From positions 9,257-73,256 of the forward strand of contig CAZMSN010000003.1 of assembly GCA_964569015.1 (NCBI GenBank): a DNA stretch of 64,000 nucleotides. The letters run 5' to 3'. The translations under genes were made by a program, and so were the position numbers. Every line of letters begins with the position of its first letter. Position 1 is the stretch's first letter. This DNA is from an uncultured Acidimicrobiaceae bacterium (GTDB lineage: Bacteria; Actinomycetota; Acidimicrobiia; Spongiisociales; UBA5794). A model generated the notes under the pieces. It ran no database searches, was not told the origin of the DNA, and worked only from the letters and a program-made list of their open reading frames with translations. Shown one piece after another: positions 1-64,000 of the stretch.

Positions 1-174
1 TGCGTCGATGGGGGCCACCCTGCACTGAGCGCGCCGGGGTTCGTCCCGGCAGACCTCCGGCGAGACATCGGTCATTGCCGATCGAACGGCCCCCGATTCA
101 GAAGTCGGCTCGAACGCTGACACCGTTGCCCTTTCTTCGATCGTGCGCCACTCTGCGAGTCGCCGGCCCGGATC

Positions 175-1152
175 TCACAGAACCCGATGATCGCGCCGCC
201 GGAGTCGCACTGGCCGTGAAGACATCGGGTCTTGCGTCTGGCCCTGACCTTCGGTGTCGGCCATGGAACCGGCGACGGCGCGGCGGAGCTCCGCGACGAG
301 GTAGCCGTAATCGGTGAGGCCGCTTCGCATGGAGTTCTCAGCTGCGTGCACGAGCATCATGCCCGCGTGGTAGACCGTCCACCGATCGAGATGGCCCCGT
401 TCGAGCCGCTTGCCGTACCCGTCTTGGAACGCCGTCGCGGCGTGCGGTCCCGCCTGGAGCCCGATCAGCCACGTCGCCTTGGAGAGATCCCATTCGGGGG
501 GAGCGAGCGTGGCCCACTCCCAGCTGATGAGCGTCACCTGGCCCATGTCGTCGACCAGGAAGTCCTCCGGGACGGTGTTGGTGTGGGCGATCCGCGGCGA
601 CGAGGCATAAGGGGGTCTGATCTTGCGGGCGTCGGCGATCGCCTCGGCCGAGAGGCCGAGGCGGCCCCGGTAGCGCTCCAATCGTCGAAAGGTGGACACG
701 AAATCGACGCTGACCCACTCCTGATCGATGCCCCGCGAGAGGTTGGAGACTCTCTCCGGTGAAGCGTCGTGGACGCCCCGTAGGATCTCGCCCGCCTTCT
801 TCCCCAAGCCTGGGTTCTCCGGAAGCGTTCCCAAGCTCCAGCGCCCGGCATCCTCGAAGAGCGCCCAATGAAACTCGCCTTCCACGCCGCGATCGAGCAG
901 CACCGGCAGGCCCGCCAGCTCGTGCAGAGCGTCGAGCGCATGGCGCTCGCGTCGGTGACGAGCGGGAGTCCCGTAGATCTTGGCGATCTGCGTGCCCTTC
1001 TCCGACCAGAGTCGGTAGACACGATTGGCACCCGGGGCGTGGCCAATGCTCGAAAGCTCCTGAACGCGGCCACCGGCGGCCAATCGCTCAGCGATTCGGA
1101 GCGTTTCCAAGTGCAGGACCCTTCCCTTGCCGGCCTGGCCGTATTCTCCCAC
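175..1152 (-). CDS. Phosphotransferase-family (APH/choline-kinase-like) kinase
   Basis: 325-aa ORF. The N-terminus reads ...GANRVYRLW..., as in APH family proteins. The catalytic-loop region HTNTVPEDFLVDDMGQVTLISWEWA resembles the H-x-D-xxxx-N ... D-[WF]-E APH signature. The C-terminal ~30 aa are low-complexity, so the exact 3' end of the functional domain is uncertain. Confidence 0.55.
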   Translation of the reverse strand: MGEYGQAGKGRVLHLETLRIAERLAAGGRVQELSSIGHAPGANRVYRLWSEKGTQIAKIYGTPARHRRERHALDALHELAGLPVLLDRGVEGEFHWALFEDAGRWSLGTLPENPGLGKKAGEILRGVHDASPERVSNLSRGIDQEWVSVDFVSTFRRLERYRGRLGLSAEAIADARKIRPPYASSPRIAHTNTVPEDFLVDDMGQVTLISWEWATLAPPEWDLSKATWLIGLQAGPHAATAFQDGYGKRLERGHLDRWTVYHAGMMLVHAAENSMRSGLTDYGYLVAELRRAVAGSMADTEGQGQTQDPMSSRPVRLRRRDHRVL

Positions 1153-1217
1153 GTTTGTGAGTTGCGTGTCGGGAATCGCGGTACGCTTACCGGCCTGCTC
1201 ACTGGAGAGGAATCGGT

Positions 1218-3152
1218 ATGGCGGCTGTGCATCTCACCTTCCCGGACGGCTCAACTCGGGAGTACCCCGAGGAAGTCACGGGAACCGATGTTGCGGCCAG
1301 CATTGGTCCGCGCCTCGCCAAGGCTGCCGTGGCCGTGGAGCTGAACGGGCAGATGATCGACCTGACTCGCCCGATCGAGGCTGACGGGACGTTCTCCGTC
1401 GTCACCGAGGACACCGAGGACGGCCGACACGTGATTCGTCACTCGGCGGCGCACGTCATGGCCCAGGCCGTGCTCGACCTGTTCCCCGGCGCTACATACG
1501 CCATCGGGCCGCCGATCACCGACGGCTTCTACTACGACTTCGACATCGGGCGTGCGTTCACTCCGGATGATATCGAGCAGATCGAAGCTCGAATGCGGGA
1601 GATCGTTGCCGAGGACCAGCCATTCGAGCGGGCCACGCTTTCGATCGCCGAAGCCCTCGAGGAGTTCGCCGATCACCCCTTCAAGAAGGAGATCATCGAG
1701 GGAGTCGAAGAGAGCGAGGGCGCCGGGGGCTCAGAGGTCTCGGTGTACCGCAATCAGGGGTTCGTGGACCTGTGTCGTGGGCCCCACCTGCCATCGACGG
1801 GCAGGATCGCGGCCTTCAAGCTGATGCGAAGCGCCGGCGCCTACTGGCGCGGTGACGAGACGAAGCCGCAACTGCAGCGGATCTACGGGACCGCATGGGA
1901 AGACGACAAGGAACTGGAGGCCTACCTCGAGCGCCTCGAGGAAGCGGAACGTCGCGACCATCGCCGTCTCGGGCAGGAGCTGGAGCTGTTCTCCTTCCCC
2001 GCCGAAATGGGCGCTGGTCTCGCGGTGTGGCACCCCAGAGGCGGGTTGCTGCGCACCATCATCGAGGATTACAGCCGCCGCACCCACCTGGCGCACGGGT
2101 ACGAGATCGTCGCCACGCCGCACGTCGCCAAGGCGGATCTCTGGCACACGTCCGGCCATCTCGATTTCTACGCCGAGACCATGTACCCCGGGCTCGTGCT
2201 CGACGAGGACACCGAGTACCGGCTCAAGCCGATGAACTGCCCGTTTCACATGTTGATCTTCGCGAGCCGGAGCAGGAGCTACCGGGAGTTGCCGTTGCGA
2301 TTCTTCGAGCTGGGAACCGTGTACCGCTACGAGCGCTCCGGCGTGCTCCACGGCTTGCTGCGCATTCGTGGCTTCACGCAGGACGATGCGCACATCTTCT
2401 GTGAGGAATCCCAGATCGAGACCGAGCTGGCGGGCCTGCTCGACTTCACGCTGATGGTGCTGCGCGATTTTGGGTTCGAGGAGTTCGAGGCCGATCTCTC
2501 CACCAAGCCCGACAAGTACGTGGGTGTGGACGAGATGTGGGTGAAGGCCGAAGCGGCCCTGCAGCACGCCCTCGAGGACACAGGGTTGGCCTACCAGGTC
2601 GCAGAAGGTGAGGGAGCGTTCTACGGGCCCAAGATCGATGTGCATGTGCGCGACGCCATCGGGAGGCGCTGGCAGCTCTCCACACTCCAGGTGGACTTCG
2701 GCCTGCCCGAGAACTTCAACTTGCTCTACGCGACCGACCACAACACCCGGGAACAGCCGGTGATGATCCACCGCGCCCTGATGGGGTCGATCGAGCGCTT
2801 CATCGGAGTCCTCATCGAGCACTATGCCGGTGCACTGCCGGGCTGGCTCTCGCCGGTACAGGCGACGATCGTGCCGGTCGCCGACCGCCACCACGAGTAT
2901 GCGCGAGAGCTGGCCGCGCAGATGAGAGCCGCCGGGCTGCGGGTCGAGGTCGACGATCACGACGACACCGTCGGCGAGAAGATCAGGAAGGCCCTCACCG
3001 GCAAGCACCCGGCCGTGCTGGTTGTCGGAGACAAGGACGTCGAGGCAGGCACCATCGGGTTGCGGCTACGAGGAGAGGAACACGAGCGGCGCGGCGTTGG
3101 TCGGGATGAGGTGATCACCGAGCTGCTCGATCTCTGCGCGCCGCCCCGATGA
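1218..3152 (+). CDS. thrS: Threonine--tRNA ligase
   Basis: 644 aa. An N-terminal TGS domain (MAAVHLTFPDGSTREYPEEVTG...) is followed by a class II aaRS core with the HRAL/MGSIERFIGVLIEHY motifs and a C-terminal anticodon-binding domain. A GGAG-like ribosome-binding site lies upstream of the ATG. Confidence 0.95.
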   Translation: MAAVHLTFPDGSTREYPEEVTGTDVAASIGPRLAKAAVAVELNGQMIDLTRPIEADGTFSVVTEDTEDGRHVIRHSAAHVMAQAVLDLFPGATYAIGPPITDGFYYDFDIGRAFTPDDIEQIEARMREIVAEDQPFERATLSIAEALEEFADHPFKKEIIEGVEESEGAGGSEVSVYRNQGFVDLCRGPHLPSTGRIAAFKLMRSAGAYWRGDETKPQLQRIYGTAWEDDKELEAYLERLEEAERRDHRRLGQELELFSFPAEMGAGLAVWHPRGGLLRTIIEDYSRRTHLAHGYEIVATPHVAKADLWHTSGHLDFYAETMYPGLVLDEDTEYRLKPMNCPFHMLIFASRSRSYRELPLRFFELGTVYRYERSGVLHGLLRIRGFTQDDAHIFCEESQIETELAGLLDFTLMVLRDFGFEEFEADLSTKPDKYVGVDEMWVKAEAALQHALEDTGLAYQVAEGEGAFYGPKIDVHVRDAIGRRWQLSTLQVDFGLPENFNLLYATDHNTREQPVMIHRALMGSIERFIGVLIEHYAGALPGWLSPVQATIVPVADRHHEYARELAAQMRAAGLRVEVDDHDDTVGEKIRKALTGKHPAVLVVGDKDVEAGTIGLRLRGEEHERRGVGRDEVITELLDLCAPPR

Positions 3153-3248
3153 GGCCGCCGCAGTGACTTGCCCTGGGCGAGATCGGGCGTAGGCTGCGCC
3201 TCCCCAACGATCACGCCTCCCGTCGGTTCGGGTGAAGGGACAACATCC

Positions 3249-5846
3249 GTGAAGCAGCTCGTCAAGCTCCTCGCCGCCTCCGTGCGCCGCTCTCCATGGG
3301 CGGTGCTGATCGCAGCTCTCGTCGCTACCGCGGTGTTGGGGGCGTTCATCACTCAACAGGAGACGGCGACGGGCAGCGAAGGCTTCTCCCCGGACTCGCC
3401 CGAGTTCCTGGCGCAGGACGTCATCAGCGAGCACTTCTCGGACAACTCCGAAACGTCGGCCCAGATCGTCATGACTGCCAAGGACGGCGACCTCATCACC
3501 GCGACGGGCCTGCGTGACTACGTAGCGGTGCGGCGGGCGATCGAGACCAGCGAGGTGGCGGACCTGCTCAAGGGAAGGCCCGGCGGTGACATCGTCGGGT
3601 ATTTCGATCCGCTGCTGCAAGGGCTGCAGCTGCGTGCCGAGGAGACCGGGATCCCCCTCGAGATGATGCTGGTGGCCATCTCCGATTTGGAGGTGAAGGA
3701 GGGTTTCCGCGAGAGCTTCTCCCAGATCCCGGTCGAGATGTCCGGTCTCTTCCGAGGACTGCTCGACCAGGGGTTCGATCTCGAAACGGCCGAGGCTGAG
3801 GCCGGTCTCATGGTTGTCTACCTCAACCTCGCCGATCTCGACGACCCAGACGGCACGATCCTGCAGGGGAAGGAAGTCGACATGGCCGACGCGGTGGCGG
3901 CGCTCGACGCCCAGGCCGCAGAGGGATCGGCCTTCAGCTACTCGCTCCTGTTCGCCGACACCGATCAGTTCGCCTCCGAGATCGGGCGGCTGTTCGCCAC
4001 GGCCTTCATCATCATCGTGCTGATCCTGCTCTTCGTGTTCTGGATCCATCCCAAGGGGAACATGACGTGGGGGGGAGCACTGCGGCGGGCGCTGGGCGAT
4101 GTGACGCTCACCATGCTCGTCATTGTCATGTCGATCGTCTGGATGAACGGCATCGGCGTGCTCCTGGGACCCAGATACCTCGGCCTCATCGGCGACTTCA
4201 ACGAGATGCTCCAGCTCCTCCCGATCCTGCTCATCGGCCTCGGTGTCGACTACGCCATCCACATGACGAGCCGCTACCGGGAGGAGCTCGGCGAGGGCAT
4301 CGAGGTGCCGAGAGCGGCAGCACGCGCCACCCGGACCGTGGGAATCGCCCTGGTGCTCGCCACCGTGACCACCTCGATCGGTTTCCTCACCAATGTGATC
4401 AACCCGATCGCGGCGATCGCCGACTTCGGTGTGCTGGCTGCGGTCGGCATCAGCTCGGCGTTCCTGCTCATGCTGACGGTGGTGCCCTCGATCCGGGTCT
4501 TGCTGGATCGCCGAGCCGAGTCGCGCGGCCGGCTGACCCGTGAGGCCCTTGGCCGGCAGAGCGAGCGGTTGCTGCCCAAGCTCATGGGAAGCACGTCGGT
4601 GCTGGCCGAGCGGTTCTCGAGCATCGTGATCATCCTGGCACTCGTGGCGGCGGGAGCAGGTGTCTACGGCTTCACCCAGCTCAACACCGAGTTCAGCTTC
4701 ACCGACTTCCTTCCCGAGGACTCCTCCGCCCGAGTCGCTTACGACTCCATCGTCTCGGACTTCGCAGGGGGCTTCGGCGAGGAGACAGAGATCATCATCG
4801 AAGGTGACGTCGCCACTCCAGCCGTCCACAACGCTCTGGTGGCGGCGTGGGGCAATCTCGGCGATAACCCGAACGTGGTGCAGTACGGGGAGCGGGCCAC
4901 GGCTGAATCGCCGGTCTCGGTGATTGGGGGACTCGTGTCGCCGCCCGATCAGGGCGGCGACACCGAGACGTACGACGCCGAGTTCGCTCAGTTCGCTCTG
5001 GCCGCAGGACTGCAGCCGGATCTGACCGTCGCGGAGAGCACCGATGTGGCCGCCCTCTACCGTGCTGCGCTCGAAGCGGCCAGGGATCCCATGAGGCGGG
5101 TCGTGGCCGAGGTGGACGGTGCCTTCCGGTTCGTGGACATGGGGGTGTCGACCCAGGCGGGTGAAGCCGAGGCGCTCTTGCTCCGGGACGATCTCCGGGC
5201 CGACTTCGCCCCGGTGCGCGAAGCGGGGGCGACCGCGGTCGCCACCAATCAGAGCATCATCAGCCAGGGAGTGGCGAAAGCGCTGCAAGACTCGCAGCTG
5301 TGGTCGCTAGGGCTCACGATCTTGGTGGCGGGCATGGTGCTCGCCATCAACTTCTGGTTCGAATCGAGGCGGCCGTTCCTTGGAGTCATCACGATCCTGC
5401 CGGTGGTGTTGATCGTGTTGCTGGTGTTCGGGATGATGGCTGCACGGGGGATCGCCTTCAATCCCGTCACCGCCATGATCGCCAATCTCGCCATCGGGAT
5501 CGGCGTGCCGTACACCATCCACATCACGCATCGCTACCAGGAGGACCGTCTCCGGCACGGCGCGCCCGAGGCCGCCATCCGCTCGACCACCACCCACACC
5601 GGAGGCGCGCTGGCCGGGTCGGCGTTCACCACCGCGGCCGGTTTCGGCGTGCTGGTGACATCGTCGCTCAAGCCTTTCCAGCAGTTCGGCGAGGTCACGT
5701 TCTGGGCGATCATCTTCGCCCTCGTCGGGTCGGTGCTGGTGCTGCCGTCGCTGCTCATCGTCTGGGATCGCTGGCACCTCAATCGGGGTGAGACGGTGGT
5801 CGACGAAGCGAGGATTCAAGCCGTGCTCGAGGGGCAGGAGACCTGA
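3249..5846 (+). CDS. MMPL-family (RND superfamily) membrane transporter
   Basis: Two 6-TM bundles are separated by large extracytoplasmic domains, the MmpL/RND topology. Runs such as GLGVDYAIH and IGIGVPYTIHITHRY match the conserved MMPL TM4/TM10 region. The longest ORF starts at ATG 3168, but that N-terminal stretch is Pro-rich. GTG 3249 is preceded by GAAGGGA and lies ~20 aa before the first TM helix, so I take it as the start. Confidence 0.8.
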   Translation: MKQLVKLLAASVRRSPWAVLIAALVATAVLGAFITQQETATGSEGFSPDSPEFLAQDVISEHFSDNSETSAQIVMTAKDGDLITATGLRDYVAVRRAIETSEVADLLKGRPGGDIVGYFDPLLQGLQLRAEETGIPLEMMLVAISDLEVKEGFRESFSQIPVEMSGLFRGLLDQGFDLETAEAEAGLMVVYLNLADLDDPDGTILQGKEVDMADAVAALDAQAAEGSAFSYSLLFADTDQFASEIGRLFATAFIIIVLILLFVFWIHPKGNMTWGGALRRALGDVTLTMLVIVMSIVWMNGIGVLLGPRYLGLIGDFNEMLQLLPILLIGLGVDYAIHMTSRYREELGEGIEVPRAAARATRTVGIALVLATVTTSIGFLTNVINPIAAIADFGVLAAVGISSAFLLMLTVVPSIRVLLDRRAESRGRLTREALGRQSERLLPKLMGSTSVLAERFSSIVIILALVAAGAGVYGFTQLNTEFSFTDFLPEDSSARVAYDSIVSDFAGGFGEETEIIIEGDVATPAVHNALVAAWGNLGDNPNVVQYGERATAESPVSVIGGLVSPPDQGGDTETYDAEFAQFALAAGLQPDLTVAESTDVAALYRAALEAARDPMRRVVAEVDGAFRFVDMGVSTQAGEAEALLLRDDLRADFAPVREAGATAVATNQSIISQGVAKALQDSQLWSLGLTILVAGMVLAINFWFESRRPFLGVITILPVVLIVLLVFGMMAARGIAFNPVTAMIANLAIGIGVPYTIHITHRYQEDRLRHGAPEAAIRSTTTHTGGALAGSAFTTAAGFGVLVTSSLKPFQQFGEVTFWAIIFALVGSVLVLPSLLIVWDRWHLNRGETVVDEARIQAVLEGQET

Positions 5847-5890
5847 GGAGCCGGGCCGCGTGACCGGCGATCGCTCAGGAGGAGGCCGGC

Positions 5891-7201
5891 CTAGCGGTCC
5901 TCGATGAAGACGAACTCGCGGGTGAGCGGCCCGACGTAGATCTGGCGCGGCCGGACGATGCGGGTGAGCGGATCCTCGATCATCTCTTTCCAGTTGGCAA
6001 TCCAGCCGGGGAGGCGCCCGATGGCGAAGAGCACAGTGAACATGCGTGTCGGGAACCCCAGAGCCCGGAAGATCAAGCCGGAATAGAAGTCGACGTTCGG
6101 GTAGAGGTTCCTGCTCTGGAAGTAGTCGTCCTGGAGCGCCATCTCCTCCAGGTCCCGGGCGATGTCGAGGAGCGGATCGTCTACTCCCGCTCGATCGAGC
6201 ACGTCGGCGGCGAAGCCCCTGAGAATCTTGGCCCGCGGGTCGTAGTTCTTGTAGACGCGATGTCCGAAGCCCATGAGCCGGAACGGGTCGTCGGGATGCT
6301 TGGCGCGGGCGAGGACGGTCTTTGGCGTGGCATCCGGGTCCTCGTTGATCTCGCGGAGCATCTCGATGACGGCCTGATTGGCGCCCCCGTGCAGTGGTCC
6401 CCACAAGGCGTTCATGCCGGCGGCGACCGAGGCGAACAGGTTCGCTCCGCTCGAGCCGACGGAGCGCACGGTTGTCGTTGAGCAATTCTGACCGTGGTCG
6501 GCGTGCAGGATGAGGAGAACGTTGAGGGCCCGTGTGATGATCGGATCGACCACCATCTCCTCGGCCGGAGTCGCGAACATCATGTGGAGGAAGTTCTCGA
6601 CATAGGTGAGGTCGTTGCGGGGGTAGATGTAGGCCTGGCCGGTCGATTTCTTGAAGGCCCACGCCGCGATGGTCGGCATCTTGGCGATGATGCGCTTTGC
6701 GCTCTCTCCGAAAGTGTCGGGATCGGCCGGGTTGAGGTAGCCCTCGTAATAGGTGGAGACCGCGTTGGTGGCCGACGAGAGGATCGCCATGGGGTGGGCG
6801 CTGCGGGGGAAGGCATCGAAGAAGCGCTTCATCTCCTCGTTGAGGAGGGTGTAATGGCGGATCGACTCAGTCCAGGCCTCGAGCTGGGGCCGGGTCGGCA
6901 GCGACCCGAACAGCAGCAGGTAGGCGACCTCGAGGAATGAACAATGCTCGGCGAGGTCCTCGATGCGATAGCCGTCGTAGGTCAGCTCGCCGGCGGTGCC
7001 GTCGACGTGAGTGAGCGCACTACGCGTCGAGGCGGTATTGGCGAAGCCGGGATCGAACGCCACGACGCCCGCCTCGGTTCGTAGCCGGCTGATGTCGAGG
7101 CCGTGGTCGCCGGCCCTTCCTTCGACCAGCGGAAGCTCGAGGGAGGACTCGGTGCCCTCCGGGCTCGCTATGTGGAGCCTCGCCCCGACGTCGCCGTCCA
7201 A
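5891..7201 (-). CDS. gltA: Citrate synthase (type II)
   Basis: The C-terminal 430 aa align with citrate synthase (GFGHRVYKNYDPRAKIL, HADHEQNCSTTTVR, and N-terminal ...VVAFDPGFANTASTRSALTHVDG...). The ORF stays open upstream to 7894, but that is a GC artefact. TTG 7201 is preceded by GGAGGAGGAAG 7 nt upstream and gives a 436-aa protein. Confidence 0.85.
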   Translation of the reverse strand: MDGDVGARLHIASPEGTESSLELPLVEGRAGDHGLDISRLRTEAGVVAFDPGFANTASTRSALTHVDGTAGELTYDGYRIEDLAEHCSFLEVAYLLLFGSLPTRPQLEAWTESIRHYTLLNEEMKRFFDAFPRSAHPMAILSSATNAVSTYYEGYLNPADPDTFGESAKRIIAKMPTIAAWAFKKSTGQAYIYPRNDLTYVENFLHMMFATPAEEMVVDPIITRALNVLLILHADHGQNCSTTTVRSVGSSGANLFASVAAGMNALWGPLHGGANQAVIEMLREINEDPDATPKTVLARAKHPDDPFRLMGFGHRVYKNYDPRAKILRGFAADVLDRAGVDDPLLDIARDLEEMALQDDYFQSRNLYPNVDFYSGLIFRALGFPTRMFTVLFAIGRLPGWIANWKEMIEDPLTRIVRPRQIYVGPLTREFVFIEDR

Positions 7202-7352
7202 GCGTCTTCCTCCTCCGGGCCGGGTGGTCGCCGCCGTTTGTCCGACGACAAGAGCCGCCGCCGTTCGTTCGACGACGAGAATGGGGTCGAAGTGTAGCGA
7301 ACGAGTATGCCCGCCGGTCCCCGTGGTACCTTTCCGGACGGAAGGAGGACGA

Positions 7353-7940
7353 GTGCTCGACCTCAGGGGCCGTAGCCGAGTCGCCCCGGTACTGGATCCC
7401 ATTGCCGCGGGCCTCGCCAAGGCGAATCTGACTCCCACGGCGGTGACGCTCATCGGCCTGGTGGTGAGCTTCGGCGGAGCGGTGCTGATCGGCCGGCACG
7501 AATACGTGGCCGGCGCCCTCGTCGCCGGCGGTGGCGCGCTCTTCGACGCACTCGACGGGCCGCTGGCGCGGTTGCAGGGAACTGCCTCCATCCGGGGCGC
7601 GTTCGTCGACACGATGTCCGATCGGTTCGGGGAGATCGCCATCCTCGCCGGGCTGGCAGTGAGCCTGCGCCAGGACGAGACGGCGCTGATGCTGTGCCTG
7701 TTCGCTCTGGCGTTCTCGCTCCTCACCCCATACGTGCGGGCCAAGGCCGAGAGTTGGGGTGCCGAAGGTCGCGGCGGCTGGATGGGCCGGGCCGAGCGTG
7801 TGCTCTTGATTCTCACCGGCATCGGTCTCGATGGTTTCGGCCTCCGGGTGATCTTGCCGGTGCTGTGGATGTTCGTGATCCTGTCGGGGCTCACCGTCGG
7901 TCAGCGAATCCGGCGGACGTGGCAGCAGTTGACGCCGTGA
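7353..7940 (+). CDS. pgsA: CDP-alcohol phosphatidyltransferase (phosphatidylinositol-phosphate synthase, PgsA1-like)
   Basis: 195 aa. The CDP-OH phosphatidyltransferase motif D-G-x2-A-R-x8-G-x3-D-x3-D is present as DALDGPLAR...GAFVDTMSDRFGE, and the protein is membrane-embedded. The GTG 7353 start follows GGAAGGAGGA. The gene is divergent from gltA. Gene order pgsA-acyltransferase-pimA downstream of thrS matches the mycobacterial PIM locus. Confidence 0.8.
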   Translation: MLDLRGRSRVAPVLDPIAAGLAKANLTPTAVTLIGLVVSFGGAVLIGRHEYVAGALVAGGGALFDALDGPLARLQGTASIRGAFVDTMSDRFGEIAILAGLAVSLRQDETALMLCLFALAFSLLTPYVRAKAESWGAEGRGGWMGRAERVLLILTGIGLDGFGLRVILPVLWMFVILSGLTVGQRIRRTWQQLTP

Positions 7941-8824
7941 AGGGGGCCGCCGGCTACCTGGCGTATCGGGCCTTCGATGCGCTCTTCGCGCTTCTGCCCG
8001 AGGCGGCGATGCGTCACGTCGGCGAAGGTCTCGGGGTACTCGCCTATTGGATTGCACCGGGGCGCCGCCGGCTGGCACGCCGTCACCTGCGGCGAGTACT
8101 GGGAGATGACCCTCGCCTCAAGGCGGAGACCCGCCGCATGTTCGCCAGCTATGGGCGATATTGGGCGGAGGTGTTCTGGGTGCGGGCCCGCCGCAAGCAG
8201 CAGATCCTGGATCACGCCGTCATCGTGGGCCAGGAGCACATCGAGGCGGCGGCGGCCGCCGGGCACGGCATCGTGCTGGCCCTGCCCCACCTGGGGAACT
8301 GGGAAGCGGCTGGGGCCAAAGCGGAGCAGATCGGGATCCCGGTGTTGGCGGTGGCCGAGTCGCTGCCCAACCGGCGCATCGTCGAGTGGTTCGTGAGAGT
8401 CCGCAATCAGATGGGCATCGACGTGGTCCTGACAGGCAACGGGGGTCGCGTGACGCGATCTCTGGTGGATCGGCTGAACTCCGGTGGCACGATCGCGCTG
8501 GTTGCCGATCGCGACATCTCGGGGCGGGGAGTCGAGGTGGACTTCTTCGGAGAGAGGACCACGATGCCGGCCGGCCCCATGGCGCTGGCCGAGCGCACCG
8601 GGGCTGCCCTCCTACCGGTTGGGTGCTACTTCAAAGAGGGTCGCGGCCACCGCTTCGTGGTTCACCCGGCGATCGAGATTCCCGTTGCCCCGACGCGAGA
8701 GCAGCGGGTGGAACTCGGCACGCAGCGGTGCGCGGTGGCGTTCGAGGAGATCATCCGGCTCGCTCCCCATCAGTGGCACCTGTTCCAGCCCAACTGGCCG
8801 TCGGATCGCCAAGAGGGCCCGTGA
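7937..8824 (+). CDS. Lysophospholipid/lipid-A-type acyltransferase (PatA-like PIM acyltransferase)
   Basis: 295 aa of the HtrB/LpxL-like LPLAT family, with the HLGNWE active-site motif (H-x4-[DE]). The GTG start overlaps the pgsA stop as GTGA. Confidence 0.75.
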   Translation: MKGAAGYLAYRAFDALFALLPEAAMRHVGEGLGVLAYWIAPGRRRLARRHLRRVLGDDPRLKAETRRMFASYGRYWAEVFWVRARRKQQILDHAVIVGQEHIEAAAAAGHGIVLALPHLGNWEAAGAKAEQIGIPVLAVAESLPNRRIVEWFVRVRNQMGIDVVLTGNGGRVTRSLVDRLNSGGTIALVADRDISGRGVEVDFFGERTTMPAGPMALAERTGAALLPVGCYFKEGRGHRFVVHPAIEIPVAPTREQRVELGTQRCAVAFEEIIRLAPHQWHLFQPNWPSDRQEGP

Positions 8825-9852
8825 TGAGGGTGGCGGTAGTGAGCCCGTACGACCTCGGCTTGCCCGGGGGGGTGCAGAACCAGGTCTTTCGCCTGGCCGA
8901 ATGGCTCGGGGACGCCGGTCACGATGCCTGGGTCGTCGGGCCGGGAAAGGCGCCGGAGGGCGCCATCTCGGTGGGACCGGCCAGGCTGGTGCGCGCCAAC
9001 GGCGCCCGCGTGCCCATTTCACTTGATCCGCGCATAGGGGGAGCGGTACGGCGGGCAGTGGCAGGTGCCGACGTCATTCACGTTCACGAGCCGCTGATGC
9101 CTTTCGTGTCGCTGTGCGCCGGACGGGTGCCCGACATCGCGAAGGTGGGGACGTTCCATGCCGATCCATCTGAGCTGGTTCGGCGGCTCTATCGCTCAGG
9201 CGGGCCGCTCGTGCGCCGGACGATGGGGAGGCTCGACGTCGTGACGGCGGTGAGCCCGGTCGCGGGCAGCGCCATCGCCCACTTGGTCCGGCACCGCGTC
9301 GTGCCCAACGGCCTCGACACCGCCTCGTTCACGGCCGGTTCGCACACGCCGCGGCGGGTGATGTTCTTGGGACGTGACGAGCCGCGCAAGGGTTTCGATG
9401 TGCTCCTGACGGCATGGCCCCAGGTGCGGGCCGCGGTGCCGGACGCCGAGCTGGTGGCGACCGTGGAGGCCCGGCCCGACACACCGGGGATTCGCTATGT
9501 GGGAAGGGTCGCAGACGACGAGAAACGGCGGCTGCTGGCCGAGGCAGATGTCTTCTGCGCTCCCAACCTGGGAGGCGAGAGCTTCGGCATCGTGCTGGCG
9601 GAGGCGATGGCCTCGGGATGCGCCGTCGTCGCCTCGGCCCTGCCGGGTTTCGCCCACGTCGTGGCCGGGGCCGGCGTTCTGTGCGCGCCTGGCGATCACC
9701 GCGGGCTGGCACGGATGCTGATCGCTCTCCTGCGAGACGACGCCCGGCGTGACGAGCTGCGCCGACGCGCTGCCCAGCAAGTGCGCAGGTTCGACCGGGA
9801 TGCCGTGCTCTCGGGGTACCTGGCCGCCTACGAGGATGCCCTTCACGGCTGA
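8824..9852 (+). CDS. pimA: GT4-family glycosyltransferase (phosphatidylinositol alpha-mannosyltransferase PimA-like)
   Basis: 342 aa with a GT-B fold and the C-terminal E-x7-E-like region ([20 protein letters not shown]). The ATG overlaps the upstream stop as TGATG. Its position after pgsA and the acyltransferase matches the actinobacterial PIM operon. Confidence 0.75.
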
Positions 9853-9923
9853 GAGCGGCCGCGTCTGCCCCCTCGGGCCTGCCAGTACACTGGAACGGAG
9901 TACACCCCATCAGGAGTAGCACC

Positions 9924-10817
9924 ATGTCAACGCCATCGGTCGAACACGGCACGGACCGTGTCAAGCGCGGCCTGGCCGAGATGCTCAAGGGCGGCGTCAT
10001 CATGGACGTCGTCAACGCCGAGCAAGCCAAGATCGCCGAGGAAGCGGGTGCCGTTGCGGTGATGGCGCTCGAGCGCGTTCCAGCCGACATCCGGGCGCAC
10101 GGCGGGGTGGCCCGCATGGCCGATCCGGCCAAGGTGGAAGAGATCATCCAGACGGTGTCCATTCCGGTGATGGCGAAGGCCCGCATCGGGCACTTCGTCG
10201 AAGCCCAGGTGCTGCAATCGCTCGGCGTCGACTACATCGACGAGAGTGAGGTGCTCACGCCCGTCGACGACCAGCACGTCGACAAATGGGCGTTCACCGT
10301 CCCGTTCGTCTGCGGGGCACGCAATCTCGGTGAGGCACTGCGCCGGATCGGCGAGGGTGCCGCCATGATCCGCACCAAGGGCGAGCCGGGCACCGGCAAC
10401 GTCGTCGAGGCGGTGCGCCACATGCGCCTCATGACTTCCGAGATCCGCTGTCTCACCACCCTGGATCCGAACGAGATGATGAGCGCCGCCGAGGAGCTGC
10501 GTGCTCCCTACGAGCTCGTCAAGGAAGTCGCTGAGACCGGCCGCCTGCCTGTCGTCAACTTCGCCGCGGGCGGCATTGCGACCCCCTCGGACGCCGCGCT
10601 CATGATGCAGCTCGGATGCGACGGGATCTTCGTGGGCTCAGGGATCTTCAAGTCGGGCGATCCGGCTCAGCGGGCGCGGGCGATCGTGGAGGCCACGACC
10701 TTCTTCCGCGACCCCGAGAAGGTCGCCGAAGTCTCGCGGAACCTCGGTGAAGCGATGGTCGGCCTCACCATCGAGACCATCCCCCCTGCCGAGCGCATGC
10801 AGGATCGGGGGCTCTGA
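9924..10817 (+). CDS. pdxS: Pyridoxal 5'-phosphate synthase, lyase subunit
   Basis: 297 aa, near-canonical PdxS/SNZ sequence ([21 protein letters not shown]..., (beta/alpha)8 barrel). Confidence 0.95.
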
Positions 10818-10820
10818 CCG

Positions 10821-11414
10821 GTGCGGGTTGGGGTGCTCGCCCTCCAGGGCGATTTCCGTGAGCACATCGCGTTGCTGGGGGGCATGGCCGACGTCGACCC
10901 CGTCGAGGTGCGCCTGCCGGAGCAGCTCGACGATCTCGACGCTCTCGTGATCCCGGGCGGGGAATCCACTGCCATCGGTCGCCTGGCCACGATCTTCGGG
11001 TTCATGGATCCGTTGCGAGACGCCGTCGACAGCGGGCTGCCGGTGCTCGGGACCTGTGCCGGCATGATCTTCCTGGCGGCGGGGACGACGGGTCCCGTGC
11101 AGCCTCAGCTCGGCGTGCTCGACGTCGTCGTGGAGCGCAATGCCTTTGGACGGCAGGTCGACTCGTTCGAGACGGACCTCCCGATAGAGGGCGAGGACGA
11201 GCCGGTGCACGCCGTGTTCATCCGCGCTCCCTGGATCGACAAGCTGGGCAACGACGTCGAGGTGCTCACCGCTGTGGAGGACCCCGATTCGGGCGAGTCG
11301 AGGCCTGTCTTCGTGCGGCAGGGACGTATCCTTGCGACGTCGTTCCACCCCGAGCTCACGGACGACTCGCGGATTCACGGGATGCTGCTGGAGATGGCCC
11401 GAAAGGAGCACTGA
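10821..11414 (+). CDS. pdxT: Pyridoxal 5'-phosphate synthase, glutaminase subunit
   Basis: 197 aa class I glutamine amidotransferase (GTCAGMI catalytic Cys, HPE at the C-terminus). GTG start 4 nt after pdxS. Confidence 0.9.
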   Translation: MRVGVLALQGDFREHIALLGGMADVDPVEVRLPEQLDDLDALVIPGGESTAIGRLATIFGFMDPLRDAVDSGLPVLGTCAGMIFLAAGTTGPVQPQLGVLDVVVERNAFGRQVDSFETDLPIEGEDEPVHAVFIRAPWIDKLGNDVEVLTAVEDPDSGESRPVFVRQGRILATSFHPELTDDSRIHGMLLEMARKEH

Positions 11415-12151
11415 TGTCCGGACACTCCAAGTGGGCCAATATCAAGCATCGCAAGGGCCGCCAAGACGAGAAGCGCGGCAAGCTGTTCGCCAAGCTGATT
11501 CGCGCCATCGAAGCGGCGGCCCGCCAGGGCGGAGCCGATGTCCAGGCCAATGCCACACTTGCGACCGCGGTCCAGAATGCGAAGGACGCGTCGGTCCCGA
11601 AGGACAACATCGAACGGGCGATCGCCCGCGGGGCCGGTGACCTCGAAGGCGTCCACTACGAGGAGATCTGGTACGAGGGCTACGGCCCCGGCGGCGTGGC
11701 AGTCTTCGTGCTGGTGATCACCGACAATCGCAATCGGGCGGCGTCCGATGTGCGGGCCGTGTTCAGCCGCCACAACGGGAGCCTCGGCGAGCCCGGCTCG
11801 GTGGGATACCTGTTCGAGCAGAAGGGCTTCCTGCTCGTGGAGGGGGAGGAGGATGCCGTGATGCTGGCTGGGCTCGAAGGAGGGGCTGAGGACGTGCGGG
11901 CCTCCGGGGATCAGTGGGAGGTCATCTCCGCTCCGGGAGATCTCGCCGCGGTGCGGGCTGTCTTCGAGGCGGCCGACGTGGTCGTGGATTCGGCCGAAGT
12001 GACCCAGCTCCCCATGACGACGGTGTTGCTCGATGCGACCAGCGCCCCGAAGATCCTGCATCTCGTGGATGCTCTCGAGGACCTCGATGACGTCCAGTCG
12101 GTGTACGCCAATTTCGACATCCCGGACGCCATCTTGGAAGAGGTGAGCTGA
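11414..12151 (+). CDS. YebC/PmpR-family DNA-binding transcriptional regulator
   Basis: 245 aa, with MSGHSKWANIKHRKG at the N-terminus, which is diagnostic for the YebC family. The start overlaps the pdxT stop. Confidence 0.9.
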   Translation: MSGHSKWANIKHRKGRQDEKRGKLFAKLIRAIEAAARQGGADVQANATLATAVQNAKDASVPKDNIERAIARGAGDLEGVHYEEIWYEGYGPGGVAVFVLVITDNRNRAASDVRAVFSRHNGSLGEPGSVGYLFEQKGFLLVEGEEDAVMLAGLEGGAEDVRASGDQWEVISAPGDLAAVRAVFEAADVVVDSAEVTQLPMTTVLLDATSAPKILHLVDALEDLDDVQSVYANFDIPDAILEEVS

Positions 12152-12255
12152 GGCACGAGGCCTCGGCTGTGCCAGCCCGCGCCTGCCATCGTTGCCGGAG
12201 TCGTGCGGACGCATCCTTGGAGTTGGGCCGAGCCGGCTCTAGTCTCAGGGAACAT

Positions 12256-12756
12256 ATGTTCGTACTCGGCATCGATCCAGGTCTCTCCGCCACCGGTTAC
12301 GGAGTGGTGGAGATCGCTGGGGCCACGGTGCGAGCCGTCGCCGCCGGGGTGATCCGCACCAGCCGCACGCTCCCACTCGCTCAGCGGCTCGCCGAGCTCC
12401 ATCGCGACGCCATTGCGCTGATGGAGGAGCATCGCCCGGACGAGGCTGCCATCGAGCAGGTCTTCGTCAATCGGAACCTGCAGACCGCCACCTCGGTGGG
12501 GCGCGCCTCGGGAGTGCTGCTGCTGGCCGCCGCTCAGGTGGGGATTCCGATCCACGAGTACACGCCCTCGGCCGTGAAGATGGCACTGACGGGGTACGGT
12601 GGCGCTCCCAAGAATCAGGTCGGAGAGGTCGTCGCGATGAGACTGCGGCTTGACGAGGTGCCCAAGCCGGCCGACGTGGCCGATGCACTGGCCGTGGCGC
12701 TCTGTCATGCCCAGGCGGTGCCGCTGCGGCGGGCGGTCGAGGGGGCGCGCTCGTGA
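12256..12756 (+). CDS. ruvC: Crossover junction endodeoxyribonuclease RuvC
   Basis: 166 aa, MFVLGIDPGLSATGYGVV... (RuvC catalytic Asp in an RNase-H fold). The ORF is open from 12169, but ATG 12256 matches the RuvC N-terminus. Confidence 0.9.
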   Translation: MFVLGIDPGLSATGYGVVEIAGATVRAVAAGVIRTSRTLPLAQRLAELHRDAIALMEEHRPDEAAIEQVFVNRNLQTATSVGRASGVLLLAAAQVGIPIHEYTPSAVKMALTGYGGAPKNQVGEVVAMRLRLDEVPKPADVADALAVALCHAQAVPLRRAVEGARS

Positions 12757-13337
12757 TCGGGAGGCTCCGAGGTCTGCTGGCGGTCAAGGGCGCCGATCGA
12801 GTGGTGCTGGACGTCGCCGGGGTCGGGTACGAGGTGGCGGTGACGCCGCGGAGCCTCGCCGAGCTGCCTGCGGTGGGGGAGGAGGCGGTGCTCCACACCC
12901 ACCTCCACGTGCGCGAGGACGTTCTCCAGCTGTACGGCTTCGCCTCTGAGGACGAGCGCGGGCTGTTCCGGCTCCTGGTGGCGGTGTCGGGCGTTGGCCC
13001 CAAGCTCGCCTTGGCGATCCTGGCGACGCTGCGGCCCGACGAGTTGCGGCGGGCGGTGCTCACCGACGATGCCTCGGCGCTGACCGCGGTTCCCGGGATC
13101 GGCAACCGGAGCGCCCAGAAGCTGATGCTCGAGCTTCGGCCGAAGCTCGAGCTTCCCGATGTCGAATTGGCGTCCAGCGGGAGCGTCGCCGGCGAAGTCC
13201 GGCAGGCGCTCGAAGGGCTCGGCTATCAGGTAGCCGAGATCCACCAGGCGATGCGTGAAGTGCCCGGTGATCTTTCATTGGAGGAGACCCTCCGACTCTG
13301 CCTGCAAGAGCTCGGCAAGCGGCGCCGGGCCCGATGA
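12753..13337 (+). CDS. ruvA: Holliday junction DNA helicase subunit RuvA
   Basis: 194 aa with the MIGRLRG N-terminus, OB fold plus helix-hairpin-helix. The GTG overlaps the ruvC stop. Confidence 0.9.
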   Translation: MIGRLRGLLAVKGADRVVLDVAGVGYEVAVTPRSLAELPAVGEEAVLHTHLHVREDVLQLYGFASEDERGLFRLLVAVSGVGPKLALAILATLRPDELRRAVLTDDASALTAVPGIGNRSAQKLMLELRPKLELPDVELASSGSVAGEVRQALEGLGYQVAEIHQAMREVPGDLSLEETLRLCLQELGKRRRAR

Positions 13338-13352
13338 GAAGGGTTTGCGATC

Positions 13353-14381
13353 ATGCGTGAGGAAGGGCTCCTGGCCACCGAGAGCCTGCCGGAGGACGTG
13401 GCCCTCGATGTCGGGCTGCGGCCGCGGAGAATGGCGGACTTCGTCGGTCAGGCGGCCCTGAAGGAACGTCTTGCCATCCTCATCGAAGCTGCCCGTAGCC
13501 GCGCCGAGTGTGTTGATCACGTGCTGTTCTCAGGGCCGCCGGGGCTCGGCAAGACATCGCTGGCCGGCATCCTGGCGGCCGAGATGGGCGCCCAGTTCCA
13601 GGCGACGTCGGGGCCGGCCCTGGAGCGGCCCGGCGACCTGGCTGCCGTCATCACCAACCTGGACGCGGGGGACGTGCTCTTCATCGACGAGGTCCACCGC
13701 CTGCCGCGACAGGTGGAGGAGGTTCTCTATCCGGCGATGGAGGACTTCCAGCTCGACATCGTGGTGGGAAAGGGCCCGGCGGCGCGTTCCATAAGGCTCG
13801 ATCTGCCTCCGTTCACGCTGGTGGGGGCGACGACGCGAGTCGGCCGGGTGGCGTCTCCGCTGCGCGACCGCTTCGGCTACGTCGCCCGCCTCGACTACTA
13901 CGAGGCGTCCGAGTTGGGAGCGATCGTGGCGCGATCGGCCGGGATCCTCGAAGTCGAGGTCACCAGCGCTGGTGCCAAGGCGATCGCACGGCGCAGTCGG
14001 GGCACGCCTCGGATCGCAAATCGTCTGCTGAAGCGGGTCCGGGACTATGCCACGGTGCGCTCCGACGGACGGGTCGATGCCGCCACTGCCGAGGCCGCGT
14101 TGGAAGTGTTCGAGGTCGACTCGATCGGCCTCGACAAGGTCGACCGTGCCGTACTGGAAGCGGTGATCGGCAAGTTCGCTGGGGGGCCGGTCGGCCTCTC
14201 GACGCTGGCGATCGCAGTGGGGGAGGACCCCGAGACGGTGGAGGATGCCTACGAGCCGTTCCTCCTCCAAGAGGGGTACCTCAAACGGACCCGGCGCGGG
14301 CGAGTGGCGACGGCGCGGGCATACGAGCACTTGGGGATCACGCCACCGCAGCCAGGTCAGGAACAGACCCGCCTCATTTGA
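13353..14381 (+). CDS. ruvB: Holliday junction DNA helicase RuvB
   Basis: 342 aa AAA+ protein: Walker [10 protein letters not shown], Walker B DEVHRL, and a winged-helix C-terminus. Confidence 0.95.
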
Positions 14382-14399
14382 GGCGCCTCATCTGAGGCA

Positions 14400-15542
14400 T
14401 CAACGACGTGGCGGCAGGGCCGTCGTTCGCCAGTAAGAGCGCAGCCGCGCCACGAAGTTGGGCGAGACCTCAGCGTAGATGCGCTGTCCGATGACGAAAG
14501 ACTCGCGCTGGAGGGCGATGCGTTGGCGAGCGACGGCGGTGAGCAAGCTGTAGCGCTCGGTGTCGACCGGCAGGAGCTCCGGCTGCGCAACGACGAGGGT
14601 CCCGAGCACTGACAGATCGTGCTCGTCTCCGAGCACATCGGCCAGCTCGCCGAGGCTGGCCTCGACCGATCCCAGCATGTTCGGCCACAGCAGGTTGAGG
14701 GCTTCGGTCTGGTAGCGCAGGTACTTCACGCGCCTTCGCCACTCATGGAACGTCACCTCGGCTGGGACGCGGCGTGCCGACCTCATGGCCCGTCGGCCCC
14801 GGCGGTAGACCCGCTCGATGCCGCGGTCGATGGAGCTGAAGCTGTCGGGGATTCGGTGCCGCACGAGGGCCTCGCCGTAATCGAGAACGGCGTCGGCGAC
14901 CGGCCAGGAAGCGAAGCGCGCCCGAGCCGTGCGCAGAGTGGTGCTGAGGTCGAGCATTCCCTGGCGGTCGGCGAGGATGTCATAGGCGACTTGGAGGTGG
15001 CGAACCATGAGCCGGTCGTGGAGGTTGACGTAGGCCTCAGGAGGCAGTGCCTCCGGAGCGGCCACCTGCAACTGCTCGGCGATGGTTGCCATCACCCAGG
15101 AGTCACGAACCGGGGCTAGTCGGCGGGCGGCATCCCTCAGCACCACGTTCTCGTTGCGGTAGACCTCGTAGCCGATCTCGTCGCGCACGAGCCGCAACAT
15201 GCCTCGCAACCGCTTGAGCGCCTTGCGGGCCTCGTGGACTGCGGTGTTGCGGTCCTCGGCGAGATCAGAGAGGGCGTCGATGGCGACGGCGAACTGGTCG
15301 AGAGAGACTCGACGCAGGGCGAAGGCGAGGGGCTCGTCGGGCTGGAAGCACAACGACGGGCGCTTTTGCTCGGGGGCGGTGAAGGTCGGAGACTGCTCCT
15401 CCGGCGGGGCAAGCACACGGGGAGGCGGCGCCGGGAGACGAGTCTCATCGAGGGCACGCTCGAACGTGACCGTCGAGGCGGGTGCACGGGGCTGGATCAC
15501 ATCGGTGCGTTTCTCAATGGTGAATGTGCCCGAGTCCGGCAT
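14400..15542 (-). CDS. CHAD-domain protein
   Basis: Helical protein carrying conserved-His CHAD motifs (VHEARKALKRLRGMLRL, HEWRRRVKYLRYQTE). The ORF is open to 15635, but ATG 15542 is preceded by GAGGAG at -8. Confidence 0.65.
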   Translation of the reverse strand: MPDSGTFTIEKRTDVIQPRAPASTVTFERALDETRLPAPPPRVLAPPEEQSPTFTAPEQKRPSLCFQPDEPLAFALRRVSLDQFAVAIDALSDLAEDRNTAVHEARKALKRLRGMLRLVRDEIGYEVYRNENVVLRDAARRLAPVRDSWVMATIAEQLQVAAPEALPPEAYVNLHDRLMVRHLQVAYDILADRQGMLDLSTTLRTARARFASWPVADAVLDYGEALVRHRIPDSFSSIDRGIERVYRRGRRAMRSARRVPAEVTFHEWRRRVKYLRYQTEALNLLWPNMLGSVEASLGELADVLGDEHDLSVLGTLVVAQPELLPVDTERYSLLTAVARQRIALQRESFVIGQRIYAEVSPNFVARLRSYWRTTALPPRR

Positions 15543-15746
15543 GGCGACCGCTCCTCTTCGTTCGCCTTCTGAGGGTACCGGGTATGGGGTCTTAGGGCGA
15601 GAGTTATTTTCTTCGACCAGCCTCTTCTGAAACACTCGGCGTCCAGAGCAAGGCAGCTGATGCCGGCGGGTTCAGGCGCGACGGATGGGCCTTGGAACGC
15701 CATCGCCCAACGTCGTGAGGAGAGCGCCGCACCTACGCTGGAGCCG

Positions 15747-16778
15747 GTGCTTTCTCGTTTCACAGCCGACTACCGCTATGACCTGCCGGCGAGCGCTATC
15801 GCCCAGGCGGCGATCGAGCCGCGCGACTCGGCCCGACTGGTCCTGGCCGCGACCCTCGAGGATCGGCGCTTCTTCGATCTCCCCGAGCTGCTCACTCCAG
15901 GCGATCTGCTGGTCGTCAATCGGACGAGGGTCCGAGCCGCCCGCCTCCGGGGCGTGAAGACGGCTACCGGGGGCGCCGTCGAGGCGTTGCTGATTCGCCG
16001 CCGTGACGGAGACCATTGGGAAGCCCTGGTCAAGCCGGCGCGAAGGATCCGTCCCGGGACCGAACTCGACCTCGGAGACCTGCACGGCCGGGTGATCGAA
16101 GGCCCCGACGAAGGCGTTGTGGTGATGGAGCTGTGCGCCGAGAGCGGTAACGTCGAGGAGACGCTGGCACGGACGGGGAGCGTGCCGCTCCCGCCCTACT
16201 TTCATGGTGTGCTCGATGATCCGGAGCGGTACCAGACTGTGTACGCCGCCACCGTCGGCTCGGCGGCGGCCCCCACTGCCGGCCTACATTTCACGCCCGC
16301 GCTCCTCACCCGCTTGGCCGAACGGGGGATAGAACGGACCGAGGTCGACCTGGAGGTTGGACTCGACACCTTCCGGCCGATGACCGTGCCGAGCATCGAC
16401 GAGCACACCATGCACGAGGAACGCTACGTCGTTCCCGAGGCGGCGGCGGAGGCGATCGCCGCGGTGCGGCGCCGAGGTGGCCGTGTGGTGGCGGTCGGCA
16501 CGACGGTGGTCCGCGCACTGGAGACGGCGGCCGGCGAAAGCGGATTGGTGCGGGCCGGTTCGGGAGGGAGCGATCTCTTCATCACGCCCGGGTACCGCTT
16601 CGAAGTGGTCGATGCCGTCATCACCAACTTCCACGCACCGGGCACGACCCTGATCGTGATGGTGGCAGCCATGCTCGGGAGCCGGTGGCGGAGGGTCTAC
16701 GAGCATGCCCTGGAAGCCGGGTACCGTTTCTTGTCCTTCGGGGACGCCATGTACATCGAGAGCACTGGGAGACGGTGA
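15747..16778 (+). CDS. queA: S-adenosylmethionine:tRNA ribosyltransferase-isomerase
   Basis: The QueA N-terminal motif F-x-YDLP-xxxIAQ-x-P (FTADYRYDLPASAIAQAAIEP) sits 5 aa after GTG 15747. ATG 15660 is the longest alternative start. The remainder is conserved QueA sequence. Confidence 0.85.
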   Translation: MLSRFTADYRYDLPASAIAQAAIEPRDSARLVLAATLEDRRFFDLPELLTPGDLLVVNRTRVRAARLRGVKTATGGAVEALLIRRRDGDHWEALVKPARRIRPGTELDLGDLHGRVIEGPDEGVVVMELCAESGNVEETLARTGSVPLPPYFHGVLDDPERYQTVYAATVGSAAAPTAGLHFTPALLTRLAERGIERTEVDLEVGLDTFRPMTVPSIDEHTMHEERYVVPEAAAEAIAAVRRRGGRVVAVGTTVVRALETAAGESGLVRAGSGGSDLFITPGYRFEVVDAVITNFHAPGTTLIVMVAAMLGSRWRRVYEHALEAGYRFLSFGDAMYIESTGRR

Positions 16779-17887
16779 TGGGAGAAGCGGTTTGGTGGGA
16801 GCCGGGTGCGACCGACGGTGCGGCTCGCACCGGCACCCTGCACACTCCCCACGGAGTGGTTGCCACCCCGGCGTTCATGCCGGTGGGAACCCGAGGCACG
16901 GTGAGGAGCATCGACTCGGCCGAGCTGGAGCAAGTGGGGGCGCAGATCGTGCTGGCGAACACGTATCACCTCATGTTGCGTCCCGGAGCCGAGACGGTGC
17001 GTGCCCTCGGTGAGCTCCACGGACTCATGGCCTGGCCCGGTCCCATCCTCACCGACAGCGGCGGCTATCAGGTGTTCTCGCTCCATCCCCGAGTCGACGA
17101 GGACGGCGTGGTATTCGCCTCCGTCTACGACGGGGCGCGAGTCGAGCTGACTCCCGAACGTGCCGTCGAGGTACAGGAGATGCTGGGAGCGGATGTGGCG
17201 ATGGCGCTCGACGTGCTCATCGCGCTGCCGGCGCCGCGGGCCACCGCCGAAGCGGCGATGGAACGAACGTTGCACTGGGCGGAGCGGTCACGCGCGGCCC
17301 GATCCCGTGACGATCGCTCCCTGTGGGGGATCGTGCAGGGCGGGGTCGATGTCGAGCTGCGGCGCCGCTCGGCGGCGAATACCGCCGCGCTCGGTTTCCC
17401 CGGGTTCGGGATCGGAGGGCTGTCGGTGGGGGAGAGCGCAGGGGAGCGAGATGAGGCTCTCACGGCGGCGATCCGGGAGCTTCCCGACTCGCGTCCCCGC
17501 TATCTGATGGGGGTGGGGGACACCGAGAGCGTGCTCGCCGCCGTCGACCGAGGGGTGGATCTGTTCGACTGTGTGCTCCCCACCCGGCTGGCACGGCACG
17601 GCAAGGTGCTCACCCGTTTCGGCGATTTCTCCGTCAAGCGAGCGGAATGGGCCCGGGACACCGGCCCGATCGACCCGTCGTGTCGTTGTGGCACGTGCTC
17701 TCGCTACGAGCGCGGCTACCTTCGTCATCTGCTCACCACCGGGGAGTTGCTGGGGCCGCGCCTGCTGACGGTGCACAACCTCACGTACACCTTCGACCTG
17801 CTGGCGGGAATCCGCCACGCCATCGGGGAAGGCCGTTTCGGGCAATTCCGGAGCCGGACAACGGCGGAGCGGGCCGGTGTACGTTGA
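16778..17887 (+). CDS. tgt: Queuine tRNA-ribosyltransferase
   Basis: 369 aa with the TGT (beta/alpha)8 barrel, the GTLHTPHGVVATPAFMPVGT N-terminus, and the Zn site CRCGTCSRYERGYLRHL. The ATG overlaps the queA stop as TGATG. Confidence 0.9.
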   Translation: MGEAVWWEPGATDGAARTGTLHTPHGVVATPAFMPVGTRGTVRSIDSAELEQVGAQIVLANTYHLMLRPGAETVRALGELHGLMAWPGPILTDSGGYQVFSLHPRVDEDGVVFASVYDGARVELTPERAVEVQEMLGADVAMALDVLIALPAPRATAEAAMERTLHWAERSRAARSRDDRSLWGIVQGGVDVELRRRSAANTAALGFPGFGIGGLSVGESAGERDEALTAAIRELPDSRPRYLMGVGDTESVLAAVDRGVDLFDCVLPTRLARHGKVLTRFGDFSVKRAEWARDTGPIDPSCRCGTCSRYERGYLRHLLTTGELLGPRLLTVHNLTYTFDLLAGIRHAIGEGRFGQFRSRTTAERAGVR

Positions 17888-17974
17888 TGTCATGGGCAGT
17901 TGTTTTTACCGGAGTCCGAGCCCGGCACTAACCTGTGGCGACCCGGCGACCGGGATCGTCGGTTCACGTCCGCG

Positions 17975-18322
17975 ATGGAGGAATCCGTGCAATACCTCGT
18001 AGCCCAGGCCGGCTTCATGCTGGCCCAAGAGGCGGAGACCGATAATCCGACCGGCTCTCTTGTCAGCATGCTGTTGGTGTTCGCCCTCATCGGTGGCTTC
18101 TTCTACTTCGTGATGATTCGCCCCCAACGGCGCCGCATGCGCGAGATGGATAAGCTCCGGGACTCGATCGTGGTCGGCGACGAGATCCGCACCGTTGGCG
18201 GCATCTACGCGGTCGTGAAGAGCGTCGACGACGATGACATGGTGGTCGACATCGGCGGGGGCACGTCGATGCGCATCTCTCGTCGTGCCATCGCCCGGCG
18301 GCTCGGAGGCGACACCGAGTGA
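17975..18322 (+). CDS. yajC: Preprotein translocase subunit YajC
   Basis: A single TM helix (LLVFALIGGFFYFVMIRPQRRR) followed by the YajC core. The ATG 17975 start is uncertain; the ORF is open from 17900. Confidence 0.8.
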   Translation: MEESVQYLVAQAGFMLAQEAETDNPTGSLVSMLLVFALIGGFFYFVMIRPQRRRMREMDKLRDSIVVGDEIRTVGGIYAVVKSVDDDDMVVDIGGGTSMRISRRAIARRLGGDTE

Positions 18323-19911
18323 GCCGTCGCTCGCTGTGGGTCACGCTGCTGATCACCCTGACGATCGCCTGGGGGTCGCTTGCAGGCGTTCTGGCGGCAG
18401 GGTGGGAGCCGAAGCTCGGCCTCGATCTCCAGGGCGGCTTCTCTCTGGTGCTCACCGCGCCGGAGGGCGCCGATTCCGAGGTGCTGGACAAGGCCGTCGA
18501 GATCATGCGTCAGCGGATCGAGAACATGGGGAGTGTCCAGGAGCCGGAGATCTCGGTACAGGGGGATCGCAGCATCCAGGTGCAGCTCCCAGGTGTGCAG
18601 GAACGCGAACGAGCGCTGCAGGCGGTGGGAACCACGGGCGAGCTTTCGTTCCGTCCCGTGCTCGATCTCCAGACCGGCCTCAGCCCGGCGTTCCTCGACG
18701 GCACGCTCCCGGTGCCCGAAGAGCTGCTCGTCGAGGAGACGACGACCACCACGATCGCCGAGGACGGCGAGGCCGTCGACACGACCACGACTACCACCAC
18801 GACTACCACGACCACCACGACGGTTCCGCCGGTGATCCCGGAGAACATCGATCCCGACACCGGGCTCACCATCGTCGACGATCCCCAAGCGACCAGCTAC
18901 CTGCGGGATGAGAACGGCTTCTACTACTACAAGGTCGGACCGGCGTTCCTCACCGGCGGCGACATCGCCGGCGCCAGAGCGGGGTACGGCGGCGTCAGCA
19001 TTGGACAGAGCGGCGGCGGATGGAACGTCGATCCTGATTTCACGAGTGAGGGAGGCAAGCGCTTCGAGGAGGCCTCCATACTGCTGTCCACGTATGCGGT
19101 TGGCGATCCGCGCCGCGCCATGGCGATCGTTGTCGACGGCACCGTGATCTCGGCGCCGACCATCGCCGCTGACGTCCCCAGCGGCGAAGGCCTCAAGGCC
19201 GACAACGTCGTGATCACGATGGGTTCGACCGAGAACGCCGAGGCAGAAGCACAGGATCTGGCGACCATCCTGCGCTACGGCGCCCTTCCCACCACCTTCG
19301 AGCGTGAGCGGGTCGAGTCGGTGTCGGCCAGCCTGGGGAGCGACTCCCTCCGTGCCGGCCTCTACGCCGGGCTGGGCGGGCTCGCCCTCGTGGCGCTCGC
19401 CCTGATGGTCTACTACCGGGCACTGGGGTTGGTGGCCATCGTCGGCCTCAGCGTCTTCGGGTCGCTGCTGATCGTGTCGATCATCATGATGGGGCGCACG
19501 CAGGGAACCACCCTCACCCTTGCCGGCGTCACCGGGATCATCGTCTCGATCGGGATCACGGCGGATTCGTACATCGTGTTCTTCGAGCGGATCAAGGAGG
19601 AGCACCGGCGTGGCCGCAACCTGCGTCCGGCGGTCGACACCGGGTTCAAGCGGGCCTTTCACACCATCCTGACGGCGGACACGGTGACGTTCTCCGGGTC
19701 GATCCTGCTGTGGCTGCTGGCGATCGGGCCGGTCAAGGGCTTCGCGATCACATTGGGCATCGCCACCGTCATCGACGTGCTCGTGGCCTACTTCTTCACC
19801 CGCCCGGCCGTGATGCTCCTGGTGCGGAGCCGCTTCGGCGAGGGCGGGGTCTTCAGTATCCGCGGCGCTATGGGCCGCCACGCCGAGGAGTTGGCGGAGG
19901 CCACCGCATGA
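18319..19911 (+). CDS. secD: Protein translocase subunit SecD
   Basis: 530 aa with SecD periplasmic and TM domains. There is an internal Thr-rich low-complexity insert (DTTTTTTTTTTTTTTVPPV). The GTG overlaps the yajC stop. Confidence 0.9.
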   Translation: MSRRSLWVTLLITLTIAWGSLAGVLAAGWEPKLGLDLQGGFSLVLTAPEGADSEVLDKAVEIMRQRIENMGSVQEPEISVQGDRSIQVQLPGVQERERALQAVGTTGELSFRPVLDLQTGLSPAFLDGTLPVPEELLVEETTTTTIAEDGEAVDTTTTTTTTTTTTTTVPPVIPENIDPDTGLTIVDDPQATSYLRDENGFYYYKVGPAFLTGGDIAGARAGYGGVSIGQSGGGWNVDPDFTSEGGKRFEEASILLSTYAVGDPRRAMAIVVDGTVISAPTIAADVPSGEGLKADNVVITMGSTENAEAEAQDLATILRYGALPTTFERERVESVSASLGSDSLRAGLYAGLGGLALVALALMVYYRALGLVAIVGLSVFGSLLIVSIIMMGRTQGTTLTLAGVTGIIVSIGITADSYIVFFERIKEEHRRGRNLRPAVDTGFKRAFHTILTADTVTFSGSILLWLLAIGPVKGFAITLGIATVIDVLVAYFFTRPAVMLLVRSRFGEGGVFSIRGAMGRHAEELAEATA

Positions 19912-20966
19912 GCCTGATGCGGGATCTCTACCGGGGTGAGACCGAGTTCGATTTCATCGGACGTCGGCGGACGTTCTTCGTCATCTCGGGCGTGATCATC
20001 GCCATCAGCCTGCTGTCACTTCTGGTCCGGGGCCTCGACGGGAGCGTGGACTTCACCGGGGGCACCATCGTCGAGGCGGAGAATCGGGCCGGCGTTGACG
20101 TCGCCGGCGTGCGGACCGCCCTGGGTGCCGTGGGCGAAGAGGGCGCGCGGGTCCAGCTCCGGGTCGACACGCTGAGCGGAACCGAATCGATCATCGTCCA
20201 GACCGCGGCATTGGACGCCGCACACCAGGATCGGTTGATCGAAGCGGTGGCCGAGGTGGCAGGCGTCTCACCCGACGAGACGAACGTCGACGCGGTGGGA
20301 CCGAGCTTCGGGGCGGAGATCACTCGCCGGATGATCCGAGCGCTCGTCATCTTCCTGGTGGTCGTGGCCGCCTTCATCAGTTGGCGATTCGAGTGGAAGA
20401 TGGCGGCGGCGGCCCTGGCGGCGCTCTTCCACGATCTCGCCCTCACGGCCGGGATCTACTCACTCGTCGGCTTCGAGGTGACCCCGGCCACCGTGATCGG
20501 GGTCCTGACCATCCTCGGATACAGCCTGTATGACACGGTCGTGGTGTTCGACAAGATCACCGAGAACGTACACGAGCTCGGTAGCCGCCACACCTTCACG
20601 GAGATCGGCAACCTCTCGATGAATCAGGTGCTGATGCGATCGATCAACACCTCCGCCACGTCGCTGCTGCCCATCGGCTCACTGCTGTTCGTCGGCTCGT
20701 ACCTGCTGGGCGCGGCGACGCTGCGCGAATTTGCCCTCGCCCTCTTCATCGGGGTGGCCGCCGGCACCTACAGCTCGATCTTCGTGGCAACGCCTCTCCT
20801 GGCGGAATGGAAGGAGCGGGAGCCCGGCTGGCAGAGAATGCAGCGGCGCACCGCTCGCCGCGGTGGGGAGATCGCTGCCGCGGCAGCAGCGCCCGAAGTG
20901 GCGGTGGAGATCCGCGACAGCGGCGCAGTGGCCCGGCCTCCCAAGCAGCGGAGGAAGCGCCGGTAG
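19908..20966 (+). CDS. secF: Protein translocase subunit SecF
   Basis: 352 aa. ATG 19908 (MSLMRDLYRGETEFDFIGRR) overlaps the secD stop as ATGA. Confidence 0.9.
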   Translation: MSLMRDLYRGETEFDFIGRRRTFFVISGVIIAISLLSLLVRGLDGSVDFTGGTIVEAENRAGVDVAGVRTALGAVGEEGARVQLRVDTLSGTESIIVQTAALDAAHQDRLIEAVAEVAGVSPDETNVDAVGPSFGAEITRRMIRALVIFLVVVAAFISWRFEWKMAAAALAALFHDLALTAGIYSLVGFEVTPATVIGVLTILGYSLYDTVVVFDKITENVHELGSRHTFTEIGNLSMNQVLMRSINTSATSLLPIGSLLFVGSYLLGAATLREFALALFIGVAAGTYSSIFVATPLLAEWKEREPGWQRMQRRTARRGGEIAAAAAAPEVAVEIRDSGAVARPPKQRRKRR

Positions 20967-21087
20967 ACTGCGCCAATGAGCGCGCCCGTTGATATGACCA
21001 GGGGCCTGGATCGCCGGCTGCAGCGCGGGCCGGGCCGGCGCGGCACCCTCTGGTGGGCGGCGGCGGTTCTTCCGCTGGGGGTGGGCG

Positions 21088-23277
21088 ATGGCGCCGCCTG
21101 AAGCGAACTCGACGTCCGATATTGAGGCGCGGTTGGCGTCGCTTCTCGACATCTTCCGAGAACGGCACCCCGAGGGTGATGAAGACCTCATCGTGCGGGC
21201 CTACCAGGTCGCCGAGGAGGCTCACCGGGGCCAGAAGCGCCGCACCGGCGAGGCGTACATCTTTCATCCCCTGGTGGTGACGGAGATCCTGGCCGGCTAC
21301 GGCATGGATGCCGCCACCCTGGCGGCGGCGCTGCTTCACGACACCGTGGAGGACACCGATCTCACCATCGACGACGTCGCCGAACAGTTCGGTGACGAGG
21401 TGGCAGGCCTGATCGACGGCGTGACCAAACTCGCTCGCATCGAGTATTCCAGCAGGGAGGAGCAGCAGGCGGCGACCATCCGCAAGATGGTGATCGCCAT
21501 GGCCAAGGACATCAGGGTGTTGCTCATCAAGCTCGCCGATCGACTCCACAACGTCCGCACGCTGGCACCGCTGTCCGAGGAGAAGCGGCGCCGCATCGCA
21601 GCCGAGACGCTGGACGTCTATGCCCCGCTGGCGCACCGCCTCGGGGTGCAGGAGGTCAAGCACGAGCTCGAGGAGCTCTGTTTCGCCGAGTTGCACCCGG
21701 GCAGAAAAGGCGAGCTCGAAGAGAAGGTGCGCCGCCGCGCCCCCGAGCGAGAGGACTACCTCGACAAGGTGATGACCGAGGTGAGCGGGGCGCTCGCCGG
21801 AGTCGGCATCGAGGCGAAGGTCACCGGACGCCCGAAGCACCTCTATTCGATCTACCGCAAGATGGTGACCAGCGGATTGGCCTTCGACGAGATCTTCGAC
21901 CTGATCGGAATCCGCGTCATCGTGCCATCACTGCGCGACTGCTACGGGGCGCTGGGCCTGGTGCACACCTTGTGGCGTCCCATTCAGGGACGCTTCAAGG
22001 ACTACATCGCGATGCCCAAGTACAACCTGTACCAGAGCCTCCACACCACGGTGGTCGGCCCCGACGGCAAGGCCCTCGAGGTGCAGATTCGAACCGAGGA
22101 AATGCATCAGAGAGCCGAGCACGGCATCGCGGCGCACTGGCGCTACAAGGAAGGCGACACCTCCGCCGACGAGCGACTGGTCGAGGATCTGCGATTCCTC
22201 CAGGAGGAATCGACGGACCCGAGCGATTTCCTGCGCAACCTGAAGCTCGATCTCTACCAGGACGAGGTGTTCACCCTCACGCCGAAGGGTGACGTGGTGA
22301 CACTTCCGATGGGTGCCACCCCGGTCGATTTCGCCTACCGGATCCACACTGATGTGGGGCACCGCTGCGTCGGCGCCAGGGTCAACGGTCGCCTGGTGCC
22401 GTTGTCATCCAAGCTCGAATCGGGCGACATCGTCTCGATCATCACCTCCAACTCGCCCAACGCCCGGCCGAGCCGGGACTGGCTCGAGTTCGTCAAATCC
22501 ACGAGGGCGGCGACCAAGATCCGTCAGTGGTACACGAGGGCTCGGCGTGAGACCTCTCTCGGCGACGGGCGGGATCTCGTTGCCAAGGCGGTTCGGCGAG
22601 AAGCGCTCGGGGTCTCGGCGCCGGGCAGGGACAAGGTCCTGGCCGACATCGCCGGCGAGCTCGGCTACGAGAGCGTCGATGCCATGTACGTGGCGGTCGG
22701 CGACGGGCAACTCAGTCCACAGACTGTCTCGCAGAAGCTCGTCCGTGTCTTCCGGCCGGAGGAGGAAGACGAGGACCTGCTCGCCCCGCCGTCTCTGCCA
22801 CGCCAGCGGCGCCCGACCCGCGGCATCATCGTCGAGGGCATGACCGATCTGCTGGTGCGCATCGCCCGCTGCTGTGCCCCGGTCCCCGGAGACGACATCG
22901 TCGGCTTCGTGACAGTGGGGCGGGGCGTTTCGGTGCACCGAGCCGACTGCGCCAACATCGGCGCTCTGGAGGACCGGGCCGAGCGGATGATCGACGTGTC
23001 CTGGGCCCCGCTGCAGAGTGGCACGTTCTTCGTGTGGATCCAGGTCGAGGCCCTCGACCGCCCCAAGCTGCTGCGGGACGTCACGACGGTGCTTTCGGAC
23101 CTGGGGGCCAACATCCACGCGTCCTCCTCGGGAACCGGCCGGGACCGGGTGGCGATCCTGCGCTACGAGGTCGAGTTCTCCGATCGACGCGTCCTCGATC
23201 GCGCTATCGACGAGCTGCGCGCCGTCGACGACGTCTTCGATGCCTACAGGCTGGTGCCTCACGGCGACGCCGACTGA
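21088..23277 (+). CDS. relA: Bifunctional (p)ppGpp synthetase/hydrolase
   Basis: 729 aa with HD hydrolase (HDTVEDT), synthetase, TGS and ACT domains. Confidence 0.95.
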   Translation: MAPPEANSTSDIEARLASLLDIFRERHPEGDEDLIVRAYQVAEEAHRGQKRRTGEAYIFHPLVVTEILAGYGMDAATLAAALLHDTVEDTDLTIDDVAEQFGDEVAGLIDGVTKLARIEYSSREEQQAATIRKMVIAMAKDIRVLLIKLADRLHNVRTLAPLSEEKRRRIAAETLDVYAPLAHRLGVQEVKHELEELCFAELHPGRKGELEEKVRRRAPEREDYLDKVMTEVSGALAGVGIEAKVTGRPKHLYSIYRKMVTSGLAFDEIFDLIGIRVIVPSLRDCYGALGLVHTLWRPIQGRFKDYIAMPKYNLYQSLHTTVVGPDGKALEVQIRTEEMHQRAEHGIAAHWRYKEGDTSADERLVEDLRFLQEESTDPSDFLRNLKLDLYQDEVFTLTPKGDVVTLPMGATPVDFAYRIHTDVGHRCVGARVNGRLVPLSSKLESGDIVSIITSNSPNARPSRDWLEFVKSTRAATKIRQWYTRARRETSLGDGRDLVAKAVRREALGVSAPGRDKVLADIAGELGYESVDAMYVAVGDGQLSPQTVSQKLVRVFRPEEEDEDLLAPPSLPRQRRPTRGIIVEGMTDLLVRIARCCAPVPGDDIVGFVTVGRGVSVHRADCANIGALEDRAERMIDVSWAPLQSGTFFVWIQVEALDRPKLLRDVTTVLSDLGANIHASSSGTGRDRVAILRYEVEFSDRRVLDRAIDELRAVDDVFDAYRLVPHGDAD

Positions 23278-23362
23278 CCGGAGGCGGCCCGCCGTGGGGC
23301 ATTGCCGAGGTGCCCGGGTGCTCAAGGAAAGGGCAGGGGATTCCGATGAATCGTGTATGGGA

Positions 23363-24940
23363 ATGCGGTGTCGTACGCGTCCCTCCTCGGTGGTAACCGG
23401 GGAGGGTGGGTTTACCGTGGTCGAGTCGGTCGTGGCTGCGGGGATCATGCTGATCGCGATCGTCCTCAGCATCGTGCCGATCACCTTCGCTCTCCAGACC
23501 CTGGTGCGTGCTCAAGAGGTCACCGTCGCTGAGAACCTGGCGCAGGCGCGGATAGAGGAGGTGCGCAGCCTCGACTACGAGGATGTCGGGCATCCGGGCT
23601 CAGCGCCATCCGGCATCTTGGAGAGGACTCTCGTGCGCGACATCGAGGGCCACTCCTACACCGTCGAGACGAGCGTCGAGTACGTCGGCTCGAGCACCGG
23701 GCTCAACGTCATCCCGCAGGGCGGCGACGGGGTCGAGGGGACCTTCGACCTCGGCGTTGACTACAAGTACGTCGTCGTCACAGTGACCTCGCCGGACGCG
23801 GCCTTGCAGCCGGTGCGGATGGAGACGATCATGGCTCCTCCTACGGTGGGCGCCCTCGAGGCCGTGGCGGTGGTGTCGGTGACCGTCGATCGCCACGAGC
23901 CTTTCGATCCGTACGATCCCGTGATGTACCCGACACCTCAAATCCAGCTCTTCGGCCCCGACACGTACACGTCGCCGAACAACGACGACGTGCAGGTCTT
24001 CGCCGACGTCACCGAGGGGACCTACGAGATTCGCCTCTGGGGATCCACCGGGTGGCTGCTGCACCCCGAGACGGTGGCCTCGGGCGCCAATTTCGTCGAT
24101 GCCGCCGACGGTTGGGCGACGGACCGCACGATCCGTATCTACCGGCCAGCGTCGCTGACGGTCGATGTCACCGACGCCGACACGGGATTGCCCGTAACGG
24201 ACGCGGTCTTGGTGGCGGAAGGGTCGACGACCGGGGAGATCGTCACCAACCCGCCGGGGGAGTACGCCTTCGAGGGGCTGGTCCCCGATCACTACGTCGT
24301 GTCTGCCACCGCTACGGGCTACGAGAACAACAGCGTCGAGGTGGACGTTCCAGGATACGGAGGAGGCGACGAGGCGACGGCGTCCATCGAACTCGTGCCG
24401 CAAGTCTTCGTGCCGGTGTCATGGACCTTCACCGTCGACTACAACTGGGAGAGCCACTACGAGACCGCCGGGGCCGACGTGGTGGTGACCCACCCCACCT
24501 TCGGCACCTTCACCGGTGTCACGGGCCAGGAGGGTGAGGTCGTCATCGGCCTCCCCCCCAACGAGTCGGGATTCACGGTCACCGCCTCCACCCCGTGGGG
24601 CCACGAACCTGACGAGGAGACGTTTGAAACCTGGGGGTGGTGGCCCTCGACCGATCTACATCTCAGCAAGTCGTGGTGGGGCACAGACCTGTTCCGGCTC
24701 CGCAACGGACCGGACGAACCGGAATCCTTCTACGAGTACAAGGTGGGGAGCGGCGACTGGATCCGGGTCCCGGCCAACGACTCGGGCCGGGCCACCTTCG
24801 TCGTGGAGGAGTCGTTCGGGACGGTGGTGCAGCTCAGCGCCTACTGCGAGCTCGCCGACTACCCGTCCGACCCGCTCGACACCGAGTCGGTCACTCTCAA
24901 CAATTGGGATCAATCGTGGAACGTACACGGTCACTGCTGA
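23363..24940 (+). CDS. Large type-IV-pilin-like (pseudopilin) protein with a class III signal peptide and beta-sandwich domains
   Basis: The N-terminus MRCRTRPSSVVTGEGG|FTVVESVVAAGIMLIAIVL carries the prepilin cleavage motif G|FTxxE followed by a hydrophobic helix. The ~480-aa C-terminal region includes a CarboxypepD_reg/Cna-B-like segment (GLPVTDAVLVAEGSTTGEIVTNPPGEYAFEGLVPDHYVVSATATGYENNSVEV). The start could instead be ATG 23357. Confidence 0.6.
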   Translation: MRCRTRPSSVVTGEGGFTVVESVVAAGIMLIAIVLSIVPITFALQTLVRAQEVTVAENLAQARIEEVRSLDYEDVGHPGSAPSGILERTLVRDIEGHSYTVETSVEYVGSSTGLNVIPQGGDGVEGTFDLGVDYKYVVVTVTSPDAALQPVRMETIMAPPTVGALEAVAVVSVTVDRHEPFDPYDPVMYPTPQIQLFGPDTYTSPNNDDVQVFADVTEGTYEIRLWGSTGWLLHPETVASGANFVDAADGWATDRTIRIYRPASLTVDVTDADTGLPVTDAVLVAEGSTTGEIVTNPPGEYAFEGLVPDHYVVSATATGYENNSVEVDVPGYGGGDEATASIELVPQVFVPVSWTFTVDYNWESHYETAGADVVVTHPTFGTFTGVTGQEGEVVIGLPPNESGFTVTASTPWGHEPDEETFETWGWWPSTDLHLSKSWWGTDLFRLRNGPDEPESFYEYKVGSGDWIRVPANDSGRATFVVEESFGTVVQLSAYCELADYPSDPLDTESVTLNNWDQSWNVHGHC

Positions 24941-25572
24941 GCGCCGAGCGGGGCGTGACCTTGATGGAGGTCACGGTTGCCGCGGCCCTCTCGGCCATCC
25001 TCGCCGCCGCCCTCATCACGCTGGTCATCAGCGTCAACGGCAACGTGGTCCGGCAGGAGCAACGAGACAACGCCCTGCGCCAGGCACGCAGCACCGTCAG
25101 TCAGCTCGTCATCGAGCTGCGGCAGGCCCTCGACATCGACGGGGACGGCGTCGTGGTGGAGAGCCTCGACTCGTCGTGGGAGACCCTCGATCTCCAGTTC
25201 TATGCCGATCGCCTCACCGGCGACGAGGGGCCCGAGCTGTATCACTACCGACTCGCCGGCTGCGTCGACGGGCTCTGCGATCTCGTGCGAGATCGCTACT
25301 CGGCCGATCCCGGCAGCAGCCCCAACTGGACGTACACGTCGGATCCGGTGACACAGGTCATGGTGAGCAACGTCGTCGCCGACAGTCCCGAGCCGCTGGT
25401 GCAGGGAGTCTCCTGGGAATCGGGGAGCGAAGTGGTCGTGGACCTCTGCGGCGCAGGGCTGGCCTGCGATTTCGTGATGGTGCGGATTCGGCTCCGGGTC
25501 GAGCCGGATCGCCTGGGTGAAGGGATCGAGCCGGTGCAGGTAGCCGAGGACGTGAGGTTGCGCAATGCGTAG
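24916..25572 (+). CDS. Type-IV-pilin-like protein (minor pilin/pseudopilin)
   Basis: N-terminus VERTRSLLSAERG|VTLMEVTVAAALSAILAAALITLVISV, with G|xTLxE plus a hydrophobic helix. The GTG start overlaps the previous gene by 25 nt. 218 aa. Confidence 0.55.
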   Translation: MERTRSLLSAERGVTLMEVTVAAALSAILAAALITLVISVNGNVVRQEQRDNALRQARSTVSQLVIELRQALDIDGDGVVVESLDSSWETLDLQFYADRLTGDEGPELYHYRLAGCVDGLCDLVRDRYSADPGSSPNWTYTSDPVTQVMVSNVVADSPEPLVQGVSWESGSEVVVDLCGAGLACDFVMVRIRLRVEPDRLGEGIEPVQVAEDVRLRNA

Positions 25573-27178
25573 GCGCAGGTGGTGGCGGTTCGATGGCGAG
25601 GCAGGCTTTGCCCTGGGCACCGTGATCATCGGGGTGCTCACCATCGTGGTGCTCACGATCTTGGTCCACCGTTTGGCGGTGCGCCAGACCAGCGAGGCCG
25701 ACTTCGGAAAGCGCGAGGACACCGTGCTCGCCGGGACGGAGGCGATGTTGGAGCGCTACGCCGCCAAGATGTCGATCGATCCGTCCTACTACATGATCTA
25801 CGTCGACGAGGCCGAGGCGCCGCGGCTGTGTACCGACGGCGACTCGTCCGGCTACGGCGCGGTGGTCCAACCCGGGAACGCCTGGATCGCAGACTGCGGC
25901 ACGTGGGACTACGAGTACACCGATGAGTACTACCACCACCCGCTGCTCGGAGGCGCCAGCGACGAGGAGTGGGACGACATCGGCGTGCTGATGCATGTGA
26001 CACCTCCAACCCAGGCGGGCGCCCTCGAGGTCACCGTGGCGGGTCGTCAGGGCACCAAGCCGAATACCCGGGCGGTGACGGTGGAGATTCGGGCGGAGGC
26101 GGCCTCCGAGTTCGCGTGGCTCCTCGAGGAAGATCTCCGGTTTGGCGGCGGGGCGACGACCTTCGGCAAGGTGTATTCGGGCGGCAATGTGGGCTACCCC
26201 GCTGGCGGGGAAGCCTACGGCAACGTCTACGCCGAGGGCACGATCGGGTTCCGGGAAGGCCCCTACTGGTACTACCCGCCCACCTGGATGGACGGGGCCG
26301 AAGGCTGGGACAGCACCGGCAATCACAACGCGGCCGGTGAGTACATCACCGATGTGTACCCGGACCCGATCGACTTCGATAGATTCTGGGACGACCTCGA
26401 TCTGTTGGAGAAAGCGGCGTGCGAGGGGGGCGGTATCTGCCTCGACCCGGCCGAGAATCCGTCAATCCCGTCCGGAGTGGAGGCCTACCTGATCGAAACG
26501 GTGCAGGTCGCCGGGGAGACGCAACTGAAGGTGTCGTACGCCACGTCCCCGCCCTCGCACTCGCCCCCAGGGCAGACCGAGGAGAAATGGTGGGTCTGGT
26601 CCCACGACGCGAGCTGGACCTACCTCGACACCTATGCGATCCCGGTGAACGGGGCGCTGTGGGCCGACGAGCACGTCGTGGTCGGCCTCAACGATTCGAG
26701 TCCATTCGAGCTCTCCGGCAGGCTCACCATCTACGCCGGTGACTCCTCGGCCCGGTGCAACATCATCATCGGCAGCGACGTCCTTTACGCCGATGGTCTC
26801 GACGGTTCGGACGTGCTCGGACTGATCGCCTCCGACGAGATCTGGATCAACCCCCACGCCGTCGGGTGGTGGGATCGGGAGCTCAACATCTACGGCGCTC
26901 TGCTTTCCCAAAACGGGACCATCGCGACCGCGCTGCACAACGGCGACGCGGGACAGAGCATGACGCCGGCCCATTCGGTGCTCAACACGTACGGCTCCTT
27001 CGCCGCGGTGAGGACGGGGGACATGTCATCGTCCTTCGAAACCCGGAACTACAACTTCGACACCCGTCTCGAGCGGCTGTGCCCGCCGTTCTTCCCCCTC
27101 GTCAGCGAAGAGTGGACCTTCTCGAACTGGCGGGAGACGTCCATCCCGTGCTGGGCGACCGAGGAGGGCTGTCCGTAG
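25565..27178 (+). CDS. PilX-N-domain-like large pilin-like protein
   Basis: N-terminus MRRRRWWRFDGEAG|FALGTVIIGVLTIVVLTILV resembles the PilX N-terminal domain (G-[FA]-AL...L..L). The 500-aa C-terminal region is rich in W/Y/G/D. The start overlaps the previous gene. Confidence 0.55.
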   Translation: MRRRRWWRFDGEAGFALGTVIIGVLTIVVLTILVHRLAVRQTSEADFGKREDTVLAGTEAMLERYAAKMSIDPSYYMIYVDEAEAPRLCTDGDSSGYGAVVQPGNAWIADCGTWDYEYTDEYYHHPLLGGASDEEWDDIGVLMHVTPPTQAGALEVTVAGRQGTKPNTRAVTVEIRAEAASEFAWLLEEDLRFGGGATTFGKVYSGGNVGYPAGGEAYGNVYAEGTIGFREGPYWYYPPTWMDGAEGWDSTGNHNAAGEYITDVYPDPIDFDRFWDDLDLLEKAACEGGGICLDPAENPSIPSGVEAYLIETVQVAGETQLKVSYATSPPSHSPPGQTEEKWWVWSHDASWTYLDTYAIPVNGALWADEHVVVGLNDSSPFELSGRLTIYAGDSSARCNIIIGSDVLYADGLDGSDVLGLIASDEIWINPHAVGWWDRELNIYGALLSQNGTIATALHNGDAGQSMTPAHSVLNTYGSFAAVRTGDMSSSFETRNYNFDTRLERLCPPFFPLVSEEWTFSNWRETSIPCWATEEGCP

Positions 27179-27202
27179 CGAAGCGGTAAGCTCCCGCGTC
27201 GC

Positions 27203-27859
27203 ATGATCATCGATACCCGATCGCTCTGGTTGGTGGAGGCCAACTGCTACGTGGTCGCTCCCGAGGCGGGTGGTCCGTGTGTGCTCATCGATGCCCCTCC
27301 GGATGTTGAAGGCATGGTCGACCTGGTGGAGAAACACCGGCTCGTGCCGGTGGCGCTCCTGGTCACCCACGGCCACATCGACCATGGCGGCGGGGCGAAG
27401 GCGGCCGGGGCCCGGTGGGCGCTCCGCGGCTATCTCCATCCCGACGACGAATGGCTGGCACGTGACCCGAGGGGGCAGATCGAAGCACTGTTCGGCGGTG
27501 CGCTTCCGCCCGGAGTGGAGGACGAGTTCGCGGCACCGGAGCGATTCGAGGCTCTCGGCGACGGCATGGTTCTCGACATCGCCGGCGTGACGCTCGAGGT
27601 GCTGCACACACCCGGTCACACCCCGGGGCACTGCTGCTTCCTGCACCGGGACGAGGGCGTGCTCTTCTCGGGCGACCATCTCTTCGCAGGGTCGATCGGA
27701 CGCACCGACCTCCCCGGTGGCGACTACCCGACGCTCATGCGGTCCATGGCGGACAAGGTGATGCCGCTGCCCGACGACACCCGGGTCCTGCCCGGGCACG
27801 GCCCCGCGACTACCCTTGCCCACGAGCGCCGCGCCAACCCCTTTCTGCAGGAGCTGTGA
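27203..27859 (+). CDS. MBL-fold metallo-hydrolase (glyoxalase-II-like)
   Basis: THGHIDHGGG metal-binding motif plus later His/Asp ligands. 218 aa. Confidence 0.8.
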   Translation: MIIDTRSLWLVEANCYVVAPEAGGPCVLIDAPPDVEGMVDLVEKHRLVPVALLVTHGHIDHGGGAKAAGARWALRGYLHPDDEWLARDPRGQIEALFGGALPPGVEDEFAAPERFEALGDGMVLDIAGVTLEVLHTPGHTPGHCCFLHRDEGVLFSGDHLFAGSIGRTDLPGGDYPTLMRSMADKVMPLPDDTRVLPGHGPATTLAHERRANPFLQEL

Positions 27860-27905
27860 CCCCATCGCGTCACAGCTGCCCGACCCGAGCGAGGAGACCG
27901 GAGGG

Positions 27906-29696
27906 ATGGAAACCGAAGGCCTGAGGACCGCCCGAGCCGGAGAGCTGCGCGCTGCCGACATCGGCCGCCGGGTGAACCTCGCGGGGTGGGTGTCTCGGCG
28001 CCGCGACCACGGTGGGGTGGTCTTCGTGGATCTGCGGGACGCCTCCGGAGTGGTGCAGGTCGTGGTGAACCCCGAGAACGAGCCGGCACCGATCGAGGTC
28101 ATTCACGGGCTGCGGATGGAGTTCTGCGTGGCGGTGTCCGGTGAGGTACGGGCCCGGCCGGAGGGAACAGTGAACCCGGATCTCGCCACCGGGGAGGTGG
28201 ATGTGGTGGTCTCGGCGCTCGAGGTGCTCAGCCCGTGCGAGCCGCTGCCTTTCCAGCTCGACGACCGCGCCGGCGTGGCCGAGGAACGCAGGCTCCAGTA
28301 CCGCTACCTCGACCTGCGAACCGAGCGCATGGCCGCCAATCTGCGCGCCCGCTCCACGACGATCCGGGCGATGCGGCAGGTACTCGATGGCCGGGGCTTT
28401 CTCGAAGTGGAGACGCCGACCCTCATCGCCTCCACCCCCGAGGGCGCCCGCGACATGCTGGTTCCAAGCCGGCTGCGCCAAGGCCACTTCTACGCCCTGC
28501 CCCAATCCCCGCAGCTCTTCAAGCAGCTTCTCATGATCGGCGGAGTGGAGCGCTACTACCAGGTGGCCCGCTGCTACCGGGACGAGGACTTCCGAGCCGA
28601 CCGCCAGCTCGAGTTCACCCAGCTCGACCTGGAAGGCTCGTTCTGGGGTCAGGCCGAGGTCCTGGAGACGCTGGAGGCGATCGTCGCCCAGGTGGTCAGA
28701 GATGTCCGCGGGGTCGAGCTGGAACGGCCGTTCCCGCGGCTCGGCTACGCCGAGGCCATGGCCCGCTACGGCACGGACAAGCCGGACATGCGCTTCGGCA
28801 TGGAGATCATCGACCTCGGAGAGGTGCTCGCCGCGTCCGAGTTCAAAGCCTTCGCGGGCGTTCTCGCCGAAGGGGGAGTGGTGCGCGGCATCAACGCCGG
28901 ATCGCTCGGGCTGTCACGGGCCGGCCTCGACCGGCTCGTCGCCCGGGCTCAGGAGCTGGGAGCCAAGGGCCTCGTGTGGCTGGTGGTCGAGGAGGACGGA
29001 TCTTTGCGCTCGCCGGTGGCGAAGTTCCTCGGCGCAGCCGAGCAGGGAGGTGTCAAGGAGCGGCTCGATGCGTCCGCAGGGGACGTGCTGCTGCTTGCCG
29101 CCGACACAGAGAGGGTCGTCTCGGCGGTGCTCGGCCGGCTGCGTCTCGAGTTGGGCCGGCCCGCGGGGCACGATGATCTCCGGTTCCTGTTCGTGGTCGA
29201 TTTCCCGGTCTTCGAGCTGGGCGACGAGGGAGACCTCTCCCCGGCCCATCACCCCTTCACGTCCCCCGTCTCGGTGGACGAGATGCGCGACTCGCCCGAG
29301 ACGGCCGTCTCCAAGGCCTATGACATGGTGCTCAACGGCAGTGAGCTTGGATCCGGGAGCGTGAGGATCCACGATCCGGCGATCCAGGCTCAGGTGTTCG
29401 AGATCCTCGGCATCTCCGCCGAGGACGCCGAGCGCCGCTTCGGCTGGTTCCTCGAGGCGCTGCGCTACGGGACGCCGCCGCACGCCGGGTTCGCCATCGG
29501 CATCGACCGGCTGGTGTCGATCCTGCAAAACGAGCCCAACATCCGCGAGGTGATCCCGTTCCCCAAGACCCAAACGGGCGGGGATCCGCTCACCGGCTCG
29601 CCGAGCCGGGTGAGCGACGGGCAGCTCGGCGAGCTCGGCATCGAGGTGCGCGCCGCGGTGCGCCGCGCCTGGGACATGCCGACCGGCGAGACCTGA
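27906..29696 (+). CDS. aspS: Aspartate--tRNA ligase
   Basis: 596 aa. The N-terminal OB anticodon-binding domain (LRTARAGELRAADIGRRVNLAGWVSRRRDHGGVVFVDLRD) is followed by a class II core and a GAD insertion. Confidence 0.95.
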   Translation: METEGLRTARAGELRAADIGRRVNLAGWVSRRRDHGGVVFVDLRDASGVVQVVVNPENEPAPIEVIHGLRMEFCVAVSGEVRARPEGTVNPDLATGEVDVVVSALEVLSPCEPLPFQLDDRAGVAEERRLQYRYLDLRTERMAANLRARSTTIRAMRQVLDGRGFLEVETPTLIASTPEGARDMLVPSRLRQGHFYALPQSPQLFKQLLMIGGVERYYQVARCYRDEDFRADRQLEFTQLDLEGSFWGQAEVLETLEAIVAQVVRDVRGVELERPFPRLGYAEAMARYGTDKPDMRFGMEIIDLGEVLAASEFKAFAGVLAEGGVVRGINAGSLGLSRAGLDRLVARAQELGAKGLVWLVVEEDGSLRSPVAKFLGAAEQGGVKERLDASAGDVLLLAADTERVVSAVLGRLRLELGRPAGHDDLRFLFVVDFPVFELGDEGDLSPAHHPFTSPVSVDEMRDSPETAVSKAYDMVLNGSELGSGSVRIHDPAIQAQVFEILGISAEDAERRFGWFLEALRYGTPPHAGFAIGIDRLVSILQNEPNIREVIPFPKTQTGGDPLTGSPSRVSDGQLGELGIEVRAAVRRAWDMPTGET

Positions 29697-29700
29697 GCCG

Positions 29701-31044
29701 GTGAGCGACCAGCGGGACTTGTTCGCCGAGGACCGCGCTGCCAAGCGACGAGCGGTCGCTCCGTTGGCGGCGCGGATGAGGCCGCGGTCCCTCGATGAGA
29801 TCGCCGGACAGAGGCATCTGGTGGCTCCGGGCGCAGCCTTTCGTGCCTTGATCGAGTCGGGTGAGCCGTCCTCGATGATCCTGTGGGGTCCACCCGGCAC
29901 CGGAAAGACGACCCTGGCCCGGCTGATCGCCTCCTCCGGCAGGGCGCGCTTCGAGCAGCTCTCGGCGACGTCGGCCGGGGTCAAGGACGTGCGGGAGATC
30001 CTCACCGCGGCGGCGCGCCGCATCGAGGAGGATCGGGGCCGCACCGTGCTGTTCCTCGACGAGATCCACCGCTTCACCAAGGCCCAGCAGGACGCCCTGC
30101 TCCCGGGCGTGGAGGACGGGATCGTGATCCTGATCGGGGCAACGACCGAGAATCCGTTCTTCGAGGTGAACTCGCCGCTGATCTCGCGCTGCACCGTGTT
30201 CCGGACCGAGACCCTGAGCCCGCTGGAGATCTCGGCAGTGATCCGAAGCGCCCTCGAAGACCCGGTGCGAGGCCTCGGAGGCCGGATCACGCTCGAGGAG
30301 CCAGCCGCGGAGGCACTGAACGAGCGAGTGGGAGGCGACGCCCGGCTCGCCCTGAACTCGCTCGACGTGGCGGCTGCCATCGCCCGGGGCCGGGGCACGC
30401 GTGTGATCGGCCTAGACGACATCACCGAGGCGCTGCAACGCAGGGTGATCCGGTACGACAAGGCGGGGGACCGCCATTACGACGTGATCTCGGCGTTCAT
30501 CAAGAGCGTCCGGGGCTCGGATCCCGATGCGGCTCTCTACTGGCTGCACACGATGCTCGAGGCCGGCGAGGACCCGAAGTTCATTGCCCGGCGCCTCGTG
30601 ATCCTCGCCTCCGAGGACGTCGGCCTCGCGGAGAGCCGCGGGCTGGGGGTGGCGGTGGACGCGTTCCGGGCCATCGAGGTGATCGGCCTTCCTGAGGGCG
30701 CCTACGCCCTGTCGCATGCCGCGGTCTTCCTCTCCCTCGCCCCCAAGTCGAACTCGATCCGCGACGCGATAGCGCGCACCCGAGAGCTGGTGGAGAACAC
30801 GCCCTCGGCGGCCGTGCCGCCGCACCTGCGCTCGGCGGCATCGGAGGGTCAGCGGGCGCTCGGGGACGGCGTGGGATATGTGTACCCACACGATCACCCG
30901 GAGGCGTTGATTCCGCAGCAGTACCTCCCGGACGAGGTGACCGACGCCGTGCTCTACTTGCCGAACGACCGTGGCGAGGAGGGGGAGTTGAGCCGGCGCC
31001 TCGAAGAGATCGATGCCCGCCTCGGCAAACGGCCGCGCCGCTGA
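29701..31044 (+). CDS. rarA: Replication-associated recombination protein A (AAA+ ATPase)
   Basis: Walker A GPPGTGKTT, Walker B LFLDEIHRF, and the MgsA C-terminal domain. Confidence 0.9.
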   Translation: MSDQRDLFAEDRAAKRRAVAPLAARMRPRSLDEIAGQRHLVAPGAAFRALIESGEPSSMILWGPPGTGKTTLARLIASSGRARFEQLSATSAGVKDVREILTAAARRIEEDRGRTVLFLDEIHRFTKAQQDALLPGVEDGIVILIGATTENPFFEVNSPLISRCTVFRTETLSPLEISAVIRSALEDPVRGLGGRITLEEPAAEALNERVGGDARLALNSLDVAAAIARGRGTRVIGLDDITEALQRRVIRYDKAGDRHYDVISAFIKSVRGSDPDAALYWLHTMLEAGEDPKFIARRLVILASEDVGLAESRGLGVAVDAFRAIEVIGLPEGAYALSHAAVFLSLAPKSNSIRDAIARTRELVENTPSAAVPPHLRSAASEGQRALGDGVGYVYPHDHPEALIPQQYLPDEVTDAVLYLPNDRGEEGELSRRLEEIDARLGKRPRR

Positions 31045-31092
31045 CGGCATCCGGCTGGCCCAACCCCCGGCGACGCGCTTAGCCTGAGGGCC

Positions 31093-31284
31093 ATGTTGCT
31101 TCGTGTCCGCTGGTTCGTTTTCGGGGCCGTCGCCGCCGTGGTCGGTGCCGTCTACACCGCAATGCGGGCGCCGTTCTCGCGAAAACGGCTCACCGGTCGG
31201 GCCGTACACGAAGTGGGAATGCGAAGCGCGGCAGCCCTGCTCGACGCAGCCGCTGAGCGGGTCGGCTCGTCGGGCCGGCGCTAG
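31093..31284 (+). CDS. Hypothetical small membrane protein
   Basis: 63-aa ORF with one predicted TM helix (WFVFGAVAAVVGAVYTAM) in the 288-nt rarA-hisS spacer. Nothing else supports it. Confidence 0.25.
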   Translation: MLLRVRWFVFGAVAAVVGAVYTAMRAPFSRKRLTGRAVHEVGMRSAAALLDAAAERVGSSGRR

Positions 31285-31331
31285 GGGCTCGTCGGAACCG
31301 ACTACTTTGGGGCCGACGCAACGGAGCAGCC

Positions 31332-32657
31332 ATGGACCAACGACCGATCCAACCGCGCACCCTGAAGGGATTCCGCGATTTCCTCCCGGGGCCGATGCTG
31401 CGGCGCGAGCACCTGATCGAGACGGCCAAGCGCGTCTTCCGCTCCTACGGCTACAGCCCGATCGAGACTCCCGCCCTCGAGTACTCCGAGATCCTGCTCG
31501 GCAAGGGGAGCGACGAGACCGACAAGCAGCTCTACCGGTTCGATGACGCCGGGGGCAGGGACGTTGCGATGCGTTTCGACCTCACGGTCCCGCTCGCCCG
31601 CTTCATGGCCCAGCACACCGGCACGTTGGGCGTGCCCTTCAAGCGCTACCAGGTCGGTCCGGTGTGGCGGGGAGAGAACACCCAGCGCGGACGGTATCGG
31701 GAGTTCCTCCAGAGCGACTTCGACACGATCGGGACCGAGAGCATCCTGGCCGACATCGAGACCGGCCTCGTGATCCACGACCTGTTCGCCGCCCTCGGCT
31801 TCACGGGTTTCACGATCCGGGTCAACAATCGCAAGGTGCTGACCGGCTTCCTCGAGCACCTCGATGTCGCCGATCAGGCGATCGCCGTACTGCGCGCCCT
31901 CGACAAACTGCCCAAGATCGGGCGTGATCAGGTGAGTGGCGAGCTCGAGAGCGAAGGCATCGGACGGCCCGAGGCAAACGAGATTCTCCAACTCGCCTCG
32001 CTCAGAGGCGACAACGACGAGATCCTCGCCACGCTCGGGCCATTGGTGGGATCCTCGGAACGCGGGGCGGCGGGCGTCTCCGAACTACGTGAGGTCGTCG
32101 ACGGCATGATGGCGGCCGGAGTCGCCGGGGAACGGGTTGCCATCGATGTCAGCATCGCCCGCGGCCTCGACTACTACACGGGAACCGTTTTCGAGACCTT
32201 CCTCGACGACCTCCCCGACATCGGGAGTTGCTGCTCGGGCGGCCGGTACGACGATCTCGCATCCCTCTACACCAAGCAGCGCCTCCCGGGAGTCGGGGCA
32301 TCGCTCGGGGTGGATCGGCTCCTGGCGGCGATGGACGAGCTCGGGATCGGTGGCAAGCGGGACACGGCGGCCGCAGTGCTGATCGTCTACTTCGACGCCT
32401 CGCGGCGCGACGACTACCTCGCATTGGCGAAGGAGCTGCGCAGCGAGAGCCTCGATGTCGAGGTCTACCCCGAGCCGCGCAAGCTGGGGGCGCAACTCAA
32501 GTACGCCGATCGCCGTGGGCACCGGCTGGCGCTGATCGCCGGTGACCGGGAGTGGGCCGCCGGGACCGTTCAGATCAAGGACCTGGCATCGGGAGAAAGT
32601 GTCGAGGTTCCTGCTTCGAAGGCCGGCGCTACTTGCCTGGAGCTGCTCGGGCGGTGA
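31332..32657 (+). CDS. hisS: Histidine--tRNA ligase
   Basis: 441 aa with class II motifs and the HisRS N-terminus MDQRPIQPRTLKGFRDFLP. Confidence 0.95.
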   Translation: MDQRPIQPRTLKGFRDFLPGPMLRREHLIETAKRVFRSYGYSPIETPALEYSEILLGKGSDETDKQLYRFDDAGGRDVAMRFDLTVPLARFMAQHTGTLGVPFKRYQVGPVWRGENTQRGRYREFLQSDFDTIGTESILADIETGLVIHDLFAALGFTGFTIRVNNRKVLTGFLEHLDVADQAIAVLRALDKLPKIGRDQVSGELESEGIGRPEANEILQLASLRGDNDEILATLGPLVGSSERGAAGVSELREVVDGMMAAGVAGERVAIDVSIARGLDYYTGTVFETFLDDLPDIGSCCSGGRYDDLASLYTKQRLPGVGASLGVDRLLAAMDELGIGGKRDTAAAVLIVYFDASRRDDYLALAKELRSESLDVEVYPEPRKLGAQLKYADRRGHRLALIAGDREWAAGTVQIKDLASGESVEVPASKAGATCLELLGR

Positions 32658-32712
32658 CTGTCGGTCTCGGTGTCGAGACTCAGGAGTCGTCACCGCTAAC
32701 CTTCCCCGTCTA

Positions 32713-35325
32713 GTGGACAGCAACCGGATCAGGCGCATTTTCCTTGAATTCTTCGAGGCACGAGAGCACATCGTCGTGCCCAGCGCGTCGCTGATCCCGG
32801 TGGACCCGACCCTCCTCCTCACCAACGCCGGCATGGTTCCCTTCAAGCCCTACATGGTGAGGGAACAGACGCCGCCCTTCCCGCGAGCGGCCAGCGTGCA
32901 GAAGTGCGTCCGCACCGGGGACATCGACATCGTGGGGACGACCGCCCGCCACCTGACCTTCTTCGAGATGCTGGGCAACTTCAGCTTCGGCGACTACTTC
33001 AAAGAGAAGGCGATCCCGTGGTCCTATGACCTAGCGACGGAGGGCTTCGGCCTCGATCCGGAGCGGCTGTGGTTCACCGTGCACGAGACGGACAAGGAAG
33101 CCGAGGAGATCTGGATCGAGACCGTCGGCGTGCCGCCGGATCGGGTGCAACTCCGGGCCAAGGACAACTTCTGGCAGATGGGCGTTCCCGGCCCTTGTGG
33201 GCCCTCGTCGGAGATCTTCTACGACAGGGGAGCGCAGTACGGGCCCGACGGGGGTCCGATCGTCGACGAAGAGCGATTCGTGGAGTTCTGGAATCTCGTG
33301 TTCATGCAGAACGTGCAGGATGAGCCGTACCACGTCATCGGGGACCTTCCTGCGCGGAACATCGATACCGGGGCCGGCCTCGAGCGGGTCGCCGCCGTGC
33401 TCCAGGGCAAGGAGTCCGTCTTCGAGACGGATGTGGTGCGACCCATCATCGCGGCGGCGGAGGCGACGACCGGGGTGGCCTTCGGAGAGCGCGAGGGCGC
33501 CGACGTGAGCTTGCGGATCATGGCGGACCACGGCCGGGCAGTGACCTTCCTCATCTCCGATCGAGTGGTGCCATCCAATCAAGGGCGCGGCTACGTGTTG
33601 CGGCGCCTGCTCCGGCGGGCGGTCCGCCATGGGTTCCTGCTCGGGGCGGAGGATCTCGTCGTTCCTCGCCTCATCGAAGCCACCATCGACGTGATGAGCG
33701 AGGCGTACCCGGAGCTGGCGGACAAGCGGGATGCCATTGTCGAGATGGCCGAGCGAGAAGAGAGCGGATTCCGTCGGACGCTGGAGTCCGGCCACCAGCT
33801 CCTCGACCAGGAGCTGGAGGCGATGGAGCCCGGCGCCGTCTTCTCGGGCGCTACTGCGTTCAAGCTGCACGACACCTATGGGTTCCCGCGCGAACTGACC
33901 GAGGAGATCCTCTCCGAGAGGGGCATGCGGCTCGACATCGAGGAGTTCCGTCTCATGATGGAGGAGCAACGTGAGCGCGCCCGGCGGCACTCCCGTGGCG
34001 TGACGGCGCATGACGAGTACCAATCGCTGCTCGGCGGTGTCGAAGGAACCGAGTTCGTCGGGTATCAGCGCGAGGGAAGCCCCGGGCGCATCTTGGCGCT
34101 CGTACGCGAGGACGAGACCGTCGAGCGAGCCGACACGGGCCAAGAGGTTGAGGTGTTCCTCGATCGCACACCGTTCTACGCGGAATCCGGAGGCCAGATC
34201 GGCGACAGCGGAGTGGTGTCGACGCCGACGGGCCGAATCAGGATCGACGACACTCAGTTTGCCTTGCCGGGCGTGCACGGCCATCGCGGCACCGTCGCCT
34301 CGGGTCACGTTGCCGTGGGCCAAGATGCCATTGCCGAAGTGGATCACGACCGCCGGGAGCGCATTCGCAAGAACCACACCGGGACTCACCTACTGCATTG
34401 GGCATTGCGGGAGGTGGTCGGCGAGCATGTTCACCAGGCGGGATCGCACGTGGGATCCGATCGCCTGCGCTTCGATTTTGCTCACCACAGCTCGCTCGAT
34501 CCCGAGGAGCTGATCGAGGTGGAGCACGCGGTGAACGAGCGAGTCGTCGAGAACTCGGAGGTCACGACGCTCGAGACCAGCAAGGACGAAGCGGAGGCGA
34601 TGGGGGCGCTCGCCTTCTTCGGGGAGAAGTACGGTGACCGGGTCCGAGTCGTCAAGGCGGGCGACTACTCGACGGAGTTCTGCGGCGGGACCCATGTCTC
34701 CTCCACCGGCCAGATCGGCCCAGTGGTTGTGCTCTCGGAGGGATCGGTGGCTGCCAACACCCGGCGGGTCGAGGCTCTCACCGGCCTCGCTGCTTACGAG
34801 TACCTGAGTTCCCTGCGGCGCCAGCTCGACGATGTTGCGGGCAAGGTTAAAGCGCAGCCGGGACAGATCATGCATACCGTCGACGCTCTGCTGACGCGTC
34901 TCGACGAGCAAGAGGAGCGCCTCGAGCGGTTCGAGGCCCAGGCTCGAACGGGCATCGCCTCCGATCTGGTCGAGGGGGCCGAGAGCATCGGGAATAGCCG
35001 CCTGCTGGTCGCGGAACAGACCGACATGGCGCCGGGGCAGCTCCGGGAATTGGCGTTCCGGATCCGCGATCGTCTCGGATCCGGCATCGGAGTGCTCGGT
35101 TCCGGCCGTGACGGCAAGGCCGGCCTCCTCGTCTTCGTGTCGCCGGATCTCGTCGCGGAGGGAATCTCGGCGGGAGCGATCGTCAGAGCGGGCGCATCGA
35201 TCGTTGGGGGAGGGGGGAGTCCCGATCCGGAACTGGCCCAGGCCGGCGGCCCCCACGGCGAAAGTGTTGGCGAGGCCATCGAAGAAGCGGGCCGAGTGGC
35301 TCGGGAGGCGTTGAAGCAGCGATGA
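32713..35325 (+). CDS. alaS: Alanine--tRNA ligase
   Basis: 870 aa. GTG 32713 gives the N-terminus VDSNRIRRIFLEFFEAREH, matching AlaRS. Editing-domain HxxxH and a C-terminal DHHA1 domain are present. Confidence 0.95.
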   Translation: MDSNRIRRIFLEFFEAREHIVVPSASLIPVDPTLLLTNAGMVPFKPYMVREQTPPFPRAASVQKCVRTGDIDIVGTTARHLTFFEMLGNFSFGDYFKEKAIPWSYDLATEGFGLDPERLWFTVHETDKEAEEIWIETVGVPPDRVQLRAKDNFWQMGVPGPCGPSSEIFYDRGAQYGPDGGPIVDEERFVEFWNLVFMQNVQDEPYHVIGDLPARNIDTGAGLERVAAVLQGKESVFETDVVRPIIAAAEATTGVAFGEREGADVSLRIMADHGRAVTFLISDRVVPSNQGRGYVLRRLLRRAVRHGFLLGAEDLVVPRLIEATIDVMSEAYPELADKRDAIVEMAEREESGFRRTLESGHQLLDQELEAMEPGAVFSGATAFKLHDTYGFPRELTEEILSERGMRLDIEEFRLMMEEQRERARRHSRGVTAHDEYQSLLGGVEGTEFVGYQREGSPGRILALVREDETVERADTGQEVEVFLDRTPFYAESGGQIGDSGVVSTPTGRIRIDDTQFALPGVHGHRGTVASGHVAVGQDAIAEVDHDRRERIRKNHTGTHLLHWALREVVGEHVHQAGSHVGSDRLRFDFAHHSSLDPEELIEVEHAVNERVVENSEVTTLETSKDEAEAMGALAFFGEKYGDRVRVVKAGDYSTEFCGGTHVSSTGQIGPVVVLSEGSVAANTRRVEALTGLAAYEYLSSLRRQLDDVAGKVKAQPGQIMHTVDALLTRLDEQEERLERFEAQARTGIASDLVEGAESIGNSRLLVAEQTDMAPGQLRELAFRIRDRLGSGIGVLGSGRDGKAGLLVFVSPDLVAEGISAGAIVRAGASIVGGGGSPDPELAQAGGPHGESVGEAIEEAGRVAREALKQR

Positions 35326-35753
35326 TCCAGCACAGGGCGCTCGGTCTCGATCCGGGCACACGCCGCATCGGCGTCGCCTTGTCCGATGGCATGGGTATGA
35401 TCGCTCAGCCGCACATGGTGATCGACCGTCGTCGCGACGACGTTGCGGCGATCCTGCGCACGCTGTACGAGGAGCAAGGGGTGGGCGTTGTCGTCATCGG
35501 CCTTCCGGTATCGCTCTCCGGTGAGGAGGGTGCTGCAGCTCGGCAAGCCCGGGAGTTCGGAGCCACCGTGGAATCGATACTCGAGGTGAAAGTGGTCTAC
35601 CACGATGAGCGATTCACCACGGTGCAGGCCGAGAACGCGCTCTTGGAGGCGGGGATGCGACGAGCGGGAAGGCGTAAGAGGAGGGACAAGGTGGCGGCAG
35701 CCGTGATGCTGCAGAGCTTCCTCGATGCTCGCAATGCGGGGAACCGATGGTGA
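35322..35753 (+). CDS. ruvX: Holliday-junction resolvase-like RuvX (YqgF)
   Basis: 143 aa with the LGLDPGTRRIGVALSD N-terminus. ATGA overlap with alaS. Confidence 0.9.
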   Translation: MIQHRALGLDPGTRRIGVALSDGMGMIAQPHMVIDRRRDDVAAILRTLYEEQGVGVVVIGLPVSLSGEEGAAARQAREFGATVESILEVKVVYHDERFTTVQAENALLEAGMRRAGRRKRRDKVAAAVMLQSFLDARNAGNRW

Positions 35754-36874
35754 ACGAGCCCGCTGGAAACGGCGTCACCCCCCGGCCCAGGCTTCCGTGG
35801 TGGGTGTGGCGAATCATCCAGGTGGCGGCCGTCCTCATCGTGATCGTCGTCGTTTTCGCCGGGCTGAGAGCTGCGGCGGAGCGTTTCGCCGAGGCGGTGG
35901 GCACCCCGTCGGAGACGACCACGACCATTGCCGCCGGGGACGAGGTGACGGTGGAGATCCCCGCCGGGGCGTCGGCCCGGGTCATCGCCACGATTCTCGC
36001 GGACGAGGGCGTGATCGCCGACGGCGACGTTTTTGAGGATGCGGTGCGCGACCAGGGCGTGGCCGGCCGACTCAAGGCAGGAGAGTACACGCTGGTCACC
36101 GGTGGCGACATCGACGGGATCATCGAGGTTCTCGTCGCCGGTCCCGCCCCCATCGAGATCATGCGGCTCACCGTGATCGAGGGGTTGACCATCGACGAGA
36201 TGCTGTCGTCGCTCGCCAACCTGACCGATTTCACGGTAGAGGAGCTGGCGGAACCGCTGCTGGACGGCACGGTGACCTCGCCGTACCTTCCTGAATCGGC
36301 TCCCGAGGGGTCGGAGGAACTGACCCGTTGGGAAGGCCTCCTGGCGCCCGACACCTATGAGTTCCGGGCGGACGCCACTGCGGAGACAATCGTGAGCAAG
36401 CTGGCTCAGACCCTGACGGACCGGGTGAACGCGATCGATTGGACCGAACTCGAGGCGTTGGAGCTGACGCCCTATGACGGCCTGATCATCGCTTCGCTGA
36501 TCGAAGGCGAAGCCAAGCTCGACGAAGAGCGACCGATCATCGCCAGCGTGTTCACCAACCGGCTGGAACTCGGGATCGCACTCCAGAGCTGCGCCACGAT
36601 CATCTACGCACTTGGTGGGGACCGCAATGAGGTCCTCCTCGAGGACCTCGAGGTCGATTCGCCTTACAACACCTACCTCCATCCCGGCTTGCCACCGACC
36701 CCGATCGGAGGGGTTCGCAAAGCATCCCTCGAAGCCGCGGCGGCGCCGGCCGACACGGAATACCTGTACTTCGTGCTGATCGACAACGACGGCACCCACG
36801 GCTTCTCGGAGACGCTCGAGGAGCACAACGCGCTGAAGGAGGAGGCGAAGGCGAACGGAGTGCTGACACCGTGA
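35747..36874 (+). CDS. mltG: Endolytic murein transglycosylase MltG (YceG-like)
   Basis: An N-terminal TM helix followed by the YceG domain (SPYNTYLHPGLPPTPI). Confidence 0.85.
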   Translation: MVNEPAGNGVTPRPRLPWWVWRIIQVAAVLIVIVVVFAGLRAAAERFAEAVGTPSETTTTIAAGDEVTVEIPAGASARVIATILADEGVIADGDVFEDAVRDQGVAGRLKAGEYTLVTGGDIDGIIEVLVAGPAPIEIMRLTVIEGLTIDEMLSSLANLTDFTVEELAEPLLDGTVTSPYLPESAPEGSEELTRWEGLLAPDTYEFRADATAETIVSKLAQTLTDRVNAIDWTELEALELTPYDGLIIASLIEGEAKLDEERPIIASVFTNRLELGIALQSCATIIYALGGDRNEVLLEDLEVDSPYNTYLHPGLPPTPIGGVRKASLEAAAAPADTEYLYFVLIDNDGTHGFSETLEEHNALKEEAKANGVLTP

Positions 36875-37668
36875 GGCTCGCTGTATTCGGCGATCCGGTG
36901 GCTCATTCGCTCTCTCCTGCACTCCACCGTGCTGCACTGGACGCGGTCGGGATCCCCGGCAGCTACGAGGCAGTGCGCGTCGACGAAGCGGGCATGGCCG
37001 AGGCCGTCGCGAGCATCCGGCGTGGAACGCTCGATGGGGCGAACGTGACGATGCCGCACAAGGCACTGGCGCTGCACCTCGTCGACGAGGCGTCGTCTGA
37101 GGCGCGCCGGGCCGGGGCCGTCAACACTCTGGTGCGGGTCGAGGGCCGCGTTGTCGGTCACAACACCGACATTTCCGGGGTGGCGCAGGCGTGGCGGTGG
37201 GGTGGGCTGCCGGCAGCGGGGCCGGTGCTCATCCTGGGAGCGGGGGGAGCGGCCGCCGCGGCCGTGTTGGCTCTGCAGGATCACACGATCACGGTGGCGA
37301 CTCGCAGGCCGGAGGCGGGGCTGGCGCTCCTGGAGCGATTGGGTGTCGTCGGACGGGCCCGTGGCCTGGACGTGCCCGGTGGTGGGATGGTGGTCGTCAA
37401 CGCCACCCCGCTCGGCATGCAGGGCGAGGAGCTGCCATCGTGCGCCCTGGATGGGGCCGTCGGGCTGTTCGACATGGCATACGGCGCAACAACGACTCCG
37501 GCGGTGAGACGGGCGAAGGAACGAGGCATTCCGGTGGTGGCCGGGGAGCAGATGCTGCTGGGCCAGGCAATGGCGTCATTCCAGCTCTGGACCGGGCGTC
37601 GCGCACCTGAAGATGCCATGCGGCGAGCGCTCGATGCTTCACTGGCGAGTCGGGAGGCCTCGCATTGA
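36871..37668 (+). CDS. aroE: Shikimate dehydrogenase
   Basis: 265 aa: FGDPVAHSLSPALH, NVTMPHK and Rossmann GAGGAAAA. The GTG overlaps the mltG stop. Confidence 0.85.
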   Translation: MRLAVFGDPVAHSLSPALHRAALDAVGIPGSYEAVRVDEAGMAEAVASIRRGTLDGANVTMPHKALALHLVDEASSEARRAGAVNTLVRVEGRVVGHNTDISGVAQAWRWGGLPAAGPVLILGAGGAAAAAVLALQDHTITVATRRPEAGLALLERLGVVGRARGLDVPGGGMVVVNATPLGMQGEELPSCALDGAVGLFDMAYGATTTPAVRRAKERGIPVVAGEQMLLGQAMASFQLWTGRRAPEDAMRRALDASLASREASH

Positions 37669-37753
37669 ACCTCTCAAGGGCGCCGTCGAGGGGGCCGACA
37701 CGATGCAGAAGCGAGCTTGCGCGCTTTTCGCGCGAGTGATGTGAGGAGGTTCC

Positions 37754-39433
37754 TTGACCGGCGACGCCCGCCACCTGGGCACGATGCTCCTCGAAGAGGG
37801 GATGATCTCCAGCAAGGATCTCGAAGTCGCTGTCGCCAAACAGCGGACTTCCGGTCTTCCGCTGGGCAAGATCCTCATCGAGGAAGGCCTCGTGAACGAG
37901 GCCGATCTGGTGCGCACCCTGGCGCGGCAGATCGGTATCGAGTACGTGGACCTCAGCGAGATCGCCATCGACCCGGCCGCGGTGGCTCTCGTTCCGGAGT
38001 ACCTGCTCACGAGGTACCTCGTGCTCCCGATCGGTTTCGAGGACGATCGACTGGTGGTGGCGATGGCCGATCCCGCCAACGTGCTGGCCATCGACGATCT
38101 GCGGGCGGTGTCGGGCATGGGGATCTCCGCCAGGGTCGCTACTCGCACCGACCTCGAAGAGGCGATCCACCGCCAGCAGCGTCTCGACGACTCGGTCAGT
38201 GACCTCGCCGAACAGGCCGCCGAGGACAGACGCGAAGAAACGGACGTCAGCGGTCTCGAAGTGGCCGCCGAGGAAGCGCCGGTCGTCAAACTGATGAACA
38301 CCGTCATCGGACGGGCCGTCAACGAGCGCGCCTCAGATATTCACATCGAGCCAGGTGAACGCGACCTCAGGATCCGGTTCCGCATCGACGGTGTGCTGCA
38401 CGAGGTGATGTCGACGCCGCGAAGCATCGCCAATGCCGTCGTGAGTCGTATCAAGATCATGGCGGATCTCGACATCTCCGAGCGGCGGGTGCCTCAGGAC
38501 GGCAGAGTCGGCCTGCGAGTCGCGGGACGACCGGTCGACATCCGGGTCGCCACGCTGCCTTCCATCCACGGCGAGAAGGTCGTGCTCAGGATCCTCGACA
38601 AGGGCGCCAGCGTGGCGTCACTGGCGGATCTCGGCTTCCTGGACTACAACTTCAAGCGGTACGAATCGGCCTACAGCAAACCCTACGGGGCGATCCTGGT
38701 TACCGGTCCGACCGGCTCGGGCAAGACGACGACGCTCTACTCGACGCTGGCGGTGCTCAACCGCGAGGAAGTCAACATCATCACGGTGGAGGACCCGGTG
38801 GAGTATCGGCTGCCCGGGCTCACCCAGATGCAGGTCAATCGCAAGGCAGGCCTGCTGTTCTCCACGGCCCTCAAGTCGATCCTGCGCTCCGATCCCGACA
38901 TCATCCTCATCGGGGAGATCCGCGACGGGGAGACGGCGGCGATCGCAACGGAGGCGGCTCTGACCGGGCACCTCGTGCTCTCGACGCTGCACACCAACGA
39001 CGCCCCATCGGCGGTCGGGAGGCTCATTGACATGGGGGTTGAGCCGTTCCTCGTCAGCTCGTCACTCGACGCCGTCGTGGCGCAACGACTCGCCCGCACG
39101 CTGTGCGATCGCTGCAAGGTGCCGTACTCGCCGGAGCGTCGTGTGCTCGAGGACATCGGCTGGGAGTTCCACGGCTCGGACGAGATTCCTGAGCTGTACC
39201 GGGCTGAAGGCTGCCGGCATTGTGCCAACACGGGGTTCCGTGGCCGGACCAGCATCAACGAGATCATGTTGCTCAACGAAGAGATCCAGCACATGACGGT
39301 GGAACGCCATTCGGCCCGGGAGATCAAGAAGGCGGCCGTAGCCGAAGGGATGCGGACGCTCCGACAGGACGGGTTGGAGAAGGTGGCGCTCGGTGTGACC
39401 TCTCTGGAGGAGGTCCTCAGGGTCGTCGCGTGA
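37754..39433 (+). CDS. pilB: Type IV pilus assembly ATPase PilB (GspE family)
   Basis: 559 aa. An N-terminal T2SSE_N domain is followed by Walker A GPTGSGKTT, Asp/His boxes and a tetracysteine Zn motif (CDRC...CRHC). The TTG start follows GAGGAGG. Confidence 0.85.
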   Translation: MTGDARHLGTMLLEEGMISSKDLEVAVAKQRTSGLPLGKILIEEGLVNEADLVRTLARQIGIEYVDLSEIAIDPAAVALVPEYLLTRYLVLPIGFEDDRLVVAMADPANVLAIDDLRAVSGMGISARVATRTDLEEAIHRQQRLDDSVSDLAEQAAEDRREETDVSGLEVAAEEAPVVKLMNTVIGRAVNERASDIHIEPGERDLRIRFRIDGVLHEVMSTPRSIANAVVSRIKIMADLDISERRVPQDGRVGLRVAGRPVDIRVATLPSIHGEKVVLRILDKGASVASLADLGFLDYNFKRYESAYSKPYGAILVTGPTGSGKTTTLYSTLAVLNREEVNIITVEDPVEYRLPGLTQMQVNRKAGLLFSTALKSILRSDPDIILIGEIRDGETAAIATEAALTGHLVLSTLHTNDAPSAVGRLIDMGVEPFLVSSSLDAVVAQRLARTLCDRCKVPYSPERRVLEDIGWEFHGSDEIPELYRAEGCRHCANTGFRGRTSINEIMLLNEEIQHMTVERHSAREIKKAAVAEGMRTLRQDGLEKVALGVTSLEEVLRVVA

Positions 39434-39445
39434 CCTGCCGATAGT

Positions 39446-41095
39446 GTGCCGATGGTCACCAGCAACGTCGATCGGAAGCTGGGTGAGGTGCTCGTCAAAC
39501 GTCGCCTCCTGAGCCGGGATGACCTCGAATCCCATTTGGCTACCGTGAGTCGCACCGGCGAAGCGCTTCCCAATGTCTTGCTCGCCGCAGGGGGTGTGGA
39601 GCAGGTTGATCTCCTGCGAGTGGTATCGGAGCAGGTCGGTGTCGGTTTCGTCGATCTGGGGGCTCCCGACGCGCCCGTACCCGAGGCGGACGCACTGCAC
39701 ACCGTCCCCCAAACGCTGGCCGAGGAGCTCGGGGTGCTGCCGCTTCGATTGGAGACGGACGGGACACTCGTCGTCGCCATCGACAATCCCCTCGACGACG
39801 ATCGCCGCCGTGTTCTCGGGCAGGCGATCGACGGTGAGATCCAGATGATGCTGGCGCCGCGACCCTCTCTCCGTCGGGCCATCCTGCACGCCTACGACTC
39901 TCTGGACGGTCTCTCGCGGGCTCCCGGGGTTCCCGTCACCGGCTCTTCCGGCCCCGGCGATGTGCGAGGCGGGGAGCAGACTCGGGGCGGATCCGAAGAG
40001 GGAGACGATGGTGACGATGACGAGAGGATCTCGGTCACTGATCTCCTCCTCAGGCTGTTGAAGCGGAAGGGCTCCGATCTGCATCTGTCGGTGGGCGCCC
40101 CACCGATGCTGCGTATCGACGGATCCCTGGTGCCGCTCGACGACGTGGGAACGCTCGGGCCGTACCAGCTTCGCAAGATGATCTACGCCATTCTGACCGG
40201 CCGCCAGCGCGAGGAGCTGGAAGAGAACCTCGAGCTCGACCTGTCCTTTCCCATGAAGGACGTTGGCCGGTTCCGCGTCAACGTGTTCTTCCAACGAGAC
40301 TCGATCGGAGCCGTGTTGCGGGCGATTCCCAACCAGATCGTGCCGCTGTCCGATCTCGGGATCCCGCCCATCGTCGAAGGATTCGCCCAGCTCCAGCACG
40401 GCCTCGTTCTCGTGACCGGCCCGGCTGGTTGCGGCAAGTCGACCACGCTGGCGTCGATCGTTGACCTGATCAACACCTCCCGTGCTTGTCACGTCATCAC
40501 TCTCGAGGACCCGATCGAGTTCACACACCACCACAAGCGCTCGGTGGTCAATCAGCGAGAGATCGGCAGCGATACCCGGTCGTTCTCGATTGCGTTACGT
40601 CATGCGCTCCGGCAGGATCCCGACGTCATTCAGGTCGGCGAGATGCGAGACTTGGAGACGATCTCGACCGCGATCACCGCCGCCGAGACCGGCCACTTCA
40701 TCCTGGCGACTCTCCACACGCAGGATGCCCCCCAGTCGGTGGAGCGCATGATCGACGTGTTCCCATCCCAACAGCAGCGCCAGGTCCGGGTCCAACTCGC
40801 CAACTCGCTGCAGGCGGTGGTATCCCAGCAGCTGTTGCCGCGCGCCGACGGCACCGGACGGGCGGCGGCGGTGGAAGTGATGGTGGCGACCCCGGCGATT
40901 CGCAACCTGATCCGGGAGGGGAAGGTCCATCAGATCACGACTGCGATGCAATCGGGCGGCAAGTTTGGGATGGAGACGATGGACGACTCTCTGGCCCGGC
41001 TCGTCAGGACGGGTAAGGTCGCCTACGAGGTCGCCTACGAGCATGCCCACGATCCCGAGGGCTTCGAGAGCCTGACAAAGAGGCGGGCACGATGA
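39446..41095 (+). CDS. pilT: Twitching-motility retraction ATPase PilT with an N-terminal T2SSE_N-like extension
   Basis: The PilT core has Walker A GPAGCGKST and the PilT signature AIRNLIREGKVHQI. It is preceded by a ~150-aa domain resembling the PilB/GspE N-terminal domain and an acidic Gly-rich linker. 549 aa against ~345 for typical PilT. Confidence 0.85.
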   Translation: MPMVTSNVDRKLGEVLVKRRLLSRDDLESHLATVSRTGEALPNVLLAAGGVEQVDLLRVVSEQVGVGFVDLGAPDAPVPEADALHTVPQTLAEELGVLPLRLETDGTLVVAIDNPLDDDRRRVLGQAIDGEIQMMLAPRPSLRRAILHAYDSLDGLSRAPGVPVTGSSGPGDVRGGEQTRGGSEEGDDGDDDERISVTDLLLRLLKRKGSDLHLSVGAPPMLRIDGSLVPLDDVGTLGPYQLRKMIYAILTGRQREELEENLELDLSFPMKDVGRFRVNVFFQRDSIGAVLRAIPNQIVPLSDLGIPPIVEGFAQLQHGLVLVTGPAGCGKSTTLASIVDLINTSRACHVITLEDPIEFTHHHKRSVVNQREIGSDTRSFSIALRHALRQDPDVIQVGEMRDLETISTAITAAETGHFILATLHTQDAPQSVERMIDVFPSQQQRQVRVQLANSLQAVVSQQLLPRADGTGRAAAVEVMVATPAIRNLIREGKVHQITTAMQSGGKFGMETMDDSLARLVRTGKVAYEVAYEHAHDPEGFESLTKRRAR

Positions 41096-42336
41096 GCGCC
41101 ACCGAGGTCAGTTCCACCTACCGCTATCGCGTCCGGGACAAGACGGGGATGATCGTCTCGGGCGAGATCGACGCCAGCTCTCCGGCGAGGGTGGCCGAGA
41201 TGCTCCGTGAACAAGGACTGACACCGATCCACGTCGAGGCGAAATCGACCAGCTTGCTGCAACGCGAGATCAAGATCCCCGTCCTCGGCAATCGACTGAA
41301 GCCCCGTGACGTCGTCATCTTCAGCAGGCAGTTCGCCACCATGATCAACTCGGGGCTGTCGCTCATCAGAGCCCTCGGGGTGCTCGTCGAGCAGACCTCG
41401 AGCCCGGCGCTCGCGGAGATCCTCAGAGAGGTGCGCTCCGATGTCCGCGAGGGCGCCAGCCTGTCGTTTGCGATGGAGAAGCATCCCAAGGCGTTCAACG
41501 AGCTCTACGTGGCGATGGTCCGCGCCGGCGAAGTGGGTGGGGTGCTCGACGAGACGCTCAATCGCCTGGCCGGGATGCTCGAGGCCAACCTCAACCTCCG
41601 TTCCAAGGTTCGATCGGCGATGGCCTATCCAACCGTGATCGCCATCCTCATCACCGGAGTGACGGCGGCGATGATCATGTTCGTGGTGCCGATCTTCGCC
41701 AACATGTACACCGAGATCGATGAGGAAGCGGTGCTCCCGCTGCCGACGCGGATGCTCGTCTCCGTCTCTTCGACGGTGACACGCTGGTGGTTCGTGATCG
41801 TGGGCCTGATCGTGGCCGCGGTGTGGGGGCTGCGGCGCTGGCGCAGCACCGAGGCCGGGAGGCTCGCCCTCGACCGCCTCAAGCTGCGGATTCCGGTCTT
41901 CGGGCGCCTGGCGCACAAGACGGCGATGAGCCGCTTCTCGCGCACGATGGCGGTCCTGAGCGGAACCGGCGTGCCGATCCTGCAAGCGATCGACATCGTC
42001 GGCGACACAGCCGGCAACCAGGTGGTGACGAACGCCCTGGTGGACGTGAAGGAAGCGGTGCGCGCGGGCGAGTCGCTGGCGGAACCGCTGAGCCGCCACA
42101 AGGTGTTCCCCCCGATGGTGGTGCAGATGATGACGGTGGGGGAGGAGACGGGAGCGCTCGACGACATGCTCGCCAAGGTGTCCGACTTCTACGACCGCGA
42201 GGTCGACGACACCGTCAACGCCCTCACCAGCCTCATCGAGCCCTTGTTGATCGTGGTCATGGGGGGCGCCGTGGGAGGGATCCTCATCTCGCTCTACCTG
42301 CCGATTTTCAACCTCGCCCAGCTCGTCAACGGCTGA
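41092..42336 (+). CDS. pilC: Type IV pilus inner-membrane platform protein PilC (GspF family)
   Basis: 414 aa with two T2SSF repeats. ATGA overlap with pilT. Confidence 0.85.
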   Translation: MSATEVSSTYRYRVRDKTGMIVSGEIDASSPARVAEMLREQGLTPIHVEAKSTSLLQREIKIPVLGNRLKPRDVVIFSRQFATMINSGLSLIRALGVLVEQTSSPALAEILREVRSDVREGASLSFAMEKHPKAFNELYVAMVRAGEVGGVLDETLNRLAGMLEANLNLRSKVRSAMAYPTVIAILITGVTAAMIMFVVPIFANMYTEIDEEAVLPLPTRMLVSVSSTVTRWWFVIVGLIVAAVWGLRRWRSTEAGRLALDRLKLRIPVFGRLAHKTAMSRFSRTMAVLSGTGVPILQAIDIVGDTAGNQVVTNALVDVKEAVRAGESLAEPLSRHKVFPPMVVQMMTVGEETGALDDMLAKVSDFYDREVDDTVNALTSLIEPLLIVVMGGAVGGILISLYLPIFNLAQLVNG

Positions 42337-42401
42337 ACAGGCCCGTCGCGGTCAAATGGGCTCAACCGCGGAGGCATCCGGAGCCGATAACGGTTGGTGA
42401 G

Positions 42402-42418
42402 GGGTCGATGTGCGACCC
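42402..42418 (+). promoter_or_regulatory. Conserved 5'-UTR stem-loop upstream of pilin copy 1 (a second copy lies at 43090-43106 upstream of pilin copy 2)
   Basis: The motif is GGGTCG-N5-CGACCC. Both stem arms are conserved between the two paralogous leaders, while the loop differs (ATGTG vs AGATC). It sits about 22 nt upstream of each pilin ATG. Confidence 0.35.
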
Positions 42419-42440
42419 GGCGAGAGAAAGGTCCTTTCCT

Positions 42441-42992
42441 ATGCGATGGATGCGGGAGCGTCTCAGCAAGGAAGAGGGATTCACGCTCATCGAGTTCATG
42501 GTGGTGGTGCTGATCATGGCAGTGCTGGTGGCCATCGCCATTCCGTCCTTCCTCGGATTCCGTCATCAGGCCCAAGATCGCGCCGCGCAGAGCGATCTGC
42601 GGAACGCGTTGCTGGCCGAGAAGGCCGTCTACACCAATGACAGCTCGTTCACGGGCGTCGAGGCCGACCTGAAGGCGTGGGAACCCACGGTGGTGACCGC
42701 GGCGGCCTTGAGCACGGACGCGGTGTACGTGCAGTTCGCGGCGGCGACGTCTGATCAGGTGTGCCTCTCCCAGAAGAGCGACTCCGGGTCGACGTTCATG
42801 ATCTACGAGAACGGCACCGGCGGCACGTTCTATGCCGCCGCCGGCTCGGGCACCACGATCACGTGCCCGAGCGCCGCCGCCCCGACCCTGCCACCCAAGC
42901 AGGTCAGGGTCGCCTGGAGCGCCACCGGCTTCCCCGACGCTCCGGCGGGGAAGAAGGTCACCCCGACACCTGTCACGATCTCGCCGCTCTGA
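42441..42992 (+). CDS. pilA: Type IV major pilin (copy 1)
   Basis: Leader MRWMRERLSKEEG|FTLIEFMVVVLIMAVLVAIAIPSF is a canonical class III signal with Glu+5. Two Cys (disulfide D-region). 183 aa. The ribosome-binding site AGAGAAAGG lies upstream. Confidence 0.85.
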   Translation: MRWMRERLSKEEGFTLIEFMVVVLIMAVLVAIAIPSFLGFRHQAQDRAAQSDLRNALLAEKAVYTNDSSFTGVEADLKAWEPTVVTAAALSTDAVYVQFAAATSDQVCLSQKSDSGSTFMIYENGTGGTFYAAAGSGTTITCPSAAAPTLPPKQVRVAWSATGFPDAPAGKKVTPTPVTISPL

Positions 42993-43128
42993 GGGACGGG
43001 CCGGCGCCACGACGCCACTTGCCGTATGCGACGGTCAACGGAAAGTGGCTCAATCGGTGTGCGGTACCCGCCGATAACCATTGGGAAGAGGGTCGAGATC
43101 CGACCCCTTGAGAGAAAGGTCCATTCCT

Positions 43129-43614
43129 ATGCGATGGATGCGAGAGCGTCTCAGCAAGGAAGAGGGATTCACGCTCATCGAGCTCATGGTGGTGGTGCTG
43201 ATTATGGCAGTGCTAGTGGCCATCGCCATTCCCTCCTTCCTCGGATTCCGTCATCAAGCCCAAGATCGCGCCGCGCAGAGCGATCTGCGTAACGCGTTGC
43301 TGGCCGAGAAGGCGGTCTTCACGGCAACCAACGCGTTCACGGACGTCGAAGCCGAGCTGAAGGCGTGGGAGCCCACGGTGGTAACCGGCGCCGCCTTGAG
43401 CACGGACACGGTGTACGTGGAGTATGCCGCGGCCACGTCTGATCAGGTGTGCCTCTCCCAGGCGAGCGACTCCGGGTCGACGTTCATGGTCTACGAGAAC
43501 GGCACCGAAGGCACCTTCTACGGATCGGGCGACGCCATCACGTGCCCGAGCGCCGCCGCCCCGGCGATCCCGCCGGTGCAGGCGAGCGTCGACTGGAGCG
43601 AAACAGGCTGGTAG
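43129..43614 (+). CDS. pilA: Type IV major pilin (copy 2, tandem paralogue)
   Basis: About 90% nucleotide identity to copy 1 across the 5'-UTR and most of the CDS. Same leader MRWMRERLSKEEG|FTLIELMVV. 161 aa. Confidence 0.85.
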   Translation: MRWMRERLSKEEGFTLIELMVVVLIMAVLVAIAIPSFLGFRHQAQDRAAQSDLRNALLAEKAVFTATNAFTDVEAELKAWEPTVVTGAALSTDTVYVEYAAATSDQVCLSQASDSGSTFMVYENGTEGTFYGSGDAITCPSAAAPAIPPVQASVDWSETGW

Positions 43615-43643
43615 GAGGTTTTGTAAGAGCTTCGTGCTCACGA

Positions 43644-43676
43644 ACGAGGGGACGGACACGGAGTCCGTCCCCTCGT
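43644..43676 (+). terminator. Intrinsic-terminator-like hairpin downstream of pilin copy 2
   Basis: Perfect 14-bp GC-rich stem ACGAGGGGACGGAC / GTCCGTCCCCTCGT with a 5-nt loop, 30 nt after the pilin stop. There is no clear U-tract, which is common in high-GC genomes. Confidence 0.45.
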
Positions 43677-43741
43677 ACGCGTTCGCCACAATGCCGCGAC
43701 CCGCTCGGGTGCTTCTCTAGCCTGCGGCATCGGGAGGCACC

Positions 43742-44515
43742 ATGACCGTATCACTCGTCATTCTGGGGGCCCTGCTCGGGCTCGCCGCCGGCTCGTTCGT
43801 CAACGTGGTGGCGTACCGTGTCCCGCAGCGGGCTTCTCTTCTCCGTCCGCCGTCACACTGCCCTCAGTGCGAGCATGCGATTCTGCGCCGTGACCTGGTC
43901 CCGGTGCTGTCATGGGCGTTGCTGCGGGGGAGATGCCGCAATTGTGGGGGGCGCATCTCTATCCGGTACCCGCTGGTGGAGCTGGGCACGGCTCTGCTGT
44001 TCATAGCCACCGTGCTCGTGCTGGGAGCGGTGTGGGTGATACCGGCGTACTGGGTGTTCGTCACGGTGACCCTGGCGCTGGCCCTCATCGACATCGACCA
44101 CAAGCTGATCCCCAATCGGGTGCTCTTCCCCGGATCGGGGGTCGCCGCAGCCGCCCTGCTCGCGGGGGCGATCGCCGAAGGCACACCGGGATGGTGGCTG
44201 CGGGGAGTCGCCGGCGCGGCCGGGTACTTCGTCGGGTTGCTGCTGCTGGCGCTGATCGCGCCCCGGGGCGGCCTGGGCATGGGCGACGTCAAGCTGGCGC
44301 TGCTGCTCGGGCTGTTCCTGGGCTACCAGGCGTGGGAGCACGTTCTCCTCGGGGCGTTCATCGCGATCCTGCTCGGTGGGTTGGTCTCGGCGGTTCTCCT
44401 CCTCATGCGGAGGAAGGGGAGACAGGACACGATTCCCTTCGGTCCCTACCTCGTGGCCGGCGCCTACGTGACGATCGCATTCGGGGAGCAGATCCTCGAC
44501 TGGTACTTGGGCTAG
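43742..44515 (+). CDS. pilD: Prepilin peptidase (A24 family) PilD
   Basis: N-terminal Zn-binding CxxC...CxxC (CPQCEH...CRNCGG), polytopic membrane domain, and catalytic Asp residues (IDIDHKLIP, GMGDVKL). 257 aa. Confidence 0.9.
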   Translation: MTVSLVILGALLGLAAGSFVNVVAYRVPQRASLLRPPSHCPQCEHAILRRDLVPVLSWALLRGRCRNCGGRISIRYPLVELGTALLFIATVLVLGAVWVIPAYWVFVTVTLALALIDIDHKLIPNRVLFPGSGVAAAALLAGAIAEGTPGWWLRGVAGAAGYFVGLLLLALIAPRGGLGMGDVKLALLLGLFLGYQAWEHVLLGAFIAILLGGLVSAVLLLMRRKGRQDTIPFGPYLVAGAYVTIAFGEQILDWYLG

Positions 44516-44674
44516 GCATTCCCTCGATGTCGCCGCTGCGTAGGCCTGGTGACGACGGCAGCAGGTAGCCTGTCGTTGGCTCCTTCATGCAAAGGCGCTA
44601 CGATCAAAACGTGGATGGAATGACAGCGCTGTAATTTCATCCTTCGAGGGGCTCCACAGTCGAGCGGAGAATGC

Positions 44675-45739
44675 ATGGCCGTAACGGTTGGCCTTGATAT
44701 CGGCGGTAGTGCCGTGCGGGCCGCGGTTCTCGATTCCGGCAAGAATCGCTGGGTACTGCGCCGGTTTGCCGAGATGCCGCTGCCACCCGGGGCCGTCACC
44801 GCCGGCGAGGTGATCGACGAAGGGGCGGTGTCGGAAGCCATCGCCGCTCTGTGGCGGCGCTCCAAGCTCCCCAAGCGGCGGATCGTGGTCGGCCTCGCCA
44901 GCCAGCGGCTCGTCGTTCGCCAGGTCGACGTGCCGAACCTCGGCGCCGAGGAGTTGGCGGAGGCGCTGCCCTATCAGGTGCAGGATTCGATTCCGCTCGC
45001 CGTCGAGGACGCGGTGCTCGACTACGTCCCCCTCGAGGAGTTCATGACGGCCGACGGCGACCCCATGCAGTCGATTCTCGTGATCGCGGTGTACCGGGAG
45101 ATCGTCGACTCGATGATGCGCGTGCTCGCAGGAGCCAATCTCACGCCGACGGCGATCGATCTCCAGCCCTTCGGCCTGGTGCGGGCGATCTTCGGCATCG
45201 AGGCGAGCGTGGGAAGCCCGCTCCAAGCGCTGGTCGACATCGGGGCTTCGGTGACCCAGGTTGCAATCACTCGCGCCGGGACGGCGCGGTTCGTGCGCCT
45301 CTTGCCGCGCGGCGGAGAAGATTTCACGTCGGTGCTCGTCAACGGCCTGGAAATGGACGTTGACGACGCCGCCGACCTCAAGGCTCGACTCGGGGTACGC
45401 GCCGAAGGCACTCCGGCTGAGAGCGACCCGGATGCAGCGGCGCAGCGCCTGCTCACCCTGGAGGCCGACGAGTTGATCGATGACATCCGCGACTCGATCG
45501 ACTTCTTCCTCTCCCAATCCGCCGGCACCACTCTCGAGCGGCTGGTGGTGGCGGGCAACGGCGCCCGGCTCCCGCACCTCGCGAATCGTATGGCTCGGCT
45601 CATGGGCGTACAGGTCGAGCCGGCGAGGATTCTCGACATCGTCGAGGTGGGCCGGGTGGAGCTCGACGAGGATGAGATGCTCGAAGCCCAGCCGGTGCTA
45701 CCAACGGCCCTCGGACTGGCGCTGTGGGGGGAGGTCTGA
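44675..45739 (+). CDS. pilM: Type IV pilus assembly protein PilM (actin-like ATPase fold)
   Basis: 354 aa with the PilM/FtsA-like N-terminus VGLDIGGSAVRAAVL. Confidence 0.8.
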   Translation: MAVTVGLDIGGSAVRAAVLDSGKNRWVLRRFAEMPLPPGAVTAGEVIDEGAVSEAIAALWRRSKLPKRRIVVGLASQRLVVRQVDVPNLGAEELAEALPYQVQDSIPLAVEDAVLDYVPLEEFMTADGDPMQSILVIAVYREIVDSMMRVLAGANLTPTAIDLQPFGLVRAIFGIEASVGSPLQALVDIGASVTQVAITRAGTARFVRLLPRGGEDFTSVLVNGLEMDVDDAADLKARLGVRAEGTPAESDPDAAAQRLLTLEADELIDDIRDSIDFFLSQSAGTTLERLVVAGNGARLPHLANRMARLMGVQVEPARILDIVEVGRVELDEDEMLEAQPVLPTALGLALWGEV

Positions 45740-46356
45740 TGCGGCCCATCAACCTTCTCCCGCCCGAGGCCTTCGAGCGCAGCGCCGGCCGGCGGCGGTT
45801 CGTCCGGCTCGCCCTCATCGGCCTGCTTTACCTCGTACTGCTCGGACTCGTCTTCATCATCGCCCGGCGCGACACCGCCGACATTCGCCACGACGTCGAC
45901 GCCCAGCTCGCCGTCAACTCCAACCTGGAGGCGCAGCGGGCCGAGATGCAGGGCGCCGACGAGCTGGTGGATCGTTACGACCAGAACAGTGCGCTCCTGT
46001 CGGCGCTGCTGGTCTCCGACGTGTCGTGGGGACGGATACTCAATGACCTGGGGCGGATGATCCCCGATCGGATATGGCTCGCCAGTTTCCAGGGAAGGGT
46101 CGACAACGACCCGACCACGCCGGCGCACGGGACCATTCAGGTGAGCGGCACCGGATTCGACTTCGGAGACGTGGCTGCGTGGTTGCGGGCGCTGGACTCC
46201 GACCGCTTCCCCTCGGTGGCGGGCACCTGGGTATCGACCGTGGCAGGCGAGGAGATCAGCGACATCCCGGTGGTCGTCTTCGAGTCGCAGACCTCGCTGA
46301 CGGAGTCAGCGCTCACCGATCGTCTCGCCGAGCGCATTCCGGAGGTGGGGAGATGA
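45739..46356 (+). CDS. pilN: Type IV pilus assembly protein PilN
   Basis: The N-terminal conserved INLLP motif (MRPINLLPPE) is followed by one TM helix and a periplasmic/extracellular coiled-coil. TGATG overlap with pilM. Confidence 0.7.
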   Translation: MRPINLLPPEAFERSAGRRRFVRLALIGLLYLVLLGLVFIIARRDTADIRHDVDAQLAVNSNLEAQRAEMQGADELVDRYDQNSALLSALLVSDVSWGRILNDLGRMIPDRIWLASFQGRVDNDPTTPAHGTIQVSGTGFDFGDVAAWLRALDSDRFPSVAGTWVSTVAGEEISDIPVVVFESQTSLTESALTDRLAERIPEVGR

Positions 46357-47075
46357 AGCGCTCCACCATCTGGCTGCTCGTCGGAGGGCTCTTGGTGGGA
46401 ACCGTGGTGTGGTGGATGTTCCTGATGTCGCCGGAACGGTCCTCGGCCGCCGACGCCCGTGAAGAGCTGGAGATGGCCCAGCTTCGAGAGGCGACGATCC
46501 GCACCCAGATCGCTCAGCTCTCCGACATCATCGACACGGAGATCTCCTACCGGTTCGCCATCGGCGAGATGGAGACCGCGGTCCCGGTTCAGCCACAGGC
46601 AGACGTCTTCATCGAGGACCTCACCTTCCTCGCCGAGAGCACCGGGGTCGACATCTTCTCGTTCGCCCTCTCCCGGCCGACGCCGATCGAGTTCACGGCC
46701 GCAGGCCAGGTCGGGCTCGAGGCCTACGCGGTGACGGTGACCGTCTCCGCGCAAGGCCAGTACTTCGAGGTGCTCGGCTTCCTGTACGGCCTGGAGGCGA
46801 TGGACCGGCTGGTACGGGTCGATTCGATCGGCCTCAGTCCCGGGCAAGAGGCCGAGGAGCCGGAGCAGCCGCCCGAGGAGCCGGAGGAGGACGGCACCAC
46901 GACCACCACGACGACGATCGCCGAACCGCGCCTTCGTCCCGAGCCCGACGTGCTCGCGGTCCAGATAGCTATGAGGATCTTCACGCGCAGCGCGGCGGAC
47001 GTTCCCGACACTAGTTCGGTGCCTGCCGACGGTGGATCGGCCGAGATCGAGAGCGGCGAGGAGTCGACCCAATGA
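46353..47075 (+). CDS. pilO: Type IV pilus assembly protein PilO-like
   Basis: A single N-terminal TM helix, a coiled-coil, a ferredoxin-like core, and a C-terminal acidic/Pro plus poly-Thr tail. ATGA overlap with pilN. Assignment rests on position and topology. Confidence 0.6.
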   Translation: MKRSTIWLLVGGLLVGTVVWWMFLMSPERSSAADAREELEMAQLREATIRTQIAQLSDIIDTEISYRFAIGEMETAVPVQPQADVFIEDLTFLAESTGVDIFSFALSRPTPIEFTAAGQVGLEAYAVTVTVSAQGQYFEVLGFLYGLEAMDRLVRVDSIGLSPGQEAEEPEQPPEEPEEDGTTTTTTTIAEPRLRPEPDVLAVQIAMRIFTRSAADVPDTSSVPADGGSAEIESGEESTQ

Positions 47076-47611
47076 GATGGCCACGATTGCGCGGCTTGGC
47101 GGCGGGGTTCATCGCCCTGGGACTGGTCGTCGCCGGAACGGTGGCCGCCTGGATCGTCATCACCTCAGGGGTCCTGGCCGCCCAGCCCGGGCGGCCGGAC
47201 GACGGCCCTGAGCGACCTCGCGCCGCCACTGAGGCGCTCGAGGCGACAGAATCCGCACCGCTTTCGGCGTCTTTCCAGATCTCCCAGCCGCGTGACCCCT
47301 TCCGCCCCCTGATCACCGAGGGATCCACCACGGGCGACATTCCCGGCATCGGGGGGGTTCCCGGTGGCGAGGAGCCCGCCGACGGCGACGGCTTCGCGCC
47401 GACGGCGACAACGATCACTCTCAAGGCGATACGCGAAGTCAGCGGCGTGCTGCGCGCCACTGTCGTGGTCGGCACGGTGAGCTACGACGTCGGCGTTGGG
47501 GATACGTTCGCCGTGTCCTACAAGGTCATCAGCTTGACCACGACGAAGGGCGTCTTCACCTTCGGCGACAGTGCATTCGAGCTCAGCATCGGCCAGCAGA
47601 TCCTCAAATAG
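47072..47611 (+). CDS. PilP-like pilus assembly protein
   Basis: TM helix, an RDPFRPL motif (PilP-type R[ND]PF), a Gly/Pro-rich linker, and a C-terminal beta-rich domain. ATGA overlap with pilO. Confidence 0.45.
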   Translation: MRWPRLRGLAAGFIALGLVVAGTVAAWIVITSGVLAAQPGRPDDGPERPRAATEALEATESAPLSASFQISQPRDPFRPLITEGSTTGDIPGIGGVPGGEEPADGDGFAPTATTITLKAIREVSGVLRATVVVGTVSYDVGVGDTFAVSYKVISLTTTKGVFTFGDSAFELSIGQQILK

Positions 47612-47651
47612 CGCCGGATATTTCAGAACTCCGCTGGATGCGGAGCCCCTT

Positions 47652-47684
47652 GGGGTGGAGGGCCGGGCAACCGGCCTTCCCCCT
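47652..47684 (+). terminator. GC-rich hairpin between the pilP-like gene and aroC
   Basis: GGGG-t-GGAGGGCCGG-gcaa-CCGGCCTTCC-CCCC, a ~10-14-bp stem. It could be a terminator or attenuator at the end of the pilus operon. Confidence 0.3.
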
Positions 47685-47736
47685 GTTGTGGCATAGTGGC
47701 GGGCAGGGGCGGCGGCGGCGGGTACCATCAGTCGCC

Positions 47737-48888
47737 ATGTTGCGATTTCTCACCGCAGGCGAATCACACGGGCCGGGCCTGGTGGCCGTCGTCGAAGGCT
47801 TGCCCGCCGGGCTGGACGTGTCGCGAGACGGCATCGGCGCCGAGTTGGCGCGGCGCCGGCTCGGCTACGGTCGCGGCCGGCGCATGCTGGTGGAACGGGA
47901 CGAGGTGGAGATCCTTGGCGGGGTGCGTTTCGGCCGGACGCTGGGAAGCCCCGTCGCGGTGGTCATTCGAAACACCGAATGGGCAAAGTGGGCTGAGGAG
48001 ATGTCGCCGGCGCCGGGACGATCCCACCGTGAGCTGAGCACCCCCCGTCCTGGCCACGCCGACCTCTGCGGGATGCTGAAGTACGACAGCCACGACGCCA
48101 GGGACATCCTCGAACGCGCCTCGGCTCGGGAGACCGCGGCCCTCACCGTGGTCGGCTATCTGGCCAAGCAACTCCTGGCCATCCTCGACATGTCGGTGCT
48201 CAGCCACGTGGTACGCATCGGATCGGTCGTGGCGAAGTCCGAGCGTCTCCCCAGGCCAGACGATCTCGCCGCGATCGACGCGTCGTCGGTACGGGTCTTG
48301 GATTCGACGTACGCCGACGCGATGGTGGCCGAGATCGAGGCTGCAAAAGAGGACCGTGACACGCTCGGCGGGGTCGTCGAGGTACTGGCCTACGGGGTGC
48401 CTGTCGGCCTGGGGAGCCACGCGCACCACGATCGGCGTCTGGACGCTCGGCTCGCCGAGGCGCTCATGTCGATCCAAGGGATCAAGGGCGTCGAGATCGG
48501 CGACGGCTTCGCAGTGGCGGAGAAGCGGGGCTCGATTGCCCACGATGAGATCTACTACGAAGCGGGAGAGTTCGTTCGCCACACCGGACGGGCCGGCGGG
48601 ACCGAGGGCGGGATCAGTATGGGAGGTCTCCTCCGGGTGCGAGCCGCCATGAAGCCCATCTCAACGGTCATGCGCCCGCTCGACACCGTCGATGTCAACA
48701 CCAAGGAAGCCGACAAGGCGTTCCGGGAACGGAGTGACGTGTGCGCGGTGCCGGCCGCGGGTGTGGCGGCTGAGCAGATGGTCGCGATCGTGCTCGCCCA
48801 AGAGGCGCAGCGGAAATTCGGCGGCGACACCATGAGCGACATGCGGGGAGCACTCGAAGCATACCGCAGCCGCATCGCCTCCTTCTGA
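47737..48888 (+). CDS. aroC: Chorismate synthase
   Basis: 383 aa, MLRFLTAGESHGPGLVAVVEGLPAGL, canonical. Confidence 0.95.
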   Translation: MLRFLTAGESHGPGLVAVVEGLPAGLDVSRDGIGAELARRRLGYGRGRRMLVERDEVEILGGVRFGRTLGSPVAVVIRNTEWAKWAEEMSPAPGRSHRELSTPRPGHADLCGMLKYDSHDARDILERASARETAALTVVGYLAKQLLAILDMSVLSHVVRIGSVVAKSERLPRPDDLAAIDASSVRVLDSTYADAMVAEIEAAKEDRDTLGGVVEVLAYGVPVGLGSHAHHDRRLDARLAEALMSIQGIKGVEIGDGFAVAEKRGSIAHDEIYYEAGEFVRHTGRAGGTEGGISMGGLLRVRAAMKPISTVMRPLDTVDVNTKEADKAFRERSDVCAVPAAGVAAEQMVAIVLAQEAQRKFGGDTMSDMRGALEAYRSRIASF

Positions 48889-48890
48889 GT

Positions 48891-49406
48891 GTGATGAGCG
48901 GGCATCTCTGGCTGATCGGGATGATGGGCGCCGGGAAGACCTCGGTGGGCCGAGTGATGTCCTGGCGGCTCGAAGTGCCGTTCTACGACACGGATGAGGA
49001 CGTGGAGGCGGAAGCCGGCTGCCCGATCGCGTGTCTGTGGAAGGAGCAAGGCGAGCCGGCGTTCCGAGAGATGGAGGCCGCCGCGGTGCAACGGGTAGCG
49101 GGGTACCCTCCCGGCGTTGTGGCCACCGGGGGCGGAGTGGTGCTCGACAGACGCAACGTGACGGCGATGCGCTCCGGGGGTGTCGTCGCCTGGCTCAGAG
49201 CTCCGGCGGAGGAGCTGAGCCGGCGGGTGGGCGCCGACGCCGAGCGCCCGTTGCTGGCCGACGGCGAGGCTGCGGGGCGTCTCGGCGAGCTGCTCGACGC
49301 CAGGTCGGATCGTTACCGGGACGCGGCGAACTTCGTGATCGACACCGCCGGGCGCACGCCCGAGGATGTGGCAACCGAGATCGAGGCGCTGTGGATCCGA
49401 TCCTGA
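48891..49406 (+). CDS. aroK: Shikimate kinase
   Basis: P-loop GMMGAGKTSVGR. 171 aa. Confidence 0.9.
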   Translation: MMSGHLWLIGMMGAGKTSVGRVMSWRLEVPFYDTDEDVEAEAGCPIACLWKEQGEPAFREMEAAAVQRVAGYPPGVVATGGGVVLDRRNVTAMRSGGVVAWLRAPAEELSRRVGADAERPLLADGEAAGRLGELLDARSDRYRDAANFVIDTAGRTPEDVATEIEALWIRS

Positions 49407-50440
49407 TCTCCGAAGGTTCTACGCCGGTCTCCGAGATCCGTGTGGAGGGCGACGCCTTGGCACGGGCGGACACGCTCTTGCCGGCGTCGGCCCGGCGGCG
49501 GCGGGTCGCCATCCTCACCCAGCCGCCACCGGCTCATCATGCCCGCCGCGTCGCGCGGACGCTGCGCGCGGAGGGGTACACGGTCTCCATCAGGATTCTG
49601 CCCGATCGCGAGGAGGCGAAGACGCTGTCGGTTGCCGGCGACTGTTATCTCTGGCTCAACGATCTCGAGTTCACGCGACATGACACGGTGGTCGGTGTCG
49701 GCGGGGGAGCCGTCACCGACCTGGCGGGCTTCGTGGCCGCCACCTACCTGCGGGGGGTGGAGGCGACGATGGTTCCGACGACCTTGCTGGGCGCGGTCGA
49801 TGCCGCCATCGGAGGGAAGACGGCCGTCAACGTGGGCGGCAAGAACCTGGCCGGGGCGTTTCGTCATCCGGCCCGAGTCGTCATCGATCCCGATCTGCTC
49901 AGGGACCTCCCCGTCGAGCTGATTCGAGAGGGTGCGGCCGAGGCACTCAAGGCCGGGCTGATCGCAGACCCGGACCTGGTGGCTCTCTATGAGCGGTTCG
50001 GGCTCGATGCGCCGCTGGATGAGGTGGTCACCCGGGCCGTGCGCGTCAAGGCGGCAGTGGTCTCGGAGGACTTCACCGAACAGGGACGACGGGCGGTGCT
50101 CAACTACGGGCACACCGTGGGTCATGCGATCGAGACCGCCACCGGGATCTCCCACGGGCACGCGGTGGCGATCGGCATGGTGGCGGCGGCGGCGGTCGCC
50201 GCCGAGCTGGTCGGTTTCGGAGAAGGAGAGCGGCAGCAGCGGGTGATCGAGCAGATCGGCCTTCCGGTCGCGGCGCCACTGGTCGACGCGACCGAGATCC
50301 GGCGTCTGATGATGCTCGACAAGAAGAGAGACGACCAGGGCCTGCGCATGGTGCTGCTGGAGCGCATCGGCGAGGCGGTGGTTCGGCCCGTCGACGCCGC
50401 TAGCGTGGATACTGCGCTCGAGGCCGTCGCGATCGTCTGA
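49391..50440 (+). CDS. aroB: 3-dehydroquinate synthase
   Basis: NAD-binding GGGAVTDLAGF and metal ligands. The GTG 49391 start overlaps aroK by 16 nt. The ORF is open from 49031. Confidence 0.9.
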   Translation: MDPILISEGSTPVSEIRVEGDALARADTLLPASARRRRVAILTQPPPAHHARRVARTLRAEGYTVSIRILPDREEAKTLSVAGDCYLWLNDLEFTRHDTVVGVGGGAVTDLAGFVAATYLRGVEATMVPTTLLGAVDAAIGGKTAVNVGGKNLAGAFRHPARVVIDPDLLRDLPVELIREGAAEALKAGLIADPDLVALYERFGLDAPLDEVVTRAVRVKAAVVSEDFTEQGRRAVLNYGHTVGHAIETATGISHGHAVAIGMVAAAAVAAELVGFGEGERQQRVIEQIGLPVAAPLVDATEIRRLMMLDKKRDDQGLRMVLLERIGEAVVRPVDAASVDTALEAVAIV

Positions 50441-50453
50441 GTGCCGGCCGAAG

Positions 50454-51530
50454 ATGACAGAGGAGCCGATGGACTACAGCCGCCGCATCCGCAGCCTGAC
50501 GCGGGACCTCGAGCAGCCGTTGCTCGTCACTGATCTCAGGAACATTCGGTATCTGACCGGCTTCACGGGAAGCAGCGCGTCCTTGCTGGCGACCCCGTCG
50601 GGTTGCACGTTCTTCACGGATGGACGCTACAGCGAGACGGCCGAGGAGCTAGTTTCCGGACTTCCCGACACGAAGCTGGTGGTCTCCACCTCCGGTCTGC
50701 ACGAAACGCTGTCCCAGGCCATGTCGAGCGAGGCCGAAGTACAGCTCGAGGCCGCCCACGTGACCTGGGATTTCGTGGACAGACTGCGCCACGAGACCTC
50801 TGCCGAGCTGATCGCCAGCACCGGGATCGTAGAGCGGTACCGGCGGTGCAAGGACTCCGAGGAGATCGAGGCGCTGCGGCGGGCCGCCGCCGCCGGAGAC
50901 GACGCCTTCGCCCTTCTCTCCGACCTGCTGGAGACCTCGACGACTGAAGAGAACCTCGCCGAGAGGCTGGTGATGGCGATGAGGGAAGCAGGCGGCGAGC
51001 GGGCCGGATGGGGGCCAATCGTCGCCGCGGGCGCCAACGCGTCTCGGCCCCATCACGAAACGGGAGCCGACCAGGTGGGACCGGGTGTCCTGCTGCTGGA
51101 CTACGGCTGCACCGTGGCCGGGTACCACTCCGACATGTCCAGGACCGTGCACACGAGCGAGGCGGCCGACCCGGAACTGGATCGTGTCCACCGGGCGGTG
51201 CAGGAGGCGAACGAGGCAGGCATCGCCGCGGTGAGCCCCGGGGTCGTCGCGGGGGATGTTGACGCGGTGTGCCGGAAGGTGCTCGAGAACCACGGCTACG
51301 CCGAGTACTTCACCCATTCGACGGGCCACGGTGTCGGGCTGGACATCCACGAAGAGCCATGGCTGCGGCGTGGCTCCGAGGACGTGCTGGAGCCGGGCCA
51401 CGTTGTCACCGTCGAGCCTGGGGTGTATCTGCCCGGCAGGCTCGGGGTGCGCATCGAGGACATGGTCCTCGTCACCGAGAGCGGCCACGAGGTCCTCACG
51501 AGTTCGAGCAAGGAGCTGCGACACGCATGA
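50454..51530 (+). CDS. pepP: Xaa-Pro aminopeptidase (M24 family)
   Basis: Creatinase N-domain plus M24 pita-bread domain ([13 protein letters not shown]). Confidence 0.85.
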
Positions 51531-52087
51531 TCTCGACCAACGACGTCAAACCGGGCATGGCTCTGAATCTCCCGGAAGGGCTTTTTTCGGTCGTGGACTA
51601 TCAGCATGTCAAGCCTGGCAAGGGCAAGGCCTTCGTGCGGATGAAGCTCAAGAACGTGGAGACCGGCGCAGTGCTCGATCGCACCTTCCGCGCCGGCGAG
51701 AACGTCCCGCGCGCTGTGATCAATCGGCAAGACTTCCAGTTTCTCTTCAGGGACGACATGGGATTCCATTGCATGAACAGCGACACGTTCGAGCAGATGG
51801 CGGTAGCGACGGACCTGGTCGGTGATGCTGCCGATTACCTGGTGGAAGGCATGACTGTGCAACTCAACCTGTTCGAGGGTCAGCCCGTCGGTGTCGAGCT
51901 TCCCGCCTCGGTGGAGCTGGAAGTCACTCACGCCGAGCCGGGTGTCAAAGGCGACCGGGTCTCCGGTGCCACCAAGCCGGTGACCATGGGGACCGGCCTC
52001 GTCATCCAGGCTCCGCTGTTCGTCGAGGAGGGTGACGTGGTCAAGGTGGACACCCGGACCGGGGACTACATCACGCGGGTGTCGTGA
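51527..52087 (+). CDS. efp: Elongation factor P
   Basis: 186 aa, [13 protein letters not shown]...[12 protein letters not shown] overlap. Confidence 0.95.
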
Positions 52088-52464
52088 TCCGGGGGAATCC
52101 TCGTCAGCAGGCGCTCGGTGCGCTCTACGCCGCCGAAGCGCAGCGCCGCGACGCTCCCGACCTCGCGGACTTGACGGCGCGGGCGGCCCGGATGGTGACC
52201 GGGGTATGGAAACACCTCGAGGAGCTGGACACTGCGATCGGCGCCGCGGCCACCGGCTGGCGCCTCGAGCGCATGCCGGCGGTGGATCGCAACCTTCTTC
52301 GCCTCGCGTTGTACGAACTGCGCTACACCAATACCCCGGTGGGCGTGATCGCCTCCGAGGCGGTCATTCTCGCCAAGGAGTACTCGACCGAGCGGAGCGG
52401 CTCGTTCGTCAACGGCGTGATCGCCAAGCTCGCGGAGGAACGCGGGAGTCCGGCGGAGAGCTGA
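52084..52464 (+). CDS. nusB: Transcription antitermination factor NusB
   Basis: 126 aa with the NusB fold ([20 protein letters not shown]). Confidence 0.9.
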
Positions 52465-52610
52465 CCTGGTCGCGGGCAGTTCACTGGGTGGGGAAGGCCG
52501 CTCCGGGGCTGAGGGCGCCTTCGCCCGAGAACGGGCCAGGTCGAGTTTTCGCGTTCGGGGGCGAGCATCGTAAGGGTTGGAGGAGTTGGTGCTATGGTCC
52601 GTTGAGCCAA

Positions 52611-52642
52611 CCTTTAAGCCCGGTTCCGTGAGGCCGGAAAGG
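52611..52642 (+). promoter_or_regulatory. PyrR-binding-loop-like RNA hairpin (pyr attenuator/translational operator)
   Basis: CCUUUAAGCCCGGUUCCGUGAGGCCGGAAAGG. A stem flanks the motif UCC-GUGAGG-CC-GGAAAGG, which resembles the Bacillus/mycobacterial PyrR binding loop consensus UCCAGAGAGGCU...GNGAAGG. It lies immediately 5' of, and overlaps, the GGAAAGGAAGGAG Shine-Dalgarno region of the leader ORF. Confidence 0.5.
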
Positions 52643-52653
52643 AAGGAGCACCG

Positions 52654-52728
52654 ATGAAGACGCCGAAAGGCGCGTCCCGGTCCGCGGCGCGAGACGCCGC
52701 ATCTCCCGTGATTCTTGGAGCAGGCTGA
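52654..52728 (+). CDS. Putative 24-codon pyr leader peptide ORF, translationally coupled to pyrR
   Basis: ATG 52654 is preceded by the strong Shine-Dalgarno GGAAAGGAAGGAG. Its stop TGA (52726-52728) overlaps the pyrR ATG as TGATG. Confidence 0.35.
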
Positions 52729-53282
52729 TGCGCGCCGTCATGACGGGGGACGACGTTGAACGGGCTCTGCGCCGCATCGCCTACGAGATCCTCGAACGCA
52801 ATCGAGGCGCCGAGGATCTCGTGCTGCTGGGGATCCACACCCGTGGAGCGCCACTCGCCGTTCGGCTGGGCAGGTACCTCGCCGACATCGAAGAGACCGG
52901 GGTCGAGGTGGGGACACTCGACATCGGCATGTATCGGGATGACCTCGATCAGCGGCCGACGACGCCGCTGGGGCCGACCGAGATTCCGGTATCGCTCGAC
53001 GGCCGCACCGTGGTGCTGGTCGACGACGTCCTGTACACGGGGCGCACCATCCGGGCTGCGCTCGATGCCCTTGCCGACATCGGGCGGGCACGCCGCGTCC
53101 AACTGGCGGTGCTCGTCGATCGGGGGCATCGGGAGCTGCCGATCAGGGCCGACTACGTGGGGAAGAACATGCCGACGTCGCTCGACGAGCGAGTGATGGT
53201 GAAGATCGACGAGATCGACGGGGCAGAGGGTGTGTGGATCGAAGACCGGCCGCCGGTTGAAGCGGAAGGAGAGGGTCGATGA
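52728..53282 (+). CDS. pyrR: Bifunctional pyr operon regulator / uracil phosphoribosyltransferase PyrR
   Basis: 184 aa with the PRTase motif [18 protein letters not shown] and N-terminus ...[13 protein letters not shown]. Confidence 0.9.
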
Positions 53283-54196
53283 GAGATCTGCTGTCGACCG
53301 AGGGGCTCGACCGGGCGACGCTGGAGAGCCTGCTCGACGATGGGGAGGAGTTCGCCGAGGTGCTCCGCCGCCCGATTCCCAAGGTGCCCGCACTGCGCGG
53401 CAAGACGGTCGCCACCATGTTCTTCGAGCCATCGACGCGTACCCGTCTCTCGTTCGAGCGGGCCGCCAGGGCGCTGTCGGCGGACACGCTGTCGTTTGCG
53501 CCGGGAACCTCATCGCTGAAGAAGGGGGAGAGCCTCAAGGACACCGTGCTGACCATCCAGGCCATGGGGGCCGATCTCATGGTGGTGCGCCACACCTCCA
53601 CCGGTGCCCCATGGCGGGTTGCAGAGTGGACCCACCTCCCGGTGATCAACGGAGGGGACGGTGCCCATCAGCACCCGACCCAGGCGCTGCTGGATGCGCT
53701 GACGCTGCGGCAGCGTTTCGGGAGTCTCGACGGACTACGCATCGGCATCGTCGGCGACATCCGCCATTCCCGGGTGGCGCGTTCCGACGTGTTCGCTTTC
53801 TCCACGCTGGGGGCCGAGGTCACCCTGGTGGCGCCGCCGACGTTGCTGCCTCCGGATCTGACCGGGTGGCCGGTGGAGGTGGCGCGCGAGCTCGATGACG
53901 TCCTCACGGAGCTGGATGCGATCTACCTGCTCCGAGTCCAGTCGGAGCGGGGTGGAGCATCGGTGTTCCCATCGGTGCAGGAGTATCGCCAGCGTTTCGG
54001 GATGACCCGCCAAAGACTTGCGCGCCTCAAGCCGGACACGGCTGTGCTCCATCCCGGTCCGATGATCCGCGGGGTGGAGATCGACCACGAGGTCGCCGAT
54101 GATGCGAGATGCCTGGTGCTCAACCAGGTGGCCAACGGGGTAGCGGTGCGCATGGCGGCGCTGTTCCAGCTGCTCGGGGGTGAGCGCGATGAGTGA
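53279..54196 (+). CDS. pyrB: Aspartate carbamoyltransferase catalytic subunit
   Basis: STRTR and HPxQ motifs. 305 aa. Confidence 0.95.
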
Positions 54197-55481
54197 GGTG
54201 ACGCTGCGCAACGCTGTGATCGTTGCGGACGGGCGAGCCCTGGAGGGACGCAACGATCTCGTGGTTCGCGACGACGTGGTGGCGGAGATCGGCCCGAATC
54301 TCGAGCCGGCGGGCGACGTGATCGACTGTGACGGCGCTTGGGTGGGTCCCGGGCTGGTAGACGTGCACACCCATTTGCGTGAGCCCGGCCAGGAGTGGAA
54401 AGAGGACATCGCGTCCGGTTCGGCGGCGGCGGCCGCCGGCGGATATACCGCGGTGGTCGCCATGCCGAACACCGAACCCGCCATCGACGCCGGTCATCTG
54501 GCGCGGTACGTCCAGGAACGGGGACGCGAGGTCGGGTTGGTGGATGTGATGTCGGCCGGGTGCATCACCGCCGGGCGCCGCGGTCAGAAGCTCGCACACC
54601 TCGATGAGCTGTGGGACGCCGGGGTTCGCCTGTTCACCGACGACGGCGACTCGGTGGCGGATGCCGGGCTGCTGCGGCGGGCGATGGAGTACCTCGCCGA
54701 GCGGGGCGGTGTGATCGCGGAGCATTGTATGGACGCCGGCCTTGCTGCCGGTGGCCAGGTTCACGAGGGCGAGGTGGCATCCCGACTCGGGATGGCGACG
54801 ATTCCCCGTGAGGCGGAAGAGATGATCATCGCCCGCGATTTCGCGCTGGTGCGACTCACCGGGGCTCGCTACCACGTGCAGCACGTCTCCACCGCCGGCG
54901 CGGTGGAGCTGGTGGCGGCAGCGAAGGCCGAGGGTCTCCCGGTGACCGCCGAGGCGACACCGCACCATCTCTGCTTCGATCACTCGTACGTCGAGGAAGC
55001 CAACCCGGTCTACAAGATGATGCCGCCGTTGCGGGAGCTCTCGGACGTGGAGGCGATTCGCCAAGCCCTCCGGGACGGGATCATCGACGTCGTGGGGACC
55101 GATCACGCCCCGCACGCCGCCCATGAGAAGGACGTGCCGTGGGAGGAGGCGCCTTTTGGCGTCATCGGTTTGGAGTGGGCCGGCGCGGTGGTGAACACCA
55201 TGGTCGGGCTCGACCCCGAGGCGTTCTTCCGGGTTCTCTCGGGCACTCCGGCGAATCTGGTCGGACTCGAGCACCACGGGCGGCTCGCGGTCGGGAGGGA
55301 CGCAAACATCGTCGTGTTCGCCCCGAACCAAGCGGCGGACACGAGCCGGACGGTGTCAATGGCGCCGAACTCACCCTACCTCGGAATGGAACTGCGAGGT
55401 CGGGTGATCCACACGATGCTGCGGGGCCGGCTGACGGTGCGCGACGGAGAAGCCGCGACGCCAGCGGGAGCGGCTGGGTGA
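54180..55481 (+). CDS. pyrC: Dihydroorotase
   Basis: 433 aa amidohydrolase (DVHTHLREPG, DHAPH). The start is GTG 54180 or ATG 54189. Confidence 0.9.
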   Translation: MSAMSEVTLRNAVIVADGRALEGRNDLVVRDDVVAEIGPNLEPAGDVIDCDGAWVGPGLVDVHTHLREPGQEWKEDIASGSAAAAAGGYTAVVAMPNTEPAIDAGHLARYVQERGREVGLVDVMSAGCITAGRRGQKLAHLDELWDAGVRLFTDDGDSVADAGLLRRAMEYLAERGGVIAEHCMDAGLAAGGQVHEGEVASRLGMATIPREAEEMIIARDFALVRLTGARYHVQHVSTAGAVELVAAAKAEGLPVTAEATPHHLCFDHSYVEEANPVYKMMPPLRELSDVEAIRQALRDGIIDVVGTDHAPHAAHEKDVPWEEAPFGVIGLEWAGAVVNTMVGLDPEAFFRVLSGTPANLVGLEHHGRLAVGRDANIVVFAPNQAADTSRTVSMAPNSPYLGMELRGRVIHTMLRGRLTVRDGEAATPAGAAG

Positions 55482-56628
55482 ACGCCGGGACGCTGGTGCT
55501 CGCCGATGGGGAACGTTTTGGAGGTGTGTCGGTCGGCGCCGAAGGCGTGGCGACCGGCGAGGTGGTGTTCAACACCGCCATGGCCGGGTACCAGGAGATC
55601 GTGACCGATCCGTCCTACGCCGGCCAGATCGTGGTGATGACGGCTCCCCACATCGGCAACTACGGGACCAACCCAGGAGACTCCCAATCTGAGGCGCCCC
55701 ATTGCACTGGTCTGGTGGTGCGCTCGATGAGCCCGCGAGCTTCCAGCTGGAGGTCCGAGGAAGGCTTCGACTCCTACCTGCGCCGGCACGGCGTGGTGGT
55801 CCTCTCGGAGGTGGACACCCGGCGGCTGACCCGCCACATCCGTGATCACGGAGCCCAACCGGCCGCCATGGGCGCAGGGATCTCTCCGGCCGAGCTGGCG
55901 GAGAAGGCGGCGGCGGCGCCCCGCATGGAAGGCCAGGACCTGACCCGTCTCGTCACGACCGCCCGGCCGTATCGGATCGATGCCGAAGGGCCGACCCGGG
56001 GAAGGGTCGTCGCCTACGATTTCGGGCTGAAGCGCGACATTCTCCGCCACCTCGCCCACCGCGGCTTCGAGGTGGTGGTGGTGCCTGCGACCACATCGGC
56101 CGACGCCGTGCTGGCGGAATCGCCGCAGGGCGTCTTCCTCTCCAACGGCCCGGGGGATCCGGAGCCCCTCGTCGAGCCGGTTGAGGCGGTGAGGGCTCTG
56201 CTGGGGAGAGTTCCGATCTTCGGGATCTGTCTCGGGCATCAGGTGCTCGGGCTGGCACTGGGGGCGGAGACCTTCAAGCTCCCGTTCGGCCATCACGGTG
56301 GCAATCATCCGGTGCGCTGTCTCGCCGACGGGACAATCGAGATCACCTCTCAGAACCACGGGTTCGCGGTGGACCTCTGGCCTTTGGCCCATCGTGTGGC
56401 GCCGCCGCCGACGCAACCTGCCGGACCGGAGCTGCTCCCGCCGCCGGTGGAAGGGCCCTTCGGTGTCGTGGTGGCGACCCACCAGAACCTCAACGACGGC
56501 ACACTCGAAGGGTTCGAATGCCGGGATGTCCCCGCCTTCTCGGTCCAGTACCACCCGGAGGCGGCGCCCGGGCCGAGCGACGCGACTTCCCACTTCGACC
56601 GTTTTGTCGATCTGATGGCGGTGGGGTG

Positions 56629-56629
<1 letters not shown>
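55478..56629 (+). CDS. carA: Carbamoyl-phosphate synthase small subunit
   Basis: GATase domain (GICLGHQ, catalytic His/Glu). The GTG overlaps the pyrC stop. Confidence 0.95.
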
Positions 56630-59875
<3,246 letters not shown>

Positions 59876-59883
<8 letters not shown>

Positions 59884-60787
59884 TCTGAACGTTCGCCTCG
59901 GGAGCCATGTGATGCAGTCGCCGCTGGTGGCGGCGAGCGGCACGGTGGGGTCCGTGGTCGACTGCGCCGACGTGAGCGCCTTCGATGTCTATGGAGCTGC
60001 GGTCGCCAAGTCTGTGAGCAGGGAGCCTTGGCCGGGGCAGCCGGCGCCGCGACTCGCGCCCATTGCTGTGGGCATGCTCAACGGCATCGGGATCCAGAAC
60101 CCGGGGATCGATGCCTGGGTGGAGCAGTACGGCTCGAGGCTGGCCGGTGCTCCTACGCAGGTGTGGGGCTCGGCAGTCGGCAACGATCCGGCGGAGTTCG
60201 CGGAGGTCACCGAGGGCCTGGCCGCGGCGGGAGTCGCTGCGATCGAGCTGAACCTGTCGTGTCCCAATCTCGAGCAGGGCCGCATGTTTGCACTCGATGC
60301 GTCGGCAGCGGCCGCGGTCGTGGCCGCGGTGCGGGAGACGACCACGCTTCCGGTCGGAGCCAAGCTGTCACCGAACGCCGAGGACATCGTCGCAGTCGCC
60401 GACGCGGTAGCGACCGGCGGTGCCGATTGGGTCGTGCTGACCAATTCGGTGTGGGGGATGGCCATCGACGTCGAGAAGCGCCGCCCGGTGCTGTCGCGGG
60501 GCGTTGGCGGCTACTCCGGGCTCGCACTGAAGCCGATCGCCATGCGCTGCGTGTGGGAGGTGCATGAGGCGCTGCCTGGCCTTCCCATCGTTGGATGCGG
60601 CGGAGTGCGCACCGGATCCGACGTGGCGGAGTACCTGCTCGCCGGGGCGTCGGCGGTGATGATCGGTACTGCCCACTTCGCCGAGCCCCGGTGCGGGGCG
60701 CGCATCATCGGAGAGCTGGCGCGGTACTGCCGGCGCCACGGCGTCACCGCCGTGGCAGACCTCGTCGGAGGTGCCGCCGCGTGGTGA
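59876..60787 (+). CDS. pyrD: Dihydroorotate dehydrogenase, class 1
   Basis: 303 aa with N-terminus [19 protein letters not shown], cytosolic, no membrane anchor. There is no adjacent pyrK, which suggests a 1A-type enzyme. Overlaps the end of carB by 8 nt. Confidence 0.85.
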
Positions 60788-61509
60788 GCAATCGCCCTCC
60801 CATCCTGGTGGCGCTGGACCTGCCGACTGGCGAAGAAGCCGTGCGCCTCGCCAAGAGCGTCGCTCCCCACGTCGGAGGCTTCAAGATCGGTCTGGGGCTG
60901 CTCTATGGCCCCGGGGCCGCGGTGACGACCGCTCTTGTGTCCTTCGGCCTGCCGGTGCTGGTGGACGCCAAGCTGCACGACATTCCGAGCCAGGTCGGGG
61001 CCGCGTCACGGCGGCTCGGCCGTCTTGGTGCCCGCTGGGTGACGGCGCACGTGGCCGGGGGAGTGGCGATGCTAGAAGCGGCGGCCGAGGGCCTCGGCGA
61101 GACATCGGGCGGCTCGGCCGGCGTGCTCGGAGTCACCGTTCTCACCAGTCTCGACGGGGCTGCGCTGAGCGCGGTGGGCATTGCCGCAACGCCCGGCAAG
61201 CTCGTGTCGAGCATGGCGAAGGCGGCGGCGAGGTCGGGATGCGAGGGACTGGTGTGCTCCCCTCGAGAGCTGCAAGTGGTGGCGACGGTGGCACCCGAGC
61301 TGATCAAGGTGACCCCGGGGATTCGTCCTCAGGGAGTCGAGACCGGTGACCAGAGCAGGATCGGCACTCCGGCTTTCGCCATTGCTCGTGGAGCCGACTG
61401 GCTGGTGGTGGGACGGGCCATCACGGGGGCGGCCGATCCGGTAGCCGCCGCGGCGGCGATCGCGGCTGAGGTGAAGACGGTGATCCCGGAGTCGGGCGTC
61501 GACGCTTGA
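60784..61509 (+). CDS. pyrF: Orotidine 5'-phosphate decarboxylase
   Basis: 241 aa: ILVALDLP...DAKLHDIP, with a Lys in the active site. Confidence 0.85.
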   Translation: MSNRPPILVALDLPTGEEAVRLAKSVAPHVGGFKIGLGLLYGPGAAVTTALVSFGLPVLVDAKLHDIPSQVGAASRRLGRLGARWVTAHVAGGVAMLEAAAEGLGETSGGSAGVLGVTVLTSLDGAALSAVGIAATPGKLVSSMAKAAARSGCEGLVCSPRELQVVATVAPELIKVTPGIRPQGVETGDQSRIGTPAFAIARGADWLVVGRAITGAADPVAAAAAIAAEVKTVIPESGVDA

Positions 61510-61543
61510 TAGAGTGCCGGAGTCATCGGGAGGAGATGCACAC

Positions 61544-61852
61544 ATGCCACCGAAGCTGACCGCGGAACAGCGCATGGCGGCGCTCGGCAAGGCGGCGGAA
61601 GCCCGCCGGGTGCGTGCCGAGATCAAAGAGCTGCTGCGAACGGGCTCGCTCAGTCTGGCCGAGGTCCTGGAAAGGGCCGAGGTGGACGACGTTGTGGCCA
61701 GGATCAAGGTGACCTCTCTGCTGGTCGCCCTGCCGGGCATGGGCAAGGTCAAGGCGAAGCGGCTGATGGAGGAACAGGGCATCGCGGAGAATCGGAGAAT
61801 CCGGGGGCTCGGATGGCGCCAGCGCGCCGCGCTGCTCTCTGTCCTCTCTTGA
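61544..61852 (+). CDS. mihF: Actinobacterial-type integration host factor (mIHF)
   Basis: About 100 aa, helical and basic (MPPKLTAEQRMAALGKAAEARRVRAEIKELL). GGGAGGAG ribosome-binding site. Position between pyrF and the kinase/rpoZ genes is as in mycobacteria and streptomycetes. Confidence 0.8.
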   Translation: MPPKLTAEQRMAALGKAAEARRVRAEIKELLRTGSLSLAEVLERAEVDDVVARIKVTSLLVALPGMGKVKAKRLMEEQGIAENRRIRGLGWRQRAALLSVLS

Positions 61853-61904
61853 GCCGGCTGGCCCACGGGCGCGAGGCGGCCAGCCGGTACCGAGAGCGCG
61901 CAAG

Positions 61905-62456
61905 ATGATCATCACGATCTCCGGGAAGCCGGGCTCGGGGAAGAGCACGGTGGCGAAGGCGCTCGCTCTGCGGCTCGGACTCGACCACGTCTCAGCGGGC
62001 GACTTCATGCGTGAGATGGCGGAAGAGCGTGGAATATCGGTGCTGGAGCTGTCCCGGATCGCCGAGGCGGACGAGGATATCGATCGGGAGATCGATGAGC
62101 GGAGCCGCCGGCTGGGGGAGACGCGGGACGGATTCGTGATCGATTCCCGGCTGGCCTGGTACTTCATTCCGAGGGCCTTCAAGGTGTTCCTGGACGTCAG
62201 TCTGGACGTAGCGGCGGCCCGCATCTATGGGGATCGCCGGGGGACCGAGGAGGAGAACGTCGATCTGGAGGCGACTCGACGCAACACCGAGGCGCGCCGG
62301 GTATCGGAATCGAAGCGGTACGCGAGCTACTACGGAATCGACTACCTCGACGCGATCAACTACGACCTCGTGGTCGACACGTCGGCTCTCGACGTCGAAG
62401 GGATCGTCGACACGATCGTGGCATACGTGGCGGAGAGGGGCGAAGGCAGGGGCTGA
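61905..62456 (+). CDS. Cytidylate-kinase-like P-loop NMP kinase (CMP kinase family 2 type)
   Basis: ISGKPGSGKSTVAKALA P-loop. About 180 aa. Resembles short (d)CMP kinases rather than guanylate kinase. Confidence 0.6.
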   Translation: MIITISGKPGSGKSTVAKALALRLGLDHVSAGDFMREMAEERGISVLELSRIAEADEDIDREIDERSRRLGETRDGFVIDSRLAWYFIPRAFKVFLDVSLDVAAARIYGDRRGTEEENVDLEATRRNTEARRVSESKRYASYYGIDYLDAINYDLVVDTSALDVEGIVDTIVAYVAERGEGRG

Positions 62457-62567
62457 GTTCCTCGGGCGGCCTATACTCCGGGAGCCGGTCGGCGCGAGCG
62501 TGAGCGCGCGCTTAGCGGCTCGACCGTAGAGGTCGAAGCATCAAGACCCAGGAGAAGCCATCCCGTC

Positions 62568-62798
62568 ATGATCGACCCACCCATCGGACGCGTACTCGCG
62601 AAGGCCAACTCGTCACGCTTCGGGCTCGTGGTCCTGGCGGCACGTCGTGCCCGTCAGATCAATGCCTACTTCAATCAGTTGGGGGATGGCTTCGGGAGCT
62701 ATGTGCCGCCGCAGGTTCATTCGCTGTCACGAAAGCCGCTCTCGATCGCCTTCGAGGAGATCGACAACGACAAGGTCGTGATCGATACCGAGGAGTAG
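62568..62798 (+). CDS. rpoZ: DNA-directed RNA polymerase subunit omega
   Basis: 76 aa. LVVLAARRARQIN is the conserved RpoZ motif. Confidence 0.85.
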   Translation: MIDPPIGRVLAKANSSRFGLVVLAARRARQINAYFNQLGDGFGSYVPPQVHSLSRKPLSIAFEEIDNDKVVIDTEE

Positions 62799-62802
62799 CA
62801 CC

Positions 62803-63999
62803 GTGCTGGCCGGGCGACATGTCGTGCTCGGGGTCTCTGGCGGGGTGGCGGCATACAAGACCGTCTCTCTCGCCCGGCGGCTCGTCGAGCGAGGGGCCGC
62901 CGTTCGTACCGTGATGACGGAGTCGGCGGTCTGCTTCGTGGGTCCGCCGACTCTGGCGGCCGTGACGGGTCGTCATCCTGTGATTGGCCTGTTCGATGAC
63001 GAAGACGTCGCTCCTCACATCACACTCGGCCAGTGGGCCGACGTCGTGGTGGTGGCGCCTGCGACCGCCGCCACGATTGCACGGATCGCCATTGGGCTCT
63101 CGGAGGACGCGCTCAGTGCCACGGTGCTGGCGACGAGTGCCCCGGTCGTGATCGCTCCCGCAATGCACACCCAGATGTGGGAACACCCCGCGACCCAGCG
63201 GAACGTTGCCACGCTCGAGGCCGACGGATGTCACCGGGTGGGGCCGGCCACCGGCGAGCTCGCGGGGGGTGACGAGGGCGTCGGACGCATGGCGGAGCCC
63301 GAGGAGATCCTCGAAATCATCGAGATGGTCGTGGGACCCCGGCCGCTCGCCGGGTGGCGGGTCCTAGTGACCGCCGGGGGCACACGGGAGCCGATCGATC
63401 CGGTGCGATACATCGGGAATCATTCATCGGGGAAGATGGGCAACGCGCTCGCGGTGGAAGCGGCGCGGCGGGGCGCCGACGTGACGTTGGTGACGGCGGC
63501 CCCGGCCCCGGCCCACCCCGGCATCGATGTGGTGACAGTCGACACCGCCGAGGAGTTGGCCGAGGCGGCGTGGTCGATCGCCGGAGGGATGGACGTGGCG
63601 GTCATGGCGGCGGCGGTCGCCGATTTCAGGCCGAAGGTGGCAGAGACGTCGAAGATGCGCCGTGACGAAGGAGTCCCCACCTTGACGCTCGAGCCAACCC
63701 CGGACGTGTTGGCCGGGATCGCCGCCATGGATCCACGTCCCTTCCTGGTGGGCTTCGCCGCCGAGACCGGTTCACTGGACGAGGCCGCCGTCAAGGCCGA
63801 ACGGAAGGGCGTCGACCTCCTCGTCGGGAACGATGTCACCAAGGAAGGGTCCGGCTTCGGCAGCGACACGAACGAGGTGGTCGTCATCACTCCCGGGGGC
63901 GCCGCCACGGCCTGGCCGTTGCTGTCCAAGGAGGACGTGGCCGCCCGTCTGTGGGATCGCATCGTGGAGCTACGATCCGGTTCCGGAGCGGAACTCTGA
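62803..63999 (+). CDS. coaBC: Bifunctional phosphopantothenoylcysteine decarboxylase / phosphopantothenate--cysteine ligase
   Basis: An N-terminal flavoprotein domain (HVVLGVSGGVAAYK) and a C-terminal CoaB domain. The stop codon falls at the window end. Confidence 0.9.
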   Translation: MLAGRHVVLGVSGGVAAYKTVSLARRLVERGAAVRTVMTESAVCFVGPPTLAAVTGRHPVIGLFDDEDVAPHITLGQWADVVVVAPATAATIARIAIGLSEDALSATVLATSAPVVIAPAMHTQMWEHPATQRNVATLEADGCHRVGPATGELAGGDEGVGRMAEPEEILEIIEMVVGPRPLAGWRVLVTAGGTREPIDPVRYIGNHSSGKMGNALAVEAARRGADVTLVTAAPAPAHPGIDVVTVDTAEELAEAAWSIAGGMDVAVMAAAVADFRPKVAETSKMRRDEGVPTLTLEPTPDVLAGIAAMDPRPFLVGFAAETGSLDEAAVKAERKGVDLLVGNDVTKEGSGFGSDTNEVVVITPGGAATAWPLLSKEDVAARLWDRIVELRSGSGAEL

Positions 64000-64000
64000 C

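Follow-up and report, generated by a model that had tools for sequence, protein, structure and literature searches.

ComZ, a competence-pilus tip pilin of Thermus thermophilus (PDB 6QVI), combines a GspK-like pilin fold with an inserted beta-solenoid and has been argued to be located at the tip together with PilA2, a pilin of the I class (PMC6561018). A solenoid of this kind is present in every cyanobacterial PilX homologue and has been proposed to function as a PilY1-like plug (bioRxiv 10.64898/2026.02.12.705559). In modular pilins, such as CofB and the S. sanguinis proteins PilB and PilC, a pilin module precedes domains not restricted to pili, and exposure of these proteins at the tip is expected (PMC8179133). 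The tip of the T2SS pseudopilus consists of GspI, GspJ, and GspK (PDB 3CI0), and type IVa pili have the set PilV-PilW-PilX.

The window analysed here is a 64-kb stretch of DNA from the genome of an uncultured member of the actinobacterial Acidimicrobiia. It contains three same-strand open reading frames, g1, g2, and g3, which overlap in series and are positioned between relA and the gene of an MBL hydrolase. The overlaps of 25 nt (g1/g2) and 8 nt (g2/g3) agree with an earlier sequence-only reading, in which the locus was described as three consecutive overlapping genes encoding 527, 218, and 537 aa. The features of the trio are:

23357..24940, + strand: g1, I-class (GspI/PilV-like) modular minor prepilin, 527 aa, assigned from its predicted fold and conserved N-terminus
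24155..24352, + strand: CarboxypepD_reg (PF13620) beta-sandwich domain in g1, aa 267–332, E 1.1e-10, 42.1 bits versus a cut-off of 32.3
24916..25572, + strand: g2, small minor prepilin, 218 aa, GTG start, candidate J-class subunit from gene position and weak HMM signals
25565..27178, + strand: g3, K-class capping minor prepilin of ComZ-like architecture, 537 aa, assigned from its predicted fold and conserved N-terminus
26111..27055, + strand: predicted beta-solenoid module of g3, approximately aa 183–497, ice-binding-protein/DUF3494 type

All three proteins have the prepilin features of a short basic leader ending with Gly and a hydrophobic helix directly after it. These features are conserved in the families of g1 (53 homologues), g2 (16), and g3 (94). 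The leaders are 13–18 aa long and rich in Arg. The Gly at position −1 (G18 in g1, G13 in g2, and G14 in g3) is at least 90% conserved in each family alignment, and the class III motifs recognised in the sequence-only reading are thus located at conserved N-termini and not mid-protein. When all 64 kb were scanned for the motif in six frames, exactly five class III-type N-termini were identified, those of g1, g2, g3, and the two PilA genes of the pil operon described below; one further match was an antisense artefact. All five prepilins have Glu at −3 in addition to Gly at −1, and the leaders of the trio therefore end with E-x-G, as do those of PilA1 and PilA2. The genes are arranged in the I-J-K order of the GspI-GspJ-GspK and PilV-PilW-PilX sets, which together with the overlapping reading frames suggests that they are co-translated. 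Unlike in those sets, no family HMM for such subunits reaches its cut-off for the trio, the six-frame motif scan of the 64-kb window did not detect an H-class (GspH/FimU) adapter pilin, and no PilY1 was found.

The leader of g1, MGMRCRTRPSSVVTGEGG, comprises aa 1–18 and is directly followed by FTVVE, with cleavage predicted after G18 and with both Phe1 and Glu5 present. Residues G18, F19, T20, and E23, which corresponds to Glu5, are each at least 90% conserved in the homologue alignment. The ATG start at position 23357 is backed by homologue P0097, which likewise begins with MGM; one gene caller selected a GTG start at 23294, resulting in a protein of 548 aa (P0095). The predicted structure of g1 contains an alpha1 helix (aa 21–70) and a pilin sheet (approximately aa 91–159) forming a small pilin fold of the GspI type. 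Unlike in GspI, which has approximately 100 aa, the pilin module is followed in the AF2 model by about four beta-sandwich domains (approximately aa 171–262, 265–346, 354–423, and 431–522). The CarboxypepD_reg domain, already proposed from the sequence and now placed by the PF13620 match, is also precomputed for most g1 homologues. With this domain, g1 combines a pilin module with at least one domain that is not pilus-specific, the arrangement that defines modular pilins (PMC8179133). However, the modules of g1 are predicted CarboxypepD_reg/CnaB-like beta-sandwich repeats and not the vWA or lectin modules of S. sanguinis. Matches of g1 to I-class HMMs are below the cut-offs (HpsB, E 6.2e-4, 19.8 bits versus 150; ComGE, E 0.11). 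The g1 of the window does not match PF07963 or TIGR02532, the former of which is present in two of the 53 listed relatives (P0142 and P0147).

The leader of g2, MERTRSLLSAERG, comprises aa 1–13 and is followed by VTLME, including Glu5. In the family alignment E18, which corresponds to Glu5, is invariant, and a C-terminal VRLRN motif is conserved. The g2 of the window scores just under the prepilin cut-offs of PF07963 (20.1 versus 21.2 bits) and TIGR02532 (15.3 versus 16.3 bits); PF07963 is matched by 16 of 20 g2 relatives (best E 2.5e-6). J-class HMMs match many of the 20 family members (PpdB, PRK10557, in 16; HpsC in 15; ComGF in nine; and GspJ in six), all under the curated cut-offs and with a best E of 2.3e-4. 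A profile of the g2 family compared with PDB sequences matched N-terminal helices only. The signals are weak but consistent, and point to g2 as a putative J-class subunit (GspJ/PilW/ComGF/HpsC-like). The matches of g1 to HpsB and of the g2 family to HpsC, although far under the equivalog cut-offs, are a likeness to the cyanobacterial sets PilV/PilW/PilX and HpsB/HpsC/HpsA, in which minor pilins can also be encoded away from the machinery genes.

The leader of g3, MRRRRWWRFDGEAG, comprises aa 1–14 and precedes FALGT. Conservation is at least 90% for G14 and A16, and Glu5 is absent throughout the 94 homologues, as it is from GspK and PilX. The predicted structure contains an alpha1 helix (aa 12–71), pilin strands (approximately aa 87–176), and a final strand (aa 518–525) that follows the solenoid. 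The absence of Glu5 and the interrupted GspK-type fold are characteristic of the K class, with the insertion read from the predicted order of secondary structure elements alone. The insert, in contrast to the alpha-helical domain of GspK, is modelled as a large triangular beta-solenoid of the ice-binding-protein type, positioned before the last pilin strand as in ComZ. In cyanobacterial PilX, the solenoid proposed to substitute for PilY1 is similarly located between the penultimate and last strands (10.64898/2026.02.12.705559). The solenoid of g3 is rich in Trp and Tyr. The C-terminal domain had previously been described as having an unknown fold; it indeed lacks Pfam and NCBIfam matches, as does all of g3 even at E ≤ 1, but its fold can now be predicted.

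PilX_N (PF14341) is touched by only three of 81 g3 relatives (best E 0.0011), the g3 of the window does not match NF037980 (GspK), and a profile of the 81 relatives did not find ComZ at E ≤ 1 among all PDB sequences; at the sequence level, no homology of g3 to either ComZ or GspK is detectable. Nevertheless, ComZ is the top structural match to the g3 model by two methods, and the proteins are of similar size (537 aa versus 518 residues in the aligned chain 6qvi_A). The structural alignments have 12–15% identity and the global TM-score is low, approximately 0.27 (0.23–0.28), so that the likeness of the modelled g3 to ComZ is one of architecture and domains and not a rigid-body match. The solenoid also resembles ice-binding proteins and the Caldicellulosiruptor tapirins (PDB 4WA0 and 6N2B), of which the matched chains are C-terminal domains only, and the likeness is limited to this part of g3. 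Mature g3 is strongly acidic, with a pI of 4.22 and seven Lys in 523 aa (family median pI 4.5). PilA is about as acidic, and the property may simply reflect the proteome. The g3 superfamily, for which Pfam has no model, comprises 2,347 representatives at 50% identity.

Like ComZ, which is accompanied by PilA1–PilA3, g3 is encoded beside smaller minor pilins that include an I-class partner. In contrast to the ComZ system, this partner is very large because of its approximately four extra domains, and there are three minor-pilin genes instead of four, located apart from the major pilin gene. Because the host is a monoderm actinobacterium, the pilus has no secretin to pass through. The cyanobacterial sets also belong to a different phylum with a different cell envelope, and whereas cyanobacteria have two specialised sets, a single one is visible here. 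The three proteins had been called far larger than usual, which is correct relative to major pilins; however, large modular and ComZ-like minor pilins have already been described (PMC8179133, PMC6561018).

The end of g3 is separated by 10.6 kb of housekeeping genes from the start of pilB, where Pfam and NCBIfam place the main pilus operon that the sequence-only reading had put about 11 kb away. The operon (37754–47611) consists of:

37754..39433, + strand: PilB extension ATPase with an N-terminal MshEN/c-di-GMP domain (Pfam/NCBIfam)
39446..41095, + strand: PilT-family retraction ATPase with an MshEN-like N-terminal extension (TIGR01420, 468 bits versus a cut-off of 319; PF05157)
41092..42336, + strand: PilC platform protein (Pfam/NCBIfam)
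42441..42992, + strand: pilA1, major-pilin-type prepilin, leader MRWMRERLSKEEG followed by FTLIE (Pfam/NCBIfam)
43129..43614, + strand: pilA2, 82% identical to pilA1, with an identical leader (Pfam)
43742..44515, + strand: PilD prepilin peptidase, A24_N_bact and Peptidase_A24 (Pfam)
44675..47611, + strand: pilM, pilN, pilO, and a 179-aa membrane-anchored protein of unknown family (Pfam/NCBIfam)

With PilB, PilT, PilC, two PilA, PilD, and PilMNO the operon is otherwise complete, but Pfam, NCBIfam, and the six-frame motif scan detected no minor pilins in it. PilD is presumably the processing enzyme of all five prepilins.

The trio and the operon co-occur in relatives. Among loci in which both sites are visible, three contain both (the window itself, L019, and L087), 14 contain neither, and none is discordant; L003, L004, L005, and L142 are outside this count, as their operon site is just past the fetched flank. 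Fisher's exact test gives p ~0.0015 under an assumption of independent loci, which does not hold, as the counts are phylogenetically clustered. In the 14 loci with neither, relA abuts the MBL gene, and of the pil region only aroE-pilD-aroC is left. The sequence-only reading had named the presence of the trio in relatives lacking pili as evidence against its insertion; no relative without the pil operon carries the trio. Altogether, relA directly adjoins the MBL gene in approximately 18 relatives, and the trio is a presence/absence polymorphism, in partial agreement with the proposed insertion. However, it is an old cassette and not a recent insertion, because relatives with as little as 37% g3 identity keep the relA-trio-MBL arrangement and the GC content of the trio is that of its flanks. 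Loss of the trio is at least as likely as gain. The three genes behave as a unit, and a cassette of the same composition recurs in distant lineages (L140 and L141).

We conclude that g1–g3 are probably the core minor pilins of a retractile type IVa-like pilus built by the PilB/PilT/PilC/PilD/PilMNO machine at 37.7–47.6 kb. The support comes from gene structure, conserved prepilin N-termini, predicted folds, and operon co-occurrence; the rest of the genome lies outside the window and may encode another filament system that co-varies with the trio. The sequence-only reading had proposed a minor-pilin or tip-adhesin priming complex for this pilus, and the proposal gains from the GspI-like fold predicted for g1, the GspK- and ComZ-like fold predicted for g3, the lack of minor pilins in the operon, and the strict co-occurrence. 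By analogy with the GspI-J-K and PilV-W-X/ComZ-PilA2 complexes, PilD would cleave the leaders after the conserved Gly, and the hydrophobic alpha1 helices of g1 (I), g2 (J), and g3 (K) would bundle in the membrane into a trimer. The trimer would prime the polymerisation of PilA1/PilA2 beneath it and so end at the filament tip, a priming and capping role like that of GspI-GspJ-GspK. The capping subunit would be g3, because it lacks Glu5 and has a bulky beta-solenoid set into its pilin fold. The solenoid and the approximately four beta-sandwich domains of g1 may form a ligand-binding head in the role that PilY1 has in proteobacteria; our guess for its ligand is a surface or a polysaccharide, and not DNA.

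An identical tip complex could be specialised as a DNA receptor for natural transformation, with g3 binding DNA like ComZ and PilT retraction leading to ComEA/ComEC uptake, but we consider this rather unlikely. ComZ, the best structural match of g3, binds DNA and is essential for transformation and not for piliation (PMC6561018), and the operon encodes a PilT-family retraction ATPase. However, g3 differs from the DNA-binding ComZ in being acidic, which is a weak argument against non-specific DNA binding given that PilA is similarly acidic. In cyanobacteria, the competence subfamily of PilX and the motility/EPS subfamily alike contain the solenoid, which is therefore no functional marker (10.64898/2026.02.12.705559). 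The tapirin and ice-binding-protein likeness of g3 fits surface or polysaccharide binding equally, and comEA, comEC, and dprA were not seen within the 64-kb window, outside which lies the rest of the genome.

It is improbable that the trio acts in the priming of another type IV filament whose genes are elsewhere in the genome, such as a Tad pilus or a Com-like or T2SS-like pseudopilus, and that its closeness to the pil operon is coincidental. Tad genes have been reported in related Acidimicrobiia (PMC12008989), and the PilD-like peptidase kept in relatives without the operon implies another PilD-dependent system in the lineage. The intervening housekeeping genes and the stand-alone trios of distant lineages, which have no pil genes within 10 kb, also fit a different filament. 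However, of the relatives that retain the peptidase, and with it presumably the other system, 14 of 14 have lost both the trio and pilBTCMNO, which weakens the separate pseudopilus previously offered as an alternative. Furthermore, the trio shares the E-x-G leader ending with PilA1/PilA2, the pil operon is itself without any minor pilin, and the TadE match is weak (one of 81 g3-family members, E 0.009), with no further Tad-type family match for the trio.

It is very improbable that g1–g3 are unprocessed membrane-anchored surface proteins (signal-anchor adhesins or S-layer-like) with N-termini merely resembling class III signal peptides: prepilin models stay just under the cut-off for g2 and do not match g1 or g3, and PilFind does not predict ComZ itself as a PilD substrate (PMC6561018), but Gly−1 and Glu5 are near-invariant in the g1 and g2 families, the predicted alpha1 helices of 50–60 residues lead into pilin-type sheets matching GspI and GspK, the gene order is I-J-K, and the trio strictly co-varies with the pilus machine.

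More tentatively than its role as the core minor pilins of the nearby pilus, the trio may constitute a portable, self-contained 'tip cassette' with large binding modules on its I- and K-class subunits, forming a two-armed head of approximately 130 kDa on an actinobacterial pilus. Such a cassette would replace PilY1 and, kept or lost in step with the pil operon 10 kb away, would track lifestyle (free-living versus sponge-associated Acidimicrobiia). The g3 superfamily would then be the main pilus tip-cap family in monoderm and candidate-phyla bacteria. The system is of a known kind in a little-studied lineage, and its worth is in annotation rather than surprise. The cassette would also be gained, lost, and duplicated as a unit, with stand-alone copies in L140 and L141 and a tandem copy of the trio in L004.

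Three overlapping genes between relA and an MBL-hydrolase gene encode minor prepilins (g1, g2 and g3, the trio) that probably form a priming and capping complex at the tip of the PilA filament, the machinery of which is encoded 10.6 kb beyond the end of g3.

23357–24940, + strand: g1, ORF of 527 aa
24916–25572, + strand: g2, ORF of 218 aa with a GTG start
25565–27178, + strand: g3, ORF of 537 aa

The overlaps are 25 nt (g1/g2) and 8 nt (g2/g3). The g1 product begins with MGMRCRTRPSSVVTGEGG followed by FTVVE, that of g2 with MERTRSLLSAERG followed by VTLME, and that of g3 with MRRRRWWRFDGEAG followed by FALGT. Database searches identified 53 homologues of g1, 16 of g2 and 94 of g3, essentially all from Acidimicrobiia/Actinomycetota metagenomes. 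In the homologue alignments, the g1 and g2 families conserve Gly-1, Phe/Val+1 and Glu+5, and the g3 family conserves Gly-1 and Ala+2, without Glu+5. When all six frames of the window were searched for the prepilin motif plus an uncharged hydrophobic stretch, the only matches were the trio, the two PilA genes and a single antisense artefact; the leaders of all five prepilins end in E-x-G. The trio motifs are not due to chance, because they are conserved within families and occur in only five genes, plus the artefact, in the scan. The class III-type N-termini recognized by the sequence-only reading are thus genuine family features. The g1 start at 23357 matches that of homologue P0097, and an alternative GTG at 23294 is used by one gene caller. 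An identical copy of the trio region is present on a JGI metagenome contig. Gene content and nearest relatives assign the window to uncultured Acidimicrobiia. The GC content of the window is high (~0.66–0.70), and a promoter and terminator scan of 22.8–28.0 kb returned nothing above shuffled controls.

The predicted structure of g3 is confident (pLDDT 92, pTM 0.82) and comprises an alpha1 helix of 60 residues and pilin strands, then a long beta-solenoid (~aa 183–497) and one final strand; the solenoid occupies the C-terminal region that had been described as a domain of unknown fold. By predicted fold, g3 belongs to the K-class (after GspK) and resembles ComZ, a pilin of the Thermus thermophilus competence pilus, which is the sole significant PDB match to the model (Foldseek, E 3.9e-7, probability 1.00). 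With a global TM-score of just ~0.27, the match is one of architecture, not a rigid-body fit. ComZ has been described as having a GspK-like pilin fold into which a beta-solenoid is set ahead of the final strand; it binds DNA as well as the I-class pilin PilA2, and a position at the pilus tip has been argued (PMC6561018). The same solenoid-bearing architecture is reported for every cyanobacterial PilX homologue, where it is proposed to serve as a tip plug in place of PilY1 (bioRxiv 10.64898/2026.02.12.705559). The g3 family profile did not link g3 to ComZ among PDB sequences; its only two matches were marginal and non-significant (E 0.48 and 0.89). g3 itself matched no Pfam or NCBIfam family, and Pfam gave essentially no matches among 81 g3 relatives and ten distant relatives. 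The profile retrieved 2,347 cluster representatives (50% identity) at E ≤ 1e-3, 129 of them at E ≤ 1e-30; the 2,347 include AT-rich, Lys/Asn-rich proteins of 450–916 aa with the same terminal motifs and no Pfam model. The distant relatives inspected share a PilX-like N-terminus and a C-terminal Y-x-F/Y-D...PPP-x-F/Y-P motif. The number of representatives and their common termini indicate that g3 belongs to a large unannotated PilX/ComZ-like superfamily.

The AlphaFold2 model of g1, calculated from a 51-sequence alignment (pLDDT 85), has a 50-residue alpha1 helix and a small pilin sheet, followed by about four beta-sandwich domains. The CarboxypepD_reg-type beta-sandwich suspected from the sequence was confirmed by Pfam (PF13620, aa 267–332, score over the cut-off). 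Because of the predicted pilin module, which places g1 in the I-class by fold, the beta-sandwiches and the PF13620 match, g1 is assigned to the minor pilins of the I-class, as one that has become a modular pilin as defined by Raynaud et al. (PMC8179133). A loop of the pilin module (aa 121–137, window 23717–23767; Q-G-G-D-G-V-x-G-x-x-D-x-G...K) is near-invariant across 51 homologues and has low model confidence (pLDDT ~46–57); it could be a metal-binding or inter-subunit contact site.

The best inference for g2 is a J-class pilin, from its place between the I-class and K-class genes and from weak family matches among 20 relatives (PpdB 16, HpsC 15, ComGF 9, GspJ 6). Prepilin HMMs scored g2 slightly under their cut-offs, the g2 family profile matched PDB sequences in alpha1 only, and no Pfam family was found. 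Membership according to curated HMMs failed for g1, g2 and g3 alike.

The pil operon is flanked by aroE and aroC, and the six-frame motif scan detected no minor pilins in it.

37754–47611: pil operon encoding PilB, PilT-family ATPase, PilC, two PilA, PilD, PilM, PilN, PilO and a 179-aa protein
37754–39433: PilB, with an MshEN-type N-terminal domain over its cut-off
39446–41095: PilT-family ATPase (TIGR01420, 468 bits)
42441–42992 and 43129–43614: tandem major-pilin genes, 82% identical
47072–47611: 179-aa protein, last in the operon

The PilT-family ATPase carries an MshEN-like N-terminal extension of ~190 aa (PF05157, E 1.4e-11). The c-di-GMP motif model gives this extension 32 bits, below its cut-off of 38. 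MshEN-type domains are probably uncommon among PilT-type ATPases. With such domains on both ATPases, the extension and retraction motors may both sense c-di-GMP. The tandem pilA genes share the leader MRWMRERLSKEEG, followed by F, and may give rise to a heteropolymeric or variable filament. The 179-aa protein has an N-terminal membrane anchor, matches nothing in Pfam or NCBIfam, and may be PilP-like or a part of the machine specific to this lineage.

The tip-priming complex that the sequence-only reading proposed for the 37.7–47.6 kb pilus is supported by the folds, the motifs and the co-occurrence of trio and operon in relatives; processing, complex formation, tip location and ligand are inferred. 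PilD would process g1–g3, and their alpha1 helices would assemble within the membrane into a trimer of the I-J-K type that would nucleate PilA polymerization and ride at the tip. Lacking Glu5 and bearing a bulky solenoid, g3 would cap the filament, and its solenoid would present a binding surface together with the beta-sandwich array of g1. The resemblance to ComZ points to DNA as the ligand. However, the mature form of g3 is highly acidic, with a pI of 4.22 and 7 Lys, and has a high content of Trp and Tyr (8.8%); the cyanobacterial solenoid is present in competence and motility sets alike; and tapirins, like ice-binding proteins, bind surfaces. These properties favour adhesion to surfaces or polysaccharides, and a DNA receptor is unlikely.

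The trio is predicted to work like the GspIJK, PilVWX and ComZ–PilA2 tip complexes. It differs from the described systems in the enlargement of its I-class subunit by about four beta-sandwich domains, the lack of an H-class (GspH/FimU) subunit and of PilY1 within the 64-kb window, the detachment from the machinery genes, and the actinobacterial (monoderm) host. As viewed in 64 kb of genome and in predicted structures, these differences amount to variation on a known kind of system, and the trio does not reveal a new mechanism. Three "hypothetical" families of uncultured Acidimicrobiia gain a testable function, and the ComZ/PilX beta-solenoid cap, known in Thermus and cyanobacteria, is shown by predicted structure to occur in Actinomycetota also and is part of a very large unannotated superfamily.

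Linkage was scanned from AlaS, which is located between the trio and operon sites, so that 10-kb flanks span both; all window genes were mapped onto the retrieved loci. All of the best AlaS matches come from Acidimicrobiia MAGs. A metagenome scan anchored on YceG contributed L087 and L088 as its only relevant loci, the rest being from unrelated lineages. Trio and operon are both present in the window, L019 and L087, the only three such cases with both sites in view; in L003, L004, L005 and L142 the flank stops inside aroE, ~0.5 kb short of the operon site. Both are missing from 14 loci, in which relA abuts the MBL gene. There are no discordant loci, such as the relatives without type IV pili but with the trio that the sequence-only reading had considered. 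Fisher's test gives p ~0.0015 with loci taken as independent, which they are not, because the lineages with the trio branch as a grade between two clades that lack it in the AlaS neighbour-joining tree (single gene, no support values). The negative clades include sponge-associated lineages, matching the reported absence of type IVa pilus genes from sponge-associated relatives; for their Tad genes no such absence is reported, with one exception (PMC12008989). In agreement with that report, the trio and pilBTCMNO make a simple marker pair for pilus-dependent lifestyles in Acidimicrobiia. Acidimicrobiia-type gene order with 63–66% AlaS identity also occurs in MAGs labelled Saprospiraceae, Kiloniellales and Acidobacteria (L012, L015, L016), and these contigs are probably binning contaminants.

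In the 14 loci without trio and pilBTCMNO (L007, L008, L011, L012, L017, L018, L020–L024, L027, L030 and L032), only a PilD-like A24 prepilin-peptidase homologue lies directly after aroE (~positions 15000–15800 each), with aroC detected after it in nine. Some of these peptidases have no Cys-rich N-terminal domain. This suggests an operon remnant, or a peptidase common to another filament such as Tad. That the trio serves the filament using this peptidase is argued against by the genomes that keep the peptidase and have no trio.

The order relA–trio–MBL is kept in L003, L004, L005, L019 and L142, with g3 identities of 37–56%, and the GC content of the trio (0.66) is like that of its flanks (0.66–0.69). 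The proposed insertion holds in so far as the trio is absent where relA abuts the MBL gene; a recent horizontal insertion is rejected by the composition and by synteny kept down to 37% g3 identity. The trio is therefore an old presence/absence cassette. Loss is hinted at by the peptidase kept at the site of the operon, and the single-gene AlaS tree fits gain or loss alike. The cassette behaves as a unit, since L004 (3758–11548) carries two tandem copies of the complete trio between relA and the MBL gene and distant three-gene versions are located on their own among unrelated metabolic genes (L140, 8066–11398; L141, 8314–11446), with no pil genes within 10 kb. In the first L004 copy, the g1-like frame is lost after ~aa 340 and reads on into the g2-like gene (ORF called 734 aa), owing either to pseudogene formation or to an error in the long-read assembly. 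In L141 the g1-like gene is smaller (360 aa), and in L140 it is split.

What the first reader, a model, noticed from the sequence alone, without database searches (positions are those of the whole stretch)
39446..41095. PilT retraction ATPase fused to an N-terminal PilB/GspE-type N-domain (549 aa)
The C-terminal ~350 aa are a bona fide PilT: Walker A GPAGCGKST and the AIRNLIREGKVHQI signature. The first ~150 aa resemble the T2SSE_N/MshEN-like domain normally confined to extension ATPases such as PilB. An acidic Gly-rich linker (GSSGPGDVRGGEQTRGGSEEGDDGDDDE) joins the two parts. In some systems that N-domain is the c-di-GMP sensing module, so this retraction motor may be under the kind of second-messenger or partner-protein control usually exerted on the extension motor. 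The upstream PilB carries a paralogous N-domain.
Basis: partly seen in the sequence, partly recalled or inferred. Interest (0 to 1): 0.65.

Follow-up and report, generated by a model that had tools for sequence, protein, structure and literature searches.

The report
PilT retraction motor with PilB-type N-domain
This Acidimicrobiia pilus-retraction motor (PilT) carries the N-terminal domain that textbooks say marks only pilus-extension motors; the fusion is real and conserved across the class, but its c-di-GMP-binding motif is degenerate, so it is more likely a docking or regulatory handle than a c-di-GMP sensor.

Summary
ORF 39446-41095 (+) encodes a 549-aa protein; the start is more likely the ATG at 39452, giving 547 aa. 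It has three parts: a complete MshEN/GSPII (N1D) domain (res 7-157), a disordered acidic linker (158-196), and a canonical PilT core (197-545).

The fusion is not an artefact:
- At least 115 protein clusters share it, as do all 31 Acidimicrobiia-type reference-genome loci recovered, always in the order mltG-aroE-pilB-pilT-pilC-pilins-pilD-pilMNO.
- The N-domain is under purifying selection (dN/dS 0.13-0.27, against 0.11 for the core).

The c-di-GMP interpretation is weak for this protein:
- The MshE-type motif model scores below its cutoff (32 vs 38 bits).
- Key contacts are replaced: motif I turn Gly to Arg20 and Gln to Val34; motif II position 1 is Ala40 and Gly to Pro42.
- None of 115 clade members keeps all four polar-contact residues. 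The neighbouring PilB does.

I read the domain as a tethered docking or regulatory module. PilM is the leading candidate partner, but this is untested.

A separate metagenomic clade of MshEN-PilT fusions does keep perfect motifs. I found no paper describing the architecture, and a 2024 review uses the N1D to tell extension from retraction ATPases. Verdict: new variant of a known kind, moderate interest.

The parts
39446..41095 (+). pilT gene encoding the MshEN-linker-PilT fusion. 549 aa from GTG 39446; the more likely start is ATG 39452, giving 547 aa.
   Evidence: ORF list, TIGR01420 at 468 bits, exact database copy P0001 of 547 aa, orthologue alignment starting at residue 3.
39464..39637 (+). 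MshEN_N four-helix bundle (res 7-64), the sub-domain that binds c-di-GMP in MshE and PilF.
   Evidence: Helices 7-18, 24-37, 41-48 and 53-64 in the models. Aligns to 5HTL residues 5-62. dN/dS 0.13.
39476..39547 (+). Motif I, KLGEVLVKRRLLSRDDLESHLATV (res 11-34). Positions 1-3 (K-L-G) are kept. The turn Gly is Arg20 and the terminal Gln is Val34.
   Evidence: Alignment to MshE, motif definitions, tally.
39563..39634 (+). Motif II, ALPNVLLAAGGVEQVDLLRVVSEQ (res 40-63). Position 1 is Ala, Gly3 is Pro42, and the terminal Gln63 is kept.
   Evidence: Family consensus is P-L-[A/P/T].
39638..39916 (+). MshEN_C / T2SSE_N1 sub-domain (res 65-157), homologous to the GspE N1 domain that binds GspL.
   Evidence: Pfam PF05157 at res 75-154, alpha/beta fold in the model, Foldseek hits to 5HTL, 7LKM and 2D27, dN/dS 0.27.
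39917..40033 (+). Disordered Gly/Asp/Glu-rich linker (res 158-196).
   Evidence: pLDDT below 50 for res 158-192. Length varies from 11 to 42 aa and identity is 14% across orthologues. dN/dS 0.43.
40034..41080 (+). PilT core (N2D plus CTD, res 197-545) with Walker A at 40418-40444 and the AIRNLIRE signature at 40895-40936. It has no tetracysteine Zn motif.
37754..39433 (+). pilB, the extension ATPase. Its MshEN domain has near-canonical motifs (HLG..G..Q / PLG..G..Q) and it has a Cys4 Zn motif (C451, C454, C487, C490).
   Evidence: TIGR02538 at 625 bits, NF053729 at 62.9 bits against a cutoff of 38, Pfam, motif tally, cysteines.
41092..42336 (+). pilC platform protein. Its start overlaps the pilT stop (ATGA).
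   Evidence: Two T2SSF matches, E 5.6e-67.
42441..42992 (+). Type IV pilin 1 (183 aa).
   Evidence: N_methyl motif, coordinates.
43129..43614 (+). Type IV pilin 2 (161 aa), a tandem paralogue whose first 18 residues are identical to pilin 1 (first 61 residues identical apart from F19L).
   Evidence: N_methyl motif, coordinates.
43742..44515 (+). pilD prepilin peptidase.
   Evidence: A24_N_bact plus Peptidase_A24.
44675..45739 (+). pilM, the actin-like stator protein. It is the candidate docking partner of both N-domains.
   Evidence: PilM_2, E 3e-38. The docking role is inferred from the review read.
45724..46356 (+). pilN.
   Evidence: PilN Pfam match.
46353..47075 (+). pilO-like gene.
   Evidence: PilO Pfam match at 24.4 bits, cutoff 22.

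Best explanation
This is the type IVa pilus retraction ATPase PilT of an Acidimicrobiia (Actinomycetota) bacterium. In this lineage PilT permanently carries a complete MshEN/GSPII (N1D) domain, tethered to the motor core by a 35-40-residue disordered acidic linker.

Shown here:
- The two-module architecture.
- Its conservation across the class.
- Purifying selection on the N-domain.
- A canonical PilT core.
- Location in a pilB-pilT-pilC-pilin-pilD-pilMNO operon.
- Family-wide replacement of residues that make the polar contacts to c-di-GMP in MshE and PilF.

Inferred:
- The N-domain arose from a PilB-type N-domain in an ancestor of this clade.
- It has lost canonical c-di-GMP binding, as happened in XpsE, Thermus PilF GSPII-A and X. 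citri PilB-N.
- It now serves as a protein-interaction handle. It would dock the PilT hexamer to the cytoplasmic base of the pilus machine, or regulate that docking.
- PilM is the leading candidate partner, because the homologous GspE N1 domain binds the PilM homologue GspL. PilT and PilB would then compete for the machine through paralogous handles.
For: Architecture.

Conservation:
- At least 115 clusters of 507-605 aa, at 52-77% identity and 96-100% coverage, all carry PF05157 plus PF00437. The named ones are Acidimicrobiia.
- All 31 Acidimicrobiia-type loci recovered from the reference genomes have the N-domain and PilT core in one ORF, in the same gene order. L047 and L048 confirm the synteny.

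Selection: dN/dS is 0.13 for the N-subdomain, 0.27 for the C-subdomain, 0.43 for the linker and 0.11 for the core.

Degenerate motif:
- NF053729 scores 32 bits against a cutoff of 38, while the adjacent PilB scores 62.9.
- Per-position tally: 0 of 115 clade members keep Gly3/Gly3/Gln24/Gln24.
- Analogous substitutions (R38G, G40L, Q61V) abolish binding in XpsE.
- PilF GSPII-A, with one degenerate motif, does not bind, and it is the top structural match.

Origin: the clade's N-domains lie nearer to Acidimicrobiia PilB N-domains than to other fused PilT N-domains.

Docking role: the N1D is thought to contact the PilM stator, by analogy with GspE-GspL, and X. citri PilB-N binds the protein PilZ (PDB 7LKM among the hits).
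Against: - No direct evidence for any binding partner.
- The comparison of PilT-N with PilB-N found that shared conserved positions are mostly structural (Leu, Gly, Pro, Ala). The helix after the DP motif differs between the two, so a common docking surface is not demonstrated.
- The guanine-stacking Leu positions (L12, L27, L31, L41, L56, V60) and K-L-G of motif I remain conserved.
- The four-helix bundle is the most constrained part of the N-domain. That would also fit a retained small-ligand site.
- The phylogenies are neighbour-joining trees with short internal branches.
Confidence: 0.5

Rival explanations
1. The N-domain is still a nucleotide second-messenger sensor. It would bind c-di-GMP, or a related ligand, in a non-canonical way and gate retraction allosterically or by controlling recruitment.
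For: - Motif I keeps K-L-G, preceded by a nearly invariant Arg10. Lys at position 1 is compatible with nanomolar binding in PilF GSPII-B.
- Five of the six guanine-stacking Leu positions are kept and the sixth is Val. The query keeps Gln63.
- NF053729 still detects the region, at 32 bits, E 8e-8.
- The four-helix bundle is as constrained as the ATPase core, dN/dS 0.13.
- Other lineages have MshEN-PilT fusions with perfect motifs: clade B, 23 of 23.
Against: - Pro42 replaces the motif II Gly whose backbone NH hydrogen-bonds the guanine. Val34 replaces a Gln that binds ribose and phosphate. Ala40 removes the stacking residue.
- The score is below the curated cutoff.
- 0 of 115 clade members keep all four polar contacts, and motif II position 3 is Ala, Pro or Thr in most members (A56, P24, T22, V7 of 116).
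- XpsE and PilF GSPII-A lose binding with comparable changes.
Confidence: 0.25
2. The protein is not a retraction motor. It would be a second PilB-like extension ATPase, or a bifunctional motor, which is why it has an N1D.
For: It has the N1D that the literature uses as the extension-ATPase hallmark. It has weak partial matches to PilB and GspE models.
Against: - The PilB model scores 170 bits against a cutoff of 675, while PilT scores 468 against 319.
- The core is 53% identical to Geobacter PilT4 with TM 0.95, while PilB structures score about 99 bits.
- The AIRNLIRE signature is present and there is no tetracysteine Zn motif; the adjacent PilB has one.
- A separate full PilB lies immediately upstream.
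Confidence: 0.05
3. The N-terminal extension is an annotation or assembly artefact (a wrong start codon or a fused gene fragment), or a decaying relic without function.
For: There is no obvious Shine-Dalgarno sequence upstream of either candidate start. The linker is poorly conserved.
Against: - The same architecture is found on independent contigs from many samples and 31 species-level genomes.
- There is a single uninterrupted frame.
- The N-domain has dN/dS 0.13-0.27.
- The N-domain folds confidently, pLDDT 95.
- The only Met between the N-terminus and the core are M133/M134, inside the N-domain, and the next (M231) lies inside the PilT N2D.
Confidence: 0.03

Closest known systems
Canonical PilT retraction ATPases (Geobacter metallireducens PilT4 6OJX, P. 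aeruginosa PilT 3JVV, Aquifex PilT 2EWV)
   Same: The N2D+CTD core is 47-54% identical with TM 0.9-0.95. Walker A and the AIRNLIRE signature are present and there is no Zn motif. The gene sits in a pilB-pilT-pilC operon.
   Different: All characterised PilTs are about 350 aa and begin at the N2D. This one has 196 extra N-terminal residues forming a complete MshEN/N1D domain plus a linker.
V. cholerae MshE N-domain (MshEN, 5HTL) and Thermus PilF GSPII-B/C, the c-di-GMP-binding N1Ds of extension ATPases
   Same: Same two-subdomain fold, TM about 0.7. Same register of two 24-residue motifs separated by a 5-residue spacer. Most guanine-stacking Leu positions are kept.
   Different: It is attached to a retraction rather than an extension motor. 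Gly3 of motif II is Pro, Gln24 of motif I is Val, position 1 of motif II is Ala, and the turn Gly is Arg. It scores below the NF053729 cutoff.
Degenerate, non-c-di-GMP-binding N1D domains: Xanthomonas XpsE-N (2D27), X. citri PilB-N (binds PilZ, 7LKM), Thermus PilF GSPII-A (9G1W)
   Same: Same fold with a degenerated motif; these are the top structural neighbours. They are precedents for the domain acting as a protein-interaction module.
   Different: All of those sit on extension or secretion ATPases. The partner of the PilT-borne domain is unknown.
Clade B MshEN-PilT fusions (P0208 family, about 22 clusters, metagenomic diderm bacteria)
   Same: MshEN plus PilT-family core, TIGR01420 at 404 bits.
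   Different: Their motifs are perfect (K/R-L-G...Q and R-L-G...Q in 23 of 23; NF053729 at 63 bits). The gene is a stand-alone pilT outside a pil operon. Both the core and the N-domain branch apart from the query's clade, so this is probably an independent fusion.

Membership tests
PilT/PilU family type IVa pilus ATPase (TIGR01420) | Full-length match to the family HMM above the curated cutoff, and better than to the PilB or GspE models | tested here: met
   468.4 bits against a cutoff of 319.1 over res 197-538. PilB TIGR02538 scores 170.6 against 675.
PilT/PilU family type IVa pilus ATPase (TIGR01420) | Walker A P-loop and the PilT-specific AIRNLIRE helix | tested here: met
   GPAGCGKST at res 325-333 and AIRNLIREGK at res 484-493.
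PilT/PilU family type IVa pilus ATPase (TIGR01420) | PilT fold (N2D plus CTD) matching solved PilT structures | tested here: met
   Foldseek TM 0.95, rmsd 1.6 A, 53% identity to 6OJX. phmmer 395 bits.
PilT/PilU family type IVa pilus ATPase (TIGR01420) | No N-terminal GSPII/N1D domain (the literature's discriminator from extension ATPases) | tested here: not met
   PF05157 plus a full MshEN fold at res 7-157. The rule is quoted. This is the point of the finding. It does not remove the protein from the sequence family.
PilT/PilU family type IVa pilus ATPase (TIGR01420) | Pilus retraction activity | not testable with these tools
   Needs genetics or biochemistry.
MshEN / T2SSE_N / GSPII domain (PF05157) | Pfam HMM above the gathering score | tested here: met
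   44.7 bits against 23.1, res 75-154.
MshEN / T2SSE_N / GSPII domain (PF05157) | Four-helix bundle plus alpha/beta C-subdomain | tested here: met
   Model pLDDT 95.4. TM 0.67-0.72 to 5HTL.
c-di-GMP-binding MshEN (NF053729; motif (R/K/L)LGxxhhxxGhhxxxxLxxxLxxQ twice) | Motif model above the curated cutoff | tested here: not met
   32.0 bits against a cutoff of 38. The neighbouring PilB scores 62.9.
c-di-GMP-binding MshEN (NF053729; motif (R/K/L)LGxxhhxxGhhxxxxLxxxLxxQ twice) | Gly3 and Gln24 in both motifs (polar contacts) and a stacking residue at position 1 | tested here: not met
   Motif I: K, G and V34. Motif II: A40, P42 and Q63. That is 2 of the 4 polar contacts. Clade-wide, 0 of 115 keep all 4.
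c-di-GMP-binding MshEN (NF053729; motif (R/K/L)LGxxhhxxGhhxxxxLxxxLxxQ twice) | Measured c-di-GMP binding | not testable with these tools
   ITC or DRaCALA required.
PilB/GspE extension or secretion ATPase | Family HMM above cutoff, and a tetracysteine Zn motif in the CTD | tested here: not met
   TIGR02538 at 170 against 675 and TIGR02533 at 140 against 630. Only two Cys (329, 348), whereas PilB has C451/C454/C487/C490.

The most novel reading that the evidence does not exclude
The N1D may not be an 'extension-motor' domain at all. It may be a general handle for engaging the pilus base, one that lineages can place on either motor. In Acidimicrobiia both antagonistic motors would compete for the machine through paralogous handles. 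The PilT handle might still respond to a nucleotide signal through a non-canonical site. In at least one other lineage (clade B, with perfect motifs) c-di-GMP would act directly on the retraction motor.
Probability: 0.25. Interest if true: 0.75.

Novelty: new variant of a known kind. Interest (0 to 1): 0.55.

Why it matters
The field separates extension from retraction ATPases by the presence of the N1D/GSPII domain, and what that domain does is still unsettled: stator docking, force transmission, or c-di-GMP sensing. A whole bacterial class in which the retraction motor also carries it is a natural experiment.

- If the domain docks to PilM, it shows that the N1D is a recruitment handle and not part of the extension mechanism. 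It would also offer a simple model for how two motors compete for one machine in monoderm actinobacteria that lack PilZ and FimX.
- The contrast between degenerate (Acidimicrobiia) and canonical (clade B) versions gives matched test cases for whether c-di-GMP can directly control pilus retraction.

Tried and rejected
- A diverse 24-sequence N-domain alignment could not be used to scan genomes because it had no conserved stretch. A tighter 7-sequence alignment worked, but its single pattern biases the survey towards the query's clade.
- Hits from Sumerlaeota, Planctomycetia, Fibrobacteraceae and Omnitrophota turned out to be PilB proteins, not fused PilTs: their core HMM scores are about 130 against more than 600.
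- P0225 first looked like a fused PilT with a perfect motif. NCBIfam shows it is PilB-like over res 7-430, so it is a PilB/PilT chimera or misassembly, and I excluded it.
- Taxonomy of clade B stayed unresolved. Cluster look-ups gave no organism names. The contig's Rho protein is about 80% identical to Rho from several phyla.
- A search for a conserved surface shared by PilT-N and PilB-N, as evidence for a common partner, was inconclusive.
- A crude GG[DE]EF scan of long window ORFs found nothing. This says little, because the window is only 64 kb.
- No second PilT core is present in the window.
- Most other N-terminal extensions on related PilT representatives have no Pfam domain and may be mis-called starts.
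Full report
**Observation.** The window holds an uninterrupted ORF at 39446-41095 (+) of 549 codons starting with GTG. Codon 3 is an ATG (39452). The identical database protein P0001 is 547 aa from that ATG, and the closest orthologue aligns from that residue, so 547 aa is the likelier product.

**Anatomy.**
- NCBIfam places residues 197-538 in the PilT/PilU family (TIGR01420, 468 bits, cutoff 319). The PilB and GspE models reach only 171 and 140 bits against cutoffs of 675 and 630.
- The core's best solved relatives are Geobacter PilT4, Aquifex, Pseudomonas and Thermus PilT (335-395 bits). PilB structures score about 99 bits.
- The full-length AlphaFold model (pLDDT 86) superposes on 6OJX with TM 0.95 at 53% identity.
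- The protein has only two cysteines and lacks the tetracysteine Zn site of extension ATPases. The adjacent PilB has one, at C451/C454/C487/C490.
- Pfam finds MshEN (PF05157) at residues 75-154, 44.7 bits against a gathering score of 23.1.
- phmmer aligns residues 7-142 to the whole V. cholerae MshEN crystal structure, and also to all three GSPII domains of Thermus PilF.
- A model of residues 4-155 has pLDDT 95.4, with a four-helix bundle followed by an alpha/beta sub-domain. Its top structural matches are PilF GSPII-A, MshEN (TM 0.67/0.72), PilF GSPII-B, X. citri PilB-N and XpsE-N.
- Residues 158-192 are predicted disordered.

**The fusion is real and conserved.**
- A word-indexed search returned at least 115 clusters of 507-605 aa at 52-77% identity and 96-100% coverage. 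All carry PF05157 plus PF00437, and the named ones come from Acidimicrobiia or Actinomycetota MAGs.
- A pattern scan of GTDB species representatives gave 42 loci. In all 31 Acidimicrobiia-type loci the N-domain and a PilT core (HMM above 350 bits in all 31; 384-662 bits in the 22 loci tabulated) lie in one ORF. That ORF sits within the gene order mltG-aroE-pilB-pilT-pilC-pilD-pilM.
- Two long contigs, L047 (153 kb) and L048 (3.7 Mb), show the same order. It continues into aroC-aroK-aroB in L047, and as far as aroC at the edge of L048.
- Against the 77%-identical orthologue, dN/dS is 0.13 for the four-helix bundle, 0.27 for the C-subdomain, 0.43 for the linker and 0.11 for both core domains. 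dS is high (0.7-1.5), so the ratios are approximate.
- Across orthologues the linker varies from 11 to 42 residues with 14% identity.
- The N-domain is therefore a translated, selected part of the protein, tethered by a flexible spacer.

**c-di-GMP motif.** The motif is (R/K/L)LGxx(L/V/I)(L/V/I)xxG(L/V/I)(L/V/I)xxxxLxxxLxxQ, present twice with a 5-residue spacer. Gly3 and the following residue donate backbone NH groups to the guanine. Gln24 binds ribose and phosphate. Position 1 stacks on the base. Leu2, Leu17 and Leu21 form the stacking triads.
- The query has the correct register and spacer.
- Motif I reads K-L-G ... R20 (in place of the turn Gly) ... V34 (in place of Gln).
- Motif II reads A40-L-P42 ... 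G49 ... Q63.
- The curated MshE-type motif model scores 32.0 bits, below its 38-bit cutoff. The adjacent PilB scores 62.9.
- In the clade consensus, motif I is R-[Q/K]-L-G-E-L-L-V-D-R-R-L-L ... [A/E/V/S] and motif II is P-L-[A/P/T]-R-L-L-V ... [R/E/Q].
- None of 115 members keeps all four Gly3/Gln24 residues (mean 1.1 of 4).
- Comparable substitutions (R38G, G40L, Q61V among others) abolish binding in XpsE. PilF GSPII-A, with one degenerate motif, does not bind.
- Against complete loss, five of the six stacking Leu positions survive and the sixth is Val, an Arg immediately before motif I is nearly invariant, and the bundle is the most constrained part of the N-domain. A non-canonical ligand site cannot be excluded.

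**Wider distribution and origin.**
- An exhaustive HMMER search of 1.84 billion cluster representatives was run. Among the 150 best PilT-core matches, 16 carry this N-domain, about 15 are tandem PilT-PilT fusions, 63 have other N-extensions and 50 are plain.
- Of the other extensions scanned with Pfam, a few carry HEAT, DUF4388 or PilZ domains and most have nothing recognisable.
- Fifteen of the 16 are true PilT-family proteins.
- Five of them pass the c-di-GMP motif cutoff: P0125, P0136, P0186, P0194 and P0208.
- P0208 heads a second family of about 22 clusters whose motifs are perfect in 23 of 23 sequences. Its gene is a stand-alone pilT on a diderm-type contig. Its host phylum could not be resolved.
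- In a neighbour-joining tree of cores, the query's clade plus P0125/126/130/131/132/139/145/178 forms one all-fused group. Clade B, P0194, P0136/P0171, P0148 and P0186 fall separately among plain PilTs.
- N-domains of the query's clade are closer to Acidimicrobiia PilB N-domains (distance 0.76) than to clade B PilT N-domains (0.87).
- This suggests several independent captures of a PilB-type N-domain. The internal branches are short, so the number of events is tentative.
- Within Acidimicrobiia, PilB-N is far more conserved than PilT-N: mean distance 0.33 against 0.64, and 75 against 43 of 160 positions at 80% conservation or more.

**Mechanism.** The protein is a retraction motor with an extra, flexibly tethered N1D.
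- By established knowledge, the C-subdomain is the homologue of the GspE N1 domain that binds GspL, and PilM is the GspL homologue.
- The PilB N1D is thought to contact the PilM stator, and extension and retraction ATPases compete for that socket.
- X. citri PilB-N shows that a degenerate N1D can instead bind a protein regulator.
- I therefore favour a docking or recruitment handle that has lost canonical c-di-GMP binding, with PilM (44675-45739) as the leading candidate partner.
- This step is inference. The test for a conserved surface shared by PilT-N and PilB-N was inconclusive.

**Comparison with the literature.**
- The original MshEN paper lists many architectures but does not separate PilT-type from PilB-type ATPases.
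- Full-text searches combining PilT with MshEN, GSPII, retraction or Acidimicrobiia found no description of this architecture.
- Subscription-only papers are not covered by these searches.
- Databases already annotate these proteins automatically as PilT/PilU family, so the sequences are known but the architecture is undescribed.

**Verdict.** The c-di-GMP-sensor reading is unlikely for this protein in its canonical form, though not excluded. I classify it as a new variant of a known kind, of moderate interest (0.55). It contradicts a field-level rule of thumb and gives a direct handle on what the N1D does.

Noticed in passing
P0208 family (P0282-P0302); locus L043 8001-9569: A separate clade of about 22 clusters of MshEN-PilT fusions has perfect c-di-GMP motifs in 23 of 23 sequences (NF053729 at 63 bits). 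The P0208 gene is a stand-alone pilT on a diderm-type contig with OEP and RND genes. These proteins are predicted to be c-di-GMP-binding retraction ATPases. The host phylum is unresolved.
   Followed up: partly
P0122-P0124, P0127, P0129, P0022, P0303-P0399: Tandem PilT-PilT fusions with two complete cores (about 710-770 aa) are abundant. Named examples include Chondromyces (Myxococcota), Oligoflexia and Lentisphaeria. P0121 (1024 aa) adds a DUF4388 N-domain.
   Followed up: no
Alignment A1 members: Among PilT-core proteins with other N-terminal extensions, two carry a PilZ domain, four carry HEAT repeats and two carry DUF4388. Most extensions have no Pfam match and may be low-complexity sequence or mis-called starts.
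   Followed up: no
P0225: This 539-aa protein scores as PilB over res 7-430 (435 bits) and as PilT over res 180-528 (390 bits). It looks like a PilB/PilT chimera or a misassembly.
   Followed up: no
window 42441-42992 and 43129-43614: Two tandem type IV pilin genes share an identical leader and N-terminal helix (MRWMRERLSKEEGFTLIE...) and diverge in the C-terminal globular part. This looks like a recent duplication.
   Followed up: no
window 32542-47075; L047, L048: The whole pil cluster (pilB to pilO) sits inside the alaS-ruvX-mltG-aroE ... aroC-aroK-aroB block. The arrangement is conserved across Acidimicrobiia.
   Followed up: partly
PilB ORFs in L001-L032: Only 4 of 26 Acidimicrobiia PilB N-domains keep all four Gly3/Gln24 contact residues. 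Many extension motors of this class may therefore also lack canonical c-di-GMP binding. The window's PilB is one that keeps them.
   Followed up: partly
window 47072-47611: A 179-aa ORF follows pilO. Its position matches the unannotated 170-176-aa gene between pilO and aroC in L047 and L048. It has no Pfam hit there, and it could be a lineage-specific pilus component.
   Followed up: no

Follow-up and report, generated by a model that had tools for sequence, protein, structure and literature searches.

Organisation of the pilin locus

The window analysed here is a 64,000-nucleotide (64-kb) stretch of DNA from an uncultured Acidimicrobiia bacterium in which two type IV prepilin genes, pilA1 and pilA2, lie in tandem between pilC (41092-42336) and a prepilin peptidase gene (43742-44515). 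The sequence and the list of open reading frames agree with the original prediction of two pilins of 183 and 161 aa, and the genes around them, assigned with Pfam, link them to the pilB/T/C/D/M/N/O set of pilus genes. Both proteins contain the N_methyl motif PF07963 (Pfam E-values 9e-7 and 1e-7), which is invariant among the 26 pilin family members compared, and both begin with MRWMRERLSKEEG/FTLIE(F/L)MVVVLI..., that is a short basic leader peptide ending in Gly, F at +1, Glu at +5 and a hydrophobic helix. All the features of a type IV pilin with a class III signal peptide that we looked for are present in pilA1 and pilA2. The C-terminal cysteine pair of the D-region (Cys108 and Cys142) is kept in both and invariant in the family alignment, and pilA1 has in addition a Pro/Thr-rich C-terminal extension of 22 aa. 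Both ATPases of the pil cluster carry MshEN domains (Pfam), which links the cluster to c-di-GMP. The coordinates of the genes and of the elements described below are given in Table 1. The public pilA1 protein record begins inside the loop of the hairpin that precedes the gene.

Table 1 Features of the pilin locus and of the pilB leader, in window coordinates.
Feature	Position	Strand	Evidence or remark
pilB promoter, third WhiG/sigma-28-type: -35 CTCAAG 37673-37678, N16 to CCGACA, -10 octamer GCCGACAC 37694-37701	37673..37701	+	composite-motif scan
pilB leader hairpin, 13 nt 3' of the -10 octamer, stem 9 bp, loop 5 nt	37715..37737	+	fold of 37702-37756, MFE -19.9 kcal/mol, z -1.3
pilA1 promoter -35 CTCAAC (TCAA core 42362-42365)	42361..42366	+	composite-motif scan; matches WhiG -35 T(A/C)AA / CTCA (PMC12871210)
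pilA1 promoter -10 GCCGATAA	42383..42390	+	exact match, 17 nt after TCAA
pilA1 5' stem-loop GGGTCG-ATGTG-CGACCC	42402..42418	+	centroid structure; covariance model R1 E 4e-5; covariation in relatives
pilA1 Shine-Dalgarno region GAGAGAAAGG	42422..42431	+	9 nt before ATG; identical in copy 2
pilA1, type IV prepilin, 183 aa	42441..42992	+	sequence and ORF list
Irregular hairpin after pilA1, abutting the -35 of the pilA2 promoter	43014..43050	+	fold z -0.5; no T-run
pilA2 promoter -35 CTCAAT	43049..43054	+	composite-motif scan
pilA2 promoter -10 GCCGATAA	43070..43077	+	exact match, 16 nt after TCAA
pilA2 5' stem-loop, core GGGTCG-AGATC-CGACCC 43090-43106, extended by AAG/CTT	43086..43110	+	fold -14.7 kcal/mol, z -1.8; covariance model R1 E 1.5e-6
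pilA2, type IV prepilin, 161 aa	43129..43614	+	sequence and ORF list
Strong hairpin 3' of pilA2, terminator-like, lacking a U-tract; arms 17 nt, loop 5 nt	43641..43679	+	region fold z -4.3

A predicted WhiG-type promoter precedes each pilin gene

Both pilin genes are preceded by the composite motif CTCAAY-N16/17-GCCGATAA. It agrees exactly with the consensus of WhiG/FliA (sigma-28) promoters, which has been defined as T(A/C)AA-N16-GCCGATAA or CTCA-N16-17-GCCGA (PMC12871210, PMC8325347). In both cases the -10 element contains the invariant central CGA and the -35 element lies 16 or 17 nt upstream, where about 16 (15-17) nt is typical of sigma-28 promoters, the spacing of pilA1 being one nucleotide above the mode. 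Exact copies of GCCGATAA occur at only two sites in the 64-kb window, each 51-58 nt before a pilin ATG. The octamer of the third promoter, upstream of pilB, is weaker than the -10 elements of the pilin promoters. A consensus scan of positions 41800-44200 revealed no sigma-70 consensus promoter. In the solved sigma-28 open complex on P. aeruginosa fliC, GCCGATAA occupies positions -15 to -8 (PMC12784957), which places the predicted transcription starts at about 42397-42399 for pilA1 and about 43084-43086 for pilA2. The conserved 5'-UTR leader of the original prediction has therefore to be shortened: its first 20 or so nucleotides (GCCGATAAC...) are a WhiG/sigma-28-type -10 element with CTCAAY 16-17 nt upstream and are predicted to lie outside the transcript, but the part that holds the hairpin stands. 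The suggestion that each copy might have its own promoter agrees with the presence of the motif, a prediction from sequence, before both genes.

Among 80 related GTDB (Actinomycetota) loci the composite -35/-10 motif precedes 46 of 133 pilin-like genes where 1.7 would be expected, and the spacing is 16 in 37 of these 46 promoters. With a relaxed -10 element, it was found before 65 of 143 pilin-like genes of the related loci vs 0 of 139 distant metagenome pilins. The motif is specific to pilus genes, and in the related loci it also precedes pilB, pilT, pilM and minor-pilin genes. No sigma-28 gene was found in the 64-kb window or in any of the loci compared, where a tblastn search with S. venezuelae WhiG (the sequence read from a PDB alignment) returned principal-sigma-like genes only (L019, L077). 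That this lineage has a WhiG-family sigma factor is suggested by the literature, which reports RsiG, the partner of WhiG, in three out of four Acidimicrobiales (PMC8325347). The motif itself suggests that the factor acting here would belong to the WhiG/FliA family.

Hairpins before and after the pilin genes

The GGGTCG-N5-CGACCC hairpins were located exactly where the original prediction had placed them, with arms at 42402-42407 and 42413-42418 for pilA1 and at 43090-43095 and 43101-43106 for pilA2. The arms are identical at 12 out of 12 positions and the loops differ (ATGTG vs AGATC). Counted from the predicted start, the pilA1 stem begins at about +4 to +6. A comparable hairpin lies in the pilB leader, upstream of a Shine-Dalgarno sequence (GAGGAGG, 37744-37750) and a TTG start codon at 37754. 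The 17-nt palindrome alone is no rarer than chance (1.3 sites with at most one mismatch expected, in a window of 67% GC) and the fold z-scores of single leaders are unremarkable (-0.5 to -1.8). The hairpin owes its significance to its position and to its conservation in relatives. A second weak helix pairing the Shine-Dalgarno sequence of copy 1 was rejected, being absent in copy 2 and in the relatives. Searches against Rfam 15 gave no match at the gathering score over the whole window, and only chance-level matches at E<=1 in 42300-43760.

Further hairpins had been predicted 3' of the two genes, a weak one after copy 1 and a strong 14-bp one after copy 2. The former is present but folds no better than shuffled sequences, and it would be a weak terminator at best. 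The latter was recovered with arms (43641-43657 and 43663-43679) that are 94% complementary; it is called only terminator-like because it has no T-run. The single pilA of a relative (L161) is followed by the same stem sequence, and in all close relatives a strong hairpin lies 3' of pilA. A scan of 41800-44200 identified no canonical intrinsic terminator (hairpin plus U-tract).

Divergence of the two copies

Nucleotide identity between the copies is 90% for 42402-42701 vs 43090-43389, 92% over the first 215 nt of the coding sequences and 87% across the shared coding sequence. The identity of about 90% originally given for leader and most of the coding sequence together is somewhat high for the leader, which is 80% identical (47/59) from the -10 box to the ATG. 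The C-terminal divergence of the tandem paralogues was borne out at the protein level, with 98% identity for residues 1-62 vs 76% beyond, and the overall dS between them is 0.28. Outside the coding sequence, the matches cluster in the -35 and -10 elements, the two stem arms and the Shine-Dalgarno sequence, and neighbouring positions have diverged: the loops match at one of five positions, the three nucleotides after the stem at none, and the -35/-10 spacers are only about 40% identical.

The concern that the duplication could reflect a collapsed or artefactual assembly is refuted by an independent strain-variant contig (L081, 97.4% identical) that carries both copies. Another contig (L082) breaks inside pilA1, and the repeat therefore does fragment assemblies. 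These two contigs were the only close relatives found in a single-protein metagenome scan, whose remaining hits were distant pilins that served as negative control only. We propose that a unit of about 688 nt comprising promoter, hairpin and pilin gene was duplicated in tandem to give the pilA1/pilA2 pair, and that the functional elements and the N-terminal coding half then remained nearly unchanged as spacers, loops and the exposed C-terminal half diverged. The outcome would be two pilin variants under common regulation. In another relative (L162) the pilin coding regions are 98-100% identical and the leaders are different, a pattern that points to gene conversion limited to the coding sequence.

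The hairpin is conserved in related loci

Simple hairpins were found in 60 of 71 distinct promoter-bearing leaders, and with a mean z of -1.8 against dinucleotide shuffles the leaders fold better than expected from their composition (Wilcoxon p 2e-10). Among the primary pilins 88% have a hairpin that reaches at least -9 kcal/mol in stability, vs 25% of the remaining pilin-like genes that share the promoter (Mann-Whitney p 3e-5). The first pilin of the close relative L162 has a weak hairpin only. Measured from the -10 octamer, the stem begins 7-11 nt downstream in 39 of the 49 primary pilin leaders, which corresponds to +1 to +5 of the predicted transcript given the position of GCCGATAA in the open complex (PMC12784957), and leaves 0-4 unpaired 5' nucleotides if the predicted start is the eighth nucleotide past the -10 box.

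Stem sequence and loop length (3-8 nt) vary among close relatives, and stems such as GGGGCCG, GAGGCCG/CGGCTTC, GAGATCG/CGGTCTC and GCGCACC... are found behind near-identical promoters. In the clade of the window 97.6% of the cells are paired, with two pairs changed on both sides and one pair occurring as U-G, C-G and U-A; in a second clade 99% of the cells are paired and 11 are double changes. The covariation score exceeds 500 of 500 shuffles and all slid controls in both clades, in a comparison that involves small counts, related sequences and a hairpin set partly picked by folding. Of 48 hairpins, 34 are more stable on the sense strand and 8 on the antisense strand (p 2e-5), and G·U pairs favour the sense strand. 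A covariance model (R1) built from the clade of the window recovered its own seeds and one new locus (L005); it cannot bridge clades with different stems and so added specificity and little new covariation. The selection on structure supposed originally has therefore withstood the search for compensatory variation in relatives, with two clades covarying, and on these alignments it is the structure of the hairpin, not its sequence, that appears to be conserved.

A model for pilin expression and its alternatives

These observations are probably best explained if each pilin gene is its own transcription unit, with its own predicted flagellar-type (WhiG/sigma-28) promoter and a 5'-terminal hairpin that stabilises the mRNA. 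RNA polymerase with a WhiG/FliA-family (sigma-28) factor would recognise CTCAAY-N16/17-GCCGATAA and start about 7-8 nt past the -10 box. The first 20 or so nucleotides of the message would then fold into a GC-rich stem-loop with no more than about 4-5 unpaired 5' nucleotides, which would protect the abundant mRNA of the pilin against decay that depends on the 5' end (by an RppH-like pyrophosphohydrolase, RNase E or RNase J), and the strong 3' hairpin past pilA2 would close the unit. Both the start sites and the stabilising function are what we infer from these data, and a 5'-terminal stem-loop giving a long-lived pilin mRNA is the most likely role of the hairpin; if the true start were further upstream, the hairpin would not be 5'-terminal.

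The original prediction had also offered a shared operator, in which a dimeric repressor or activator bound to GGGTCG-N5-CGACCC over the start site would control both pilin promoters. A perfect inverted repeat at a typical repressor position, identical in both copies, suits this idea, which we nevertheless consider improbable since the stem sequence differs among close relatives despite their near-identical promoters, the variable loop would shift the spacing of the half-sites, and the sense strand has G·U wobbles and folds better than the antisense strand. It is very improbable that the leader similarity and hairpin have no function and are the remnant of a recent duplication. At the dS of the paralogues some identity is expected, yet the identity is confined mainly to the promoter elements, stem arms and Shine-Dalgarno sequence with diverged neighbouring positions, and the comparative data contradict this reading since relatives with a single copy have a hairpin in the corresponding position whose stem differs in sequence and is compensated.

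Other explanations accept an RNA hairpin and give it another role. It is unlikely, if the least so of these, that the hairpin, instead of being a passive stabiliser, is recognised or processed by a trans-acting factor (RNA-binding protein, RNase III, sRNA) that tunes pilin translation or couples it to pilus assembly. The enrichment of the hairpin on the leaders of major pilins, compared with minor-pilin genes that share the promoter, would fit, as would the post-transcriptional control of pilin mRNAs elsewhere, as indicated by a report on the Arp sRNA of Acinetobacter (PMC12338739). However, neither loop nor stem has a conserved sequence for a specific factor to read, the Shine-Dalgarno sequence lies 4-15 nt downstream, clear of the hairpin, and there is no Rfam match. 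Rather doubtful too is a broader proposal, under which the messages of actinobacterial major pilins (and some of those of pilB) would share the stem-loop across the phylum as a dedicated cis-regulatory RNA element. A specific factor would read it, such as a nuclease or an RNA-binding protein linked to c-di-GMP or to the load of pilin in the membrane; if this were true, WhiG-dependent transcription and hairpin-dependent mRNA fate would jointly set pilin supply, and the element would do more than stabilise the message in a generic way. Actinobacterial terminators often have no U-tract, and read-through from pilA1, which has no strong terminator, into copy 2 is plausible, both of which would allow the hairpin to be a transcriptional pause, attenuator or insulator against read-through from pilC or pilA1, or a modulator of early elongation. 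There is little probability of this, because the hairpin keeps a fixed distance to the -10 box and not to the stop codon upstream of it, its stem is just 6-9 bp long and lacks a U-run, it would also terminate the transcripts of its own promoter, and separate, stronger hairpins lie 3' of the pilin genes.

Significance and comparison with known systems

The arrangement of promoter and hairpin is common to many related actinobacteria and in itself fairly ordinary gene regulation. If our model is correct, the recently described control of type IV pili by WhiG (sigma-28) reaches Acidimicrobiia and further uncultured Actinomycetota, and a c-di-GMP-linked sigma switch would govern pilus production in these abundant environmental bacteria. 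The added element is a hairpin of conserved structure where the pilin message is predicted to begin. In MAGs, the combined signature could serve as a simple marker by which to find the major pilin gene and the correct start codon, and it could serve as a compact expression module for trial in actinobacterial hosts.

Tandem or multiple major-pilin paralogues are common in the type IV pilus loci of many bacteria. As in other such sets, the copies lie side by side, the N-terminal helix is kept, variation falls in the exposed C-terminal half and assemblies break up at the repeats; unlike in those sets, each copy here has a complete module of promoter, hairpin and Shine-Dalgarno sequence.

In Rubrobacter, pilus genes are transcribed from WhiG-type promoters whose start sites have been mapped, and promoters of this type also drive pilus genes in Actinoplanes (PMC8325347, PMC12871210). 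The species concerned are Rubrobacter radiotolerans, R. xylanophilus and Actinoplanes missouriensis, with further cases predicted in Cellulomonadaceae, Jonesiaceae, Sanguibacteraceae and Cryptosporangiaceae (PMC8325347, PMC12871210). The promoters described here resemble them in the -10 GCCGATAA and in the -35 T(A/C)AA / CTCA at N16-17. As in R. radiotolerans there are several per pil cluster, three here and three there (PMC8325347), and the link to c-di-GMP known for WhiG pilus clusters appears here through the MshEN domains of both ATPases. Unlike in those systems the lineage is Acidimicrobiia, joined through the related loci by Thermoleophilia/Gaiellaceae MAGs, none of which are among the families with pilus targets in PMC12871210, and, in contrast to the mapped promoters of Rubrobacter, sigma factor and start sites are predictions from the DNA. 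A leader hairpin is not mentioned in the reports on WhiG pilus promoters (PMC8325347, PMC12871210).

For the hairpin, the closest parallels are the 5' stem-loops that stabilise the ompA, papA (a pilin mRNA) and aprE messages (PMC3997798). Like those of E. coli ompA and papA and B. subtilis aprE, it is a short stable hairpin at or near the 5' end, here a predicted one, of a very abundant mRNA for a surface structure, and as with papA this mRNA encodes a major pilin. The structure is conserved and the sequence is not, and the Shine-Dalgarno sequence is left free, as in the ompA, papA and aprE leaders. Unlike these, the element described here goes with a single class of promoter and turns up in loci from across one phylum.

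The pilin pair and its duplication

The pilin pair lies in a type IV pilus cluster, surrounded by housekeeping genes (ruvAB, secDF, relA, several tRNA synthetases, mltG and pyrBR) in a window of 67% GC. Pilin homologues came from MAGs of Acidimicrobiia and other Actinomycetota. Both the PilT-like ATPase and PilB carry an N-terminal MshEN domain, which binds c-di-GMP, and this suggests that c-di-GMP may influence both the extension and the retraction of pili, besides acting on transcription via the sigma factor WhiG and its anti-sigma partner RsiG. The MshEN architecture of both ATPases is unchanged across all close relatives (L161-L169). The pilD-pilM intergenic region holds a 30-nt near-perfect palindrome, GGATGGAATGACAGCGCTGTAATTTCATCC (44613-44642), whose AT content is high for this genome; upstream of pilM the window shows no evident WhiG-type box.

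Genes of the pilus cluster
Gene	Product	Position (nt)	Basis
pilB		37754-39433	ORF list and Pfam
PilT-like ATPase gene	549 aa	39446-41095	ORF list and Pfam
pilC		41092-42336	ORF list and Pfam
pilA1	pilin, 183 aa	42441-42992	ORF list and Pfam
pilA2	pilin, 161 aa	43129-43614	ORF list and Pfam
prepilin peptidase gene		43742-44515	ORF list and Pfam
pilM/N/O, then aroC		downstream of the prepilin peptidase gene	ORF list and Pfam

The worry that the duplication is an assembly artefact was dispelled by an independent metagenome contig (L081), which is 97.4% identical over 2.8 kb and contains both pilin genes; its pilA2 differs slightly (164 aa), and the loop of its second hairpin has a C to T change. 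Since contig L082 stops inside pilA1, assemblies do break at the repeat. Only one pilA, between pilC and pilD, is present in the closest species-level relatives. Tandem pilins also occur in several more distant loci and, because they are found in several unrelated MAGs, tandem duplication of pilins is recurrent in Actinomycetota. Two or three tandem pilins with similar leaders are present in L025 (3028/3723/4418), L067, L068, L075 and L078, all from unrelated Actinomycetota MAGs. In the related locus L162 (3001-4282) the tandem coding regions are 98-100% identical whereas the leaders differ (a weak hairpin before the first pilin, GGGGTCG/CGGCCCC before the second), a pattern that suggests gene conversion within the CDS only. 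The C-terminal tail of the first L162 copy is Pro/Thr/Lys-rich (…PKTKTKTKTAK) and resembles the pilA1 extension. For the window copies, a synonymous divergence of 0.28 overall, varying from 0.13 to 0.53 by segment, and a -35/-10 spacer only ~40% identical fit an older duplication in which the coding region was homogenised in patches. In L168 a DDE_3 transposase gene (1724-2827, opposite strand) separates pilC from pilA, which retains its promoter and hairpin downstream.

Both pilins have the N-terminus MRWMRERLSKEEG/FTLIE and keep the two cysteines that are invariant in the family alignment. They diverge C-terminally as proposed, with 98% protein identity over residues 1-62 versus 76% beyond, and pilA1 has a 22-aa Pro/Thr-rich tail. 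A nucleotide identity of about 90% holds for the CDS (92% in its first 215 nt and 87% across all of the shared part) but not for the leader, which is 80% identical when counted from the -10 box up to the ATG. Because the family alignment and the Shine-Dalgarno (SD) sequence place it there, the predicted true pilA1 start is 42441, not 42408. The ATG at 42408, inside the hairpin loop, is the start of the public pilA1 protein (P0001, 194 aa) and is absent from copy 2.

A predicted sigma-28 type promoter upstream of pilin genes

Sequences upstream of pilin-like genes, taken from 80 related genome loci, showed a recurrent order: a GCCGATA/GCCGAAA box, a GC-rich hairpin of variable sequence and the SD. 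The original prediction took the leader for 5'-UTR, which was not borne out for its upstream part, a predicted promoter whose -10 and -35 boxes match the sigma-28 consensus. GCCGATAA has only two sites in the 64-kb window, each before a pilin. Of 133 pilin-like genes, 46 have the composite pattern [CG]T[CTA][AC]A[GCT]-N14-17-[CT]CGA[TAC]A upstream, where its background rate predicts 1.7; in 37 of these 46 a spacer of 16 nt separates the two boxes. With a relaxed -10, 65 of 143 pilin-like genes of Actinomycetota loci matched versus 0 of 139 distant metagenome pilins. The composite pattern also precedes pilB in the window (37673-37701) and, in relatives, pilT, pilM and minor-pilin genes. A conserved pilT coding stretch (GTCAAC-N16-CCGACA, just before ...ILVGEMRDLET; L007, L008, L010, L020, L021 and L163) is a recurrent false positive to be excluded from regulon scans. 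Small hairpins ending at the -35 directly precede both pilin promoters (42340-42362 and 43014-43050). The duplicated unit includes the upstream homology AAA(T/G)(G)GGCTCAA, which also stands before the single pilins of L161 and L162.

The predicted pilin promoter motif is the sigma-28 family consensus; published consensus sequences are T(A/C)AA-N16-GCCGATAA for WhiG2 and CTCA-N16-17-GCCGAACT for WhiG1 (PMC12871210). No sigma factor gene was found in the 64-kb window, and no WhiG gene in the window or, by tblastn, in the fetched related loci. RsiG is reported in 3/4 Acidimicrobiales (PMC8325347).

A conserved hairpin in the pilin leaders

Re-reading the sequence placed the hairpins exactly as predicted, at 42402-42418 and 43090-43106. 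Because GCCGATAA occupies -15 to -8 in a solved sigma-28 open complex (PMC12784957), transcription is predicted to start at about 42398 and 43085, which would put the beginning of the stem near +5 in copy 1 and, if the AAG/CTT extension is included, near +2 in copy 2. A simple hairpin is present in 60 of 71 distinct promoter-bearing leaders. In 39 of 49 cases the stem starts 7-11 nt downstream of the -10 octamer. Hairpins of <= -9 kcal/mol precede 88% of primary pilin genes versus 25% of the remaining pilin-like genes that share this promoter (p 3e-5). As a set, the leaders are more stably folded than their dinucleotide shuffles (mean z -1.8, p 2e-10); single leaders do not reach significance. 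Within the window, a covariance model of box and hairpin has no matches at E<1e-4 other than the two pilin leaders, and Rfam gave no relevant match for the whole window or the pilin region.

The conserved arms had been explained by selection on structure or by a shared operator. Between the window copies both arms are identical, as a palindromic binding site in DNA would also be, while 1/5 loop bases and 0/3 bases after the stem are conserved and the promoter spacer has diverged. Across clades the stems change (GGGTCG, GGGGCCG, GAGATCG/CGGTCTC, GCGCACC, GCGCGTC/GACGCGC, GGGGCGC and others) and loops vary from 3 to 8 nt. When hairpins were picked independently per strand, the sense strand gave the more stable fold 34 times and the antisense 8 times among 48 cases (p 2e-5), all 48 having been pre-selected for a sense hairpin. 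This asymmetry, together with variable stems and loops, argues against a protein-binding palindrome. Compensatory variation in relatives was found in both MAFFT alignments anchored on the -10 box: in the window's clade 97.6% of cells are paired, both partners have changed in two pairs, and one pair occurs as U-G/C-G/U-A; in a second clade 99% are paired, with 11 double-change cells. Both covariation scores exceed all 500 shuffles and every slid control. Because counts are small and sequences related, the covariation is supportive rather than conclusive of an RNA structure. The original observation was confirmed and its reading partly right: structure and paralogues stand, the operator is disfavoured, and the upstream part of the leader is not UTR.

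A proposed pilin expression module

These elements are best read as a compact module for expression: a predicted WhiG-type promoter would yield a message that starts with a stem-loop and continues through the SD and the pilin gene to a strong 3' hairpin. A strong hairpin lies 3' of pilA in all close relatives, and the one after pilA2 shares its stem sequence with that of L161. Terminator scan and folding found no convincing terminator after pilA1, and some transcripts from the first promoter probably run on into pilA2. From position and conservation only, we infer that the stem-loop would prolong the life of the pilin mRNA by protecting it from 5'-end-dependent decay.

The promoter half would add a new lineage to an already published WhiG-pilus link: start-site mapping in Rubrobacter showed that such promoters drive three transcription units in its type IV pilus cluster, the same link was noted for Actinoplanes (PMC8325347), and the families given for WhiG pilus targets do not include Acidimicrobiia (PMC12871210). 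The hairpin half would be a new case, widely conserved, of an already known type of element, 5'-terminal stem-loops being an established route to longer mRNA life by blocking 5'-end-dependent decay, and the pilin leader hairpin is likened to the stabilisers of ompA, papA (itself a pilin mRNA) and aprE (PMC3997798).
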